Of a stretch of DNA of 64,000 nucleotides, positions 1 to 64,000 are shown piece after piece (position 1 is the stretch's first letter; every line of letters begins with the position of its first letter). The notes under the pieces were generated by a model. That model had not been told where the DNA came from. It did no database searches and saw nothing but the letters and a program-made list of their open reading frames with translations. The position numbers were made by a program, and so were the translations under genes. Origin of the DNA: Acidobacteriota bacterium (lineage in GTDB: Bacteria > Acidobacteriota > UBA890 > WLXD01); contig CAXWPL010000001.1 in assembly GCA_963666215.2 (NCBI GenBank), positions 1 to 64,000 on the forward strand, read 5' to 3'.

Positions 1-593
1 AGCGCCGCGGCCACGCGCCCGCTCGTCGGCCGCCACTTGGATCGCATTCATGAGATTCAGCGGTCCATCGGCCGACACGGCCGTGGCCGGGCGCATCGCC
101 CCGACGATGACAACCGGCTTGTCGCTGCGCACCGTCAAGTTGAGAAAGTACGCGGTCTCCTCGAGCGCGTCGGTGCCATGCGTAACCACAACGCCGTCGA
201 CCGTGTGGCCGTCAACGCCTTCCGTAAAGAGAACGTTGATCCGCTGCGCCAGCGCCAGCCAGTCGGAGGGCAACAGCGACGTGGAGCTCACGTTGCTGTA
301 CTGCTCGGCGCTGACGTTGGCGATCTCGTCGATATCTGGAACCACCGCGAGGAGCTCCTCCACGGGAATCGCTCCGGACCGGTAGCCCGAGAGCTGCCCG
401 GGCCCCGCCGCCCGACCGGCAATGGTGCCGCAGTTGCAACCACGCGTACGTATCGGAGCGCCTCTTGCGGCACCGCGACTTGGGCCTGCGAGTTCGCGAA
501 GGCGGGCACAACCGCCAAGCCCGCGACCAGCAACAACCCCGATGCTTGTCTGGCGCCGATTCCGCGTCGTCGGTGCTGGTTGGTTCGATTCAT
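1..593 (-). CDS. Secreted L-asparaginase (type II-like); runs off the window edge; 1-nt frameshift at about 430
   Basis: Minus-strand translation gives a signal peptide and VRVVAT, then a frame switch to GTIAG...GVVVTHGTDALEETAYFLNLTVRSDKPVVIVGAMRPATAVSADGPLNL, which are the asparaginase ATGGTIAG and HGTD motifs. ATG at 593 follows an AGGA RBS. Confidence 0.88.
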
Positions 594-687
594 GTCGTTC
601 CTCGCTCGTGTCGAGTCAATGCCATGGGGAGTAGAGCGCAAGGCGCCCGCGAGCCGCGCAAAACCCGACGCAGGCTACTACGCGTAG

Positions 688-1357
688 CTACCTGAACTCG
701 CGCACACCGGTGTCGCTTCCCATGAGCACGAGGTCGGCACGGCGCTGCGCGAAGATGCCGCAAGTCACGACGCCCGGCATCGCTTCGATCTCGAGCTCGA
801 TCGTCAGCGGGTCGACAATGCGAAGCCCGTGTACGTCGAAGATGACGTTGCCGTACTCGGTAATGAGGCCTTGACGCAGCTTGGGATCGCCGCCGAGGTC
901 ACGGAGCTGGCGAGCCACCGACGCGTGGGCCATCGGGATCACTTCCACCGGTAGCGGGAAGCCGCCGAGCACGTCGACGCGCTTGCTGTCGTCGACGATG
1001 CAGATGAAGGTCTGCGCTGCGGTGGCGACGATCTTCTCGCCGGTCAGCGCCGCCCCGCCGCCCTTGGTGAGCGCCAGCCCAGGCTCGAACTCGTCGGCCC
1101 CCGTCCACATAGATCGCCAGCTGCGGAACGTCGTTGAGATCGAGAACCGCGAAGCCGCCATCGAGCAGCAGCGCTGTGGTCCTTTGCGAGCTCGACACCG
1201 CCGCGGGGAGCGATCGCCGGCCGCTGTCGACCTCCGCCGCGAGCAGCTCGATGAGGTGATTCACCGTCGAGCCGGTGCCAAAACCCACCACGGGCTCCTC
1301 GCCGAGATACTCGATTGCCGCTGCCGCAGCGGCACGTTTGGCTGTGTCACTACTCAT
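688..1357 (-). CDS. rpiA: Ribose-5-phosphate isomerase A, split by one extra G in a G-run at about 1098-1102
   Basis: GFGTGST and YVDG lie in ORF 899..1357; [19 protein letters not shown] and FPLPVEV lie in ORF 688..1161. Confidence 0.92.
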
Positions 1358-1381
1358 CAGAAAGACCTCTGAAGAAACGCC

Positions 1382-2368
1382 TCAAGTTGCCGCTCCAGCT
1401 AGCGGCGTAACAACGATCTGCTGCAGACGGCGGATGCGATCTTCGGTGGGTGGATGCGTTGCGAGCAACCCGCGCGCCCGCTTCTCGAACTTCTTGATGG
1501 GCTGCACAACATAGAGGTGTGCCGTGGCTCGGTTAGCCGCCTCGAGCACCTCGTCGTCGGCGTCGAGCCGGCGTAGCGCCGAGATCATCGCCTCCGGGTT
1601 CCGCGTCAGCTCCACGGCGCCAGCGTCGGCAAGATACTCGCGCTGCCGGGACACCGCTAGTTGCAGCACCCGCGCCACCAGCGGAGCCAAGATCGACAGC
1701 ACGATCGCCAGCACGAACAACACCAGAGCCATCCCGCCGCCGCCACCTTTCGAGTCGCGCCGGCCGCCGCCTGCGCCGCTCCAGGATCTGAAACGAAGCG
1801 TCCGCCAGAAGAAGTCGGTGACCAGCGCGACGATCCCCACAAGCGTCGCCAGCAGCATCATCAGCCGGATGTCGAAGTGGCGGACGTGCGACATCTCGTG
1901 CGCCATCACCGCCTGCAATTCGTCGCGCGACAGCTTCTGGCGTAGCCCCCAGGTAATGGCCACAGCCGCGTGCTCCGGATCGCGCCCGGTAGCGAACGCA
2001 TTCATCGCCGTGTCGCGAATCAAATAGACCGGCGGCACGGGCACGCCGGCACCAATCGCGAGCTCCTCGACAACGTTGTAGAGCTGCGGGTCGTCGTTCT
2101 TGGCGATGCGCTCGGCGCCACTCATCCGAAGTATCGCTGGTCCTCCGCCGTAGTAGCTCCAAACCGCCACCACGCCCGCCACGCCCATGGCGAACAATCC
2201 CACCGGCGCCGCGGCCGCGGGTTCGCCGCCGACGAGCGCCGCGCTCAGAAGGCCAACCAGGACACCCGTGAAGGCGATGAAGCCGACCACCAAGAGCACG
2301 CTGTTGCGCTTGTTGCGCGCAATCAGATCGTGGTAGGTGGCGTCACTGTCGTGGGCCCATGATGCCAT
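1382..2368 (-). CDS. htpX: M48 family zinc metalloprotease, HtpX-like
   Basis: NAFATG, AHEMSH (HExxH), SRQREYLADAGA and THPP motifs; transmembrane segments; adjacent to lemA. Confidence 0.9.
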   Translation of the reverse strand: MASWAHDSDATYHDLIARNKRNSVLLVVGFIAFTGVLVGLLSAALVGGEPAAAAPVGLFAMGVAGVVAVWSYYGGGPAILRMSGAERIAKNDDPQLYNVVEELAIGAGVPVPPVYLIRDTAMNAFATGRDPEHAAVAITWGLRQKLSRDELQAVMAHEMSHVRHFDIRLMMLLATLVGIVALVTDFFWRTLRFRSWSGAGGGRRDSKGGGGGMALVLFVLAIVLSILAPLVARVLQLAVSRQREYLADAGAVELTRNPEAMISALRRLDADDEVLEAANRATAHLYVVQPIKKFEKRARGLLATHPPTEDRIRRLQQIVVTPLAGAAT

Positions 2369-2422
2369 CCTACGCCACAAACGAAGAGCGCCGAACATGG
2401 TCGCAACGTCCGAGGGCGACGG

Positions 2423-2977
2423 CTAGAACTCGACTTTCGGAGCTGCGCGCTCGGCGTCGAGCTCAACTTCGAAGAACTCGCGACCGGCGAAGCCAAAGGT
2501 GCCGCCGACGAGGTTGTTCGGGAAGGTTTCGAGCCCCGTGTTGTACTGCCGCACGGTGTCGTTGTAGTGCTGGCGGGCGAAGGCAATCTTGTTTTCGGTC
2601 GACGAGAGCTCTTCCTGCAGCTGCGCGAAGTTGGTGTTGGCTTTGAGGTCGGGATAGGCCTCGGAGAGGGCAAACAGCTTGCCGAGCGCTCCCGTGATGA
2701 GGTTCTCAGCCCGCGCCTGATCGCCCACGCTGCTGGCGTCGATGCCCACCTGACGAGCCTGGATCACGGCCTCGAGGGTCTCGCGCTCGTGGCTGGCGTA
2801 GCCCTTGACGGTTTCGACGAGGTTCGGGATCAGGTCGTAACGGCGTTTGAGCTGGACGTCGATCCCCGCCCATGCATCTTCGCAGCGCACCTTGAGGCGA
2901 ACGAGTCGGTTATAGATGCCGATCAACCAAACGCCCACGACAACAAGCAGTCCACCGAGCCCGAGCAATGCGGTCAT
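2423..2977 (-). CDS. lemA: LemA family protein
   Basis: N-terminal TM, YNRLV, AWAGIDVQLKRRYDLIPNLVETVKGYA and EAYPDLKAN. Confidence 0.95.
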   Translation of the reverse strand: MTALLGLGGLLVVVGVWLIGIYNRLVRLKVRCEDAWAGIDVQLKRRYDLIPNLVETVKGYASHERETLEAVIQARQVGIDASSVGDQARAENLITGALGKLFALSEAYPDLKANTNFAQLQEELSSTENKIAFARQHYNDTVRQYNTGLETFPNNLVGGTFGFAGREFFEVELDAERAAPKVEF

Positions 2978-3397
2978 CACGTCCTCTACGGGTAACCGAT
3001 GCGGCGGTCTGCCAAAGCGGCGCACCGCTGCGACGCCCCACTCTTTTTCGGGGCGGCCGCGCCTAGGTTATCAGCGCCGTGACACTGCGTTGGCGCCACT
3101 CAGGCCGTAGGACCTTTGGCATATGCGCATAAACGATGCGTCGCACGCGCGGCGTTGGACGTATAATGTTCGGGCTTTTCGAGCGGTGGGTGAGCTGCCC
3201 GCCCAGCCCCCGGAAACGGTTGCCGATCGCGACAGGTTCTCGAAACGACCATCAAGGATCTCGACAAGGTTCCGCAGGTTTCGAACCGTCTTTCACCGAT
3301 CTTCGGGGGCACCCCTATATGGTGGCCGCGCCCGAAGTCCCGAGCTGCGCGCTCCTGACCCCGACACGATCGGGCGGGAGAGTGGAGAGTCGAGGCA

Positions 3398-5356
3398 TTG
3401 GGTAGCAACGGCAAGATCCAAGACATCGCCTGGCGTACCGGTGGTCCGCAGGGCAGTGGTATCGACACAGCTGCACTGATCTTCTCGCGCTCGTGCGGAC
3501 TCGCTGGCCTGGAGCTATTCGGCCGCCGCGAGTACTACTCCAACATCATGGGGCGGCACAGCTACTACGACGTGCGCGCCTCCGACGCCGTTCAGACATC
3601 GCATCGTGACGTCGTCGACATGCTCACCACCTTCGAGGCCGAGACGCTGTTGCGTCATTACACAGCTGTCTGCCCGGGTGGGGCAATCGTGTACCCGAAC
3701 ACCGAGGCCGACGTTCCTCTGTCGATCGCGACCTTCCTGGACGAGCGCTTTACGGCCGACATCGCGGCCGAGCTCGAAAGCCAAGGCCTGCCGCCCACGA
3801 CCGCCGGGGCCATCGAGTCGGCGCGGGCGCGCGGAGTGCTGTGCTACGAGATCAACTTCGATGAGATCATCAACGATCTCGCCGAAACGCTCGGCGTGCC
3901 GTACAAGATCGCCGCGAGAGCCCGCAACACGCTCGCCGTGGCGGTCTCGACGGCGATCCTCGAGTTCCGCCGCGACATCGTGAAGCAGGCGTTGGAGAAA
4001 CAGTGGCCGGGCCGCCAAAAGATCATCGACATGAACGTCGAGGCGGTTGAGCAGGCCTACAACTACACGCGCGAGAAGCTCGACCTCTCGGGATTCATCT
4101 TCCGGCTCGACGCCAGCGAGAGCACCGACAAGCGCATCATGGTCAACGGCAACCAGGCGGTGGCGCTAGGCAAGCTGGCCGGCGGCTTGACGATGCAGAG
4201 CTACTACCCGATCAGCCCGGCCACCGACGAGAGCACGTACCTCGAGGCGCACGCCGAGTTCCCGACACGCGACGGCGGCGAGGGCTACGTTCTGGTCGTA
4301 CAAACCGAGGACGAGATCTCGGCCATCACGATGGCGGCCGGGGCGGCGCTCACCGGCGCCCGCAGCTCCACCGCCACTTCCGGTCCCGGCTTCGCGCTCA
4401 TGACCGAGGGCATCGGCTGGGCCGGGATCAACGAGGTGCCTCTGGTGGTCACGCTTTGGCAGCGTGGTGGCCCGTCGACTGGCATGCCGACGCGCAACGA
4501 CCAAGGCGACCTCCTTTTTGCCTGCAACGCCGGTCACGGCGACTTCCCCAAGATCGTCATCTCCTCGGGCGACGTGATCGAGGCGTTCTACGACGCCGCA
4601 CAAGCGTTCAACTACGCCGACCGCTACCAGACGGTTGTCGTCCACATCCTCGACAAGGCGCTCTCGAGCCAGTCGCGAACGATCCCGCCGTACGACCTCG
4701 ACCAGGTCAAGATCGAGCGCGGCGAGATCGCCGAGCCACGCGGCCTGACCGATGGAAAACCCAACGGCGAAGGGGCCTTCCATCGCTTCGCGTTCACCGA
4801 GTCGGGGATCTCTCCACGGACGCTTCTCGGCCAGCCGGGCAACGCACACTGGATGACCGGTGGTGAGCACACCCCTCAGGGTCGTGTCACCGAAGACCCG
4901 ATCATCCGCGAGAAGATGATGGAAAAGCGTGCCCGCAAGATGGAGCTGGCGGCCGCCGAGATTCCCGTCGACGAGAAGTTCAAGGTCTTCGGCGACCGCG
5001 AAGCTGACCTGACGATCCTCACCTGGGGGTCGAACAAGGGCGCCGTTCTCGAGGTGCTCGACAAGCTCGAGGCGCAAGACGCGTCCGCGCGGCTAGTGCA
5101 AGTTCGGCTGATGGTCCCGTTCCCCATGGAACTGGTCGCCGTTCTCGAAAGTGCCAAGCCCCTGGTGATCGTCGAGTCGAACTTCTCCGGACAGTTCGCT
5201 CAGCTCCTGAGGCAACAAACGGGGATCACGCCGGACCATCAAATCGTCAAGTACAACGGCCGACCGATCTCCGGCGAGGAGCTTCTCCGCGCGATCAACG
5301 AAATTCGCGAAGGCGGCGCCGACAGCCGCATCGTCCTCCGCAACCCCTACCAGTAG
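3398..5356 (+). CDS. 2-oxoacid:ferredoxin oxidoreductase, alpha subunit (gamma-alpha fusion)
   Basis: GGPQGSG, YPISPATD, QTEDEISA, TATSGPGF and QRGGPSTGMPT motifs. Confidence 0.93.
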   Translation: MGSNGKIQDIAWRTGGPQGSGIDTAALIFSRSCGLAGLELFGRREYYSNIMGRHSYYDVRASDAVQTSHRDVVDMLTTFEAETLLRHYTAVCPGGAIVYPNTEADVPLSIATFLDERFTADIAAELESQGLPPTTAGAIESARARGVLCYEINFDEIINDLAETLGVPYKIAARARNTLAVAVSTAILEFRRDIVKQALEKQWPGRQKIIDMNVEAVEQAYNYTREKLDLSGFIFRLDASESTDKRIMVNGNQAVALGKLAGGLTMQSYYPISPATDESTYLEAHAEFPTRDGGEGYVLVVQTEDEISAITMAAGAALTGARSSTATSGPGFALMTEGIGWAGINEVPLVVTLWQRGGPSTGMPTRNDQGDLLFACNAGHGDFPKIVISSGDVIEAFYDAAQAFNYADRYQTVVVHILDKALSSQSRTIPPYDLDQVKIERGEIAEPRGLTDGKPNGEGAFHRFAFTESGISPRTLLGQPGNAHWMTGGEHTPQGRVTEDPIIREKMMEKRARKMELAAAEIPVDEKFKVFGDREADLTILTWGSNKGAVLEVLDKLEAQDASARLVQVRLMVPFPMELVAVLESAKPLVIVESNFSGQFAQLLRQQTGITPDHQIVKYNGRPISGEELLRAINEIREGGADSRIVLRNPYQ

Positions 5357-5375
5357 CCGACTGGGACCGAGCACA

Positions 5376-6353
5376 ATGACGACCGCAACGGAAACTCCCA
5401 AACTCAAGGCCAAGGACTTCCAGGTTCCGCACCCCAACGACTGGTGTCCCGGCTGCGGCGACTTTGGCATCATCAATGCCATCCAGCAGACGTTCGCCAG
5501 GATGGGCCTCGACCCGTCGAGCGTCGTCATGGTGGGCGGCATCGGTTGCTCGGGGAAGGCGCCGTACTATGTCGGCTCCTACGGCGTCCATACGCTGCAT
5601 GGCCGTCCGCTGCCCTTCGCGACCGGCATCAAGCTCGCCAACCCCGAGCTCACGGTGATCGCCGCCGGCGGCGACGGCGATGGCCTCGGCATCGGCGCCG
5701 GCCATTTCGTCAACGCGGGGCGGCGCAACGTCGACATGACGTACGTGCTGTTCAACAACGCTGTCTACGGCCTCACCAAGGGCCAGGCGGCGCCGACACT
5801 GCCGATGGGCCTGCAGACCAAGAGCCTCGCCGAGCCCAACATCCAGATGGAGATCAACCCGCTCATGCTGGCGTTCGCGTCGGGCTTCACATGGATCGGT
5901 CGCGGCTACAGCTACAACATCAAAGAGCTCGTGGGGTTGATGCAGCGAGCCATCGAACATCCAGGTCTGGCGTATCTGGATGTCTTGCAGCCCTGCCCGA
6001 CGTACAACAACATCCACACCAAGGAGTGGTTCGCGGGCAAGGATCTCGAGGAAGTACGGCCACGCGTGCGGCCGCTGCCCGAAGATTACGACGGCATCAT
6101 CGAGCAAGGCGCCAGCGAAGAAGACGTTTTCGCGAAGATGAATGACTTCATCGCGATGGCGCACGAGTGGGGGGACTACATCCCCACCGGGGTCTACCTC
6201 GAAAACCGTTCGGTCTCGAAGTTCGAGGACCGCATCAGCAACCGCATGCCGAGCTACGCGGATGCGTCGCCGGCGGGGCGTCCGATCGCAGACGCCGACG
6301 GGATCACGCGGACGGAGCTGGCGAGGATCTTCGAGGAGCTGGCGATTAACTAG
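5376..6353 (+). CDS. 2-oxoacid:ferredoxin oxidoreductase, beta subunit (TPP-binding)
   Basis: WCPGCGDFG, GIGCS, HGRPLP, GDGDG...NN and QPCPTYN motifs. Confidence 0.95.
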   Translation: MTTATETPKLKAKDFQVPHPNDWCPGCGDFGIINAIQQTFARMGLDPSSVVMVGGIGCSGKAPYYVGSYGVHTLHGRPLPFATGIKLANPELTVIAAGGDGDGLGIGAGHFVNAGRRNVDMTYVLFNNAVYGLTKGQAAPTLPMGLQTKSLAEPNIQMEINPLMLAFASGFTWIGRGYSYNIKELVGLMQRAIEHPGLAYLDVLQPCPTYNNIHTKEWFAGKDLEEVRPRVRPLPEDYDGIIEQGASEEDVFAKMNDFIAMAHEWGDYIPTGVYLENRSVSKFEDRISNRMPSYADASPAGRPIADADGITRTELARIFEELAIN

Positions 6354-6448
6354 TCGGGGGTGCGGGCGGTGCGGCGAGAGGCGCCGCGCTATCATCGCGA
6401 GCCAGAGGTCGCGTTCCCTGTCCGCTCGACGATTCCCGGAGGCCGCTG

Positions 6449-6994
6449 ATGAAGCGCTTGTTCTGTTTGGTTCTGATGGTGTCTCTGCTCCCCGCTTGCA
6501 ACACGGGATCACCCAGCAACGGCTCCAACGGGGTGTTCAGCGTCGCGCTCGGCGACGTGGTCTCGGAGCTGCGCAGCGTGATCCAAAGCGGCAAGGTCCG
6601 GTCGCTCGGCCCGTGGAAGCACACGTTCGAGGAGCTCACCAGTGGTACGTACTTGGTCGGCGTCGCGATCATCGGGGTGAAGGCGGATGGTACGCCCAGG
6701 AAGGCCGTCAACCAGATCCGGCTCAACGCGAACGGAAAGCGCAGCATCGGTCGTTACCAGGCCGACATCGGCGCCGCGGTCGCGTGCGTGAACGTGTCGA
6801 TTCCGCCTGCCGGCAAGGACCTCAATGTGACCGTGGTGGCACTCGGCGGGCCCAATCTCCCGCCCGGTACTTTCTTCGGGCACGTGGCGACGGCTGCCAG
6901 TGTTACCGGCTTGGGAGTCACCCCGAACGATTGCAAGAACGTCCTCGGCGCCACACTTGCAACCGGTGTCGAGAGGATGTTGCGGTCCGAATAG
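6449..6994 (+). CDS. Hypothetical lipoprotein
   Basis: GGAGG RBS, then MKR, a hydrophobic stretch and an LLPAC lipobox. Confidence 0.7.
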   Translation: MKRLFCLVLMVSLLPACNTGSPSNGSNGVFSVALGDVVSELRSVIQSGKVRSLGPWKHTFEELTSGTYLVGVAIIGVKADGTPRKAVNQIRLNANGKRSIGRYQADIGAAVACVNVSIPPAGKDLNVTVVALGGPNLPPGTFFGHVATAASVTGLGVTPNDCKNVLGATLATGVERMLRSE

Positions 6995-7101
6995 CCGCGT
7001 CGGCAGCACCCATCGCGACACCCGCGGAGCGGAGGGTGACTCGACAAGCGCACGAGCACCACTGCGCACTCGATGCCGCGTGGCACGGTGGAGTCACCCG
7101 A

Positions 7102-7806
7102 TCAACGCTCCGAGGACGACTCGAGCTCAATCGATTGAACGTCCAGCGATGCGGTGTGCGTGCCCTGAGCCCACGACTCCTCGTGGAACGGAAACAACAC
7201 GCCGGAAACGTCGCGGAAATCGGAGTAGTCGGTGGCGAACTGCAGCTGCATCTCGCCGGCCGAGACGAGCGATTCGGTACGTACGATGCGATGCGTCTCG
7301 GGCTCGATCGAGATCCGTAGCGAGACGCCCGCGGGCGACACCAGGCCGACCACGATGCGCTCGGGCTCTCTCGAGAGAACCTCGACGGAGTCGCGAGCCC
7401 CCGCCAACAACCACGGCAAGTTGGCGCGCATCGCCTGTCCGATCATCGACGTCAGCATCGGTCCTTCGGCCGCGCGTAGGTCTTCCTCCGAAGAGCCGCG
7501 CCAACCCTCCCCTGCAACCAGCCGCCGGATCTCTGCGCGATCGGGGTAGCTGATGCGCACCTCGAGCGTATCGGCTCCAGACGACACCCTCACAACCGTC
7601 GCGTCCTCACCTCTGCTGGTGCGCATGGTCGCGTCATAGCGATACCCGGCAATAGCGCGCAGCCGCTGGACGCCTCCATACGCGCCGAGCACAGCGTCAA
7701 CAACCTGGCCGGCCTCCTGCGCCCCCACGGACACACTCGAGGCGCTCGCTACGACAGCCGCGAGAACGATCCCCGCCCGTATCCGCACGCACACCTCCGA
7801 CGTCAA
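7102..7806 (-). CDS. Exported hypothetical protein (beta-rich, LolA-like fold possible)
   Basis: Signal peptide, then AYGG..L..I and a C-terminal YSDFRDVSGVLFPF pattern typical of this exported family. Confidence 0.6.
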   Translation of the reverse strand: MTSEVCVRIRAGIVLAAVVASASSVSVGAQEAGQVVDAVLGAYGGVQRLRAIAGYRYDATMRTSRGEDATVVRVSSGADTLEVRISYPDRAEIRRLVAGEGWRGSSEEDLRAAEGPMLTSMIGQAMRANLPWLLAGARDSVEVLSREPERIVVGLVSPAGVSLRISIEPETHRIVRTESLVSAGEMQLQFATDYSDFRDVSGVLFPFHEESWAQGTHTASLDVQSIELESSSER

Positions 7807-7905
7807 GAAGTTCTGGGAGCACTGCCGCGATTCTAGCCCGCCCCCCGCGCTCCACCGAGCACTCGATCGAAACGTGCAATCGGACTCGCAACGGATCCGA
7901 GCCAG

Positions 7906-9726
7906 CTACTGCAGATACCCCAACGCTCGCAACTGCTCGAGAAGCTCGCTGCTCGGGGCCGGCCGCGCACCCGCGGGGTCGAGACGCGCAGCGGCGAGCC
8001 GATCGGTCCAATCGGCCAGCAGACGCGAAAGCGCGGTAACGCGTTCGTTGGCCGTACCCAGTTCGTCGAACAGATCGCGCAGCTCACGAGGGTCAGAAGC
8101 GAGGTTGTGCATGCGATAGCTCTCCGCGCGGCGATCGTGAACGAGCTTCCAGTCGTCCCATCGGATCGCTGCGAGGTTGCGACCATCGAGAGCCAACTCA
8201 GCCAGCAGGGCCCGCGCAGGGGGCGGCGCGCTTCCGTCGCCGGCTCCGAAGACCTCACTGAGGTCTTCGCCGTTACCGAAGTCGACCGCCACTTTCGCCA
8301 ACGACAGCAGCGTGGAGCCAACGTCGACAAGGGAAGCCGGACGGGTCACATCCCCCCGCGCCGGTACCACTCCGGGACCCCACACCACGAGCGGGACGCG
8401 CAGCTCTTCCTCGAAGAGCGTGCGGCCGTGGCCGAAGCGATCGTGCTCGGCGAACTGCTCGCCGTGGTCGGAGGTGACGACAACGATCGTGTTGTCCAGG
8501 GCGCCGCGCGCGCGCAGCGCCTCCAGGAAGCGCGCCAACTCGCGGTCTGCGTACGCCAGCTCACCGCGGTAAAGAGTGCGCAGGTCGGCGATCGTGCGCT
8601 CGTCGGCACCTTCGCCGTCGAGTCCGCCGAGCACCTCGGGCGTTGCAGCGCCGGCGGGACGTTCGCCCGGCAGTAGCCACTCCGAAGGGTCGTATGGGGC
8701 ATGCGGCTCTACCGTATGGACGTACATCAGGAACGGTCGCGACCGATCCAGGCGCGACAGAGCGCCGAGGGCGAGCTCGTGAACCTGTTCGGCCCGGGCG
8801 GGGTGCGAGGAGGCGATCTCGCCGGCATCCTGGTTGTCGTCATCGCCTTCAGGACGGGCGCGATCGTACACCTCGAATCCCTGATCGAAGCCCCAATGGG
8901 CGGCGATGTTGGGGTTCGACACCACAGCCGCAGTGGCGTATCCGGCGGCGCGAAAACGCTCGGCGAGAGTCCATGCCGCTTCCGGCAGTACGTCGTCGCG
9001 CCCCTGTACTCCGTGGACGCTCGAGTAGAGCCCCGTCAGCAATGAGGCCATGGCCGCGCGGGTCCAAGTGGCCGCGGTCCAGGTGGTTGTAAACCGCACA
9101 CCTTCCGCCGCCATACGCCGGAGCTGAACAGTGGCCGGAGCATCCTCGGGTCGATCGAGGACGTCGTTGCGCAGAGCGTCGATGACGTACAGTAGCACAT
9201 TCGGGGCGCGTACGGGGGCCACGATGTGCCAGCTCGCTGGATCGCCGCCTCCGGCGTCGGATTGCCCCTCGACCTCGATCGCCAGCTCGCGCCAGCGGAT
9301 TCTCGGCCGCGGACCCATCTGTACCGACACCGACAGCAGGAGCTCGCGGCCCGCCCAGGCGCCCAGATCTACGCGCTCGCGCAGCTCGGCGGTCAACTCG
9401 CGGTCGAGCAGCTGCTGTGCCCCCCCGTTCTCGTCGTGCGCCCAGACCGCCAGCCGTGATCCGGCGTCGCGGCCGCGCAGGCGCGCCTCGAGGTCGAGTA
9501 CGAGCGCAGCGGAGTCAGGTGGTAGCCGCAGGGCCACATCCACGCGAGACCGGGTGGATTCGGCCTCTGTGTCTTTGCTGGCTCCCGTCACAGCGAGCAA
9601 ATCGAGCCGCCGGGGATCGTTTGACTGATCGAACCAGGGGCTCGAGCAGGCGGTCGCCACGAGAACCAGCAGCACCAGCACAAGACGAGCTCCGCTCGGC
9701 TCGGGCGTCGCTCTGTCACGGCTCAC
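7906..9726 (-). CDS. Sulfatase-like hydrolase/transferase lipoprotein (alkaline phosphatase superfamily)
   Basis: Lipobox VATAC; PNVLLYVIDALR, WTRAAMASLLTG, EPHAPY, TSDHGE and terminal LRALGY. Confidence 0.85.
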   Translation of the reverse strand: MSRDRATPEPSGARLVLVLLVLVATACSSPWFDQSNDPRRLDLLAVTGASKDTEAESTRSRVDVALRLPPDSAALVLDLEARLRGRDAGSRLAVWAHDENGGAQQLLDRELTAELRERVDLGAWAGRELLLSVSVQMGPRPRIRWRELAIEVEGQSDAGGGDPASWHIVAPVRAPNVLLYVIDALRNDVLDRPEDAPATVQLRRMAAEGVRFTTTWTAATWTRAAMASLLTGLYSSVHGVQGRDDVLPEAAWTLAERFRAAGYATAAVVSNPNIAAHWGFDQGFEVYDRARPEGDDDNQDAGEIASSHPARAEQVHELALGALSRLDRSRPFLMYVHTVEPHAPYDPSEWLLPGERPAGAATPEVLGGLDGEGADERTIADLRTLYRGELAYADRELARFLEALRARGALDNTIVVVTSDHGEQFAEHDRFGHGRTLFEEELRVPLVVWGPGVVPARGDVTRPASLVDVGSTLLSLAKVAVDFGNGEDLSEVFGAGDGSAPPPARALLAELALDGRNLAAIRWDDWKLVHDRRAESYRMHNLASDPRELRDLFDELGTANERVTALSRLLADWTDRLAAARLDPAGARPAPSSELLEQLRALGYLQ

Positions 9727-11132
9727 TGGATGTAGCCCAACGCGCGCAGGCGGCGGGTTTCCTCGGGCGTCAGCCGGATCTCAGCCGGCTGGCGAACGCT
9801 CTGCCGGCTGCGATCGAGCTCGGCCGCCCACTCGTCTGCAAGATCGCGAAATGTCGCCACGTCGTCAGGTCGATCGGCGCTGACGTCGAGGCGTTCGAGC
9901 GGGTCGTTGGTCAGATCGAAAAGACTGAAACCGCTGCCGTCGGTGACGAACTTGAGACCGTCGCGCACGAAAGCTCGCGCCGAGCCCAGCTGGCTCATGG
10001 CCAGTCGGGACTCGGACTCAGCGCCTTCCCATACACGGGCCAGATCAGAGCCCTGGTAGTGCGACGGCGGCTCGATGCCCGCGATACGCAGCAGAGTTGG
10101 GGCCACGTCGACGTTGCGCACGGTGCTTTCGATGCGCCGTGCGGCTGGCACGCCCGGCCCCGCCACGATCAACGGTGTGTGGATGAGCTCGTTGTACAGC
10201 GTGTGCGCGTGTGTTGCCACGGAACCGTGCTCGCCGAATTCCTCGCCATGATCCGAGACGACGGCGATGCCGGTCGACTCCATCATCCCCGAGGCCCGCA
10301 GTCGCTCGAACACATCCCCGAGAAACGCATCGAGGAACGCCAGCTCCGCGTCATACATGGCACGCAGGTGCTGCACGTCGCGCTCGCCAATCGACACGCT
10401 GCCGCCGTTGATCGCCATGATCTGGTCGCGTCGGATCTCGTCACCGAGCGGGCCGTCGTAGCCGTCGTCGAAGCGCTCCAGGTACTCGGGCACCGGCCGG
10501 TACGGCAGGTGGAGGTCGTAGAAGTGCAAGAGCAGGAACCACGGACGATCGCCGTTGGCGTCGAGCCATCCTCCGACTGCTTCGAGGTTACGTTCGGCAC
10601 GCCGCTGGTTGCGGTGCGGTGTAAGCCTCTCGTAGGTATCGAAGCCTCGCCGATAGCTCTCTCCCTCGAGCTGGGTGAACCCTCCGGTGGCATACCCCGC
10701 GTCGCGCAGGATCTCCGCGAGAGTCGGGACCGTGTCGTCCAGCACATGTCCGTGCTCCCACACGCCGTGAACCGCCGGGTAGAGCGAGGTGAGAATCGAA
10801 GTCTGCGACGGCGCCGTGTAGGGCGCCTGTGCATAGTTCTGAGTGAAGAAAACTCCTCCGGCGGCGAGCGCGTCGAGGTTTGGCGTGGTGGGCCGGTCGT
10901 ATCCGTAAACCCCAACGTGGTCGGCGCGCAGCGTGTCGATCGAGATCAACACCAGGTTCGGCCGCGGCACCGAAGAAGAGCCCTCCGGCCCCGGGCGAGC
11001 GCAAGCTGTCAGGGCCAAGTGCACCCCGAGGAGCACGGCGATCGCGGCCGTCGAGCTCCGCGCGGCGGGCGCGGCGAGCTTCAATGGATCCGACTGTGCG
11101 GGCGCTCGCATGCAGCGTATCGAGATGACCAT
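9723..11132 (-). CDS. Sulfatase-like hydrolase/transferase lipoprotein (start uncertain)
   Basis: Lipobox LTAC; PNLVLISIDTLRADH, YTAPSQTSILTS, DLHLPY, SDHGEEFGEHG and terminal LRALGY. Confidence 0.88.
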   Translation of the reverse strand: MVISIRCMRAPAQSDPLKLAAPAARSSTAAIAVLLGVHLALTACARPGPEGSSSVPRPNLVLISIDTLRADHVGVYGYDRPTTPNLDALAAGGVFFTQNYAQAPYTAPSQTSILTSLYPAVHGVWEHGHVLDDTVPTLAEILRDAGYATGGFTQLEGESYRRGFDTYERLTPHRNQRRAERNLEAVGGWLDANGDRPWFLLLHFYDLHLPYRPVPEYLERFDDGYDGPLGDEIRRDQIMAINGGSVSIGERDVQHLRAMYDAELAFLDAFLGDVFERLRASGMMESTGIAVVSDHGEEFGEHGSVATHAHTLYNELIHTPLIVAGPGVPAARRIESTVRNVDVAPTLLRIAGIEPPSHYQGSDLARVWEGAESESRLAMSQLGSARAFVRDGLKFVTDGSGFSLFDLTNDPLERLDVSADRPDDVATFRDLADEWAAELDRSRQSVRQPAEIRLTPEETRRLRALGYIQ

Positions 11133-11625
11133 CGCTCCACCTTGCTGCGGTTCGACGCCCGACCAGATTGGCGGCGCGTGCTGGGAAACTAGGAGCAGCG
11201 AACAGCAGAACCAGTCGTGAATCAACTCGCCCGGCGTCGAAGCCAGAACAGAGGCGAGAGCGCGCTCATGTGGGGCTGTCGGGCTGCGAGCGTCCTACCG
11301 GCCAGCGCGAGCCTTCGACCTCCGTCCCGGAGCAGAAAGTCGAACACTGAGAAACGAAGAAGCGAACGATGACTTGCAGATCAACCCGCCGATCGCCGCA
11401 TCACACCGGTGGCGTCGCAAAACCGACGGCGCAAGGCGTGGGGCGAGCGGCGTCACTCGTAGCGGGGCCCGCACTTGTACGACGCATGTCGTCCCCCCGG
11501 CGACAGCTCGGCACCAGTCGGCCGAAGCGACGCCAAGCGTGGAGGCGCGCCCCGCCTAGAGGGATGCCGCTCGCCCCACGCCCGGCCCCCCCCCAATTGC
11601 GACCCCGTCGTGTCGCTCTCTCTAC

Positions 11626-12008
11626 CTAGCGACCCCGCGAGGCCGCCACGTCAGGCTGCTGACGCAGCCACTGGTAAACCTGACCGAACCGGAGCCGGAT
11701 CGCGGCGTTCTTCGCGGGTGTTTGCGGGCAGCAGTAGCTGAACTTGCTGAAGGGCACGCCAGGGGCCGACTCGGGCCCCATGGTCCAACGCCACGTCTCT
11801 TCGGCCATCGCCAAGTAGGCAGCCCGACGCGTGGGGGACGTGGAGAGCAGCGCGCCGTAGGCGTAGCCGTCGGTGAGAACCTGGTTGATGGCGTCGAGCA
11901 CGCGGAACAGCGCCTGCTCGGCGGCGGGATCGGGTCGCTTCACGTGACGACGGGCAAACGCGTAACGACCGAGCGCTTCGCTGACGTAGCCGTTCTGCCA
12001 GGGCGCGG
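11626..12008 (-). pseudogene. 3' remnant of a hypothetical gene cut at the IS256 end
   Basis: The protein-like frame (PWQNGYVSEALGRY...VYQWLRQQ) begins exactly at the IS inverted repeat and has no start of its own. Confidence 0.6.
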
Positions 12009-13417
12009 GGGGATGTCCCACCGTCCGTTGAACTAAGGCGACGGTGAAGTGGTTGGGGATTGTTACGCAGTACGGCGCTCCTGCTCAAGGGGAACGTCGA
12101 CGGCGGTGTTGAGTGCGGCATCGAGCTTGGCGATGTCGCGGTAGCCACGAACCCTCCGGAACTTGCTCTCGGCCTCGATGAGTGCAGTAACCGCCCATCG
12201 AACGATCATGCTCCCGGAGCGCCACCGCTTTACGTTGCGGCTGACGTGTTTGATCGTCCCGTTCAGGTTCTCGATCGTATTCGTTGAACGTAACGTCCGA
12301 AGCAGCGGCCCCTGAACTCGGAGCCGAGTGACGGTGAGCGTCTCTTGCATTCCTTCTCTGAGCGAGGCCGCTGCACCGGGGTGATCGGTCTCCAGCTCCT
12401 TGACCACGGCGTCGAGCTGCTTGGTCGCTGCCGTGGCCGTCTCCGCCTTCCACGCCTTGCGGATCTTGGCTGCGAACCAGGGCCGGATATGCCCTGGCAG
12501 ATGCTCCAATACATTCTTGATCTTGTGGACACGGCAGCGCTGGATCAGGGCCCACTCGCCGAACGTGTCGCGCACTGCTTTACGGAGGCCCTTGGAGCCA
12601 TCGATTACCACCAACCGCGCCCGTTCGACGGGCATGCCGCGCTCGATCAACTGCCGCAGCAGCGACCGGCACACGTGGGAGCTCTCCGTGGTGCCCTCTA
12701 CGACACCCAGCACATGCTTGACGCCGTCCGCGTCGATGCCCATGGCGATCACCAACAAGTGCTTGCCCATGTGCGTGCCGTCGATCACCAGCACCGGCAG
12801 GTCCACTTCATTGAGCGGTTGGGCCAGGTACTGCTGCACCTGCTTGGCTGTACGCGCTACGAACCGCCGCGACACACTCGAGCGACTCGTTCCCGACGAA
12901 GCTCGCCCGTCGTCGAGCCGCTCTAACGAGCGCTCGTACTTGCGCGTCGTGACGCCGCACAGGATCTGCTCTACGGCGCGCTCTTCGAGCGGATCTGTTG
13001 CCTTGAACCTCTCCCAGTGCGGCAGCGGCAGCTCTTGGCCATCGACGCTCCGAGCCCGCGGCTTGCGTACCTTGACCCGCCGGCCGCCCATCACCAGCGA
13101 GCCCTCGTCGTAGCCGTGTCGGTACGCCCGCCGCTGCTGTGACCGCGCGTAGCGCTCTCCGCAGAGCTCCGCCCGGTCTTCTTCCAGCAGCGAACCCAAC
13201 ACCCCGAAGCCCGCGTCCATGACCAGCGCTCGTAGATCCGATCGCGCCGCTACCACTGCCTCCAGGAGCGGGTTCTCTTGGCGCTCCGCTTTCCTACTTG
13301 TCTCTGTTCTGCGACTCTTGCTCATGACGGTGATCCTCCATGCCAGTGGATTGACCCCGACACACTATCGAGGTCGGATCACCGTCACCCTTTTTCAACG
13401 GAGCCTGTGACATCCCC
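12009..13417 (-). mobile_element. IS256-family insertion sequence
   Basis: Imperfect 39-bp terminal inverted repeats, GGGGATGTCCCACCGTCCGTTGAACTAAGGCGACGGTGA (12009) versus the reverse complement of the 13417 end, GGGGATGTCACAGGCTCCGTTGAAAAAGGGTGACGGTGA, enclosing one transposase gene. Confidence 0.92.
12063..13325 (-). CDS. IS256-family (Mutator-like) DDE transposase
   Basis: LVIDG, VIDGSKGL, QRCRVHK and RSTNTIENLN motifs; 420 aa. Confidence 0.93.
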   Translation of the reverse strand: MSKSRRTETSRKAERQENPLLEAVVAARSDLRALVMDAGFGVLGSLLEEDRAELCGERYARSQQRRAYRHGYDEGSLVMGGRRVKVRKPRARSVDGQELPLPHWERFKATDPLEERAVEQILCGVTTRKYERSLERLDDGRASSGTSRSSVSRRFVARTAKQVQQYLAQPLNEVDLPVLVIDGTHMGKHLLVIAMGIDADGVKHVLGVVEGTTESSHVCRSLLRQLIERGMPVERARLVVIDGSKGLRKAVRDTFGEWALIQRCRVHKIKNVLEHLPGHIRPWFAAKIRKAWKAETATAATKQLDAVVKELETDHPGAAASLREGMQETLTVTRLRVQGPLLRTLRSTNTIENLNGTIKHVSRNVKRWRSGSMIVRWAVTALIEAESKFRRVRGYRDIAKLDAALNTAVDVPLEQERRTA

Positions 13418-14166
13418 TGGTAAACTTGCAGCTCCGTGTGCTGGATCTGGATCCCGACCTCTTGATCGTTTATCACGGTATCAACGACGTACATACGCGG
13501 CTCGTGTGGCCTCCTGCTGCCTACCGAGGCGACAACTCGGGACGGTTGCTGCGAGACGAGTCGCCGATTTTTATGCCGTCAGTCTGGGAGCACAGCACGT
13601 TGTTGCGGACGCTCATGGTCCGGTTCGCGCTCACACGCGCACACGGGTCACTGTCAAGGGTGCTGTCGCCGGAGCCAGACTCGTTTCGCGGCGCCGAGTT
13701 CGTCCGCCAGAAGGTCCGCGGCGAGTATCCGAGCGGAGTTTTTGAAGAGGTCGGCGCCTTCGAGATGCTCGAGACCAACGAGCCGACGTTCTTCGAGCGC
13801 AACGTCCGCAACATGGTCGCTGTCGCACAGAGCCGCGACATCGGCATCGTGCTCAGCTCGTTCGCGTACTCGCCGGACTTTCTTGCCGAGCCGTCGGTCT
13901 CATCGGAGGAGTACGCGAAGGCGTTTCGCGAAGGTAACGACGTGCTGACACGCGTCGCTGCCACCGACTCGGTGCCGTTCTTCGACTTCGCGGCGGTATT
14001 CCCGACAGGTCCCGAGTACTTTGCCGACGGGCGCCACGTCAACGCCGCTGGCGCGCTCCTCAAGGCGGAGCTCTTTGGCCGGTTCCTGGTCGACGGCGCC
14101 CTCGTTTCGTCCGCCCCACTCGTCCCGCAGCAGGTGGGCGACGACTTGCCTTCTAGCGGGCAGTGA
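13418..14166 (+). pseudogene. SGNH/GDSL hydrolase, copy 1, 5'-truncated at IS256
   Basis: Starts mid-protein at LVNLQLRVLDLDPDLL; has YHGIND and DGRH but lacks the block I Ser motif; clearly paralogous to the downstream copy. Confidence 0.8.
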
Positions 14167-14239
14167 CCTCGGGACGCTGTTGGTGTAGGCCAGGATCGGG
14201 TAGCGCCGAGACTCGCGAAGTGAGCATGTGACGAATGCC
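14153..14239 (-). repeat. Diverged duplicate of the 3' end of the rng gene
   Basis: Translates GIRHMLTSRVSALPDPGLHQQRPEVTAR* versus the Rng C-terminus GIRHMLNSPVQVLPDHSLHQERFEVTAR*, 20/28 identical and ungapped against 15445-15531. Confidence 0.9.
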
Positions 14240-15458
14240 TCATCCGACGGAGTGGAGCCGCGGCCAGGCGATTCTGGCGAACGCCACGGTGGCTCTGCTG
14301 GCATGCGTTCTGGTCGTCGTGGGAATGGAGATCGCGGCCGGCGTTTGGCTGCGCTTTGTCGCTAGCCGACAGGACTTCGTCCAGTTCGCGTCCGTGCGCC
14401 AGCTTCGGGCGCGCGGCTTTACCCCGCGATTCGTGGCTCATCGGTATCTGGGGCACTACCCGAATCCGGGGTTCGAAACGGAGCAGAATCGCCACAACTC
14501 GCTGGGCTACCGGGGCGACGAGATCGAGGTTCCCAAGCCCGACACCGAGTTCAGGATCGTCTGCCTGGGCGGCTCAACGACCTACACCTCTTCGGTCGGC
14601 AACTACCGGCACTCATACCCGGATCGTCTGCAGCGGTATCTGAGGCGTGAGGGCTTCACGAACGTGCGAGTGGTCAACGCGGGCGTCAACAGCTAGAGCA
14701 GCTGGGAAAGCTTGGTGAATCTCCAGCTGCGCGTGCTGGATCTCGATCCCGATCTGTTGATCGTCTACCACGGCGTCAACGACGTGGCTCCGCGTCTCGT
14801 ATGGCCGCCCGCCGCCTACCGCGGCGACAATACCGGGCGCTGGCTGCCCAGCGAGTCGCCTGTCTTCATGCCGTCGATCTTCGAGCACAGCACGCTGCTG
14901 CGAGTGCTCATGATTCGATTCGGGATCACGCGCTCGCACGCGTCGCTGTCGCGCGTGTTGGCGCCAGAGCCTGAATCGTTTGTTGGCGACGACTTCGTCG
15001 ACCAGAAGCTTCGTGGTGATTATCCGAGTGGGATCTTCAGCGAGGTCGACGCCGCCGAAATGCTCCAGACTAACTCGCCGGTCTTCTTCGAGCGCAACAT
15101 CGGCAACATGGTCGCGGTGGCGAAGAGCCACAACATCGGCATCGTGCTCAGCTCGTTTGCAATCTCTCCGGACTTCCCGTCAAAGCCGCATGTCTCCTCG
15201 GACGAGTACGCGCGTGCCTACTTGGAGATCAACGCCATGCTCCGCCGCCTGGCATCTGCGACGAGCGTGCCGTTCTTCGATTTCGCCGCAGTTTTCCCTT
15301 CGGGCCCCGACCTGTTCACCGACGGGCTGCATGTCAACGACCAGGGCGCGCTCCTCAAGGCGGAGCTGTTCGGCCGCTTCCTGATCGCCAGCGCTCTCGT
15401 TCCGCTGGCTCCGGTCGGTCGGCGCGAGCGCACGCCGCGAGCTTCTAACGCGCGGTGA
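14235..15458 (+). CDS. Membrane-anchored SGNH/GDSL hydrolase, copy 2, with an in-frame TAG at 14694-14696
   Basis: N-terminal TM; RIVCLGGSTT, NAGVNS*SSWESL, YHGVND and DGLH. ORFs 14235..14696 and 14712..15458 are in the same frame. Confidence 0.8.
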
Positions 15459-16968
15459 CCTCGAAGCGCTCCTGGTGCAGGCTGTGATCGGGTAGCACCT
15501 GGACCGGCGAGTTGAGCATGTGACGGATGCCCTCGAGGACGGCGTGACTCTCGTTTTCGAGCGCACGGCCCACCGCCGGCGCGGCACGGACGATGACGTC
15601 GCGGCCGGCTAGCTCGCGCTGCAGTCGTCCAACCTCGCGGAGAATCTCGAGGCAGATCGTGTCGGTCGATTTTACGCGCCCTTCTCCCTGGCAATAGGGG
15701 CAGGGCTCGCACAACGTGCGTTCGAGACTCTGCTTTACGCGTTGCCGGGTGAGCTCAACAAGGCCGAACTCGGAGATCTGCAGTAGCTGAGTCTTGGCGC
15801 GGTCTTTCTCGAGCTCTGCTTCGAGCGCCTCGATGACTCTCTTGCGGTTCTCCGGCTCATCCATGTCGATGAAGTCGATGACGATAATGCCGCCGAGATC
15901 GCGAAGTCGGATCTGCCGAACGATCTCTTTCACGGCCTCGACGTTGGTGCTCGCGACCGTGTCTTCGAGGCGCTTCTTACCGACATACTTGCCGGTGTTG
16001 ATATCGATCGCCACCAGCGCTTCGGTCTGGTTGATAACCAGATATGCGCCCGACTTCAGCCATACATGGGTCTCGAGCGCCTTCTCGATCTGGCTCGTGA
16101 CCTTGTACTGGTCGAAGATCGGCGTGGTCGACTGATGCGCTTGAAGCTTGCTGGCCGCCAAAGGGTTGACCTGCTCGAGGAAGCGCCTGGCGCGCTCGAA
16201 CTCCTCGTGATTGTCGATGATGACGCGGTCGTAGTCCTCCGTAAAGACGTCGCGCAGCAGCCGCAGCAGCACAGACAGGTCGCGGTGGATCAGGGCCGGC
16301 GCCTTAGCCGACTCGCTGCGCTCGCGAAGCGCCTCCCAGAGCTCGTGCAGGAACATCAGGTCGTCGCGGAAGTCTTGCTCGCCGCGCCCAACACCAGCGG
16401 TGCGGACGATGAAGCCGCCAACGCCTTTGGGTCGCACTCTCTGAATGATCTTGCGCAGGCGGTTGCGCTCTGTACGGTCCTCGATCTTGCGCGAGACGCC
16501 AACCTGGTCGACGGACGGCATGTAGACGAGGTAGCGCCCGGGCAAGGAGATGTTCGTTGTGATACGGGCGCCCTTTGTGCCGAGTGGAGCCTTCGAGATC
16601 TGCACCAAGATCTCGTCGCCACGCGACAGCAGCTTGTCGATCTTCTGGTTCTCTCTCGCACGTCGACTGCGTCGCCGCTGCGGCGCGGGGCCGTCGCCGT
16701 TCGACCCGTCCTCGAGCCAGGTGCTGTGGGCGTCGATGTCGGAGAGAACGTCGGAGACGTAGAGGAAGCCATCGCGTTCGAGTCCGATGTTGACGAACGC
16801 CGACTGCATTCCCGGCAGAACCCGGTTTACTCTCCCCTTGTAGATGTTGCCCGCTGTGCCACGGGCACTCTCTCGCTCGATGAAGATCTCTTGCAACTGC
16901 CCGTCTTCGAGCACGGCGACCCGCGTCTCGTTGTCGTCGCAGTTGGCGATAATTTCCTTGCGTGACAT
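15445..16968 (-). CDS. rng: Ribonuclease E/G family
   Basis: GNIYKGRV..VLPGMQSAFV (S1 domain), IDINTG, LRDLGGIIVIDFIDM and CPYCQG motifs. Confidence 0.95.
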   Translation of the reverse strand: MSRKEIIANCDDNETRVAVLEDGQLQEIFIERESARGTAGNIYKGRVNRVLPGMQSAFVNIGLERDGFLYVSDVLSDIDAHSTWLEDGSNGDGPAPQRRRSRRARENQKIDKLLSRGDEILVQISKAPLGTKGARITTNISLPGRYLVYMPSVDQVGVSRKIEDRTERNRLRKIIQRVRPKGVGGFIVRTAGVGRGEQDFRDDLMFLHELWEALRERSESAKAPALIHRDLSVLLRLLRDVFTEDYDRVIIDNHEEFERARRFLEQVNPLAASKLQAHQSTTPIFDQYKVTSQIEKALETHVWLKSGAYLVINQTEALVAIDINTGKYVGKKRLEDTVASTNVEAVKEIVRQIRLRDLGGIIVIDFIDMDEPENRKRVIEALEAELEKDRAKTQLLQISEFGLVELTRQRVKQSLERTLCEPCPYCQGEGRVKSTDTICLEILREVGRLQRELAGRDVIVRAAPAVGRALENESHAVLEGIRHMLNSPVQVLPDHSLHQERFEVTAR

Positions 16969-17535
16969 ACGGTCTCCAAAAGGCGTCTTCTGCGCGCTGG
17001 GCGCAGCTCTCCTTTGTTTCCACAGGAGAGGGCGACGCTAGCGTCCGGACGGGCGGCGCTTGTCTCCGGGCCACGGACCGGGGGGCACCGAGTCGCGAGG
17101 GTCGACTCCGTGTACGTGCCCGCGTTATCGGCCCGGGCGCGGCGTGCCACGCCCGTCCTTGCTGGCTGCGGCCACCGCGGCAGGGCGGCCGTACTTGAAA
17201 AGGTAGTGAACAGAGCGATGTCTCTTGATAGCTTGGCTTTCGCCGCTTTTGAGACGGCGAGCGGGGCGCCCTGGACGGGTAGTCCGGACGTCGGAACCAC
17301 CGCGTGCCCTACGTCTCGGCTTGGCTGCGATGCGTGGCGGCCAGCCTGTACTGGCAGATCGGCGGATCATGAAATGCGGCAAGTTCCCGATAGGAGCACC
17401 AGATTCCTCACCTATCTTATACAAGCCTTTCGATGGCGCGAGCCGCCACACCGGTCGGCGCCGTGGTGGCGCGGCGACGTACGTCTGCTGGCGGGGCGCC
17501 ACGAGGCGCTGCGGGCCGATTGATGCGCCCGGGGC

Positions 17536-18624
17536 TCAGGCCCCGAATCTTCGACTGCGTATCGAGACCGCCACCCCGATAGCGATCGCCGTCGATAACG
17601 TCGACGAGCCGCCGTACGACAGCAACGGCAGTGGAATTCCAGTAATCGGCGCGTAGCCGATGACCATGGCGACGTTGATGACAAGGTGGAACGCCAATAG
17701 GCTCGCCACGCCGACCGCCGCGTAGGATCCAAACCGGTCGCGCGCCAGGCGTGCCGAGCTGAGCAGTCGGAGGAGCAGGCCTGCGTAGAGTGTCAGCACA
17801 ATCGTGACGCCCAGGAAGCCGAGCTCCTCGCCGAGAAGCGCCATGATGAAGTCGTTGTGCTGCTCCGGCAGGAAGTTGAGCTGGCTTTGCGTGCCCCTGA
17901 AGAGCCCCTTGCCAATCATGCCGCCGGAACCGATGGCGATCTTGCTTTGTATGAGCTGATACCCGTTCCCGAGGGGGTCGTCCTCCGGCCGCAGAAAGCT
18001 GGTCAGGCGAGCCCGCTGGTAGTCGAGTAGCCCGAAAAACAGCAAGAAGGGCGAGACCGCCGCCGCGCCTGCCGCTAGGCCGACGAGCGGGCGCACCCGG
18101 ATGCCCGCTACCCAGGTGATGCCAGCGAGCACCGGAAGGAACGCCATAGCCGTGCCGAGGTCTGGTTGCAGGATCGTGAGTAGAACCGGCACGCCCACCA
18201 GGGTCACCGGGATAACCATCTGCTGCAGACCGAACTGCCGCGGCTCGCGCTCGGCGAACAACCGAGCCAAAGCGAGGATGGTGGCCAGCTTGGCGAACTC
18301 GGAGGGCTGCAAAGTGAATCCTCCGAGCTGCAGCCAGCTACGAGCGTTCGAGATCGGCGGGGCGAAGAACGTAACGCCGGCGAGCAGCACCACGGAGGCG
18401 GTCCAGATCGCATACGCCCGGCTGGCAAGGAGTCGATAGTCGATTGCCCCGGCGATGATCGCGAGAAGCAGGCCGGTGCCTCCCCAGATCGCCTGCTTAC
18501 GCGCGAGGTCGGAGCTCCCGCTGCCACTGGCGGAGGCCACGAGCAGCACTCCGAATGCGAGCAGCCCAGCCAATAGGGCGATTGACATGTAGTCGAAAAC
18601 GCGAAAGCCGCGGCGGTCGATCAC
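17536..18624 (-). CDS. rodA: Rod shape-determining SEDS protein RodA
   Basis: LQPSEFAK, QPDLGTA, GYQLIQSKIAIGSGG and LPLLSYGGSS; follows PBP2. Confidence 0.95.
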   Translation of the reverse strand: MIDRRGFRVFDYMSIALLAGLLAFGVLLVASASGSGSSDLARKQAIWGGTGLLLAIIAGAIDYRLLASRAYAIWTASVVLLAGVTFFAPPISNARSWLQLGGFTLQPSEFAKLATILALARLFAEREPRQFGLQQMVIPVTLVGVPVLLTILQPDLGTAMAFLPVLAGITWVAGIRVRPLVGLAAGAAAVSPFLLFFGLLDYQRARLTSFLRPEDDPLGNGYQLIQSKIAIGSGGMIGKGLFRGTQSQLNFLPEQHNDFIMALLGEELGFLGVTIVLTLYAGLLLRLLSSARLARDRFGSYAAVGVASLLAFHLVINVAMVIGYAPITGIPLPLLSYGGSSTLSTAIAIGVAVSIRSRRFGA

Positions 18625-20627
18625 TGCTGCTGCCTCCGCTGTGCCGCCGTTGCACTCGGTCCCGCCGTCTCCACCTGGGCAGCCGGATCACCCGTCCCGA
18701 CTGTTTCGAGATAGGGCGTCAGAGCCTCGAGCTCGAGCTGTGCGGGTGAGACGCCGAAATACTCGGCGAGGATCTGACCGCCGATCGGCGCGGCCTCCCG
18801 CCCGCCTGAGCCCCCGTGCTCGAGGTACACCGCGATCGCCACCTGCGGATTGTCCGCGGGCGCGACGCCAACAAACCAAGCGTGGTCGCGCAGGTGCTCT
18901 GGTGTGCTCTCGAAGGTTTCGCCGGCTCGCGAGGCGGCGGCTACCTGGGCAGTTCCGGTCTTTCCGCCGATCGACAGGTGCGCGTTGCCGGCGCGCCGCG
19001 ACGTGCCTCGCGCCACCGACGCCGTCATCCCCTCCAGGAGCATCCGGCGCGTTTGCTCACTGAACTCCGCTGCCCGCGGGGTCACAGCAGGCGCGCGGCC
19101 CTGACCGCCGAACGAGGAGTCCTCGACGCCGAGCAGTAGGTGGGGCTGGATTCGAAACCCGGTGACGCCGGTCGCCGCCAGATGCGCCAGCTGCAGCGGG
19201 CTCACGGCCAGACGACCCTGGCCGATGGCCAGCGATACGGTCTCGCCGGGGTAGAACCGCAGGCCGCGGCTGGCGAGCCATTCATCACTCGGAACGATGC
19301 CTCCGTTCTCCTGCGGCAGATCGATCCCAGTGGCGGTGCCGAGTCCGAACGCTTGCGCCCAGCGGACGATCTTCTCGCGGCCCAGCTTCATGCCCAGCTC
19401 GTAGAAGAACGTGTTGCAGGATTGTGCGATCGCCTCGACGACGTTGACACTGCCGTGATGTCCCAAGCAGTTGTAGAAGCGCCCGTAGGCCTGCTTGCCG
19501 CCCGGACAGAAGAAAGTCGAGCTGCGACTGATGACGCCCTCCTCGAGGCCCGCCGTTGCCATCACGAGCTTGAAGATCGAGCCTGGAGGCAGCTCCGCCG
19601 CCAGCGCTCGGTTGAGCAGCGGCTTGGCGGGATCCTCGCTCAGCTCTGTCCATTGCTGTTGCGTGAAACGTGCTGCGAAGGAGTTGGGGTCGAAGGCGGG
19701 CGCGCTGACGAGCGCGAGCACGTCGCCGGTGTCGACCCCGAGGACCACGACAGCGCCGCGGCGCCCTTCCATGAGCTCCACGATGCGTCCCTGGAGCTGG
19801 CTGTCGAGGGTGAGCTGTACGTTGAGCCCGGGGTGGGGCGGCTCTTCCTCGAGGGTGACCATCTCACGCCCGATCGAGTTCACTACCGCCCGGCGCCAAC
19901 CCGAGCTGCCGGCCAGCTCGTCGGTGTACATGCGCTCGAGGCCGCTCTGGCCGACGATGTCGCCCATCCGATAGTCACCTGCCCAGGCCTGCAGCTGATC
20001 GGACGTGATCTCGCCCACATAGCCAAGTAGATGGGCGGCGCTGGCACCGTCCGGGTAGTCGCGGCGCGGCAGAACCTGCACAACCACGCCTGGGTGCTCA
20101 CGCCTGCGTGCCTCGATCCGAATTACTGTGCTTTGCGCTACGTCGTCGGCTATCACCACCGGCCGGAACCGGGGCCAATTGCGGTAGCGCTCTAGCCTTG
20201 CGGTGATCTCCTCTACGGGTTGCGCAAGAGCGCTCGCTAGCCATGTCAATTCGACGGCTAGGTCGTCGATGTCTTCGCGCACCACCGCGACGGCGTAGGC
20301 TGGCCGGTTTTCAGCGAGCACGACGCCATTGCGATCGAGTATCAAGCCGCGCGCCGGGGGCAGGCGAAACTGCTCGAGGCGGTTGGCGTCGGCCTGGGCC
20401 CGATACTGGGCGCTCTGGACGGCTTGCAACTGCCAGAATCCGAGAAGCAGCGAAGTAACGGCTACGACGACGCCCCACTCGAGTACCCACAAGCGGCGCT
20501 CGAGGCGTTCGCGATCCTGGGGTGTTTCGAGAGCCAACGGGTTGAGTCGGCGTCCGTCGCGCCTACCGGCCAGAGTCGCCCGCGTGCGAGCGCCTCTGTG
20601 CTTCGAACGCAAGAAGTCGCTAGCCAT
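18621..20627 (-). CDS. mrdA: Penicillin-binding protein 2
   Basis: RGLILDRNG, PGSIFK (SxxK), SCN and KTGT motifs; lies in the mre operon. Confidence 0.95.
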   Translation of the reverse strand: MASDFLRSKHRGARTRATLAGRRDGRRLNPLALETPQDRERLERRLWVLEWGVVVAVTSLLLGFWQLQAVQSAQYRAQADANRLEQFRLPPARGLILDRNGVVLAENRPAYAVAVVREDIDDLAVELTWLASALAQPVEEITARLERYRNWPRFRPVVIADDVAQSTVIRIEARRREHPGVVVQVLPRRDYPDGASAAHLLGYVGEITSDQLQAWAGDYRMGDIVGQSGLERMYTDELAGSSGWRRAVVNSIGREMVTLEEEPPHPGLNVQLTLDSQLQGRIVELMEGRRGAVVVLGVDTGDVLALVSAPAFDPNSFAARFTQQQWTELSEDPAKPLLNRALAAELPPGSIFKLVMATAGLEEGVISRSSTFFCPGGKQAYGRFYNCLGHHGSVNVVEAIAQSCNTFFYELGMKLGREKIVRWAQAFGLGTATGIDLPQENGGIVPSDEWLASRGLRFYPGETVSLAIGQGRLAVSPLQLAHLAATGVTGFRIQPHLLLGVEDSSFGGQGRAPAVTPRAAEFSEQTRRMLLEGMTASVARGTSRRAGNAHLSIGGKTGTAQVAAASRAGETFESTPEHLRDHAWFVGVAPADNPQVAIAVYLEHGGSGGREAAPIGGQILAEYFGVSPAQLELEALTPYLETVGTGDPAAQVETAGPSATAAQRRQQQ

Positions 20628-20700
20628 CAGGAAGCACAGCTTTCGATGCACGGTGCCGCAGGCGGGATAGCACCCCGCGTCACGGCGTCGCGGCGGGCAG

Positions 20701-21204
20701 TCATCGGTGCAGGCTCGGTAGTCGGCCCCGCCAACGCTGCCAGCGGGCCTGGAAGGCGTTCCACGCCACGAAGAAAAAGATCGCGAACAGGGCTGTGGCC
20801 ACACCTCGGAGCAAGATAGCCGGTATCGTGACGTTCGTCGGGCGGCCGAGAAAAGCCGCCAGCAACGTGACGATAGTGCTCTCGACGACCGTTGCCGCGC
20901 CGATCAAGAGCCCCTCCGCGAGCACGTCGCGCACGATCAGTGCCGCGCCCAACGCTGCTACAGATCCAGTGACCGCGACCTTGGCGAACGCGTGCATCCC
21001 CAGCACGCCGCCCGACAACCCATCTTGCAGCAGCCCGGCGGCCCCGCCGATGAGCAACGCTCCGTGGAACTCGGACCGCAGCGCCAGATGGACAGCCGCG
21101 ATCAGCAGCAGGTCGAACTGACCGAGGGGCGTCCATAGCGGCCCGAGCGTGGTTTGCACGGTGGCCACAGCTGCCAGCAGCAAGAGAGATCGCAGCGCGG
21201 CCAC
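20701..21204 (-). CDS. mreD: Rod shape-determining protein MreD
   Basis: Hydrophobic 167-aa protein with GLLQDGLSGGVLG, located between mreC and mrdA. Confidence 0.88.
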   Translation of the reverse strand: MAALRSLLLLAAVATVQTTLGPLWTPLGQFDLLLIAAVHLALRSEFHGALLIGGAAGLLQDGLSGGVLGMHAFAKVAVTGSVAALGAALIVRDVLAEGLLIGAATVVESTIVTLLAAFLGRPTNVTIPAILLRGVATALFAIFFFVAWNAFQARWQRWRGRLPSLHR

Positions 21205-21210
21205 GGGAGA

Positions 21211-22074
21211 TCAAGTGGTCGGGTCGAGGATCAAGACTTGTTCCACGCGTTGCACGTCCACCAGCGGAGTAACGACGATGTCGAGAAAGAGCGCCGACTC
21301 GTCGCGCGCCAGCGGCACGAGTGGTGTGCCCGGTATGGGCGGCCCGGCGGCGAACGATCTTACGCGGCCGAGCGGCAGGCCGGGAGGGTAGATGCCGTCT
21401 TCGCCAGAGGTGATGACTCCCTCTCCGACGGAAGGCGCCTGGTGCGTTTCGATGTAGCGCAGCTCGAGGTGTGGCCCGTTGAGTCCCGCGATGAGGCCGG
21501 TCGAACGAGAGTCGGCCAGCCGTGCCCCGACACCACTCAAAGGGTCGGTGATCAGCTGCACCATGCTGGTCAGCGAGCCGAGCTGAATCACACGGCCAAT
21601 GAGCCCGCCGTCGGGGGACAGGACGACCGTGTCCAACATCACGCCGTCGAGACTGCCACGATCGATCGTGAGCGCTTCGTAACGATGGCCGAAGTCGCGC
21701 GCGATTACGCGCGCGCCGGTCGAGGACGTTCGTGTGGCCGCTCGCAGGCCGGCGAGCTCTCGCAGCCGCGGGGTCGCACGGGCCTCCTCTCGGAGGCGGG
21801 CGTTCTCGCGCTCGAGGACAGCCATCCGAGACCGCAGTCGGTCGCGATCTGCGATCGATGCGCGCATATCGCCGTAGCCTCGCACCGTGCCTGAGATTCT
21901 GCCCCACGCCGTGCCCAGCACGCGTTGGAGAGGCGACATCGCGCCGAAGACAACACCGCGCGCCGTCGACAGAGTACTCGCGCTGTTGACCTGCCACGAC
22001 ATCATCAGCAGGAGAAATATGAGCACGCCGAACAGCAGCGCCGCGTTACGAGCTCCCTGTCCTAGCGCTTGCAC
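21211..22074 (-). CDS. mreC: Rod shape-determining protein MreC
   Basis: TM plus coiled coil; TIDRGSLDGV, GLIGRV and TSGEDGIYPPG. Confidence 0.93.
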   Translation of the reverse strand: MQALGQGARNAALLFGVLIFLLLMMSWQVNSASTLSTARGVVFGAMSPLQRVLGTAWGRISGTVRGYGDMRASIADRDRLRSRMAVLERENARLREEARATPRLRELAGLRAATRTSSTGARVIARDFGHRYEALTIDRGSLDGVMLDTVVLSPDGGLIGRVIQLGSLTSMVQLITDPLSGVGARLADSRSTGLIAGLNGPHLELRYIETHQAPSVGEGVITSGEDGIYPPGLPLGRVRSFAAGPPIPGTPLVPLARDESALFLDIVVTPLVDVQRVEQVLILDPTT

Positions 22075-22092
22075 CTTCCGCTCCCCCGTCCG

Positions 22093-23118
22093 CTACGGCC
22101 GGCAGACTCGCCGCAGCAGATCGATGTCGTCGAGGACACGCCCGACACCCAGCACCACGGTCGACAGGGGATCTTCGGTGATCGTGACCGGTACCCCGGT
22201 CTCCTCGCGTAGTCGCACATCGAGGTTGCGGATGAGCGCTCCCCCTCCGGTGAGAACGATCCCCTTGTCGAGGAAGTCGGCCGACAACTCTGGCGGTGTT
22301 CGTTCCAGCGCCATGCGCACGGCTTCGACGATCATGCCGATCGGCTTGCTGAGCGCTTCACGCACTTCGCGGTCCGTGATGGTGATCGTCTTCGGGACCC
22401 CTTCAACGAGATCGCGCCCCTTGATGTCCATCGTCAGCTCTTCGTCGAGGGGGTAGGCCGAGCCGACCTGGATCTTGATTTGTTCGGAGGTGCGCTCGCC
22501 GATGAGCAAATTGTAGTTGCGCTTGATGTAGTTGATGATCGCCTCATCGAGCTCGTTGCCACCTACACGGATCGATCGCGAGTAGACGATTCCGGCCATC
22601 GAGATTACGGCGACGTCGGTGGTGCCGCCACCGATATCGACGATCAAGTTTCCGGACGGCTCTGTGATGGGCAGGCCGGCACCGATCGCCGCCGACATCG
22701 CTTCCTCTATGAGGTACACCTCCGACGCTTTGGCGCGGTAGGCGGTGTCGCGGACGGCTCGCTCCTCAACCTTGGTGATACCGCTCGGAACGCCGATCAC
22801 GATCCTCGGTCGCACGAGAACCCGGCGGTTGTGTACCCGCTGGATGAAGTACGACAGCATCTGTTCGGTGACCTCGAAGTCCGCGATGACGCCGTCCTTG
22901 AGGGGTCGCACAGCCACGATGTGTCCCGGCGTGCGACCGAGCATCTCCTTCGCCTCGGTGCCGACCGCCACGACCTTGTTCGTGTTCTTATTGATCGCGA
23001 CAATCGACGGTTCGCGTACCACTACCCCTCTGTTGGCCATGAACACGAGCGTGTTGGAGGTGCCGAGGTCGATCGCGATGTCGTTCGAGAAGAGCGACCA
23101 GAAGGAAAATCGGCTCAT
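22093..23118 (-). CDS. mreB: Actin-like protein MreB
   Basis: IAIDLGTSNT, RPLKDGVIADF, VDIGGGTTD and LTGGGAL. Confidence 0.97.
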   Translation of the reverse strand: MSRFSFWSLFSNDIAIDLGTSNTLVFMANRGVVVREPSIVAINKNTNKVVAVGTEAKEMLGRTPGHIVAVRPLKDGVIADFEVTEQMLSYFIQRVHNRRVLVRPRIVIGVPSGITKVEERAVRDTAYRAKASEVYLIEEAMSAAIGAGLPITEPSGNLIVDIGGGTTDVAVISMAGIVYSRSIRVGGNELDEAIINYIKRNYNLLIGERTSEQIKIQVGSAYPLDEELTMDIKGRDLVEGVPKTITITDREVREALSKPIGMIVEAVRMALERTPPELSADFLDKGIVLTGGGALIRNLDVRLREETGVPVTITEDPLSTVVLGVGRVLDDIDLLRRVCRP

Positions 23119-23587
23119 GTGATGTGCTCGAGCGCGAACCTCACCGTCGCCCGTGGCGGAGGTCGAAAGCCCGGGCGCTTCCGGGACAGGGCAACCGCGT
23201 CGGGCGCCGCACAAGTGGAGGTTTGCTGTAACGGGCTACGAGAAACTACGGCGATCAGTTGACGATTTGTCCACCGTTCACCGGCTAGGGGCACTGCTGC
23301 AGTCCGGTTATCGACGGTCATCAACAACACGGATCACTTGCGAGCGCCCGCCGCCGCTGGGTCTGAAGAGGCAACAATCGCCCGCAAGTCGCGATTCTAG
23401 CATGGGTTGCGGCGATCCGAGTCGCCGCTGCGATGCCTCTTGACCGCTCGTGGCCGGGTGGTGGGCGCTTGTCGCGGACGGTCCGCTGTCGATACGATGT
23501 GGGCCTTCTTCCTGGCCGGCGGCACGGGCGCTCCAAAAGGGGTGCGGCCGCCAGCCACCTTCCCGAATCCGCCGGAGGTTCGGTTCC

Positions 23588-25495
23588 TTGCTGCCTACCC
23601 TGCGCCGTAACGTACGTCGCCTGTCGTGGACGCTATGGCTGGTCATCGCCGCGTTCATCATCCTTTACATCCCCGACATGATTGGCGGCGGCGCCGCCAA
23701 CGCGGTCGCGCGGGTCGATGGCGGCTCGATTACTTCGGAGGAGTTCCGTCGCGCCCTCAACGAGCGCATCGCGTTCTACCGAAACCTGAATCAGGGAGAG
23801 CTCTCGGACGAGATGCTGCGCCAATTGCAAATCGAGCGCACCGTTCTCGAGCAGCTCATCCAGCGTCGCCTGATCCTGGCAGCCGCCCGCGACCAGGGAC
23901 TCAGCATTGCGCCGCAGGAAGTCCGCGATCGTGCGATGCAGTACCCCGTCTTTCGCGACGAGGACGGCCACTGGATTGGTGACGTGGAGTACCGCGAAAT
24001 CCTGACGCGCAACGCCGTCGACGTTGCGACGTTCGAGCAGGGACTCATCGAGGACCTCTTGGTAGAGCGCCTCACCGCGTTGATTGCTGACGCGGTCGAG
24101 GTGGGCGACACGGAGCTCGAGCAGCTCTACCAGCGGCAGCAAGAGCGCGTCAGCTTCGAGTACATCCAGATTCGGCCGACGGCTTTCGAGATCGAGGTCG
24201 AGTCGGACGCCAACGCCGCGCGATTGCGCAGCCGCTTCGAGGCAGAGCCCGATGCCTACCGCGTGGCCGAGCAGCGACGAGTGAGCTTTTTGATCGCCGA
24301 CACCGAGAAGCTTCGAGACGAGACGGTCATCGAGGAGGCCGAGGCACGCGCCAGGTACGAAGAGAACATCGTCGAGTACACGACGCCCGAGCAGATCAAG
24401 GCGCGTCAGATTCTCTTTCGCGTGTCCCCGGGCCTGGACGATGACGGCAAAGCAGAGGTGCAGCGCGCGGCGGAGGCCGCGCTGGCGAGGCTCGAGGCGG
24501 GGGCCGACTTTGGTGCTCTGGCAGAGGAGCTGTCCGACGACGCGTCGGGCAGCGCTGGCGGCGATTTGGGCTGGGTGAGTCGCGGCCGACAGGTCGAAGG
24601 TTTCGACGACGCCGCCTTCGCGCTCGAACCGGGCGAGTTGTCAGCGGTCTTCGAGACTCCCTTCGGCTACACGATCGCGCGTGTCGACGAGCAACGCGAT
24701 GCGGAGGTTCGTCCGTTCGAGCTCGAGCGTGGCCGTATTGAGAACACCATGGCCTGGGAACGCGCCGAGGGGCGTGCAACCAGCGTGTCGGAGGACCTAC
24801 GGCGAGAGGCGTTGGGTGGCGCCAGCCTCGAGGATCTCGCTGCCGCGCACGGCCTCGAAGTGCAGCAGAGCGACCTCTTTACCCAGCAGGCCGGATTCGG
24901 CGAGCTCACGTCGGCTGACTTCACGAGCCGGGTCTTCGCCCTTGGCGAGGGCAGGGTGTCGGAGCCACTGCGCGTGCGTGTCGGCTACGTGGTCTTCAGG
25001 GTCGATCAAACTCGTGCGCCTCACACGCCGGCCTTCGAGGAGGTCGAAGAAAGTGTGCGTGAGGATGTGATCGCGGACCTCGCCGCCGAGCGGGCCGCGG
25101 AGGTCGCGGCAGGCTACGCGCGCCGACTCACGGCAGGTGAGGAACTTGCCGTGTTGGCCGCTGAGGCTGCGACGACGGTCGAGAACGCCGAGTTGGCGAC
25201 TCGAGACGGTTCGATTCCGGCGCTCGGACGTGCACCACAGCTGCTTCTCGGGGCGTTCGAGCGGGCGGCCGGCGAAGCGGGCGAGCCGGTCGAGGTCGAC
25301 GGTCGCCACATTGTCTATCGGGTTACGGAGCACCAACAACCCGACTGGAGCCTGTTCTCGACGCAGAGCGATGCGCTTCGCGAAGAGAAGCTCAATGAGC
25401 GTCGCAACGAACTCTTCGAAGCCTACTTGGGGGAGCTGCGCACCCGCTACTCGGTGCGCGTGTACGACGAGGTGCTCGAGCTGGCTTCGCGCTAG
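23588..25495 (+). CDS. PpiD/SurA-like membrane-anchored parvulin PPIase chaperone
   Basis: GGAGG RBS and TTG at 23588; N-terminal TM, SurA-N-like region, and the rotamase pattern ARQIL..DFGALAEELSDD..GGDLGW..FETPFGY. Confidence 0.88.
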   Translation: MLPTLRRNVRRLSWTLWLVIAAFIILYIPDMIGGGAANAVARVDGGSITSEEFRRALNERIAFYRNLNQGELSDEMLRQLQIERTVLEQLIQRRLILAAARDQGLSIAPQEVRDRAMQYPVFRDEDGHWIGDVEYREILTRNAVDVATFEQGLIEDLLVERLTALIADAVEVGDTELEQLYQRQQERVSFEYIQIRPTAFEIEVESDANAARLRSRFEAEPDAYRVAEQRRVSFLIADTEKLRDETVIEEAEARARYEENIVEYTTPEQIKARQILFRVSPGLDDDGKAEVQRAAEAALARLEAGADFGALAEELSDDASGSAGGDLGWVSRGRQVEGFDDAAFALEPGELSAVFETPFGYTIARVDEQRDAEVRPFELERGRIENTMAWERAEGRATSVSEDLRREALGGASLEDLAAAHGLEVQQSDLFTQQAGFGELTSADFTSRVFALGEGRVSEPLRVRVGYVVFRVDQTRAPHTPAFEEVEESVREDVIADLAAERAAEVAAGYARRLTAGEELAVLAAEAATTVENAELATRDGSIPALGRAPQLLLGAFERAAGEAGEPVEVDGRHIVYRVTEHQQPDWSLFSTQSDALREEKLNERRNELFEAYLGELRTRYSVRVYDEVLELASR

Positions 25496-25584
25496 CGCGT
25501 AGGGTCGACTCGCGCCTCGGCACAGCTGGCGTCGAGGCGCCCGGTCGTGCCGAGTTGGCGGCTGCCGGGCTTGCGGGCGTGTGA

Positions 25585-25869
25585 CTAGCTTGCGCGTCCA
25601 GGTGCCGCTGCGCTTGCCACCGGCTCGCCCAGGCCCTCATGGTCGAGGAGCCATTCGTTGACACGCCGGCGGCTGAAGCGCCACTGTTTGGCCACCTTGG
25701 TGCAGGGGATCGAGCCGTCGCGCACCATCCGATAAACCGTGGAGCGGTGGACGCGTAGGTACTGCGCGACCTCATCCAGCGTCAGGATGTCGTGCCCGAC
25801 CGGGCTTGTGCCGGGATCTGTAGCCTGGCTTCGGTCGGCGTGCTCAAATGACTTTTGGTGTGCTGCCAT
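25585..25869 (-). CDS. Excisionase/BldC-like HTH (HTH_17-type) DNA-binding protein #1
   Basis: ILTLDEVAQYLRVHRSTVYRMVRDGSIPCTKVAKQWRFS. Confidence 0.9.
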   Translation of the reverse strand: MAAHQKSFEHADRSQATDPGTSPVGHDILTLDEVAQYLRVHRSTVYRMVRDGSIPCTKVAKQWRFSRRRVNEWLLDHEGLGEPVASAAAPGRAS

Positions 25870-25916
25870 ATGGATATCTATCTATTGTAGTGTTTGAACA
25901 TTCTAGAGTAGGTAAA

Positions 25917-25945
25917 AATATAGCACTCTGTCTTATGGTCGGCAA
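25917..25945 (-). promoter_or_regulatory. Candidate sigma70 promoter of HTH #1
   Basis: TTGCCG-17 nt-TATATT with an extended TG, inside an AT-rich patch. Confidence 0.55.
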
Positions 25946-26070
25946 AGAGAAACAATTCTGCGCGCGCGTTTGACCGAATCGCGATGTCTGCCTAAGATCC
26001 AGCAGCGAGACACCCTCCGCGCGGAAGGCAGCGCAGCGAAGCCCCTCGGAAAACCCAGCGAGCACGGCTC

Positions 26071-26823
26071 GTGGCCGAAATGAACGTTGAGCGCCTCGCC
26101 GACCATCTCGAGGGCTGGCTGCGCGAAGAGGTAGAATCGGCCGGCTGCGCCGGCGTAGTCTTCGGGCTCTCGGGAGGCATCGACTCCGCCACGGTGGCGG
26201 TGCTCGCTCGACGCGCCTTTCGCGACAATCACCTGGCGCTGATTCTTCCCGTGCATTCCGACCCTCGCGACGCCCAGGATGCTCGCCTGATCGTCGGGGA
26301 GTTCGGCCTACGCTCGCGCGAGATCGTGCTCGACGGCGTCTACGATCAGTTCCTGGCGGCTCTTGGCGTGGAGCCACCAGCGCCAGATGCGCAGCCCGAC
26401 GTCGCGCTAGCCAACCTCAAGCCGCGGTTGCGTATGGCGACGCTCTACTACTGGGCTGCGAGGCTCGGCTTTCTGGTGGTAGGAACCGGTAATCGCTCCG
26501 AGCTGTCGCTAGGGTATTTCACCAAGCATGGTGATGGCGGCGTCGACCTGGTTCCCTTGGGGCACCTGGTGAAGGCAGACGTTCGCGAGCTGGCGATCCA
26601 CCTCGGGATCCCCCAGTCGATCGTGGCCAAGCCGCCTTCGGCAGGTATCTGGCGTGGGCAAACCGACGAGCAGGAGCTCGGTTTTACCTACGACGCACTC
26701 GATGAGTACTTGTTGGCGGGGACCGGCGAGCCCGAGTTGGCCGCCAAGGTCGATGCTCTCCGGAGGCGCAACGCCCATAAGCTGCGGACGCCGAAGATGC
26801 CGCCGCCCACACCCGCTGCCTGA
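26071..26823 (+). CDS. nadE: NH3-dependent NAD+ synthetase
   Basis: GLSGGIDS, NLKPRLRM, GTGNRSE..GYFTKHGDG and KPPSAG. Confidence 0.95.
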   Translation: MAEMNVERLADHLEGWLREEVESAGCAGVVFGLSGGIDSATVAVLARRAFRDNHLALILPVHSDPRDAQDARLIVGEFGLRSREIVLDGVYDQFLAALGVEPPAPDAQPDVALANLKPRLRMATLYYWAARLGFLVVGTGNRSELSLGYFTKHGDGGVDLVPLGHLVKADVRELAIHLGIPQSIVAKPPSAGIWRGQTDEQELGFTYDALDEYLLAGTGEPELAAKVDALRRRNAHKLRTPKMPPPTPAA

Positions 26824-26827
26824 GCCG

Positions 26828-27481
26828 GTGTCGGGCCCGGTCGAAACGACGAATTCCGCTGCCCAGAGCTTGTCAGGACCTGGTGCGAACGTCGCCGCAG
26901 ACGGAGGTCGTGGCGACGACACGCTTGTTGTCGACGCCAATGGCTATCTCGCGGACTGTTTCCGACTGGCGCGGCGGATCTGGGACGACGGCTATCGGCC
27001 CGACTTTCTGATCGCGCTGTGGCGTGGGGGGGCACCCCCGGGCATCGTGATCCACGAGTACTTTCGGTCGCAGGGACACGATCCTTACCACACCGCAATC
27101 CGCACACGCTCGCTGGAGAGCGTCCGTGGAGCCGGTGGCTTCGACATCAAGGGGCTCGAGCATGTTATCGACGCCGTCGATGCCGAGCATCGCCTGCTGA
27201 TCGTCGACGACCTGTTCGACACCGGCAGAACGGTTCACGAAGTGATCGACTACCTTGACCGTCGAGCCCGCCGCAACATGCCGGAGATTCGCAGCGCCGC
27301 GGTCTACTTCCGGCCGGCCCGTCGCAGTTTCTTGGTCGGACCGCATTACTATCTTCACGCGGTCGACGCGAAGCCGATTTTTCCGCACCGCGTCTCGGAA
27401 ATGAGCCAGCCGCGGCTACGAGTCGTCGATCCCCAGTTGCACCGGATCCTCTATGGCTCCGTGACGGAGGAAAACCGATGA
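26828..27481 (+). CDS. Type I phosphoribosyltransferase (purine PRT-like; start uncertain)
   Basis: PDFLIALWRGG and the PRPP-binding LLIVDDLFDTGRT motif. Confidence 0.85.
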   Translation: MSGPVETTNSAAQSLSGPGANVAADGGRGDDTLVVDANGYLADCFRLARRIWDDGYRPDFLIALWRGGAPPGIVIHEYFRSQGHDPYHTAIRTRSLESVRGAGGFDIKGLEHVIDAVDAEHRLLIVDDLFDTGRTVHEVIDYLDRRARRNMPEIRSAAVYFRPARRSFLVGPHYYLHAVDAKPIFPHRVSEMSQPRLRVVDPQLHRILYGSVTEENR

Positions 27482-28956
27482 GTCGAGGCGTGACTTCCCG
27501 TGGGCCGAGCGCGCGCAATGCGAGCCTGGCGTTGGCTTGTTTGATGGCGCTGGTCGCGATTGCGTGTGCCGTCAACCCGGTGACGGGACGGCGTGAGCTC
27601 TTGCTGCTCAGCGAATCCGACGAGATCGAGCTCGGCCGTCAGAACGACGAGCAGATTGTTGCCCAGCTGGGCCTGTACGACGACCCCGAGCTCGCAGAGT
27701 GGATCAACCAAATCGGCCAGCGAATGGCTGCGGCCAGCGAGCGGCCGCAACTGCCGTGGACTTTCCGGGTGCTCGATGATCCCACCGTCAACGCTTTTGC
27801 GCTCCCCGGAGGGTTCGTGTACATGACGCGCGGGATCCTCGCCTACATGACCAGCGAGGCCGAGGCCGTGGGTGTGCTTGGCCACGAGATCGGGCATGTG
27901 ACCGCGCGTCACGGGGCGCAGCGCTACACCAGCGCGAGCTTGGCGCAGCTCGGGCTTGGCGTGGGCAGTGTGCTGTCGTCGGAGGTGCGGGCGCTGGGCG
28001 GCGCTTTGCAAACCGGACTCGGGCTGCTCTTCCTCAAGTTCGGCCGCGACGACGAGCGCCAGGCCGATGAGCTCGGAGTGCGATACGCGGTCAACGCCGG
28101 GTACGACGCCCGGTCGCTTGCAGGCTTCTTCCGTACCATCCAGCGGCTGGGCGATTCCGGCGGTGGGCGGGTGCCCAGTTGGCTTTCCACCCACCCCGAT
28201 CCGGCCGATCGCGTGGAGAGCGTGCTGGCGCAAGCCGCACCGCTAGTTGCCGGGCGTAACGATCTGACCGTCGCACGAGACGAGCATCTGAGGCGGGTCG
28301 ATGGAGTCGTCTTTGGCGCCAATCCACGTGAGGGCGTCGTTATCGAGGGCACTTTCAAGCATCCCGATCTCGGCTTTCAGCTCGAGTTTCCCAACGGCTG
28401 GCCGCTGAGCAACGGTAAGACAGCAGTCGTCGCTCAGTCTGGCGAGCGTGATGCGCTCCTGCAATTGACGCTCTCGAACCCGCAGTCGGGGCAGTCTCTG
28501 TCGCAGTACGCCCTCGCTGTGGTGGAGGCCCGCAACGGCACCTCCGTACGTGGTCGCGATCTCCGCGTTTCGTCGTTTCCGGCCTACGAGGTGGAGTACG
28601 AGGTCGAAACGCAGGGCGCCGGCCCACTCAGAGTGGTGGACCTGTTCGTGTCTTATGGCGGCAACACCTACGATCTGGCCGGTGCAGCGCGACGCGCGGC
28701 GTTCGCCGGATATGCGAACACGATCGCCCGTGCCCAGCGAAGCTTCCGATCGTTGCCGCAAGGTGAGCGCGACGCGCTCAAGCCGGATCGTCTTCAGGTG
28801 CTGAGCGCGCGTGGTAGCGGCCCGCTGACGGAAGCGTTGGCAGGTCGACCCCACGCCGTACCGATCGAGACTCTCGCGCTCATCAACGGGATCGGTGTCG
28901 AGGAGCTATTGCCGGCGGGCCTGTTCAAGAACGTGTTGCCAGGCTATCAGCGTTAA
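27478..28956 (+). CDS. M48 family metalloprotease lipoprotein (BepA/YfgC-like N-terminal domain)
   Basis: Lipobox AIAC, NPVTGR, VNAFALPGG, GHEIGH, ERQAD and STHP. Confidence 0.9.
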   Translation: MSRGVTSRGPSARNASLALACLMALVAIACAVNPVTGRRELLLLSESDEIELGRQNDEQIVAQLGLYDDPELAEWINQIGQRMAAASERPQLPWTFRVLDDPTVNAFALPGGFVYMTRGILAYMTSEAEAVGVLGHEIGHVTARHGAQRYTSASLAQLGLGVGSVLSSEVRALGGALQTGLGLLFLKFGRDDERQADELGVRYAVNAGYDARSLAGFFRTIQRLGDSGGGRVPSWLSTHPDPADRVESVLAQAAPLVAGRNDLTVARDEHLRRVDGVVFGANPREGVVIEGTFKHPDLGFQLEFPNGWPLSNGKTAVVAQSGERDALLQLTLSNPQSGQSLSQYALAVVEARNGTSVRGRDLRVSSFPAYEVEYEVETQGAGPLRVVDLFVSYGGNTYDLAGAARRAAFAGYANTIARAQRSFRSLPQGERDALKPDRLQVLSARGSGPLTEALAGRPHAVPIETLALINGIGVEELLPAGLFKNVLPGYQR

Positions 28957-28986
28957 GGTAGCTGCCCTGGCACTCGGGCCGTCGTG

Positions 28987-29187
28987 TTACTCGGCCTCCG
29001 CAAGTCGCTGCTGTTCTTCGAACCAGGCAACCAGCCTGTCTTTCTTGAAGCGCCACTGACCGGCGACTTTGTTGCCGGGGAGCTTCCCCTCGCGCGCCAT
29101 CCGATACACGGTCGACTTGTGTAGGCGGAGGTACTTAGCGACCTCCTCCAGTGTCATGATCGTCGGTCGCGTTTCGCGATCGGCCAT
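28987..29187 (-). CDS. Excisionase/BldC-like HTH protein #2
   Basis: GGAGG RBS; IMTLEEVAKYLRLHKSTVYRMAREGKLPGNKVAGQWRFK. Confidence 0.9.
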   Translation of the reverse strand: MADRETRPTIMTLEEVAKYLRLHKSTVYRMAREGKLPGNKVAGQWRFKKDRLVAWFEEQQRLAEAE

Positions 29188-29267
29188 TGAGATTCCTCCC
29201 CTGCCCAAGAATTCCTTCATCACAGGTGTTTCCAAGTCATCAGAATCGATACTTATAACGTCGGTAG

Positions 29268-29296
29268 ACACTACGTCTTGCAGTTCAGACTGTCAA
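29268..29296 (-). promoter_or_regulatory. Candidate sigma70 promoter of HTH #2
   Basis: TTGACA-17 nt-TAGTGT on the minus strand. Confidence 0.55.
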
Positions 29297-29521
29297 GGGT
29301 GTTGGGTGCGCAACTCTGCGCGCTAGTGTGTCCAGATGTCCTCTCTTCCGGACCTCGTTCTCCGCGGCCAGAGCCCTCGCTACCGGGACGATCGCGCCCG
29401 TGTCGTTGGCTGGCCGGATTCGGGGTCGCAAGAAGGCCCGATCCGCAAGCGGATCGGGCCCGACTCTCCGTCGTGTGCTCCCGCGAGCGGCGGGGCCAGA
29501 GTCTAGAGCGCCGCGTATCGA

Positions 29522-30388
29522 CTAGAAATAGATGCGGTCCTCGCCGATGATCTCGGCGCCGTCGACCGTGCGGAAGACCACCCGTATCAAGCCCTCGTCG
29601 GCGTGCGGCTCCAGGTCGAACATCGAGTAGTGGATGGGTCCCAGAGACAGGGCGGGCGGCGCGTACTTCACAGTCTTGAATCCGATTTGCCGATGACGGA
29701 AGTCGCCCTTGTCGACGTTGAAGCGTCGCGAGAACAGCGTCGTGAACGGACGCTGCATCAGTGCCTGATTACGGCGGTCGTGCAGCCGCTCGCGCTCCAT
29801 GATGTAGAGATCGACGGTCCCGGAGGCGGTTACAGGCCTTCCGAGCCAGTTCTCCAGGACGAAGAAGACATCAAGAGTACGCATGCCGTCGACGTAGGCC
29901 GACAATGTGCGGAACTTGTAGGCTTCGTCGCTCCACCAGGCGGCCGGAACGCCACGGGCCTCGGCGATCTGATCGAGCTCGGCTGTGGTCACCGAACCGC
30001 TCTCGCCGAAGGTTGCGCTCGAGTTGCCCTGGAGTTGCCCCATCGCCGAGTCCTGGTGAACGAGGTTGCCGTTCGACGACAGGAAGTCGAGCTGTACGCG
30101 CACCGCGACGGGTCGTGAGTTGGGATTGGTTACGGCCACGTTCCAGGCGTAGGGAACAGTGCCGCCAGCCGGGTCGCCCCAGTCGATGTCTGGAGTGGCG
30201 ACGTGGATCGGTGGACCGGCGGCGATCGAAGCGCCGGCGCTGCCGGCCATTTGGACGGCGGAAGTCGCCGACGCGACCGGCAGAACGAAGGCCTCGGTCG
30301 GGAGTGAGCTAGCTGGTGCCGCGGACGCGACAACCAGACAGGCGAGGGTAACGACCCAACAGACGGAGAGTGCGCGGTGTTTGCTCAT
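29522..30388 (-). CDS. Exported hypothetical protein
   Basis: Signal peptide MSKHRALSVCWVVTLACLVVASAA followed by beta-rich sequence; no family recognised. Confidence 0.65.
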   Translation of the reverse strand: MSKHRALSVCWVVTLACLVVASAAPASSLPTEAFVLPVASATSAVQMAGSAGASIAAGPPIHVATPDIDWGDPAGGTVPYAWNVAVTNPNSRPVAVRVQLDFLSSNGNLVHQDSAMGQLQGNSSATFGESGSVTTAELDQIAEARGVPAAWWSDEAYKFRTLSAYVDGMRTLDVFFVLENWLGRPVTASGTVDLYIMERERLHDRRNQALMQRPFTTLFSRRFNVDKGDFRHRQIGFKTVKYAPPALSLGPIHYSMFDLEPHADEGLIRVVFRTVDGAEIIGEDRIYF

Positions 30389-30636
30389 GGGGCGATCGTA
30401 GTCACCGTCGATGGCTCGCGTCACCCTCGTTCAAACGCAGCGTCAAGAACCGGTGGCCATGTATGGCCGCGGTCCATCGAGTGCTGGTGTAGGCGTCCAC
30501 GGCGAGGTCAGGAGCGGCCCCATCATCGCGCTGGCGACGGTGGGTGTCGTTTGGGGTTCGGAGCTGCGCGCCGCGCCGCTAGAATCGATATCTGCTCGTC
30601 AAAGGCACCTCCCTCCGGACACTTCTTGGAGCCCGT

Positions 30637-32127
30637 ATGTCCGCTGCCAGCACTGCTAGCGGGGCGCCGATCGGCCCGAAACGCGGGCTCAGACGACGTC
30701 GCCCGCAGGTGCGCTTGGCTGTGGCGCTGCCGTTCGTTACCGGCCTCCTGGCGCTGGGCGTGGGTTTGTACGCCTTTCAAGTGGGCCGCGCCGAGTTGAT
30801 CGCACTGGTGCCGCCGCGCGAAGCCGCGCGGGCCGGATCCACGGCTGTGGCTTCGTGGTGGTGGCTCTTCAAGATGACCACGATCGGAGGCCTCATCGGG
30901 TTGGCGATCGCTGTCGCTTTCACTCGCCAGCTGCACACGCTCGCGCGGCGAACCGAGTTCCTGGCGCTGCGTAATTTCAGCTTTCCGGTGGAGCTCGAGA
31001 CCGATGGCGAAGTGGCGCCGCTGGTAAATGCGATCAACGGCCTGCTGCACTCCGTCCGTGAGTACGCTCGTCATTCGGTTTCCGACGGCGCGGTTTCTTT
31101 GAGTCGCGACGGCCGAGTTTTGGCGATCAACCCGAGGGCCGCCGTAGCGCGGGGCGTCGACGCCGGGGCGGTCATTGGCGAGCCCTTTGCCAGGCTGCTA
31201 CCTCCGGTGGCCGCCAACGAGGAGATTCGGCTCACGTTGACGCGCTCCCTCGAGAGCAGCGAGCCGTTCGATCTCGTCGGCATGACATGGGTGAACACTC
31301 GTGGCCAGAGCCTCGAGGTCGATCTGCAAGGGACGGTGTTGGCGGGCGACGAGTCGATCATCTCGCTGCTGCTGGTGTTCGACGCTGACCGGGACCTCGA
31401 GAACGTGCAGCGGCAGGTCTCTCGCGCCCACCGGCTGATGGTCATAGGCGGCTTCGCTGCCGAGTTGGCGCACGAGATCCGCAACCCGTTGAGCTCCGTC
31501 ACAGGCCTCGTGGAGCTGCTTCACGATCGCCTCCCGTCCGACGATCCCGGACACCGGCATCTCGAAGTTCTCGGTCGCGCGGCCGGCCGCATCGACCGGC
31601 TGGTTGGCCAGCTCCTCGACCTGACGCCAACCGAGATCCACGATCTGCGTTCCGCCGATCTGACCGGCCTCGTCGCCGACGTCTGCGAGCTGGTTGGCTA
31701 CGACGGCGAGTCGGTCGCGCTGGTCGAGAGCTACGTTGCCGAGCCTCTGCCGATACGGGTAGACCCCGATCGCCTGGCCCGGGCGATCGAGAACCTGGTG
31801 CGCAACGCGCGAGCGCATACACCGGTCGACGGCAGGGTGACGGTCTCAACCCGCTGCGTCGAGGCATCGGCCGTGGTTGAGGTGGCTAACACCGGGTCCT
31901 ACATCGCCCCCGAGGAACATGAGCGCATTTTCCAGCCCTTCGTCTCGGGCCGCGCCGGCGGTACCGGGTTGGGGCTGGCCATCGCCCAGCAGATCGTGTT
32001 CGCGCACGGGGGCGAGTTGTCGGTACGCAGTGAGCGCGATAGCGGCACTGTCTTCACGATTCGTTTACCCATGGAGAAGGTCGACAGCGGAGCACCCTCC
32101 GCGGGAGCACAGCGCCATGCCGCGTAG
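30637..32127 (+). CDS. Membrane sensor histidine kinase (HAMP-like, PAS, HisKA, HATPase)
   Basis: Two TMs; H-box LAHEIRNPL, N-box NLVRNA, IFQPF and GTGLGLAI. Confidence 0.92.
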   Translation: MSAASTASGAPIGPKRGLRRRRPQVRLAVALPFVTGLLALGVGLYAFQVGRAELIALVPPREAARAGSTAVASWWWLFKMTTIGGLIGLAIAVAFTRQLHTLARRTEFLALRNFSFPVELETDGEVAPLVNAINGLLHSVREYARHSVSDGAVSLSRDGRVLAINPRAAVARGVDAGAVIGEPFARLLPPVAANEEIRLTLTRSLESSEPFDLVGMTWVNTRGQSLEVDLQGTVLAGDESIISLLLVFDADRDLENVQRQVSRAHRLMVIGGFAAELAHEIRNPLSSVTGLVELLHDRLPSDDPGHRHLEVLGRAAGRIDRLVGQLLDLTPTEIHDLRSADLTGLVADVCELVGYDGESVALVESYVAEPLPIRVDPDRLARAIENLVRNARAHTPVDGRVTVSTRCVEASAVVEVANTGSYIAPEEHERIFQPFVSGRAGGTGLGLAIAQQIVFAHGGELSVRSERDSGTVFTIRLPMEKVDSGAPSAGAQRHAA

Positions 32128-33501
32128 CCGACTACTCATCGTCGACGACGATCCCGAAGTTCGTTACACGCTGCGCGAGGCCCTCGTGCCGCAGGGCTTC
32201 GACGTCGACGAGGCTGGCACCGCCTCCGAGGGTGTCGAGCGCGTTCGCGAGCAGGTGTATGACCTGGTTCTGCTCGACCAGCGGCTACCGGATGCCGAAG
32301 GTCTCAGCGTGGTCGGCGAGCTGCGGCTACTGCAGCCTCAGCTGCTCATCGTCATGATGACGGCACACGGCACTCGGAAGACGGCGATCCAGGCCGTGGA
32401 TCGGGGCGCCTATGACTTCTTTCACAAGCCCATCAAGCTGGATGAGTTGCGCGTGGTGATCACCCGAGCCCTCGAGCGCCGAGCTCTGGGGCGAGAGGTG
32501 GGTCGCCTGCGCGCGCGCGTTCCTCGGAGGACACCTTCGGCAGCATCATCGGCCGCTCGGCGGCGATGCGCGAGGTCTTCGCGACGCTCGAGAAGGTGGT
32601 GAGCACCAACACCACCGTGCTTGTGCTAGGCGAGAGCGGCACAGGCAAAGAGCTCGTCGCTCAGGCGGTCCACGAGCGGAGCGGCCGTGCGCAAGAGCCG
32701 TTCGTCAAGCTCAACTGCGTCGCGATTCCACAAACCCTGTTGGAGAGCGAGTTATTCGGTCACGAGAAGGGGGCTTTCACGGGCGCTCATCAGCGCAGGA
32801 TCGGCAAGTTCGAGCTCGCCGACCGCGGATCCATCCTGCTCGACGAGATCGGCGACATGAGTCTGGAGACGCAGGCCAAGATCTTGCGCGTGCTCCAGGA
32901 GCGCGAGTTCGAACGGGTTGGGGGCGTCGAGACCGTGGCGGTGGATGTGAGGGTGATCGCGGCGACGAACCGCGACCTCGTGCGTGAAGTCGAGCGCGGA
33001 CGTTTCCGTGAAGACCTCTACTTCCGACTGAACGTAGTGACCGTTACGCTGCCCGCGCTGCGTCAGCGGCCCGAGGACATTCCGTTGCTGGCGCACCACT
33101 TCATGGCGGAGGCGGCGGAGTCGCAGGGCAAGCCTGTGGCGAAGATCTCGCCGGGCGCGATGGCGGCGCTCGCTGCCTACGACTGGCCCGGAAACGTGCG
33201 GCAACTGCGCCACGCTCTCGAACGCGCCGTCATCTGGGCGGAGGCGGATGAGATCCGCCGTAGCGATCTGCCTGGTGAGGTGGTGGCGGGCTCCCTGGTC
33301 ACGCCGCGCAGCCTGGCGGCGCGCGATTCGGGCGATCTCCCGGCCCTGATGGTGCAAATCGAGCTCGATCTCGTCACCGACGCGCTCCGCCAGGCGGGCG
33401 GCGTGCAGGCAACCGCCGCACGACGCCTCGGCATCAGCGAACGTTCGATGTGGCACAAGGTCAAGAAGCACAACATCGACGTCGAGCGCCTCAAGGCGTA
33501 A
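32117..33501 (+). CDS. Sigma54-dependent NtrC/PilR-type response regulator, frameshifted at a (GC)n run (32509-32519)
   Basis: REC domain (LIVDDD, LLDQRLP, MTAHG, KP) in one frame; AAA+ domain ([40 protein letters not shown]) and Fis-type HTH in another. Confidence 0.9.
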
Positions 33502-33633
33502 GCCGCATCACCTCAGGTGACCAACGCTTGGCCGCGCTCGACCATGGCGGTTGCCCGGACCTCTCGCGCTGTGCGGCGCGCCGGCCGCGAGGGTCATCCG
33601 CGGCCACTCTTCCCACGGGTTGTGTTGCCATCA

Positions 33634-33648
33634 CTACAAAATTTGTAG
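33634..33648. promoter_or_regulatory. Palindrome, candidate upstream activator sequence for the bEBP
   Basis: CTACAAA-A-TTTGTAG perfect inverted repeat about 240 bp upstream of a sigma54 promoter. Confidence 0.55.
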
Positions 33649-33669
33649 ATCGACGTTCAAGTGCTTTGT

Positions 33670-33682
33670 TATCAACGATTTA
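33670..33682 (+). promoter_or_regulatory. IHF consensus site
   Basis: TATCAA-CGAT-TTA matches WATCAA-N4-TTR and lies between the palindrome and the promoter. Confidence 0.6.
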
Positions 33683-33876
33683 ATCGGACTCATGGTTGCC
33701 ATTTCGAGGATGAGGCTGCACGGAACAGGGGACGGCGTCGCTGTGTCGGGATGTCCCGACTTGACCCGAGGGGGAGGTGAATGACTTTTCTCGATCTTTG
33801 TAAGTCATTCTGATCCAATCACTTACAGCCGATCTTGGTGTCGCCCAGACCTCGATCGAGCCGATCTGGCTGCGTC

Positions 33877-33892
33877 TGGCACGAGCGTTGCT
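33877..33892 (+). promoter_or_regulatory. Sigma54 (-24/-12) promoter
   Basis: TGGCACG-AGCG-TTGCT, an exact consensus match with GG-N10-GC spacing, directly downstream of a bEBP gene. Confidence 0.85.
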
Positions 33893-33989
33893 CTTCTCTT
33901 CGGCCGTGACGGGCTTGCGTTCGTCACGCTGCCGTACCCACGGCGACCCGCCTCCCGCGGCAAGACAGAGAAGAAGGGGAGCAATCACC

Positions 33990-34208
33990 GTGCAGAAGCT
34001 CTATACCACCGAGACGCTCGCTGAGCTGTTGCAGGTCTCGCCTCGCACCATTCGGCGCGAGCGCAAAGAAGGCCGGCTACCGTTCGTGCGCGTTCGAGGA
34101 CAGATCCGTTATCGCGAGAGCGATGTACGTGCCTATCTCGAGCGCAACGCCAGTATGTCGATGGACGAAGACGTCCTTGGTTCAGCGCTGAGTTGGCGCG
34201 AGGGTTGA
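33990..34208 (+). CDS. Excisionase/BldC-like HTH protein #3
   Basis: AGGGGAG RBS and GTG start; LYTTETLAELLQVSPRTIRRERKEGRLPFVRVRGQIRYRESDV. Confidence 0.88.
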   Translation: MQKLYTTETLAELLQVSPRTIRRERKEGRLPFVRVRGQIRYRESDVRAYLERNASMSMDEDVLGSALSWREG

Positions 34209-34323
34209 TCTCGAACGGCACGGCTCGCGCCGTATCGATCGCGACCTCTCCAGGGACGGACCGGTCGCAGCAACTCGAGCTCAGTCACGAGCGCACCGCG
34301 AAGCAGCAATAGGGAGGCACACC

Positions 34324-34542
34324 ATGACGGGTCTTTACACCACAGAAAGTCTTGCCGACTACCTGCAGGTATCGCCGCACACGGTTCGGCGTGAGCGCGA
34401 GGCGGGACGGTTGCCCTTCATCCGTATCCGCGACCTCGTGAGGTATCGCCCCGAGGATGTCGAGGCGTACCTGTCACGTCAGTCACACGATCGCTACGTT
34501 GCACCGCTGAACGGTCACGGCAGGATCGCGGCTTTCGGCTAG
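34324..34542 (+). CDS. Excisionase/BldC-like HTH protein #4
   Basis: GGGAGG RBS; LYTTESLADYLQVSPHTVRREREAGRLPFIRIRDLVRYRPEDV. Confidence 0.88.
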   Translation: MTGLYTTESLADYLQVSPHTVRREREAGRLPFIRIRDLVRYRPEDVEAYLSRQSHDRYVAPLNGHGRIAAFG

Positions 34543-34608
34543 AGCAGCTTCGTACGCAACCCGGGATCCTGCTGCCACCGCATGTGGCGAGCGCTCCTGG
34601 TCGAGTCT

Positions 34609-35235
34609 ATGGAGACCCAATTGAGCCAGGCCAAAGGCTTCACTTTGATGGAGGTGGCCGTCATGCTCGCGGTGTTATCCGTTCTCGCCGGCCTTACGGT
34701 CGGAATGGTCGGCAACGTTGTCGAGGATGGGCAGGTGATTCGCGCCCGCGAAGAAGTCGGGCAGATCGGCCGCGCGGTGACCAGTTTCTATGCCGATACT
34801 GGTCAGTTCCCGCAAACTCTCGACGGCAGCCAGTCGACTTTGTCTGCGCAGCTGATCGGCTTGCTGGCCAGTAGCGCGGCGATGCCCGACGTTACCGACG
34901 GCACAGCGTTGTGGGTCCAAGCTCGCGCCGATCGGATGGACGCGCATCTTGCAGCCAACTACCGCGGCTACACGCCGCGCAGCGAGCTGCTGTCGCACGG
35001 CTGGAACGGGCCCTACTTGGCTCCCGAGCTCGGCGACGATCCCTGGGGGCGGGCCTATCTGATCAACGTGTTCTACCGCGACGCTCGCGATGCTCTCGTC
35101 GAGGCCGACGGTACGCCGCTCGGAGCGGTGTACGCGATCTCGGCCGGACCGAACGGAGTCATTGAGACGCCTTATTACCAGCGCCGCGACAGCGCCACTA
35201 TCTTCGGTGACGACATCGGATTCCGACTCCAATGA
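34609..35235 (+). CDS. Prepilin-type (GspG-like) protein 1
   Basis: Class III signal KG|FTLME; WNGPYL..DPWG..SAGPNG..GDD. Confidence 0.88.
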   Translation: METQLSQAKGFTLMEVAVMLAVLSVLAGLTVGMVGNVVEDGQVIRAREEVGQIGRAVTSFYADTGQFPQTLDGSQSTLSAQLIGLLASSAAMPDVTDGTALWVQARADRMDAHLAANYRGYTPRSELLSHGWNGPYLAPELGDDPWGRAYLINVFYRDARDALVEADGTPLGAVYAISAGPNGVIETPYYQRRDSATIFGDDIGFRLQ

Positions 35236-36002
35236 GGACAACAACCAAGAACCCAATCGCCGGCTTTACGCTTGTTGAGGTCGCCATCATCCTGCTCGTG
35301 ATCGCCATTCTGTCGGCGATCGTGACTCCGGTGCTCAGCAGCACCATCGCCGACGCCAGACTTTCGGCGGCGAAATCGGAGATGAGCACGATCGTGCGAG
35401 CCTTCCGCGAGCTGCTTGCGGACCTCGGCTGCCCGTTCGTGCCACGGCGCTCCACCACCGGCAACGTTTACCGCGACCGCGCCAAGGGTGTTGCCGCTGA
35501 CATTCCACCCGTTGCGCCCCCTATGGGTGGGGACTTCGATCTGCGGCCCACCGCGCCGTTGGGGTGCGAGGCTAGCGCGGTGTGTGGTGGCGAGCCGGTC
35601 GCGATTCTCGTGACCTCAGGCGACATTCCCTCGGTAGGGCCAGAGGGCGACTGGAGTTGGGCCGATCCCGTCGATCGGGATGAGGTCGATTTTCTCGAGT
35701 ACTACCTGGTGAGCAACACGCCGGGGGGTAAGGAAGAGCTCGCGTTTCCGACCGCGGCGGAGTGTGGCTCGCGTGAGTTCGGAGGCGCCCACAACTGGCG
35801 CGGCGCGTACACGACACCGGGCACGGGCGATCCTTGGGGGAACCGATACATGATCAATTCGCTCTTTCTGCCGGGCTTCGGTACCGACGACGTGGTGATC
35901 CTGTCGGCCGGGCCCGATCAGGAGATCGACACCGAGTTCGCCGAGGACGGTCTTGTTGCCGGCGGCGACGACCTGGTGCTGTTGATCGCGCCGGGACGCT
36001 AG
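35232..36002 (+). CDS. Prepilin-type (GspG-like) protein 2
   Basis: AG|FTLVE; WRGAY..DPWGNRY..SAGPDQ..GGDD; four Cys. Confidence 0.88.
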   Translation: MRTTTKNPIAGFTLVEVAIILLVIAILSAIVTPVLSSTIADARLSAAKSEMSTIVRAFRELLADLGCPFVPRRSTTGNVYRDRAKGVAADIPPVAPPMGGDFDLRPTAPLGCEASAVCGGEPVAILVTSGDIPSVGPEGDWSWADPVDRDEVDFLEYYLVSNTPGGKEELAFPTAAECGSREFGGAHNWRGAYTTPGTGDPWGNRYMINSLFLPGFGTDDVVILSAGPDQEIDTEFAEDGLVAGGDDLVLLIAPGR

Positions 36003-36084
36003 AAGGCGACAGCTGTAGGAATTCTTCGCAAGAAGCGCCACGAGGGTGGCGCAGAGAGACAGGGATCCTGGGGAGGCAAAACGA

Positions 36085-36924
36085 ATGCGACATCAACAAC
36101 AACAACTACGCGGTACACGGCAGCAGGGCTTCACGCTCGTCGAAGTCACGATCATCGTGACGACGCTGGCGATTCTCTCGGCCATCATGCTGCCCCAGAT
36201 GGGCGTCTACCTGCGCGAAGCGCGGTTCGCACGAGTGCGCGAGGACGTTGGCGCGATCGGCGTCGCCATCATGCAGCTTCTCAAGGACACTGGAGAGAGC
36301 GCGCTGTACAAGGAGCCCCAGGGCAACTGGCGCTCGCCTCAGCGAATCGGCTCCAACGATGGCGGCGAGCCCATCGGGCTGCTCGTAGGCGACGGTGACA
36401 CACCCGACGGCAACGACTACAGCTGGCGCGCGTCCTTGGACGACCATGTGCCGGCCGCATCGACCGACTTCGGCAACGTATGGATTCCCAGCGGCTTGGT
36501 CGACACGTTCGCCAATCACTTGATCCACAACAACCCCGGAGGAGGCGACAACTGGAATGGCGTAGGGTCGCCTTGGGCGCGCTATCGCACGCCAGCCGAG
36601 ATGACTTCCGGCGATCACAGCTCGGGCCAACCCAACGGGCTGCAGTTCGACCCGTCCGCTGGCGAGGGGTTCAACTCGGACTTCGCCTGGCGCGGTCCCT
36701 ACCTCGACGCGGTTCGCCCCGATCCTTGGGGGAATCGCTATTCCGCCAACGTGCTCTGGTTCACGATTCCCCAGGGCGGCAACTCCTCGGGTTTCAACCG
36801 CCCGATCGTGGTCATCTCGGCCGGGCCCGACGAGGAGATCGACACCGACTTCTCTTCATCCGGCGGCTTCGTGGTCGGCGACGACGATATTGCGTACCCA
36901 GTGGCCTTCGGCTCATTGCGCTAG
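36085..36924 (+). CDS. Prepilin-type (GspG-like) protein 3
   Basis: GGAGG RBS; QG|FTLVE; WRGPYL..DPWGNRY..SAGPDE..GDDD. Confidence 0.9.
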   Translation: MRHQQQQLRGTRQQGFTLVEVTIIVTTLAILSAIMLPQMGVYLREARFARVREDVGAIGVAIMQLLKDTGESALYKEPQGNWRSPQRIGSNDGGEPIGLLVGDGDTPDGNDYSWRASLDDHVPAASTDFGNVWIPSGLVDTFANHLIHNNPGGGDNWNGVGSPWARYRTPAEMTSGDHSSGQPNGLQFDPSAGEGFNSDFAWRGPYLDAVRPDPWGNRYSANVLWFTIPQGGNSSGFNRPIVVISAGPDEEIDTDFSSSGGFVVGDDDIAYPVAFGSLR

Positions 36925-36972
36925 CCCAGCGATCCTCCCCTGCCAAGCGATCGTGATGCCGAGAGACGGACG

Positions 36973-37803
36973 ATGATGAGATCGAGATCAGTAGACCGCC
37001 AACATAGCCTGCAAGGCGCGAGCGCCGCAGCTGCCGCCGGTGCCGTCGACCGGGAGCGTGGCTTCACGCTGGTCGAGGTGACGATCATCCTGACAGTGCT
37101 GACGGTGCTCGGTCTGACGCTTCTTCCCGGCATCGGTAACTACCTGCGCGAAGCCCGACTGGCTCGTGCCCGCGGTGATCTCAAGGCGATCTCGAGCGCT
37201 GTGCATGTTTTTCTGGCCGACACCGGCGAGCAGGCGTTCCGCTGCCGCGGCAACGGCAGCCGCGATTCCACCGGCTGGGGCTCGCACAACCCCTCGAGCC
37301 CAGATCCCGACCAGTTGGTGTGGACGCTGGTGAGCGATGGAGACCTGCCCGACGAGCCCAAGAGCGGCAGCGTTGACGGTGCCTGGCGCTGGCGCCGCAC
37401 GGTCGATGGTCATCAGGTCGACACGATTTCCAACCACCTCGTTCAGAACACACCAGGCAACGATCCCGGGACCCATTACCGCACCGCCAAGCATCTCGAC
37501 AACGCGCCGCCCGAGCAGTTCGCGTTCCAGCAAATGTCGGGCTTCAACGCGCGCTTCGCGTGGCGCGGACCCTACCTGTCGGGCCCAGTACGCTCCGACC
37601 CCTGGGGCAATCGTTATGCGATCAACGTGCGATTCCTCGACCCAGTCGCCGACAGCGTTGGCGGGCCAGAGAGCGGCTACACGGAGGATGTCTTCGTGCT
37701 CTCGGCAGGCCCAGACGAGGAAATTGATACTCTTTATGCTGCCGATGGCGTCGTACCTGGTGACGACGATCTGATTATGGTGATCTCTGGGGACAGCCGA
37801 TGA
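36973..37803 (+). CDS. Prepilin-type (GspG-like) protein 4
   Basis: RG|FTLVE; WRGPYL..DPWGNRY..SAGPDE..GDDD. Confidence 0.88.
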   Translation: MMRSRSVDRQHSLQGASAAAAAGAVDRERGFTLVEVTIILTVLTVLGLTLLPGIGNYLREARLARARGDLKAISSAVHVFLADTGEQAFRCRGNGSRDSTGWGSHNPSSPDPDQLVWTLVSDGDLPDEPKSGSVDGAWRWRRTVDGHQVDTISNHLVQNTPGNDPGTHYRTAKHLDNAPPEQFAFQQMSGFNARFAWRGPYLSGPVRSDPWGNRYAINVRFLDPVADSVGGPESGYTEDVFVLSAGPDEEIDTLYAADGVVPGDDDLIMVISGDSR

Positions 37804-38516
37804 CTGAAGTCGAGGGTTCGGGTAGCCGGTGCCGCCGGTGTTGGCCGGCGCCATCGGGCTCGCACCGGAAGGCTCGCGGCGAAGCCGGCTTCACGCTGCT
37901 CGAGATCACGATCATTCTGGCCGTAGTCGCCATTCTCGGGCTCATCATGGCGCCCGCCGTGCTGAATTTGATGAATTCGTCGCGGGTTGCCCGCGCGCAA
38001 ACCGACGTGCAAGCGATCGCCGATTCGGTTCGCGACTTTTACGTCGACAACGGGTTCTTCCCTCAGTACGCCGATGCCGCTCGCACCCGCCCGATTCGTT
38101 TGCTGGTTACGGCGGGAGCCGCTCCCGAATCCGCCTCGGCGACGATCGACGGCTGGCAGCTGACTGATCCTTCGCAGATCGATCGTGTTGGCAACCAGCT
38201 GGCCAACAACCGCCCTTCGTTCGGTGCCATCGGCTATCCGCTCAAGCGAGCCAATGGTGAATCGGGCTGGAACGGCCCGTATTTGCATGGCGAGATTGGC
38301 CCCGATCCGTGGGGCAACCGATACGTGATCAATGTCGAGTTCCTATCGGTGAATCTCGGCGGCTACGAGGTCAACGGTGTGCAGCCCAAGCGCGCCGTGT
38401 GGGTGTTGTCGGCCGGGCCCGACGGTGTGATCGACACGATCTATCCGACAGTGTCTGAACAGTCGATCGGGTTGGCCGCGGCGAGCCCATTGGACATCAC
38501 CGCTCGCATTCAGTAG
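37800..38516 (+). CDS. Prepilin-type (GspG-like) protein 5
   Basis: AG|FTLLE; WNGPYL..DPWGNRY..SAGPDG. Confidence 0.88.
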   Translation: MTEVEGSGSRCRRCWPAPSGSHRKARGEAGFTLLEITIILAVVAILGLIMAPAVLNLMNSSRVARAQTDVQAIADSVRDFYVDNGFFPQYADAARTRPIRLLVTAGAAPESASATIDGWQLTDPSQIDRVGNQLANNRPSFGAIGYPLKRANGESGWNGPYLHGEIGPDPWGNRYVINVEFLSVNLGGYEVNGVQPKRAVWVLSAGPDGVIDTIYPTVSEQSIGLAAASPLDITARIQ

Positions 38517-38903
38517 CTCAGCTCGCACCGCTCGCTGATCTCCCAGCGAGCGCGGCTGACGAGCTCCTCGTCCTCGACTTCTCGAGGAAGAGATCCACGA
38601 CGACTAACGGAAGACCCATGTGCGCCGAGCGGGCCGGGGTCGTCGGTCGTCCGGTCATTTGCTCTCGACCGCAGGGGCCGCGTACGCACCATAGGAGTGT
38701 GACCCCGCGAAATCAGGCCCGCCGTTGTCGGTTGCTGTCGATCGTCCAGCGCCCAGGCAACGGCCCGGGTGTCAGCGGTGGCCACAGCGGATAGGAGGAA
38801 TTGCGGTTACTCAGGACGCCCGGTAGGGTACCCGGATGGTTGACGTCGAGCCTTGCAGGTAGGGCTTGGCCCGGTTGAGATACGATTGAGCAGGCGGCGT
38901 TCG

Positions 38904-39122
38904 ATGGCGAAAGACACGCTTTTTACGACCTATAGCTTGGCCCAGTACCTACAGGTCAGCACACGGACCGTGCAGCGAGAGGTCGAGCGCGGTCGCATGC
39001 CGTTCGTCCTCGTGAGCGGTCGCCGTAGATACCGTAAGGCCGACGTCGAGGCCTATCTGCAGAGCCGGCTGCAACGGTCGCGCTTCCGTCTTATCCAGGG
39101 CGGCAGAAGTAACTTCGGCTAG
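38904..39122 (+). CDS. Excisionase/BldC-like HTH protein #5
   Basis: LFTTYSLAQYLQVSTRTVQREVERGRMPFVLVSGRRRYRKADV; C-terminal FRLIQGG. Confidence 0.87.
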   Translation: MAKDTLFTTYSLAQYLQVSTRTVQREVERGRMPFVLVSGRRRYRKADVEAYLQSRLQRSRFRLIQGGRSNFG

Positions 39123-39329
39123 AGCGCCAGCGGAACCGGTCGTCCGCAAGCCCGTTGAGGGTGTTGCCTGCGGCGGCCAGGATCGGCCGCGTGGTCGCCA
39201 AACCTAGCAACGAGGCCGATAGCTGGACACACGGGGTCAACGCCTCCCGTCGGTAGTTGTCGCTGCGTCCCCAGCCGTGACATCGTCGCGCTCGATAACT
39301 CGCCCCCCATCTTCCCCCCGGCGGTCTCC

Positions 39330-39605
39330 GTGCCCAAGCAGCGGCTCGACACTCTCGACACCCTCGCGGAGCGCTTCGGCCTACCGTGGCGGACGATCGT
39401 TCGCGAGGTATTGCGTACGCGCCTGCCGTACGTAAGCGTCGCTGGGAGCTGGCGGTTCCGCGAGCGCGATGTGGAGGTCTGGCTACAGCGCGTCGGCGAC
39501 CTTCCTCGTCTCGAGCTGCTCACGGGAGGTAGAACAGCGAGGGCACCGGGTGAACGCTCCCGTCGCCATGGCGCAGACCAGGAAGCTCGTGGTCGGCACG
39601 ACTAG
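39330..39605 (+). CDS. Excisionase/BldC-like HTH protein #6 (divergent)
   Basis: LDTLDTLAERFGLPWRTIVREVLRTRLPYVSVAGSWRFRERDV; followed by LELLTGG. Confidence 0.78.
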   Translation: MPKQRLDTLDTLAERFGLPWRTIVREVLRTRLPYVSVAGSWRFRERDVEVWLQRVGDLPRLELLTGGRTARAPGERSRRHGADQEARGRHD

Positions 39606-39761
39606 AGACCTGCCGCGGCGCCAATCGAGGTCCTGTCCTGGATTCTGTGGCCAAGCGCGGACAAACGTGGCCAGCGCCGCTTGAGAGACGGTAGGAACGC
39701 GTCTAGGCTCTCCCCTCGTTTGGATGAGCTTCACTAAAGAGCTGGGAAGAGGCGACGACTC

Positions 39762-39977
39762 TTGAGCGAGAGTCTTCGAGTTGAGACGGTCGCGAGCTTG
39801 ACTGAGCGGGTCGGTATGAGCCGCGAAACCATCGTTCGCGAGGTCCGCGAGGGGAGTCTGCCGTACGTCAACGTCGGTGGCCATTGGCGATTCCGCGATT
39901 GCGACGTGGCCTACTGGAAGCGCAATCAGCGGCGAGCCGGTTTTCGCGTCATCGCAGGCGCCGCCGAAACCGCCTAG
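39762..39977 (+). CDS. Excisionase/BldC-like HTH protein #7 (divergent)
   Basis: VETVASLTERVGMSRETIVREVREGSLPYVNVGGHWRFRDCDV; followed by FRVIAGA. Confidence 0.8.
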   Translation: MSESLRVETVASLTERVGMSRETIVREVREGSLPYVNVGGHWRFRDCDVAYWKRNQRRAGFRVIAGAAETA

Positions 39978-39978
39978 G

Positions 39979-40957
39979 TGTGTTTTCTAAGTAGGTTGTT
40001 CACATCGGGGCTCACTTCTGAGATCAATGGGGTTGTTCAAAAGACTCCACGACCTCAGAAGGAGCGCCCGATGCAGCTGCATGGTAACGCCCGCACGACG
40101 CCGTATATACGCCGAGAGATGGTCCGCCGAGTCCGGGAGCGGGCGGAGCCCGTGACGGAAACGGCGGCGGCGCTCGGCGTGTCGGCTCGAACGGTTTACA
40201 AGTGGCTGGATAGATACGAGCGAGAAGGTGAGGCCGGGCTGCTCGATCGATCAAGCCGGCCGACGTGCTGTCCGCACGCAACAAGCGCTGGAGTTGTGAG
40301 GCAGATCGACAAGCTACGTCGGCGGCGACTGACGGCCTGGCAGATCAGCCGAAGGTTGGCTGTGCCGCGCTCGACCGTCTCGGCGTGGCTGAAGCGGCTC
40401 GGACTCGCCAAGCTTGATGCGCTCGAGCCCAAGCCCGAGATCGTTCGCTACGAGTACGAGCACCCCGGTGACCTACTGCACCTGGATACGAAGAAACTGG
40501 CCCGTATCCGGCGACCTGGACACCGCATCCACGGCGACCGCTCCAAGCGGGCCTACGGCGTCGGCTGGGAGAACGCCCACGTCGCTATCGACGATCACTC
40601 TCGGGTGGCGTACGTCGAAGTGCTGCCCGCCGAAGACCAACACACCTGCACAGCGTTCCTGCAGCGAGCCGTCGAGCACTTCGCTTCGATGGGAGTAGCG
40701 GTGCGCCGAGTGATGACAGACAACGGGCCTGGCTACGTCTCGAAGCGCTTCAATCGCCTATGCCATCAACTCGAGATCCGGCACATTTACACCCGGCCCT
40801 ACACCCCCAGAACCAACGGCAAAGCCGAACGCTTCATCCGCACACTCAAGGAGCAGTGGGCCTACGGCACCTGCTACCAGACCTCAGCTCGACGTACTCG
40901 AGCTCTACGGCCCTGGCTCAACCACTACAATCGTCACCGTCCCCACGCCGGCATCGG
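39979..40957 (+). mobile_element. IS481-family element, copy 1, right end deleted
   Basis: Starts TGTGTTTTCTAAGTAGGTTGTTCAC after cCTAGg; nearly identical to copy 2 up to ...GCCGGCATCGG, then diverges. Confidence 0.92.
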
Positions 40958-41285
40958 GGAGTTCGATCGCACCCTCACTCTCGACCCGGGTCAGATCGAT
41001 GCCTACGTCAATAAGGGCCTGATCCTGATGCGCGGTGGCGAGTACTCCAAAGCCGTGGGCGTGTTCCAAGCGGCGATCGCGAGGGACCCGAATCATGCCC
41101 TGGCACACTACAACCTCGGTCTCGCCTACGAAGAGAGCGAGCATTTTGACCAGGCGATCGATGTCTACGCCATGTTCATGCGTCTCGGTGGTGCCGAGCA
41201 CGGGGAGCTGGCTACATACGTTGGCCGCCGTATCGAATGGCTCGAAACACTGCCCGGTAGCCGCTACGGTGGCTCGCAACGCTGA
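40071..41285 (+). CDS. IS481 transposase fused in frame to a TPR-repeat C-terminal fragment
   Basis: LHLDTK, VMTDNG and TNGKAERF (DDE) up to HAGIG, then EFDRTLTLDP..AYVNKG..AHYNLGLAY TPR repeats. Confidence 0.8.
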   Translation: MQLHGNARTTPYIRREMVRRVRERAEPVTETAAALGVSARTVYKWLDRYEREGEAGLLDRSSRPTCCPHATSAGVVRQIDKLRRRRLTAWQISRRLAVPRSTVSAWLKRLGLAKLDALEPKPEIVRYEYEHPGDLLHLDTKKLARIRRPGHRIHGDRSKRAYGVGWENAHVAIDDHSRVAYVEVLPAEDQHTCTAFLQRAVEHFASMGVAVRRVMTDNGPGYVSKRFNRLCHQLEIRHIYTRPYTPRTNGKAERFIRTLKEQWAYGTCYQTSARRTRALRPWLNHYNRHRPHAGIGEFDRTLTLDPGQIDAYVNKGLILMRGGEYSKAVGVFQAAIARDPNHALAHYNLGLAYEESEHFDQAIDVYAMFMRLGGAEHGELATYVGRRIEWLETLPGSRYGGSQR

Positions 41286-41322
41286 GGCCCAACCGGCGGC
41301 CAAGCGATGCGATGCTGTTGGC

Positions 41323-41907
41323 TTGTGCTTGGCGATCGCCCTTGTCGTGATGGCGCCGGGAGCCGCGAGCGCACAGGCTCGCCCGTGCGTGTATCACGAC
41401 ACAGACGGCCGCATCGTGATCACCGATCGACTCTCAGATCCCCGCTGCGCCCACCTGCGCCCGCGCCCCGCAGCGGCATCTCGAGCTACGCCAAGACGGA
41501 TCTCGCTGGCGACGGCCGAGCTGGTTGATCTCACACACCGCACCGCGCTCGAGTTCGGCGTGGACCACCGGCTCATCGAATCGGTCGTCGAGATGGAATC
41601 TGCCTACAACCCACGGGCGGTCTCGCGAACCGGCGCCATGGGGCTCATGCAGTTGATGCCCGACCTGGCGCGGCAGTACGGCGTGCGGAACGCGTTCGAT
41701 GCGCGTGAGAATCTTCGCGCCGGCATTCTGCACATGAGAGCGCTGCTGCGAAAGTATGAGTCGGATGTTCGGCTCACGCTCGCGGCCTACAACGCCGGGG
41801 AGGGGAGCGTGAAGCGATACGGTGGAGTGTCCCCGTTCCGCGAGACGCTCGACTACGTTGCTCGAGTGCTGGCGCGATATCGTCAGCGAGTCAGAGCCGA
41901 GACGTAG
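41323..41907 (+). CDS. Lytic transglycosylase (SLT domain), exported; start uncertain
   Basis: ESAYNPRAVSRTGAMGLMQLMP, AAYNAGEG and ETLDYV motifs. Confidence 0.9.
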   Translation: MCLAIALVVMAPGAASAQARPCVYHDTDGRIVITDRLSDPRCAHLRPRPAAASRATPRRISLATAELVDLTHRTALEFGVDHRLIESVVEMESAYNPRAVSRTGAMGLMQLMPDLARQYGVRNAFDARENLRAGILHMRALLRKYESDVRLTLAAYNAGEGSVKRYGGVSPFRETLDYVARVLARYRQRVRAET

Positions 41908-42038
41908 CAACGGCTTCCTCGGAAGACTCGGGACATCGCTAGAAGACTTGAGACATCAGTGCGCGAGGCCGCCGACGTGTTTCCGGCAGGCGAGAGTGCG
42001 AGGATGCAGCCAACTCTTCTCGAGACTCGGAGGCTGCA

Positions 42039-42752
42039 GTGGGTGGGTTTCTCGCCGAGCGCCGGCGCCATTCGGAGCTGATGGACGCACCGGACATCGC
42101 TGCCAGTGAACACCGACGCGCCCTCGCCGGATTGGAGCGCATCAACCGGCTCTCCGCTGCCGTCCGACCGATTTGGAACCAGATCGCCCCCCTCATCGTG
42201 CGCACTGGCGGCGCTCTCCGAGTTCTCGACGTTGCGTGCGGAGGCGGTGAAGTCGCCGTCGGGCTGCAGAAACGCGCCCTCCGCGCCGGGCTCGACATCG
42301 AGGTTTTCGGTCTGGATATCAGCTCGTTGGCGGTCCAGGTCGCTCGCGAGAGGGCGTCGGCCGAAGGACTGGTGATGCGGTTTGCCGTTGGCGACGCTGT
42401 TGCCACACCGATCGACATCCACGAGCACTACGATGTCGTGATGAGCAGCCTGTTCCTGCACCACCTCGACGAACACGACGCCCTCCGCCTGCTGCGCCAT
42501 TCGGCGGCCGCGGCAACGCGTCGCGTGCTCGTCGTCGACCTGCGCCGCTCTCTGCGGGGCTACGTCCTGGCCGTGCTCGGCACGCGCGCTCTGAGCCGCT
42601 CGCCGGTTGTGCACTACGATGGCCCCGCCTCGGTACGCGCCGCATTCCATATCGAAGAAGCATGCCGGCTGGCCGAGCGTGCCGGCCTGCAGAACGTGCG
42701 AGCGGAGGCTCGTTGGCCGTTCCGATTTCTTCTCTCGGCGGATCCTGCATGA
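42039..42752 (+). CDS. SAM-dependent methyltransferase associated with a type III PKS
   Basis: ELMD, VLDVACGGG, SLFLHH and DGPASVRAAF. Confidence 0.87.
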   Translation: MGGFLAERRRHSELMDAPDIAASEHRRALAGLERINRLSAAVRPIWNQIAPLIVRTGGALRVLDVACGGGEVAVGLQKRALRAGLDIEVFGLDISSLAVQVARERASAEGLVMRFAVGDAVATPIDIHEHYDVVMSSLFLHHLDEHDALRLLRHSAAAATRRVLVVDLRRSLRGYVLAVLGTRALSRSPVVHYDGPASVRAAFHIEEACRLAERAGLQNVRAEARWPFRFLLSADPA

Positions 42753-44131
42753 ACTCCTTCGCTGTCACGGAAGATCGCCGCGAGCTCGGGTGCGGCGTAT
42801 TCGACGTCGTTGTGGTTGGCGCCGGACCGGCGGGCTCGATGGCGGCGCTGGAATGCGCTCGCGCAGGCATGTCGGTGCTCCTGGTTGATCGCAGTCGGCA
42901 TCCCCGAGCCAAGGTATGCGGCTGCTGTCTCACTCCCGGCTCGCTCGACGCCCTTACGGCCGCGCTCGGATGCGCCGAAGTGGATGCATTGGGTGGCCTA
43001 CCGCTGCGTCGCGTGCGGCTCGCGGCTTGGGGCCGGCGGCTCGAACTGCCGCTGGCGCGGGCCATGGTGTTGTCGCGCGCGCGTCTCGACAGCGTGCTGC
43101 TCGAGCGAGCCCGAGACGCCGGGGCACGGATTCTGTTCCCTGCCACGGCGAGCCCCGGTGCAGTGACCGCCGAATGGCGCGAGGTTCGCCTGCGTCACGA
43201 GGGTTCATCGATGCGGGTTCGCGGCCGTGTTGTCCTGGCTGCCGACGGGCTGAGCGGAGGCTTTCTGCGCGCCTGCCGAAAGCAGGCACTCGCGCAGGTT
43301 GGCGGTGCGTCGCAGGCCGTTGCGAAGGGTGAATCCGCCGCCGAACGTCCGGCGTTGGGACACGTCGGCGCCGCCTTGATACTGCCTTCTACGCAGGCAA
43401 ATCCTGATTACGCTCCCGGCGTTGTCTACATGGCCGCGGGCTCGGGGGGATACGTGGGCGTAGTTCGCCTCGAGGACGGTCGCCTCAACATCGCCGCTTC
43501 GCTATCGAGCGACGCTCTGCGCCCCGAGGCCCAAGTCGGGGAGCGGAGGCGGCCGAAACTCGAAGGCGTGGTGGCGGGAATTCTCGCCGCGGCGGGGTTG
43601 CCGCCGATTGGCTTCGACCGCGTTGGAGCCCATGCCGACGGCCGCGCCAATTCCCGGCCGGCCGCGGTCGTCGAATCGATGACCGCCGAGCAGCCGTCGA
43701 CCGACGAGGCGGGACCACCGCTGCGACACTGGATGGCGACCCCAAGGTTGCGGACACGCCCAGGGCACCTGATGGCGCCGCGCGTGCTGGCCATTGGCGA
43801 CGCTGCCGGATTCTGGGAGCCATTCACCGGCGAGGGAATCGCGTGGGCGCTCAACTCAGGCCGCGAAGCGGCGGCCGCCGTTCCGGGGCTGATTCCACAG
43901 TGGCGAGCTGGCGAGGTCGAGGCCTGGGAGCAGGGGTTCAGGGCCCGGTTGCGGCGACGTCAGCGACACAGTCAGCGTGTCGCGGCTCTGGCTGGTCGAC
44001 CACGGCTCGCCGCTGCAGCCATGACACTGTTGAGTGCGTGGCCACACTCGCTCCATTGGTTGTTGCCCGGTCAGCAACTGACTGGACGTCGTGCATCGGG
44101 AAGCGCGCGGTCCGAGCGGGTGAACGCATGA
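42749..44131 (+). CDS. FAD-dependent oxidoreductase (geranylgeranyl reductase/monooxygenase family)
   Basis: VVGAGPAG, PRAKVCG, AADG and IGDAAGFWEPFTGEGI; ATGA overlaps on both sides. Confidence 0.87.
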   Translation: MNSFAVTEDRRELGCGVFDVVVVGAGPAGSMAALECARAGMSVLLVDRSRHPRAKVCGCCLTPGSLDALTAALGCAEVDALGGLPLRRVRLAAWGRRLELPLARAMVLSRARLDSVLLERARDAGARILFPATASPGAVTAEWREVRLRHEGSSMRVRGRVVLAADGLSGGFLRACRKQALAQVGGASQAVAKGESAAERPALGHVGAALILPSTQANPDYAPGVVYMAAGSGGYVGVVRLEDGRLNIAASLSSDALRPEAQVGERRRPKLEGVVAGILAAAGLPPIGFDRVGAHADGRANSRPAAVVESMTAEQPSTDEAGPPLRHWMATPRLRTRPGHLMAPRVLAIGDAAGFWEPFTGEGIAWALNSGREAAAAVPGLIPQWRAGEVEAWEQGFRARLRRRQRHSQRVAALAGRPRLAAAAMTLLSAWPHSLHWLLPGQQLTGRRASGSARSERVNA

Positions 44132-45357
44132 GCTTGCACGTTGTCGGAATCGGGACGGCGGTTCCCGAACATACGATCGCGCAATCCGACGCCGCCAGCG
44201 TCAGCCGTGCCCTGCTTCCCCCCAATGCATCCCCGCGACACGGGTCACTGCTCGAAGCCTTGTATCGCCGCTCGGGCGTCGAGCGTCGGGGGTCGGTTCT
44301 GCTGGCCGAGACCGATGGAGACTGCGGGGCAAGGGCAGAGACCACGACCGACTCGGGCGCACAGGGCTTCTACAAGCCGGCGACCTCCGAAACGGACGGT
44401 GGTCCGGGGACGGCGTCGCGGATGGCGCACTATGAGCGGTCGGCGATTGCTCTTCTCGACACGGCCGCTCGACGAGCGATCCTCGAGGCGGGCGTCGATG
44501 CGGCTGCCTTCACTCACCTGATTACCGTTTCCTGCACCGGATTCTACGCGCCCGGTCTGGACGCGGGCCTCATCAACCGGCTCTCGCTGCCGCGCGATGT
44601 TGCCCGCGCGCACATCGGGTTCATGGGTTGTCACGGCCTGTTCAACGCCATCGGCGTGGCGAAGTCGATCGTCGAGGCGGAGCCCTCTGCGACGGTTCTT
44701 GTGGCCGCGGTGGAGCTCTGCAGCCTTCACTTCAGCTACGGCTGGGAGTCGGAGAAGATCGTCGCGAACTCACTCTTCGCCGACGGCGCGGCGGCTTTGA
44801 TTTGCACCGCCGCGGGCTCGGAGCTGCCGCAGTCGACACCGTTGCTGGCGTTCGACGCCACGGCCTCCTACCTGCTGCCCGATTCCGAGGATGCCATGAC
44901 GTGGAGGATCGGTGATCACGGCTTCGAGATGACTCTCGCCGCCAGCGTGCCCGGGCTGGTTGCGCGTCACGTGGGCCCATGGCTCGATGCTTGGCTCGGG
45001 GAGGAAGGACTGTGCCGCGACCAGGTTCGTACGTGGGCGGTTCATCCGGGGGGACCGCGCATTCTCACCGCGTTCGAGCGCTCGGCGTCTCTGCGCAACG
45101 GGGCGCTGGCGGTTTCGCGCCTGGTGTTGTCGCGCTGCGGCAACATGTCGTCGGTGACGGTGGCGTTCATCCTCGAGGAGCTGTCACGCTCAGGTGCCGA
45201 GTCGCCGGGTGTCGCCGTTGGGTTCGGTCCGGGAATGGTGGCCGAGGGGCTGCTCTTCAGAACGCTCGATGGAGGCAAACACGAGGACCGACGGCAGGCG
45301 CCTTCGCCGGGCGAGTCGGACGGCCCTCGTACGGGCCCGACATTGATCCCCGGCTAG
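44128..45357 (+). CDS. Type III polyketide synthase
   Basis: Catalytic Cys (FMGCHG), His (VHPGG) and Asn (GNMSS); also VELCSLH, LFADG and GFGPG. Confidence 0.93.
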   Translation: MSLHVVGIGTAVPEHTIAQSDAASVSRALLPPNASPRHGSLLEALYRRSGVERRGSVLLAETDGDCGARAETTTDSGAQGFYKPATSETDGGPGTASRMAHYERSAIALLDTAARRAILEAGVDAAAFTHLITVSCTGFYAPGLDAGLINRLSLPRDVARAHIGFMGCHGLFNAIGVAKSIVEAEPSATVLVAAVELCSLHFSYGWESEKIVANSLFADGAAALICTAAGSELPQSTPLLAFDATASYLLPDSEDAMTWRIGDHGFEMTLAASVPGLVARHVGPWLDAWLGEEGLCRDQVRTWAVHPGGPRILTAFERSASLRNGALAVSRLVLSRCGNMSSVTVAFILEELSRSGAESPGVAVGFGPGMVAEGLLFRTLDGGKHEDRRQAPSPGESDGPRTGPTLIPG

Positions 45358-45385
45358 CAGCCAACACCCTCGGTCGAAGAAGGGA

Positions 45386-46081
45386 GTGCTCGTGAACCTA
45401 CGAAGTCCACGTTGGCGCACGCCGACGCTGTTCGCCGTGGGGGTCTGCCTCATCGGGGCGCTGCCGCCGTCGGAACGCTCGCCGTGTCAGGCGCCTCAAC
45501 TTGAGCTGCGCATCGATTACGACCGGTCGTTCATCGTGGCGAGCACTGGCAAAGCCGGCCTTCTCGGGTTTCTGGGCCACAAGCACGGTGTTTTGGCAAC
45601 CAGCTGGGAGGCCGAGTTGCGCTACAACACAGAAGCCGTCGAGGGCTCCACGATCCGGGTCGGCGTGGACGTGGCTGCTTTGGTGATCGATACCGACGTG
45701 GCGAGACGGCGTGCCCGGCTAGGCGCCGGGCCCACCGACGAAGAGCGCGCCGAGTTGCAGCCGAAGATGCTCGACAATGAGCACCTTGCGGCCGAGACTC
45801 ATGCTGCCATCGAGTTCGCCAGCAGCTCGGTCGAGCGTCGAGGCGAGAGCGAGCTGCGGGTGGTCGGGACCTTCACGCTGATGGGGGTGAGCCGCGACGT
45901 TGAGGTCGACATCACCGCCTGGAGCACGGCCGGCTACCAGATCTTCTCGGGCGAGTTCGAGATCGGACAGCGCGACTACGGTCTCGAGCCGGAGTCAGTC
46001 GGTGGCGTGGTCAAGGTTGCCAACGACGTGACGATCCGTTTCCAGATCTGGACGCTGCCTGCTGAGACGGTACGGCGGTAA
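45386..46081 (+). CDS. YceI-family polyisoprenoid/lipid-binding protein
   Basis: Signal region; L..ETHAAIEFASS, VGTFTLMGVSRDV and QRDYGL. Confidence 0.75.
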   Translation: MLVNLRSPRWRTPTLFAVGVCLIGALPPSERSPCQAPQLELRIDYDRSFIVASTGKAGLLGFLGHKHGVLATSWEAELRYNTEAVEGSTIRVGVDVAALVIDTDVARRRARLGAGPTDEERAELQPKMLDNEHLAAETHAAIEFASSSVERRGESELRVVGTFTLMGVSRDVEVDITAWSTAGYQIFSGEFEIGQRDYGLEPESVGGVVKVANDVTIRFQIWTLPAETVRR

Positions 46082-46106
46082 CGCAGGCTCTCGTATTGAC
46101 GGCCTG

Positions 46107-48416
46107 CTACAGCGAAACCCGACGCAGTCGTAGCGCGTTGCCCACCACGGTGAGTGACGACAGCGCCATCGCGACCTCCGCGATCACCGGGTGCAGCAGG
46201 CCTGCAATCGCCAGCGGAATGGCGACGAGGTTGTAGAAGAACGCCCAAAACAGGTTCTGTCGGATTACGCGGAAGGTCGCCCGCGCCAGCTTTATGGCAG
46301 CGGCAACACCGGCGAGCTCGCCGTGTACCAGCGTGACGTCGGCCGCCTGTATGGCGATGTCGGTGCCCGTACCTATGGCAACGCCGACGTCGGCCTGGGT
46401 GAGGGCCGGAGCGTCGTTGATCCCGTCGCCCACCATCACCACTCGCTTGCCGGTCGCCTGTAGCTGGCGAATCGCCTCGAGCTTGTCGGCGGGCAGCAGC
46501 TGGGCTCGAACCTCCGTTATACCCACGCTGGACGCGATCGCCTCGGCGGTGCGCCGGTTGTCGCCGGTCAGCATCGTCGTCGTCAGCCCGGCATCGTGCA
46601 GCGCTTGGATGGCGCTTCGAGCGCCCGGCTTGACAGGGTCGGCGATACCCAGCACGCCAAGAGCTCGGCCGGCGCGCGCAACCACCACCGTGGTCATGGC
46701 GGCGCGCTCGAGCTCGTCGATCCCGATGTCGAGAGCCGCGAGATCGACGCGGCGTTCGCGCAGCCAGGCGGCACTCCCGACCACGACATGGATCCCGTCG
46801 ACCATGCCGTGGGCGCCCCGCCCGACCACCGCCTCGAATTGCTCGACAGGGGGCGGCGCGATCGATCGCGTTGCGGCGGCTTCACGAATCGCGCTCGCCA
46901 AAGGGTGCTCGGAGGCCTGCTCAACGCCCACGGCGGCTCGCAACAGCTCGGCCTCATCAACGCCTGCCGCCGTGCGCAGCTCCACAACCTCCGGGCGGCC
47001 GAGTGTGACGGTGCCGGTCTTGTCGAGCAGGACGACGTCGGCCTCCACCAGAGCCTGCAGCGCGGCGCCCGACCGGAACAGCACGCCCGCGCGCGCGCCT
47101 CGTCCGCTTCCCACCGTCAGCGCCGTCGGAGTGGCGAGTCCCAGCGCACAGGGGCAGGCGATGACGAGCACCGCGACGGCGGCGAAAACGGCAAGAGAAA
47201 CGCTGCCGAGGTCGGCGTTGACCCAAGGCAGAACGGCGGCGGCGCGGCGCGCCAGGGATGCCATGAAGTCGGGCAGTAGGAGCCACGCGACAAGTGTGGC
47301 GGTCGCGGTGATCAAGCTAGCGGGAACGAACACGCCGGTCACGCGATCTGCCAGCTGCTGGATGGGCACCTTGGTGGTTTGGCACTCCTCGACCATGCGC
47401 ACGATCTGCGCCAGGAACGTGTCGGCCCCGATGCGCGTTGCTTCAATGACGAGGCGCCCGTGTTGGTTGACCGTGGCGCCAATCACCTCGGCTCCGGGCT
47501 CCTTCGCAACGGGGATCGACTCACCCGTGGCCATCGACTCGTCGGCCGTGCTGTTGCCCTCGACCACGCGGCCGTCCACCGGAATCTTCTCCCCCGGTCT
47601 CACGAGCACGAGCGTGCCGACCTCGATGAGCTCGATCGCCACGCGCTGCTCGACATCGTCGACGAGGATCGAGGCCTCCTTCGCGCCGAGCTCGAGGAGG
47701 CCTCGAATCGCGCTCGCCGCGCGGCCTTTGGCGCGGGTCTCCAGATATCGGCCAGTCAGGTGGAACGCCATGATCATTGCTGCGACGCCGGCGAAGCTCG
47801 TCATTGGAGTCAGGAGCGACGCGACTCCGCTGCCGTAGGCGGCCAGGGTGCCGAGTGCGATCAGCAGATCCATGTTGGCGTTGCCGCGATGCAGGCCGCT
47901 GAGCCCTCGGAACCCCGCTCGGAAGGTTTCGGCCCCAACCACGAAGAGCACCGGGAACGCGAGCACGACCATGAGGAGCTTGTGCAGAACGGGGCTCGGC
48001 CAGGGAGCCCCGAAGCCCCAGCTTCCGGCCATGATGAGCATGATCGGGAGCGTGAACAGCCAAGCGAAGAACACACGCCCCTGCGCTTCGCGCACCCGCG
48101 CACGTTCGTTGCCGCTGGTCGCAACGCGCGGGTCGCGCGGCGTGGTGATGGCCTCGATCGTGTAGCCGGCGCCGGCGACGGCCTTCGACAGCGCCGCCTC
48201 GTCGGCCAGAGCGGGATCGAACGCCACGCGGGCGCGTTCCGTGGTGACGTTGACCGCGGCCTCGGTCACGCCCGGGAGCGCCCGCAGCGCCCGCTCGACG
48301 TTGCCGGCGCAGGCGCCACAGTGCATGCCGCTAACGGTGAGCGTGCGGGTGGCGAGCGCCGCGTCAGTGGGAGCGATTGCGCTGCGTGTCGAGGTTGATT
48401 CTGTTGTCGGTGTCAT
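46107..48416 (-). CDS. copA: Cu(I)-translocating P1B-1 ATPase
   Basis: GMHCGAC HMA domain, [24 protein letters not shown] and MALSS. Confidence 0.93.
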
Positions 48417-48745
48417 CGGTGACTCCGGTCGACGATCGAGATCACTTCGTCAATCCGCTGGTCGCGGATGGCTTCGTTGCCGCTCTGCACCGCCTCGACC
48501 ACGCAGTGGCGCAGGTGTCGATGCAGAATCGACTGGCCGACGCGTTGCAGTGCGCGCTCGGCCGAGCGCACCTGCGTGAGGATATCGATGCAATAGCGCT
48601 CGGCCTCGATCATCCGCTGAAGACCACGCACCTGTCCTTCGATGCGTCGCAGACGCTTGATCTCGTCGTCGTGTGGTACGCCGTGGCTTGGCGTGGTGGA
48701 GCCCGCGTTGGTTGCCTCGGCCGTCGAATCGTCGCGATCGCTCAT
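48413..48745 (-). CDS. csoR: CsoR-family copper-sensing repressor
   Basis: [23 protein letters not shown] (Cys, His, Cys ligands); overlaps the copA start. Confidence 0.92.
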
Positions 48746-48752
48746 GTGTCCA

Positions 48753-48774
48753 ATACTATAGGGGGGTAGGGTAT
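48753..48774. promoter_or_regulatory. CsoR-type operator
   Basis: ATAC-TATA-GGGGGG-TAGG-GTAT, a G-tract flanked by TAC/GTA inverted repeats, directly upstream of csoR. Confidence 0.75.
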
Positions 48775-48892
48775 AATCAAGATTCTGGTGCAACCGTAGA
48801 CGCCAGCAAGGGGTACCCTTCGTGGCATTCTTTGACGCCCGCGCTCGTGTTCCGCTACGCGCGGTCTCCTCGATTCTCCCGAGCCATCTGCC

Positions 48893-51370
48893 GTGCGAAG
48901 AACGTCGCTAGGAATCTGCCTGATCGCGCTCTGCACGCTCATGGTGGAGCTTCTGCTGACTCGCGTATTCGACGTGGTCCTGTATCCCAACCTCGGGTAC
49001 ATGATCATCACCGCCGCGATGTTCTCGCTCGGCCTCGCCGGTATCTACACGACGCTGAAGCCGCCCCCAGCCGACGGGGTCGGGCAACGGCTCAGCCGTC
49101 TCGCGTTCTGGTTCGGACTGTCGCTACTGGTCATCCGGCCGGCGCTCAACGCGATTCCCTTCGAGTACACCGCGATCGCCTCGAACCCCGTCCGACAGCT
49201 GCTCTATTTCGCCGCGATCTATCTGGTGATCACCGTACCGTTTTTCCTGGCTGGCCTCATCTTTTGCCATGCGTTCACCAGCTACGCGACCTCGATCCAG
49301 TCGCTGTACGCGTGGGACCTCACCGGCGCCGCAGTCGGCTGCGTGGTGCTGGTGCCGGCTTTGCCCTACCTCGGACCTGGCGGGCTCCTGTTTGTGGCTA
49401 CGGCGATCGCCATGGCCGCGGCATGGCTGTTCCATCCGGGCGGGCGCTGGCGCACGGTGTTGCTGGCGACGGTTGCCGCTGTCAGCTTCTTGCCGCCGCT
49501 CGCCGTGATGCCCGGTTACCTGGAATTCGTCGAGCACAAGAGTGATCGTGGCCTTCGGGACGCGCGCCGTGATGGCCGGTCCGAGCTCACCCATTGGGAT
49601 CCGATCTCGAAAGTCGAAGTGATCGATCTGGGAGTCTCGAAGAACATCGTCTACGACGGTGGCAGTCAGAGCAGCTTCATCTACCCGTTTTCGGGAGATT
49701 TCGGACGGCTGCGCACGGTGCTCGATCGCGCGATTCGCGCGAATGCCGAGGCCATTGTTCTGCGCCATTTTTGGCAGCGAAGCGTGTTCCTTTCTCACTA
49801 TCTCAAGCGCGACTCCGACCAGCGTGTGCTGGTGATTGGCAGCGCCGCTGGGCAGGAGGTGAAGGCCGCACTGACGTACGGTGCCGGCCACGTCGACGGT
49901 GTCGAGATGGTCGGGGTGGTGGTCGACCTCGGCAAGACGACGTACGCGCGCTACAACGGCAACGTGCTGAACGAACCGCGAGCCAATGTGGTCCGTGGCG
50001 AGGGCAGGAGCTTTCTTCGAGCTTCGGCCGCCGCGGGGGCGCGCTACGACATCATCCAGATCTGGAGCAACCACGCGTCCTCGAGCGTTGCTGCCGGCGT
50101 CGGAGCGCTCGATCCCGCATACCTGCTCACCGCCGACTCGTTCGTCGAGTACTTCAATGGGCTGAGCGACGACGGCATCCTGCAGGTCAATCACCACACC
50201 TACCCACGGATCATCGCCACGGCCGCGCTTGCGTGGAAGTGGCTGGAACGCGAGGACTTCCAACGTCACGTCGTGGTCACGTCGAGAGCCGTCGATCGCG
50301 ACGATTCGCTGCCAACGGTCTTGATCAAGATGACGCCGTGGACGGCCCGCGAGCTTCAGGACGTGCGCTACTTCCTGTCGATGCGACCCGGGTACGACCC
50401 GAAGTTCAAGATCGACGAGAATCCGAGGCGAAACGAGGAGAGCTTCCTTTCGGCGGAGTTCTACTCAGGCGAGCTCAGCGATGAATTACTGGAGCAGGTG
50501 CCCTACAGAATCACGCCGACGACCGACGATCGCCCGTACTTCAAGTTTCTACGTCGAGACATGAGCCGGGTGCGCGCCAACGCATCGCTGTTCGTCTGGC
50601 CCGAGACATCTCGCCGTCTCAACATGCAGCTCGCGCAGGGCGGCGGAGTGCCTATGGACGTGATCCATTTGCTCGTCAGCGCGTTCGTGTCGGTGCTGTT
50701 CGGGATCGTCTTCGTGCTGGTGCCACTGTTGTTCTCGTCGGTCGGACGCGGCCGCTGGCGGGGAAAGTACACTTCGCTGACGTACTTCTCGTGTCTTGGC
50801 GCCGGCTTCATCATTATCGAGCTGGTGTTGATTCAAAAGTTGCTGCGCTTCGTTGGCTATCCGCTCTACACCTACTCGCTGGTGCTATTCACGTTGCTGC
50901 TTGCTGCGGGAATCGGCAGCATGGCCTCCGCCAAGTTGCGCGTGAGTCCCGGTAGCCGCTGGTGGTGGCCGTTCGCGGGTGTGCTCGGATACGGGGTGTT
51001 CTTGCTTGCCACCCACATGACGATCCTCGATCGTTTTCTGGGGTTGCCGACGGTGCCGCGGATGGCGATTGCGGCCGCCTACATTTTCCCTCTCGGCTTC
51101 TTCTTGGGGATGCCTTTCCCGCTCGGCATCCTGGCTGTAGAGCGCGTGGCCCGCGGGGCGGTTGCCTGGGCGTGGGGCATGAACGGGCTGTTCACCGTGG
51201 TCGGTGGACTCGCCAGCGTGCTGCTCTCGGTTTACCTCGGCTTCAACGCGGCGCTGGTGGTTGCGTTGGCGATGTACGCGGTGGCGATGGGCTGCATGGT
51301 CCGCATGCGCGCGGTGGCGGGTCGAGCGGCTCTACCGCGTCTACAGGACAAGGCGAGCGCGAATTCCTGA
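48893..51370 (+). CDS. Polytopic membrane protein with a central spermidine-synthase-like SAM-binding domain
   Basis: TM blocks at both ends; VLVIGSAAGQEV, VEM, EGRSFL, YDIIQ and TDDRPYF. Confidence 0.8.
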   Translation: MRRTSLGICLIALCTLMVELLLTRVFDVVLYPNLGYMIITAAMFSLGLAGIYTTLKPPPADGVGQRLSRLAFWFGLSLLVIRPALNAIPFEYTAIASNPVRQLLYFAAIYLVITVPFFLAGLIFCHAFTSYATSIQSLYAWDLTGAAVGCVVLVPALPYLGPGGLLFVATAIAMAAAWLFHPGGRWRTVLLATVAAVSFLPPLAVMPGYLEFVEHKSDRGLRDARRDGRSELTHWDPISKVEVIDLGVSKNIVYDGGSQSSFIYPFSGDFGRLRTVLDRAIRANAEAIVLRHFWQRSVFLSHYLKRDSDQRVLVIGSAAGQEVKAALTYGAGHVDGVEMVGVVVDLGKTTYARYNGNVLNEPRANVVRGEGRSFLRASAAAGARYDIIQIWSNHASSSVAAGVGALDPAYLLTADSFVEYFNGLSDDGILQVNHHTYPRIIATAALAWKWLEREDFQRHVVVTSRAVDRDDSLPTVLIKMTPWTARELQDVRYFLSMRPGYDPKFKIDENPRRNEESFLSAEFYSGELSDELLEQVPYRITPTTDDRPYFKFLRRDMSRVRANASLFVWPETSRRLNMQLAQGGGVPMDVIHLLVSAFVSVLFGIVFVLVPLLFSSVGRGRWRGKYTSLTYFSCLGAGFIIIELVLIQKLLRFVGYPLYTYSLVLFTLLLAAGIGSMASAKLRVSPGSRWWWPFAGVLGYGVFLLATHMTILDRFLGLPTVPRMAIAAAYIFPLGFFLGMPFPLGILAVERVARGAVAWAWGMNGLFTVVGGLASVLLSVYLGFNAALVVALAMYAVAMGCMVRMRAVAGRAALPRLQDKASANS

Positions 51371-51396
51371 GGCGGGCGGCGCATGCCGTCGCCGCG

Positions 51397-51954
51397 TCAG
51401 TCGCTGGCCGTAGCCTCCGCTTCGATTTTCTCGAAGAGGCCGAAGATTTCGGCTTCCTGCTCGTCGGTCAGGTAGTGATCGGCGACCAAGAAGAGGATCT
51501 GGTCCTCCTTGAGCAGGTGCTCGAGGACCAGATGGACGATGTAGAGGCCGTACCCCTTCAGCATCTGAGCAGCGAAGTAGCTTTGGTCGCTGCCAGCATC
51601 GCTGCTACGGGCATGTTCGCGGCACTCGTTCAGAGCCTCGCGAAACTTGCCGTGCATGATCTGAAGGTCTTCGTGATCGGCGATTCGACCGTCGAGATTG
51701 AGGTTCTCGTCCACCAGGAAGCGCGACAGCAGCGGGAAGAGCGCCTGCTCTTCTTTGCGATGATGCAGCGCCATCTCATGGTCGATATACGAGGCGACGT
51801 GCTCGATGCGGTCGAGCACGTCGATCGCCGGGCCTTGATCACCCAGCGTGTGGAGCGCGGCCGTCAGCTGTTGCAGCTGATCTTCGATCTGCCGATGCTC
51901 GTGCTTGAGCACGTCGGTCGGGCGTAGCTTGCGGGGTTGCTCGGTGGGCTGCAT
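51397..51954 (-). CDS. Hemerythrin/HHE domain protein
   Basis: EHRQI, HHRKEEQALFP, DHEDL and EHLLKEDQILF. Confidence 0.85.
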   Translation of the reverse strand: MQPTEQPRKLRPTDVLKHEHRQIEDQLQQLTAALHTLGDQGPAIDVLDRIEHVASYIDHEMALHHRKEEQALFPLLSRFLVDENLNLDGRIADHEDLQIMHGKFREALNECREHARSSDAGSDQSYFAAQMLKGYGLYIVHLVLEHLLKEDQILFLVADHYLTDEQEAEIFGLFEKIEAEATASD

Positions 51955-52343
51955 GCCGTACAAGACTTCTGCGCTGAGAAAACTGACGACCGGCATCATC
52001 TCAACGCTCTCGTGCGCTCAGAGTCGCGAGTGGCCGCTGCTGGTCAACAATACCTGAAAGGATTGTCCAGTATAGGTAGCCGCAGGATCGGGCGCAAACG
52101 CTTGTCTGCTCCCGGTTTGGCCGTATCCGGCCCCTTCTGCCAGATGGCTCAACGATGCTGACGACACCGGCACGAGAGTCCGACGCCCCCGCTTGCGTTG
52201 CCTCGTACGGCGGCGGTAGCGTGACGGCGGACATGCCGGAGCCCCTGCGGGCGAAGCCGTGACGACGGGCCCCCGCCGAGGCGTTGGCGGCGCCGGCTCT
52301 CGAGCCCGGGCGACGCTGTCCGCGCGAGCACACGCGAGACGAA

Positions 52344-52835
52344 ATGACGGAAGGCGAACAGAACATGCCACTGTGGCGCGTCGAAGAGGCTGCCGAATAC
52401 CTCGGTATTCGCCCCAAGACGCTCTACGAATGGGTTCGAACGGGGCGGGTGCCCCATCGCAAGTTGGGTTTCAACGTGCGTTTCGATCGCAGTGAGCTCG
52501 AACGCTGGGTGGCTCAGCAGGCAGACGGAGGCCAGCCGAAACGAGCGGCAGGAGGGCGCCCGAGCGCTGGAGGAGGGTCGCCGGGTGCCCGTCGGAGCAC
52601 GGCCGGGGGTCGTTCCGCGTCGGCCGCCGAGTCGAGGAGCGACGCAGCAGAGCCCCTGGTGCCGGATGCCGGTGGTGCAGCGCGAGTTGCAGAGCTTTTT
52701 GCCGCGCTCGACGAGGCCGCACGGCGGCTGCGCTCGCTCGACAAGGAGCTCGGCAGCCATCTCGGTTTTCGCCAGCGAAAAGAGATGCTCGCCACGGTAG
52801 CACGGCTCGAGAAGCTCATCACCAGCGGCGCATGA
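52344..52835 (+). CDS. Excisionase/BldC-like HTH protein #8 with a low-complexity linker and helical C-terminal domain
   Basis: LWRVEEAAEYLGIRPKTLYEWVRTGRVPHRKLGFNVRFDRSELERW. Confidence 0.87.
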   Translation: MTEGEQNMPLWRVEEAAEYLGIRPKTLYEWVRTGRVPHRKLGFNVRFDRSELERWVAQQADGGQPKRAAGGRPSAGGGSPGARRSTAGGRSASAAESRSDAAEPLVPDAGGAARVAELFAALDEAARRLRSLDKELGSHLGFRQRKEMLATVARLEKLITSGA

Positions 52836-52964
52836 CGGTGACTGGCGACGTTCGCTCGCGTCGTACGCGTTGGCGCCCACTCCGTACAGGTTGCCGGCCG
52901 CGCCGTGCGTGTTGCCGCGCTCTGCGCACGTGTTGCCGTCGGCCTCGTAGAGGCGTTTCGCGAG

Positions 52965-53342
52965 ATGGCCGCCGCAATGGGCGGTGATGGCGCGGCGGTG
53001 CTCCCGGTATTCGTCTGCGGTCAGAGCTGTGCGGCTCAGTTGCTGCAACTGAAGCTCGGACGCGTACCGCTGGCCGCGGTTGCGGTGCTAGCGGAGTACC
53101 AACGTGCTCGCGATCCGGCCTCCGGTCGGTTCGACGTGTTGCCACTTGCCGATGGCCGGCTACCCGGTTTGCTGTTGAGCGGTTTGACGGTGACCGATCT
53201 GCAGCGTCTCGACGAGGTCGAGCGCGAGGGTACGCGCTGTAATCGCCGCGAGGTGACTGTGCTTCGTCTCAGCGACGGCGAGCGCGTGCCGGCACATGCC
53301 TATCTGGCGGCAACGCCGTCGACTCGCCAGCAGAGCGACTGA
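52965..53342 (+). CDS. Gamma-glutamylcyclotransferase/AIG2-like protein (degenerate)
   Basis: VFVCG..LGR..AVLAEY..GLLLSGLT..DLQRLDEVE..R.EVTV..DGERVPAHAY pattern. Confidence 0.6.
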   Translation: MAAAMGGDGAAVLPVFVCGQSCAAQLLQLKLGRVPLAAVAVLAEYQRARDPASGRFDVLPLADGRLPGLLLSGLTVTDLQRLDEVEREGTRCNRREVTVLRLSDGERVPAHAYLAATPSTRQQSD

Positions 53343-53344
53343 TC

Positions 53345-54886
53345 TCACTCGGTCCCGGTGGGCCCTCCTCGGGGCGCAGGCGCGGGCGCCGGCTCGGGTA
53401 GAGTCTGCAGTGCCAGCTCACCGGTTTCTGGTAGCCAGTGGAGCCGCAAGTTGGCGACGAGATCGCGACCGATCGTTGCTCGCGGCGCCGCCAGGCCGCC
53501 GCGAGCTGCTCCTTCCAGGTCGGCGCGGCGCCAGTCGACATCGAACCGCAGTCCAGCCAGAAAGGTGGGGAGGGATTCCTGCTCGGCACCATCTTGGTCG
53601 GCGGACTCGAGCTCGAGATCGAGGTCGATGTCCAGGCTGGACGGCCGGGCCAGGTCGAGTAGCGCCGCCACCGGGCGCCCGGCGATGCGCGGCAACAGGA
53701 ACATCTGTACCGCTAGTTCGTTGGCCGCGATCCAAGGTCGTGCGCGATACAGCGACGTCTCGGACGGAAGCGATCTCACCGACTCGGTCGCCCCGGGCCC
53801 GGATTGCGCCTCCGGGGAGAGCACGAGTGTCATTGTGCGCACGTCGAGGCTCCAACGCACCCTCAGCATGTGGTCGGCGGCCAGGATTCCATCGATGTCA
53901 GCGAGGTCCGTGGCCGTCGCAACGTCCGAGTTTCTGAACTCTGCATCATTCTCCAACCGAAAAGGCTCGCCGATCACGAACGGCGCGTCGTTCAGCGAGG
54001 TTGCGCCCAGGCTCAGGTTCGGTATCCGGCCGACAATGAGATCGATATCGAGAGGGGCTTCGAGTTGTGCGCGGCGAGCGTCGGCGGTGCTGCGTTCGGA
54101 GCTGTCCTCCGAGAGCAATCGAGTGAGCGCGATGTTGGCGGCTTGCGCGATCTCCGGGCGAAGGACCGAACGCGCCGCGTCCAGCTGCACCGCGAGACGA
54201 ACCTCGATGCCGCCGATGCGCGCCTGCAGCGTTGGCAATCTGGACGCGCCGGTGCGGAGATCGATTCGTGTCGAGGCTCCGGTCCATCGCGCCATCGGAG
54301 CCGCGGAGCGATCGTTCGCGGCCGCGTTGACCGCACCCAGCGCGGTGACCGCGGAGTTGGCCAGCGCACGACTCGTGCGGCGTGGCTCGAGCCGCGCCCA
54401 GGTCTCCAGGTGCACGCGTGCAGCGGGCGCGTCGCCGCGCTGCAGGTCCATAGCGGCCAACAGCGCACTCGCCGCCGGCGCGGTCGACGGGCGGCTTGCC
54501 GCGTCGGAGGCGAGGGACTGCGCGACCGACCAGTGTCGTTGTGCCGCCTTAGCCATCGCCAGGCCCAGCAGGCCGAGGCCGGCGCCGGCGTCCGCGGCGC
54601 GTCGAAAGTGAGCTTCGGCTTCCATCAGCTCGCCACTGCGCCACAGCGCTAGCCCCAGAAGTCCCTCGTTTGCGGCGCTCGGCACGTTGCGCGCAAGCGG
54701 CTCGGCGTAGCGGAGCGCGTCCCGAACGCGATCCTCATCGAGCGCCTTGAGCGTGACGAAAGCCGACGGCAAAACACCATTCACGGTGCCAACGTGGCTC
54801 GCCGACGAGCAGCCAAGCGTTGCGAGCACGAGCCCCATAACCATACCGTATGGTGCCCTAGATCCGGCCACGTCTCTTCTGCTCAT
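53345..54886 (-). CDS. Lipoprotein with TPR-like N-terminus and degenerate retropepsin-like domains
   Basis: Lipobox TLGC, helical TPR-like repeats, then ARIGG..LDAARSVL, IDGILAAD and ALLDLA. Confidence 0.55.
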   Translation of the reverse strand: MSRRDVAGSRAPYGMVMGLVLATLGCSSASHVGTVNGVLPSAFVTLKALDEDRVRDALRYAEPLARNVPSAANEGLLGLALWRSGELMEAEAHFRRAADAGAGLGLLGLAMAKAAQRHWSVAQSLASDAASRPSTAPAASALLAAMDLQRGDAPAARVHLETWARLEPRRTSRALANSAVTALGAVNAAANDRSAAPMARWTGASTRIDLRTGASRLPTLQARIGGIEVRLAVQLDAARSVLRPEIAQAANIALTRLLSEDSSERSTADARRAQLEAPLDIDLIVGRIPNLSLGATSLNDAPFVIGEPFRLENDAEFRNSDVATATDLADIDGILAADHMLRVRWSLDVRTMTLVLSPEAQSGPGATESVRSLPSETSLYRARPWIAANELAVQMFLLPRIAGRPVAALLDLARPSSLDIDLDLELESADQDGAEQESLPTFLAGLRFDVDWRRADLEGAARGGLAAPRATIGRDLVANLRLHWLPETGELALQTLPEPAPAPAPRGGPTGTE

Positions 54887-54931
54887 GCGTCTCTGAATGG
54901 TATAGTTGCTCCTGTTGCGAAGGGAGGCGTA

Positions 54932-55174
54932 TTGAAGATCGACAACTACATCTCACGTTGGCAAGAGTTTCACCAGTGGTCGGTGAGTAATCGGCCGGAC
55001 ATCGTGACCTCCGTGGAAGATCTCGGCGACGAGTTGCGTGAATCGATCAGCGAGTATCGACAGGCGACTGACCCGAATCGGCGGCAAGACCGCATGGAGT
55101 TGATCAAACAGCACTACGACCGTGTGGTCCAGTGGCACATGCGCGAGATCCTTTCCAAGCTGGACGGCGAGTAG
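54932..55174 (+). CDS. Small hypothetical protein (80 aa)
   Basis: GGGAGG RBS and TTG start; protein-like helical composition. Confidence 0.65.
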   Translation: MKIDNYISRWQEFHQWSVSNRPDIVTSVEDLGDELRESISEYRQATDPNRRQDRMELIKQHYDRVVQWHMREILSKLDGE

Positions 55175-55223
55175 CCAGCCTGGCCCCAAAAGGCTAATCG
55201 AAGTTCACGCGGGTCCGACTAGT

Positions 55224-56266
55224 TGTGTTTTCTAAGTAGGTTGTTCACATCGGGGCTCACTTCTGAGATCAATGGGGTTGTTCAAAAGACTCCACGACCT
55301 CAGAAGGAGCGCCCGATGCAGCTGCATGGTAACGCCCGCACGACGCCGTATATACGCCGAGAGATGGTCCGCCGAGTCCGGGAGCGGGCGGAGCCCGTGA
55401 CGGAAACGGCGGCGGCGCTCGGCGTGTCGGCTCGAACGGTTTACAAGTGGCTGGATAGATACGAGCGAGAAGGTGAGGCCGGGCTGCTCGATCGATCAAG
55501 CCGGCCGACGTGCTGTCCGCACGCAACAAGCGCTGGAGTTGTGAGGCAGATCGACAAGCTACGTCGGCGGCGACTGACGGCCTGGCAGATCAGCCGAAGG
55601 TTGGCTGTGCCGCGCTCGACCGTCTCGGCGTGGCTGAAGCGGCTCGGACTCGCCAAGCTTGATGCGCTCGAGCCCAAGCCCGAGATCGTTCGCTACGAGT
55701 ACGAGCACCCCGGTGACCTACTGCACCTGGATACGAAGAAACTGGCCCGTATCCGCCGACCTGGACACCGCATCCACGGCGACCGCTCCAAGCGGGCCTA
55801 CGGCGTCGGCTGGGAGAACGCCCACGTCGCTATCGACGATCACTCTCGGGTGGCGTACGTCGAAGTGCTGCCCGCCGAAGACCAACACACCTGCACAGCG
55901 TTCCTGCAGCGAGCCGTCGAGCACTTCGCTTCGATGGGAGTAGCGGTGCGCCGAGTGATGACAGACAACGGGCCTGGCTACGTCTCGAAGCGCTTCAATC
56001 GCCTATGCCATCAACTCGAGATCCGGCACATTTACACCCGGCCCTACACCCCCAGAACCAACGGCAAAGCCGAACGCTTCATCCGCACACTCAAGGAGCA
56101 GTGGGCCTACGGCACCTGCTACCAGACCTCAGCTCGACGTACTCGAGCTCTACGGCCCTGGCTCAACCACTACAATCGTCACCGTCCCCACGCCGGCATC
56201 GGCATGACACCGCCGATCGCTCGGCTCTCAGGGGTGAGTTCGTGAACAACCTACCTAGAACTCACA
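55224..56266 (+). mobile_element. IS481-family element, copy 2, complete
   Basis: TGT...ACA ends; inverted repeats TGTGTTTTCTAAGTAGGTTGTTCAC and GTGAACAACCTACCTAGAACTCACA; flanks aCTAGt and aCTAGg. Confidence 0.95.
55316..56245 (+). CDS. IS481-family transposase
   Basis: HGNARTT N-terminus, HTH, and DDE core (LHLD, TDNG, KAERF). Confidence 0.95.
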   Translation: MQLHGNARTTPYIRREMVRRVRERAEPVTETAAALGVSARTVYKWLDRYEREGEAGLLDRSSRPTCCPHATSAGVVRQIDKLRRRRLTAWQISRRLAVPRSTVSAWLKRLGLAKLDALEPKPEIVRYEYEHPGDLLHLDTKKLARIRRPGHRIHGDRSKRAYGVGWENAHVAIDDHSRVAYVEVLPAEDQHTCTAFLQRAVEHFASMGVAVRRVMTDNGPGYVSKRFNRLCHQLEIRHIYTRPYTPRTNGKAERFIRTLKEQWAYGTCYQTSARRTRALRPWLNHYNRHRPHAGIGMTPPIARLSGVSS

Positions 56267-56376
56267 ACTAGGCGGGCCCGTTTCGTGTTTGGCGACCCCT
56301 TCGGCGTCGCGGTCGTCGCACAACGCACCGTGTCGCGACTGCGGAGCATCGGGTCGGCGATACAATGCGCGGCGCG

Positions 56377-57885
56377 ATGAGCGACTCCACCGAGCTGTCC
56401 CGCGACATTCTGCAGAAGGTCTGCCTCCAGGCCTACCCTCGCGATCAAGTCCTGGAGCCTGTGCTCGCCGACTTCGTCGACGTCGCCAAGCAGATCACGG
56501 GAAGCGACTACGGAAGCATCTTCGTGATGGAGCGGGAGGAGAAGGAGGTGCGGCTCGTCGCCCACCGCGAGGAGGGCGAGTTGCTCGCCGACTTGCCCAA
56601 CCTTCTCGAGCTCGATACGGAGTCGCCCGGCATTATCACGTGGGTCTATCTGAACAATCAGACCTACATGAGCAACGACGTCAGCCAGGATCCGTACTAC
56701 TTCCCGGCGTTCAAGGATGTTCAGGCCGATCTCGTGGTGCCGATCCGCCTCCAGGGCGAGGCGATTGGCGTTCTCTCGGTGGAGTCGCGCGAGCTAGACC
56801 ACTATTCCGATGAGCACCGAGACCGGCTAGAAGAGTTCGCCGAGGCGATCTCGCTGGTCATCGCACGGCTGTGGCTGTCGCGCTACTCGCAGCGTCGCGG
56901 TTACAACGTCGAGATCGTCGGTGTCTCCGAGCCAATTCGACGCATCGAGGCGCTGGTCAAGCGAGTGGCTCCAACTCGAGAGCCGGTGCTGCTCACAGGC
57001 GAGAGCGGGGTGGGTAAGGAGCTGCTGGCCCACGCGATCCATTACTTCTCGCCGCGGCGCGACCGCGACATGATGATTGTGAATTGCGGGGCTTTTGCCG
57101 ACGAGCTGCTCGCCTCCGAGCTGTTTGGCCACGTCAAGGGGTCGTTCACGGGCGCCCACCGCGACAGATCGGGGCAGATGGAGCTGGCCGACGGAGGCAC
57201 GTTGTTTCTCGACGAGGTCGAGTCGATGACGCCGCGGCTGCAGGTCATGTTGCTGCGTGCGCTCGAGTACGGCGAGGTGCAAAAGGTAGGCGAGGACAGA
57301 CGCTCGCGGCGTGTTGATGTCCGCATCATCGCGGCCAGCAATCAGGATCTGCGTGAGCTGGTGGCAGAGGGCACCTTCCGTGAAGATCTCTACTATCGCT
57401 TCGACGTCTTCGGCATTCGAGTGCCAGCGCTGCGCGAGCGGCGCGAGGACATTCCGCTTCTCGCTCGACACTTTCTGGTCAAGTTCATCGAGGAGAACGG
57501 TGGAGGGCCCACGGACTACACCCGTGAGGCAGGGGCAGCAATGAAGATGTATGGCTGGCCGGGCAACGTGCGCGAGTTGCGCAACGCGGTGCGGCGTGCC
57601 GCCGTGCTCGCCGAAGGCGTCGAGTTCGGCATCGATGATCTTCCGCCGGGCATCGCATCGTCGATCAACGACAGCTCGATGGCCGCCGCCACCTACGCGG
57701 AAGACACGCCGATCGACGACGCGGTCCTACGGCTCGATCTCGTGGTGGCGGGACACCTTCGCCGCGTGCTCGAGCATGTCGACGGCAACAAGAGCCGCGC
57801 TGCCGAGGTGCTCGGCATCCCGCGCACGTCGCTCTATCACAAGCTGCGGAAGTACGGCATCGATGTTCCGGAGGCCGCGGCCTAG
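56377..57885 (+). CDS. GAF-domain sigma54-dependent transcriptional activator
   Basis: N-terminal GAF; GESGVGKE, SELFGHVKGSFTGA, FREDLYYR, WPGNVREL and Fis-type HTH. Confidence 0.93.
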   Translation: MSDSTELSRDILQKVCLQAYPRDQVLEPVLADFVDVAKQITGSDYGSIFVMEREEKEVRLVAHREEGELLADLPNLLELDTESPGIITWVYLNNQTYMSNDVSQDPYYFPAFKDVQADLVVPIRLQGEAIGVLSVESRELDHYSDEHRDRLEEFAEAISLVIARLWLSRYSQRRGYNVEIVGVSEPIRRIEALVKRVAPTREPVLLTGESGVGKELLAHAIHYFSPRRDRDMMIVNCGAFADELLASELFGHVKGSFTGAHRDRSGQMELADGGTLFLDEVESMTPRLQVMLLRALEYGEVQKVGEDRRSRRVDVRIIAASNQDLRELVAEGTFREDLYYRFDVFGIRVPALRERREDIPLLARHFLVKFIEENGGGPTDYTREAGAAMKMYGWPGNVRELRNAVRRAAVLAEGVEFGIDDLPPGIASSINDSSMAAATYAEDTPIDDAVLRLDLVVAGHLRRVLEHVDGNKSRAAEVLGIPRTSLYHKLRKYGIDVPEAAA

Positions 57886-58154
57886 GATCCCTCGGCTGCC
57901 GTCGTCGTCATGCGGTCGTCGACGTTATACGGTCGTCCCCATGCGGTCGTCGCGCGCACCTTACTGCGGCATTGTGGCCTGTCGAGTCCACTGGAGCCCG
58001 GTGCGACCGCGGGTCGCCGGTTACTGCGAGCCTGTTGGCAGCTCTTTCCATGCTTCGAAAGATGGGCGCAATCGTGCTCGGCGGCGCCTTTCTCGCCACC
58101 CTTGACTGATACTCGCGGTCGCTCGTCGTCTGCCGTGGGGTGGATTCCTGGCAA

Positions 58155-58171
58155 TTGGCACGCAGCTTGCT
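58155..58171 (+). promoter_or_regulatory. Sigma54 (-24/-12) promoter
   Basis: TTGGCACG-CAGC-TTGCT, an exact consensus match 270 bp downstream of a bEBP gene. Confidence 0.8.
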
Positions 58172-58181
58172 CTGTGTATCT

Positions 58182-58435
58182 GACGTACGACGGAGACGGA
58201 ACGGTCGGGCATCGACCGGGCTGGCTTCTAGCCGGGATGAATGTCGGACGGAAGGGGAAACAGGGGACCCTCGCTCTGACCCGGTGAAGAGGCTGGCCCG
58301 GCCGGTGCCTGATTTGCGTGTGCGCCCGTCGCCGCGCCGATCGGCTCTAGCGCCCAATAATGACCCGATCGCGACATGGGGGCTCGCCACCGCGCCACAC
58401 CGCGCGGTCTCCAATGCCGTCCGAGTTTGCGGACG
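58182..58435 (+). ncRNA. Candidate sigma54-dependent small RNA (3' end undefined)
   Basis: No convincing + strand CDS follows the promoter; seven GGA motifs in about 80 nt plus short hairpins. Confidence 0.35.
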
Positions 58436-58439
58436 ACGA

Positions 58440-59348
58440 TCAGAATTCGATCGACACCATGCCGCCCACGCGGCGGAGTGCGAAAAGCCGATCGAGGAAG
58501 CCACCGTCCGTTTGCGTCAGGGCGCGGAACTCGCGGAAATCGAGCCGGATAGCCATATGATCGCTCACGTAGTAGCGCACGCCGAACCCCAGCGCCAACA
58601 GCGGCCCGCGCTCGACCTCGTCTCCGAGCTCGATCCCGAAAATTTCGAGCTCTTCCTGAACCGCGGCTTGAAGGTCGATCTCGGCGTGATAGAAGCCGCC
58701 ACCGATCGCGAGGTAGGGTGCCATCTTCGCCGAGCGCGCACCCGATTGCAGAATCACGCTGAGTAGCCCGTGATACACACGGCCGCTGGGGCCGAAGGTG
58801 GCAGCGCCCTCGAGCTCCAAACCGAGCGCGGCTGTCGTGGGCCGGAAGTAGGCCAGCGTCGCACCCACCTGGCCCGAGGAAGAACCGACGAGCTGGGCCG
58901 CGCCGAAGAGGTTGAGCTGGAAGCCGCCGACGCGATCGAGCGTGGGTCGGTTGCCGTCCGTCAGCACCTGCTGAGCTCGACTGGCTGATGGTGCCAGGTC
59001 AAGCGATTCCCTGATGGCGATAGGCCGGATTCTGAACACCACGGGCGCCACAGGCACGCCCGCCGCTGCGGTCGTGTCGCCGCGTCGCGTCGCGTCGCCG
59101 ATATCGCCGATCGCAACCAGCGAGGGCAGGCGGAATCCGCCAACGGCCCCAACGATTCGAGCGAGGCCGGAAGGATTCTCGGGTGCTGCGTCGCGCACGG
59201 CGGACGCGGCAATCGGCTCGTTGCCCTCCCACTCGCCAACATCTTGGGCCCACGCTGGCGTGGCCACGCTCGCACCGGCGATGACCGTCAGCGCGACCGC
59301 GACCAGCGGCACGAGTCTGCCCACGCTGTGGCCTGAGCGAGTCATCAA
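58440..59348 (-). CDS. Outer-membrane beta-barrel domain protein
   Basis: Signal peptide; PYLAIGGG, LGFGVRYY and IRLDFR beta strands; terminal Phe. Confidence 0.75.
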   Translation of the reverse strand: MMTRSGHSVGRLVPLVAVALTVIAGASVATPAWAQDVGEWEGNEPIAASAVRDAAPENPSGLARIVGAVGGFRLPSLVAIGDIGDATRRGDTTAAAGVPVAPVVFRIRPIAIRESLDLAPSASRAQQVLTDGNRPTLDRVGGFQLNLFGAAQLVGSSSGQVGATLAYFRPTTAALGLELEGAATFGPSGRVYHGLLSVILQSGARSAKMAPYLAIGGGFYHAEIDLQAAVQEELEIFGIELGDEVERGPLLALGFGVRYYVSDHMAIRLDFREFRALTQTDGGFLDRLFALRRVGGMVSIEF

Positions 59349-60265
59349 AAGAGCACCGCGCTTCCGGTGGGAAAGTCAGCCGTGCGGTTGATCAGTGTGA
59401 TGATCTCTCCGCCCCGCAGGCCAGCGGGCAGGAAACCCTCCAGAACGATGAGCTGCGAGCGCGTGGCGACATCCTCGAAGCGTCCTTCCAGCGAAACGGT
59501 GATGCGCGTTCCGGAGAGGTCGAGCGGGAAGATCAGGCTGGAACCCTCGGGGGGGTTGATCAGGAAATCTTCGCCTGGAGCCTGGGGAGCCGGATCGACA
59601 CCGCTGAAGGAGTTGATCGTGTCGGGCATTTCGGGATCTTCGAAACGTCCTAGCGTCAGGGTTTCGCCGGCCGTGTCGATGAACAACTCATAGGTCAGTT
59701 GCTGCGTCGGGGCGGGCAAGGACAGCGACGGATCGCCTGCGGAGTCCACGAACCAGAAGCCAGAGCTCTCGTTGCTATCGGGACCGTTCGTGGGTGTAAA
59801 GATGCGTACGCTGCCGTTGCCGCTAGCGATTTCGCCAGGGAAGGGCACCGAGAGCGGGGCGACATTGTTGACGAATGCTCCCGAGAGAATCTGAAAAGAG
59901 GAGGGACCCTCCACCTGTCGCCCAATGGGCTCGAACGTAACGAGCACTCCCAGTGCGTCGCCGGCATTGAAGGTGGTGGCCTCGAATTGTTGGAACGGCT
60001 GCCCGTCGAGGTCCACGATCTGCCCGGCGGCGTCGACGTTGAACGGGCCGAGAGGCTCGGTGCGATTGCGCTCGAATACCGCCCACGCGTGGTAGGTGCC
60101 CTCGTTTACTGTCAGCGGCACGAGCCCCGTAACGCGCAGCAGCACGCCGCGCACCTCGCCGGTGGCTCGCACCAACGGACTGAACTCAGTGGGTGTGCCG
60201 CCGCAGGCCATTGCAGAAAAGAGCAAGGCCGCGGCCGCGATGGTTGCTATGAGCGAGCGTTTCAT
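59345..60265 (-). CDS. Hypothetical lipoprotein
   Basis: MKRSL.. signal with SAMAC lipobox; overlaps the barrel gene start. Confidence 0.75.
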   Translation of the reverse strand: MKRSLIATIAAAALLFSAMACGGTPTEFSPLVRATGEVRGVLLRVTGLVPLTVNEGTYHAWAVFERNRTEPLGPFNVDAAGQIVDLDGQPFQQFEATTFNAGDALGVLVTFEPIGRQVEGPSSFQILSGAFVNNVAPLSVPFPGEIASGNGSVRIFTPTNGPDSNESSGFWFVDSAGDPSLSLPAPTQQLTYELFIDTAGETLTLGRFEDPEMPDTINSFSGVDPAPQAPGEDFLINPPEGSSLIFPLDLSGTRITVSLEGRFEDVATRSQLIVLEGFLPAGLRGGEIITLINRTADFPTGSAVLF

Positions 60266-60317
60266 CCGTCCGCGTCCAGGGCGTCCAGGCGATAGCGAGG
60301 AGAGTAGTTTTTCGACG

Positions 60318-60701
60318 TCAAGCGTTGTTTGTGGCAGCGTGACGCTCGAGTTCTTCGAGCATCAGCCAGTACAGCGCCTCGTGGTCCGACTGTCCCTGCT
60401 CCAGCCCCTTGCTCCAAGCCTTCAGGACACGCTCGTGGGAGACGCCGTAGTCGGCGAGCCAGCGGCGTGCGTCGTACCAGGTTGGCAGCCACGTGAACCC
60501 CTCTCGGAGCGCGTCCGCGCCGCCTGCGATCGTCTCTAGTGCGTTGCGACTGGTCATGAGGTGGACGCTCGCCTGAAAAGGCGAGCCCGCCTTCACAACG
60601 CCGTCGATGTCGAATACGAAATGCCCTGGCTGCGGCTGCCACTGCAGTCCGGCACCACGCAGCCTGCTGGCAAGTTGGATCTCGGACTCGGTGAAGCGCA
60701 T
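60318..60701 (-). CDS. Hypothetical protein
   Basis: GGGAGG RBS; LA..L..AGLQWQPQPG..WLPT pattern. Confidence 0.7.
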   Translation of the reverse strand: MRFTESEIQLASRLRGAGLQWQPQPGHFVFDIDGVVKAGSPFQASVHLMTSRNALETIAGGADALREGFTWLPTWYDARRWLADYGVSHERVLKAWSKGLEQGQSDHEALYWLMLEELERHAATNNA

Positions 60702-60821
60702 TGTCGATCCCTCCCGCGCCGCGTGATTGTAGCAGCAGCGAGGGCCGTGACTCTGCTCCGTCTGTTACCGCATCGGCGTCATAGGTCGATCGCGCCTCAT
60801 ACCGAGCACGAGGTGCTATGG

Positions 60822-61856
60822 CTACGGGGCTCCTGCCAGCCGGGCTCGATAGGCATCGCCGTTGTAGGCGTCGGGGTTGACGCAATTCGGCGCCGGGTTC
60901 CCAGCGAGCATTGCCAGTGCGTTGGCGGCCGCTTTGGTGGCCATGAGGTTGCGGGTGCCGCGCGTTGCGCTGCCCAGGTGGGGGAGTATGACAGCGTTGT
61001 CGAGCTCGGCGAGGCCGGGGGCCATTCCCGGCTCCTTTTCGTACACGTCGAGCCCGGCACCAGCGATCTGGCGATTGCGCAGCGCCACTACGAGGGCTGC
61101 CTCGTCGACAATCGGGCCGCGCGCCGCGTTGAGCAGGAACGACGTCGGCTTCATCAGCCCGAGCTCGCGCTCGCCGACCAGGTGCCGCGTCTCCTCGGAG
61201 AGCACCGTGTGGACCGTTACGAAATCGCTCGTCGTCAGGAGTGTGTCGAGGTCGGCCCATTCCACGAGATCCGACGCCGCGATCGCCTCGCGGGCGTACG
61301 GGTCGTAGGCGAGCACGCGCATGTCGAAGCCCAACGATCGCTTGGCCACCGCCTCGCCAATGCGGCCGTAGCCCAGAATTCCCAGAACCTTCTGCTGGTT
61401 GTCGCAACCCGGCCCGACGTCTTCGCCGAGCAGCAAGTTGGGTCCCCAAACCTTGTAGTGGCCGCCGCGCATGAAAGCGTCGCCAGGCACGATGTTGCGC
61501 GCCGCCGAAAGCAGAAGAGCCCATGTCAGGTCGGCTGTTGTGTCGGTGAGAACGCCTGGTGTGTTGCTGATGGGCACTCCGAGCTCGGTCGCAACCGGCA
61601 CATCCACGTTGTCGAAGCCAACTGCGTAGTTGGCTACCCCACGGAGGTAAGGATTGGCGCTCATGACCTCGCGGTTGATCGGCTCGGTCAGCAGGCTGAG
61701 CAGAACGTCGGCCCACTGCGCCCCCTCGATGACCTCTTCTCGCGACGGCTTGGCATCTTCCGGGCCCTCCCAAACTCTGACCTCGGCGCCGCCGTCGCGG
61801 AGCAGTTGCAGCCCAGCGTCGCGTATGCGCCGCGTAACGAATACCTTCCCCGACAT
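60822..61856 (-). CDS. D-2-hydroxyacid dehydrogenase (glyoxylate reductase/D-glycerate dehydrogenase-like)
   Basis: AVGFDNVD, NTPGVLT, GYGRIG, NAARG, LDVYEKEP and PHLGSAT. Confidence 0.92.
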   Translation of the reverse strand: MSGKVFVTRRIRDAGLQLLRDGGAEVRVWEGPEDAKPSREEVIEGAQWADVLLSLLTEPINREVMSANPYLRGVANYAVGFDNVDVPVATELGVPISNTPGVLTDTTADLTWALLLSAARNIVPGDAFMRGGHYKVWGPNLLLGEDVGPGCDNQQKVLGILGYGRIGEAVAKRSLGFDMRVLAYDPYAREAIAASDLVEWADLDTLLTTSDFVTVHTVLSEETRHLVGERELGLMKPTSFLLNAARGPIVDEAALVVALRNRQIAGAGLDVYEKEPGMAPGLAELDNAVILPHLGSATRGTRNLMATKAAANALAMLAGNPAPNCVNPDAYNGDAYRARLAGAP

Positions 61857-61951
61857 ACTCTCGACTCCTCGTAAGACGGCGCTGTGCGGCTGAAAGACGA
61901 AGGGCGCGCGCTGTGAAGATCCACCTTGATCCAGTGACTCGCGCGTGCGAG

Positions 61952-63253
<1,302 letters not shown>

Positions 63254-63433
63254 CGCGCTCTCTCCTTGATGCTCGCTGTGACGGCTTTCAGCGATCTTCC
63301 AGCGAGCGACCGCATAGACTAACATCGGCCCCGCCGGTGGCACAAAACGGGCCCTGGACATGTTCCTGAATCGCCCCATGGTCGTGCTCGCTGGTCGCTG
63401 TGGCGCCGCGACGATGCCGACTTCGGGCGGCTC

Positions 63434-63446
63434 GGGGGGGGGGGGG
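63434..63446. repeat. G13 homopolymer
   Basis: Thirteen consecutive G in an intergenic position. Confidence 0.8.
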
Positions 63447-63455
63447 TTCTCATTC

Positions 63456-63893
63456 TCATGGGCTTCCGGTGGCTACGCCCACGCCGTGCCGGAATACCAG
63501 CGAGCCACCGAAGAAGGCGCCGAGTAGCAGGACCGTGGCGCCGAACGCTGTCAGCAGCCAGTAGAGCTGCGCTCGGCGGGCCGGCGGCGCCCCTCCAGCG
63601 GCACCTCTCCAGGCGGCGCAGCAGCCGAAAACCAGCGCGGTCGCAATTCCGAGATTTCGGTGCAGCACGACCATGGCGGCGGCGGCCGCTTCGAGGGGTT
63701 GTTCGGTGGCGACTGACGCGGCCGAGTAGCCCGATAGAACAGACAGCGCTGCTGCGGTCGCGCCGAAGTAAAGCGTCCACGTGGCGACGACACGCAGCTC
63801 GGGCTCCTCGCCGATGCTGGCCAGCAGATCGCAGGTGACCGAGGTGATCAACAGGGCAACGGCGAAGTCGACGACGAGGGTGTGCGGAGCCAT
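63456..63893 (-). CDS. DUF2231-like membrane protein
   Basis: Four TMs; H..VV.F.VALL, HRNLG and GGSLVFRHGVG. Confidence 0.7.
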   Translation of the reverse strand: MAPHTLVVDFAVALLITSVTCDLLASIGEEPELRVVATWTLYFGATAAALSVLSGYSAASVATEQPLEAAAAAMVVLHRNLGIATALVFGCCAAWRGAAGGAPPARRAQLYWLLTAFGATVLLLGAFFGGSLVFRHGVGVATGSP

Positions 63894-64000
63894 GGTCGGG
63901 ATTCTATGGTTCGGATCCCATCGATGCTCGTGGTGGCTCCCACTCCGCGCGCTGCGGTTCACGATGGAGACGGCTCGATCTGCTACGCTGCCGCGCCATG

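Follow-up and report, generated by a model that had tools for sequence, protein, structure and literature searches.

Organization of the locus

The locus lies at positions 30637-41907 of the window, which is the whole 64,000-nucleotide stretch of DNA analyzed here; the host is an uncultured, marine-type Acidobacteriota bacterium. Analysis of open reading frames and Pfam domains in the window places every gene of the locus on the plus strand, in the following order.

30637..32127, plus strand: PAS-domain sensor histidine kinase with a PilS-like role (Pfam PAS_4, HisKA, HATPase_c)
32117..33501, plus strand: NtrC-type sigma54 activator (Pfam Response_reg, Sigma54_activat, AAA_lid_14 and HTH_8, in two frames)
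33634..33648, plus strand: palindrome CTACA-N5-TGTAG, CTACAAAATTTGTAG (pattern search)
33670..33682, plus strand: IHF-like site, TATCAACGATTTA
33877..33892, plus strand: sigma54 -24/-12 promoter, TGGCACgagcgTTGCT, an exact TGGCAC-N5-TTGCT
33990..34208, plus strand: H1, small HTH_17 protein (excisionase/BldC-like), 72 aa (HTH_17 58.9 bits, TIGR01764 44.8 bits)
34324..34542, plus strand: H2, small HTH_17 protein, 72 aa (Pfam HTH_17, TIGR01764)
34582..35235, plus strand: P1, GspG-like prepilin (Pfam T2SSG 30.6 bits, N_methyl; paralogue alignment A1)
35232..36002, plus strand: P2, GspG-like prepilin (N_methyl 21.8 bits; T2SSG 18.8 bits, below the cut-off; alignment A1)
36046..36924, plus strand: P3, GspG-like prepilin (N_methyl 22.8 bits, no T2SSG match; alignment A1)
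36973..37803, plus strand: P4, GspG-like prepilin (N_methyl, and T2SSG 22.1 bits; alignment A1)
37800..38516, plus strand: P5, GspG-like prepilin (Pfam T2SSG 34.5 bits; AlphaFold2 model)
38904..39122, plus strand: H3, small HTH_17 protein (Pfam HTH_17, TIGR01764)
39330..39605, plus strand: H4, small HTH_17-like protein (HTH_17 24.6 bits, short of the 27-bit Pfam cut-off; subfamily profile 143 bits)
39762..39977, plus strand: H5, small HTH_17 protein (Pfam HTH_17, TIGR01764)
39973..40957, plus strand: IS481-family element with about 70 nucleotides of its right end missing (Pfam rve, LZ_Tnp_IS481)
40958..41285, plus strand: C-terminal remnant of a machine TPR protein, MshN/PilW-like (tblastn)
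41302..41907, plus strand: SLT lytic transglycosylase (Pfam SLT, 83 bits)

The co-oriented order from kinase to transglycosylase had been described in a first-pass annotation, and it is confirmed by reading frames, domains and site searches. The gene list itself needs three corrections: the NtrC-type gene is frameshifted, the IS481 element lacks its full right end, and three more HTH_17 genes lie outside this range (25585-25869 and 28987-29271, minus strand; 52284-52835, plus strand). As that annotation had also stated, the window is devoid of a secretin, an assembly ATPase (T2SSE), a platform protein (T2SSF) and a prepilin peptidase in domain searches of all 64 kb. The locus holds five of the six strong pilin-family matches in the 4.65-Mb genome and all five matches to the HTH subfamily, and eight of the genome's 16 HTH_17 matches fall in the window.

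Kinase, activator and promoter

The kinase has an orthologue at the same position in relatives. The Sigma54_activat domain of the activator carries GAFTGA. A 1-nucleotide deletion near position 32526 leaves the receiver and AAA+ parts in different frames, and one base is missing in comparison with six of six relatives. The frameshifted allele also occurs in contigs of sequencing runs X1, X3 and X6. In run X10 an extra G follows position 32521, at a depth of 2.5, and the strain of that run may keep an intact activator frame.

The palindrome is unique in the 64-kb window and is part of a conserved TGTAG-N6-CTACA-N5-TGTAG element. The palindrome occurs once in each relative's locus in which the spacer between activator and H1 is kept, always upstream of the sigma54 promoter, and is presumably the binding site of the activator. 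The IHF-like site lies between palindrome and promoter and fits WATCAANNNNTTR, which we take to be the IHF consensus; it is exact in three of nine aligned genomes and has a single mismatch in three more. TGGCAC-N5-TTGCT has only two exact matches in the window, one of them the promoter. The promoter is exact in nine of nine aligned relatives, at 82-113 nucleotides upstream of H1 and only once per locus. The genome has two rpoN genes. Among the runs listed, there was no RNA run containing the stretch.

In Pseudomonas, Myxococcus and Geobacter, PilS/PilR and sigma54 control pilA. The present locus resembles that arrangement in its co-oriented kinase, NtrC-type activator, sigma54 promoter and pilin genes, and the conserved promoter supports the original view that these are pilin genes of a type IV filament, governed by sigma54 and a two-component system of the PilS/PilR kind. 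However, two HTH genes come first after the promoter here, and the pilins are GspG-like. The window kinase has a single PAS domain and a different membrane part.

The prepilins

The five prepilins are 217-292 aa long and 29-37% identical in pairwise comparisons of the paralogue alignment. All five contain a GFTL(V/M/L)E cleavage motif, and they have the motifs W.GPY, DPWGNRY.IN and SAGPD.EIDT in common. An AlphaFold2 model of P5 (pLDDT 94.2) was compared with known structures, and the top eight VIA-align rows are T2SS major pseudopilins (Z 5.8-8.4; 100-122 residues, rmsd 2.7-4.7 A, 19-22% identity), although Foldseek E-values of the model to GspG are only 0.03-0.1. The proteins thus share with GspG (EpsG, PulG, XcpT) the class III signal Gly-Phe-Thr-Leu-x-Glu, the DPWGN.Y motif and the fold, and P1, P4 and P5 pass T2SSG. 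In contrast to GspG, which has about 140 residues, they carry roughly 80-150 extra residues, and a locus encodes from 5 to more than 15 paralogues rather than a single one. The GspG equivalog TIGR01710 is not passed (34-50 bits versus a cut-off of 88.85). A genome-wide T2SSG scan listed six places, none of them inside the window, and no minor pseudopilins of the GspH/I/J/K type were recognized.

The small HTH proteins

H1, H2, H3 and H5 pass TIGR01764. The five window paralogues are 35-65% identical to one another, and each is closer to its positional orthologues in relatives (H1 85-98%, H2 77-88%, H3 69-83%, H4 58-75%, H5 56-65%). Two BldC-DNA structures, 6AMA (E 3e-5) and 6AMK (E 5e-5), give the best sequence matches in the PDB, and their codes appear in passages of PMC5859096; the early description of these proteins as Xis/BldC-like is therefore supported. 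Like BldC, a small MerR-like regulator of Streptomyces in that source, they are about 70 aa long, have a winged HTH and are without an effector or dimerization domain. In contrast to BldC, there are five of them in an operon-like locus beside pilins and under sigma54 control, and they fall short of the BldC family model (21.8-31.4 bits versus a cut-off of 77; H4 and H5 unmatched).

Because BldC oligomerizes head to tail on direct repeats, as passages of PMC5859096 describe, and BldC-DNA complexes are the closest solved relatives, it is conceivable, although unlikely, that the five proteins, rather than working as individual on/off regulators, form a BldC/Xis-like hetero-oligomer, head to tail on direct repeats within the locus, which acts as an architectural switch choosing the pilin blocks that are expressed. 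The retention of five distinct paralogues, each as a positional orthologue, is consistent with such a switch, as is a conserved GG(A/T)CA-N5-GG(C/T)CA repeat, present in 7 of the 11 spacers inspected, about 115-140 nucleotides upstream of H3. However, this short motif was picked out visually and with a loose pattern, and it is absent from the window itself. A predicted complex of H1 and H2 also points this way, at the grade of weak support (score 0.37 versus 0.00 for the best of three controls; partner pLDDT of 77 or higher; agreement between runs in 82% or more of contacts). When the method was calibrated, 58 of 80 solved complexes and 2 of 110 mismatched pairs attained the mark, but scores of 0.60 or lower included only 7 of the 80 solved complexes and both passing mismatches, so a pass such as that of H1 and H2 is more often wrong than right unless the pair is likely beforehand. 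The failure to pass the BldC family model and the single H1-like gene of a more distant contig (L094, below) also argue against the switch.

Conservation among relatives

In 8 of 10 genomes from the host's family, a single contig carries two HTH genes, pilin genes and three HTH genes; the locus runs past contig ends in the remaining two, G004 and G005. The same two-plus-three layout occurs in the metagenome contigs L087, L088, L089 and L093. It is constant, whereas the pilins enclosed by the HTH blocks differ in number, with two in L087 to L089 and five in most. The HTH proteins are positional orthologues across relatives, and the pilin orthologues are 46-70% identical. In a second lineage (L094, GC 56%), a contig of 1.3 kb carries a pilin gene, one H1-like gene (60% identity) and another pilin gene, separated by 30 and 12 nucleotides. 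Farther off, pilin-family arrays of 4-11 genes are found without these HTH genes in other Acidobacteriota, in Lentisphaerota and in other phyla, which implies that such filaments can, as a rule, do without the HTH proteins. The linkage of HTH and pilin genes proposed at the outset therefore holds within the family but is not general, as arrays without these HTH genes occur at greater distance.

Excisionases and other recombination directionality factors, such as lambda Xis, RdfS and TorI, belong to the same domain family (TIGR01764, Pfam HTH_17). This domain is typical of such proteins, so perhaps the HTH genes derive from a decayed integrative element, as the first-pass annotation had considered, or assist a recombinase that inverts pilin genes. 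Some downstream pilin genes of relatives do point in the opposite direction, and one genome (G006) has a second promoter-H1 copy with a large serine recombinase some 4 kb away. However, the extra copies in G006 and G008 lie amid gene fragments and transposases. The locus in the window has no integrase or other recombinase, as had been noted for integrases, and the same is true of the genes other than pilin and HTH genes that were called over some 47 kb of the G001 locus. The repeat search yielded paralogue repeats only, none of them att-like or of the inversion type. The locus is embedded in housekeeping synteny (SurA-like, NadE, M48 peptidase) in at least seven relatives, and its chromosomal position is stable across five genera. 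A role as directionality factors is thus largely refuted and highly improbable.

Machine genes and the IS481-linked deletion

In five relatives (G001, G002, G003, G006 and G010) the locus goes on with more pilins, an ABC transporter and machine genes for an MshE-type ATPase, GspF, PilM/GspL-like and GspM-like proteins, a secretin, an AAA_22+SPOR protein, a TPR protein and SLT. The assignments rest on Pfam/NCBIfam matches in G001, G003 and G006 (MshEN+T2SSE, T2SSF, PilM_2, T2SSM, Secretin, AAA_22+SPOR, TPR, SLT), and G002 and G010 have the same machine gene order by homology. In five of five relatives the machine operon ends with the SLT orthologue (49-58% identity), which comes immediately after the TPR gene; this bears out the suspected tie between the transglycosylase and the filament. 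A methyltransferase and an FAD oxidoreductase follow SLT in G002, as they do in the window. The idea of a naturally machine-less accessory locus fails, because in relatives a complete, dedicated machine with ATPase, platform and secretin separates the HTH trio from the TPR-SLT genes.

Within the type IV filament superfamily, passages of Denise et al. (2019, PMC6668835) treat MSHA-type pili as the MSH class. The relatives' machine resembles that of MSHA in its MshEN-domain ATPase, GspF/MshG-type platform, secretin with MshL as best NCBIfam match, MshM-like AAA_22 protein, MshN-like TPR protein and several pilins. In contrast, the pilins are GspG-like paralogues rather than MshA-like, the GspM-like and PilM/GspL-like proteins and the SPOR domain on the AAA_22 protein lean to T2SS/ExeA, and no equivalog model is passed. 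Also unlike MSHA are the sigma54/NtrC control, the five embedded HTH_17 genes and the deletion of the machine in the window.

The genome has 41 IS481 copies aligned over more than 900 nucleotides, 99.8-100% identical and about 1,055 nucleotides at full length. The window copy ends at 40957, where the 40 others continue, and the TAG stop of H5 sits within CTAG at its left edge. The ORF at 39978-41285 fuses the transposase in frame to TPR repeats, and 40959-41249 corresponds to residues 352-448 of the 455-aa TPR protein of G001 (tblastn, 52% identity). A truncated IS481 joined to the TPR gene at about codon 352 implies a deletion of roughly 17-29 kb. Contigs from four runs of four studies begin 17-30 nucleotides inside the IS end and enter the TPR-SLT genes, with at most 30 letters on the IS side where the bar for bridging is 31. 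A tblastn search of the assembly revealed no orthologue of the PilM/GspL-like, GspM-like or h252 protein and only distant matches for the ATPase (42-43%), platform (27%), secretin (26%) and AAA_22 protein (27%); the genome has one secretin. The sequence indicates that the machine was lost from the window by this IS481-linked deletion. Alternately, because the assembly is 91.7% complete, the machine may sit relocated on unassembled DNA.

Outside the window, the same contig encodes PilB/PilT-like ATPases, two platform proteins, a secretin and a prepilin peptidase. The ten reading frames for pilins and HTH proteins are all intact, four strains differ by 0-13 letters over 10 kb, four runs from four studies contain positions 32000-40001 with 0-3 differing letters in each contig, and one strain (X10) may possess an intact activator frame. 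The remnant could therefore still work with the type IV pilus machine at C1:186-213 kb, which would assemble the five pilins as an accessory set, in line with the first-pass annotation. We regard a live locus of this kind as decidedly unlikely. The activator is frameshifted in the window and in three of four runs, the pilins of relatives are always accompanied by their own machine, and an IS481 copy also interrupts a GspE-like ATPase gene of the other cluster. Moreover, with IS copies of 99.8-100% identity, the deletion may have happened too recently for frame decay to show.

Proposed function

The stretch is probably the IS-truncated, promoter-proximal part of an MSH/T2SS-like type IV filament cluster with second-tier BldC/Xis-like HTH regulators. 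In intact relatives, the PAS histidine kinase would phosphorylate the NtrC-type activator, which would bind the TGTAG/CTACA element and, with an IHF-like bend, open the sole sigma54 promoter. This promoter would transcribe H1 and H2 first and the five GspG-like prepilins next; both the phosphorelay and the co-transcription of the locus are inferred. A prepilin peptidase would cleave the prepilins, and the machine encoded downstream (MshE-type ATPase, GspF, PilM/GspL-like and GspM-like proteins, secretin, AAA_22+SPOR, TPR and SLT) would polymerize them. H1, H2 and H3 to H5 would be putative cytoplasmic DNA-binding regulators of a second tier that link the sigma54 signal to later units: H3 to H5, further pilin genes and the machine.

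The cluster is confined to a single uncultured family of Acidobacteriota. In the genome studied here, the deletion would have taken out the further pilins and the machine up to about TPR codon 352. Because this IS481-linked deletion is accompanied by the frameshift in the activator, the locus is most likely a recently disabled remnant of that family's filament cluster.

Organization of the locus

In this Acidobacteriota genome (4.65 Mb in five contigs, 91.7% complete; the window spans positions 1-64,000 of contig C1), every gene from 30637 to 41907 lies on the + strand. The first-pass annotation described this stretch as a sigma54-driven array of prepilins bracketed by small DNA-binding proteins, and its gene order and layout are borne out by open reading frames, Pfam domains and upstream sites.

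Features of the locus at 30637-41907, in order
First gene, + strand: PAS/HisKA/HATPase_c kinase (Pfam)
After the kinase, + strand: NtrC-type activator (Response_reg, Sigma54_activat with GAFTGA, AAA_lid_14, HTH_8)
33634-33648, upstream of H1: palindrome CTACAAAATTTGTAG
33670-33682, upstream of H1: IHF-like site TATCAACGATTTA
33877-33892, upstream of H1: exact sigma54 promoter, TGGCAC-N5-TTGCT
After the activator and before the pilins, + strand: H1 and H2, two small HTH_17 genes
After H2, + strand: P1-P5, five prepilins
After P5, + strand: H3-H5, three more HTH_17 genes
After H5, + strand: IS481 transposase, its frame continuing into TPR repeats (Pfam)
Last gene, ending at 41907, + strand: SLT lytic transglycosylase (Pfam)

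The upstream flank consists of housekeeping genes (mreBCD-pbp2-rodA, RNase G, a SurA-like protein, nadE and an M48 peptidase), and the downstream flank encodes a methyltransferase, an FAD oxidoreductase, a type III polyketide synthase (PKS) and YceI. The first three of these downstream genes lie in a row at 42039-45357, and the methyltransferase and FAD-dependent oxidoreductase also follow SLT in a relative, G002. Elsewhere in the window, at 12063-13325 and 46107-48793 (both - strand), are a Mutator-family transposase and, separately, a CsoR-type repressor beside a heavy-metal P-type ATPase.

A fixed quintet of HTH genes in one family

The new feature of the locus is a fixed quintet of BldC/Xis-like genes inside a pilin array. 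To trace the pilins, 41 genomes, that of the window among them, were searched with a profile of all five. Full-length matches were found in all ten other genomes of the family (13-26 each, best E 1e-61 to 6e-83), and the 30 genomes of other families gave N-terminal helix matches only, or none. The relatives' loci were scanned with both the pilin and the HTH profiles. In eight of the ten (G001, G002, G003 and G006-G010), a single contig carries the order kinase, activator, two HTH genes, pilins, three HTH genes and more pilins. For G004 and G005 the locus is interrupted by the ends of contigs, with pieces that agree with this layout (H1-H2 on L013 and G004:C380; H3-H5 on L015). Wherever the relatives' contigs reach, the upstream synteny is that of the window: genes for a SurA-like protein, NadE, a phosphoribosyltransferase and M48, then an opposite-strand generic HTH_17 and a 300-aa protein without a Pfam family. 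The last two, at 28987 and 29522-30424 in the window, are conserved neighbors of the kinase. The pattern of two plus three HTH genes recurs in metagenome contigs L087, L088, L089 and L093, with only two pilins between the HTH blocks in L087-L089.

Identity of positional counterparts to the window genes is 85-98% for H1, 77-88% for H2, 69-83% for H3, 58-75% for H4 and 56-65% for H5, compared with 35-65% among the HTH paralogues of the window and 46-70% for pilin orthologues. By sequence and position, H1-H5 are positional orthologues across the family. Among 401 genomes sampled across the phylum, H1/H2/H3-type genes were found in all ten other family genomes, with two weak matches (37-40 bits) outside the family. 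Within the genome itself, no HTH other than the five of this subfamily scores above 37 bits with profiles built from the window genes.

Several relatives depart from this arrangement in detail. On L089 the kinase is in two fragments abutting H1, with no activator gene and no TGTAG/CTACA element, and this contig looks like another damaged copy of the locus. In G001, a 316-aa reverse transcriptase and a B12-binding radical-SAM-like protein lie between the first and later pilins (L007:17223-19820). Second H1 copies occur in G006 (L099:9980-10429) and G008 (L100:9971-10387, preceded by a sigma54 promoter sequence); they sit among gene fragments and transposases. In G006 a large serine recombinase is also among the neighbors, and the 10 kb around each copy contain no pilins.

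Properties of the HTH proteins

H1, H2, H3 and H5 pass both TIGR01764, the excisionase-family domain, and Pfam HTH_17, and H4 falls just below both (24.6 of 27 bits for HTH_17, 21.5 of 28.8 for TIGR01764). The BldC family model NF033787 is failed by H1-H3 (21.8-31.4 bits versus a cut-off of 77), and neither H4 nor H5 is among its listed matches. In the PDB, H1 matches by sequence only 6AMA (E 3e-5) and 6AMK (E 5e-5), which PMC5859096 describes as BldC-DNA structures; according to the same paper, BldC oligomerizes head-to-tail on direct repeats. No signal peptide or pilin leader was found in the HTH proteins, which are therefore expected to be cytoplasmic. The tail (F/L)(R/K)(V/L)(I/L)xGG(R) that follows the HTH is conserved in H3, H4 and H5 and is not found in H1 or H2 (examples are RFRLIQGGR and LELLTGGR; C-termini of this kind lie, for instance, at 39080-39122 and 39500-39540 in the window).

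Complex prediction for the H1-H2 pair provides a lead only, with a score of 0.37 versus 0.00 for the best of three controls, graded as weak support. In calibration, 58 of 80 solved complexes and two of 110 mismatched pairs attained this mark; at scores of 0.60 or below, seven of the 80 and both passing mismatches did. Partner pLDDT was at least 77, and at least 82% of contacts were shared between runs.

With E of 1e-5 or lower, a large protein collection yields 64 relatives of H1. Some 40 of these share 77-100% identity with it, and a second group, from other metagenomes, is 61-75% identical and 64-67 aa long. One gene of this second group, the only one placed in its genomic context, lies between two genes of the same pilin family on a 1.3-kb contig (L094, GC 56%), and the association of HTH and pilin genes therefore extends to at least one further lineage.

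Three more HTH_17 genes of a more generic type occur in the window (25585-25869 and 28987-29271 on the - strand, 52284-52835 on the + strand), and half of the 16 HTH_17 matches in the genome fall in it. The possibility that the HTH genes are recombination directionality factors or remnants of an integrative element was rejected. Neither the 27-46 kb part of the window nor the non-pilin, non-HTH gene calls of the G001 locus include an integrase or recombinase, a search for att-like repeats gave none, and the synteny with housekeeping genes is stable.

Promoter and upstream sites

The promoter before H1 has the -24 GG and -12 GC elements at exact spacing (TGGCAC-N5-TTGC) and is one of two exact matches in the 64-kb window. 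It is exact in nine of nine aligned relatives, 82-113 nt before H1, and is the sole exact match in each locus scanned. A single TGTAG-N6-CTACA-N5-TGTAG element per locus lies upstream of it. No further sigma54 promoter (at most one mismatch) was found inside the locus at an intergenic place common to the genomes, and no additional copies of the TGTAG/CTACA element precede H3, the later pilins or the machine genes. The activator matches Sigma54_activat at 235.8 bits (Pfam), with GAFTGA read in its translation, and the genome has two Sigma54_DBD (rpoN) genes. Strong Shine-Dalgarno sequences precede H1 and H2. Scans of 33400-42000 were uninformative, with no sigma70-type promoters versus 1.3 expected and four terminator-like sites versus 5.3 expected. 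The other exact TGGCAC-N5-TTGC match in the window (58156-58170) follows a GAF-domain sigma54 activator (56365-57885) and is part of a separate sigma54 unit.

The spacer between P5 and H3 contains conserved blocks in the alignment and provides leads only. The block GG(A/T)CA-N5-GG(C/T)CA is present in seven of 11 spacers and is not in the window's own. T-rich terminator-like tails follow H3 in several relatives, again as a lead only. A TTGC-N17/18-TAGGGT spacing before H3 was read by eye and is a lead of the same kind, the sigma70-like pattern having matched only three of the 11 spacers.

The pilins belong to a wider family

P1-P5 are paralogues, 29-37% identical to one another, with the common motifs GFTL(V/M/L)E, W.GPY, DPWGNRY.IN and SAGPD.EIDT. 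All five have a class III signal (G|F-x-x-x-E and a hydrophobic helix), in each case as GFTL(V/M/L)E. The Pfam N_methyl cut-off is passed by P2, P3 and P4, with P1 and P5 just below it. T2SSG is passed by P1, P4 and P5; P2 fails and P3 has no match, and a T2SSG scan of the whole genome listed none of the five. The GspG equivalog TIGR01710 is failed (34.5-50 bits versus a cut-off of 88.85), with matches in the N-terminal part only.

An AlphaFold2 model of mature P5 (103-row alignment, pLDDT 94.2) has a helix over residues 4-55. Foldseek ranked ten chains of type II secretion system (T2SS) major pseudopilins first, with weak E-values of 0.03-0.12. The model superposes on solved major pseudopilins, including enterohemorrhagic E. 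coli (EHEC) GspG, EpsG and PulG, with VIA-align Z of 8.0-8.4 over 100-110 residues to 3G20, 3FU1, 1T92, 4LW9 and 3GN9, values that are middling by the tool's own note; the next non-GspG row has Z 5.1. Our interpretation is that P1-P5 are not orthologues of GspG but GspG-like subunits that carry large insertions. Profiles of the window genes find these five pilins, one other strong pilin (C1:690816-691565) and otherwise weak matches in the genome.

The pilin family is wider than its association with the HTH genes. Arrays of 4-11 genes occur in other Acidobacteriota (L021, L027, L040, L057 and L078) and in Terriglobia, smaller sets in Lentisphaerota/Victivallales and on one Brocadiales contig, and more distant triplets in Planctomycetota. 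The HTHs are absent from all of these, and five other-lineage genomes carrying pilin arrays gave only generic matches (22-36 bits) to H1-type genes. The linkage of HTH and pilin genes is kept across relatives of the same family, whereas in other lineages the pilin arrays occur without these HTHs. The HTH-less arrays of L057 and L027 are flanked by genes for a secretin, AAA_22, TPR and PilM-like proteins and a PAS kinase, in L027 also by an NtrC-type activator, which suggests that the machine and sigma54 control are old and that the HTHs are an addition.

A filament machine in relatives

A co-oriented SLT orthologue (49-58% identity) lies about 8-15 kb beyond the last pilin in five of five relatives searched. 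The DNA between pilins and SLT was annotated with Pfam and NCBIfam in G001, G003 and G006, which gave the following order; by homology, G002 and G010 have the same order.

Filament machine genes of relatives, in order from the pilins
1. ABC transporter (ABC_tran, ABC2_membrane, ABC_transp_aux)
2. T2SSE ATPase (MshEN domain in the G006 gene)
3. T2SSF platform protein
4. 290-aa pilin-like protein
5. PilM_2/GspL-like protein, about 560-590 aa
6. T2SSM-like protein
7. 210-250 aa protein (weak T2SSB match in G006)
8. Secretin (best NCBIfam match MshL, 203 bits versus a cut-off of 250)
9. AAA_22+SPOR protein (best match PEP-CTERM-associated ATPase, 267 bits versus a cut-off of 324)
10. TPR protein (best match PilW)
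11. SLT

The ABC transporter, with its ABC_transp_aux (GldG-like) component, immediately precedes the gene for the filament ATPase in G001, G003 and G006 (L082-L086) and may belong to the filament system. By gene content the intact system appears closest to the MSH class and the T2SS, no equivalog model having been passed. Of the components looked for in a comparison with the MSH class, the relatives have MshEN+T2SSE, T2SSF, the secretin (MshL at 203 of 250) and AAA_22; no MshA-type pilin was found, and the ATPase, platform, secretin and AAA_22 components are absent from the window itself.

Loss of the machine from the window

The first-pass annotation read this stretch, which lacks an assembly machine, as a filament accessory locus. 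The view of a naturally machine-less locus is not supported, as relatives carry a dedicated machine between the pilins and SLT and its absence here goes with an IS481-linked deletion. Besides about 17 fragments of the IS481 element, the genome has 41 copies with alignments longer than 900 nt, the majority at 99.8-100% identity. Two copies are in the window (39973-40957 and 55224-56202). The element encodes Pfam rve and LZ_Tnp_IS481 domains, and in the copies displayed the left end follows CTAG or TAG. The IS481 family favors CTAG as its target. The left edge of the copy in the locus abuts the TAG stop of H5, within CTAG. The full-length element is about 1,055 nt, and the copy in the locus matches only to 40957; the 40 other copies read on in common sequence past the corresponding point, where the window instead continues into TPR codons. 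The TPR remnant (40959-41249) corresponds to residues 352-448 of the 455-aa TPR protein of G001 (52% identity), and the remnant and SLT therefore represent the last one-and-a-third genes of the machine operon. From the end of H5 to the matching TPR point is about 17 kb in G002, 20 kb in G006, 24 kb in G003 and G010, and 29 kb in G001.

Contigs from four public runs in four studies cover 32000-40001 with 0-3 differing letters each and break at the IS element. Other public contigs begin inside the IS end, at 40928 or 40941, cross the junction and continue into TPR-SLT. Bridging would need 31 letters on the IS side and these contigs have 30 or fewer, so they agree with the IS/TPR junction and do not prove it. 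No RNA run was listed among those containing the stretch.

The activator is also altered. Its receiver and AAA+ domains are in different frames, one base near 32526, in the linker, being missing relative to six of six relatives. Contigs of three public runs (X1, X3 and X6) share this allele, which looks like a real strain-level allele, not an assembly slip. A contig of a fourth run, X10, the most divergent strain (13 differing letters), has an extra G after 32521 that would restore the frame. An intact activator allele may therefore exist, as read from this one contig at a depth of 2.5.

It is conceivable that the locus is still used with the other pilus machine of this genome, since the open frames remain and strains are near-identical over the locus. 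The genome has a single pilus/secretion cluster (C1:186-213 kb), with its one secretin, one prepilin peptidase, two platform genes and four of its five strong T2SSE matches (from three ATPase genes); the fifth is on contig C2. One of these ATPase genes (C1:197838-200233, GspE/MshE-like) is split by an IS481 copy at 198350-199328. In tblastn with the G001 machine proteins, the whole assembly gives only distant matches for the ATPase (42-43%), platform (25-27%), secretin (26%) and AAA_22 protein (27%), and none for the PilM/GspL-like, GspM-like and 252-aa proteins. We consider continued use quite improbable. Because the machine is gone, the activator is frameshifted in most strains and the IS copies are near-identical, the simplest reading is that the locus was recently inactivated in this genome.

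Possible function and significance

NtrC-family activators drive sigma54 promoters, and PilS/PilR control pilA loci. By analogy, the kinase would activate the NtrC-type protein, which would bind the TGTAG/CTACA element and drive the sigma54 promoter. The P1-P5 genes overlap or leave almost no gap, a spacing that points to a single transcript running from H1 through P5, and the gaps of 100-400 nt before H3, H4, H5 and the later pilins leave room for control of their own. As members of their family, the HTH proteins would bind DNA, and in a two-tier cascade H1/H2 and then H3-H5 might pass the sigma54 signal to later units. What is observed is the gene parts, their order, their conservation and the promoter. 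A bolder and rather doubtful proposal is that the five paralogues form a dedicated hetero-oligomeric DNA-shaping switch, triggered by NtrC/sigma54, that chooses among up to about 15 pilin genes and has co-evolved with the pilin arrays.

To our knowledge, accounts of type IV filament loci usually distinguish subunits, a machine and an outside regulator. No paper linking HTH_17/excisionase genes with pilin loci was found in a literature search that covered a minority of subscription journals. The window is also a clean natural case of an envelope machine taken apart by an expanding IS element (41 long copies), and allele differences between strains are visible in public metagenomes. In the family as a whole, five HTH genes are fixed inside the subunit array across five genera, while the number of pilins between them varies. 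If the switch proposal is true, these genes would be a control layer of type IV filaments not described so far, one that extends beyond a single Acidobacteriota family to at least one lineage of lower GC. If the HTHs set filament composition, the result would be a compact, testable model made up of five proteins of 70 aa, a single sigma54 promoter and a small number of spacers, and it would show how a bacterium with many pilin paralogues selects from them.
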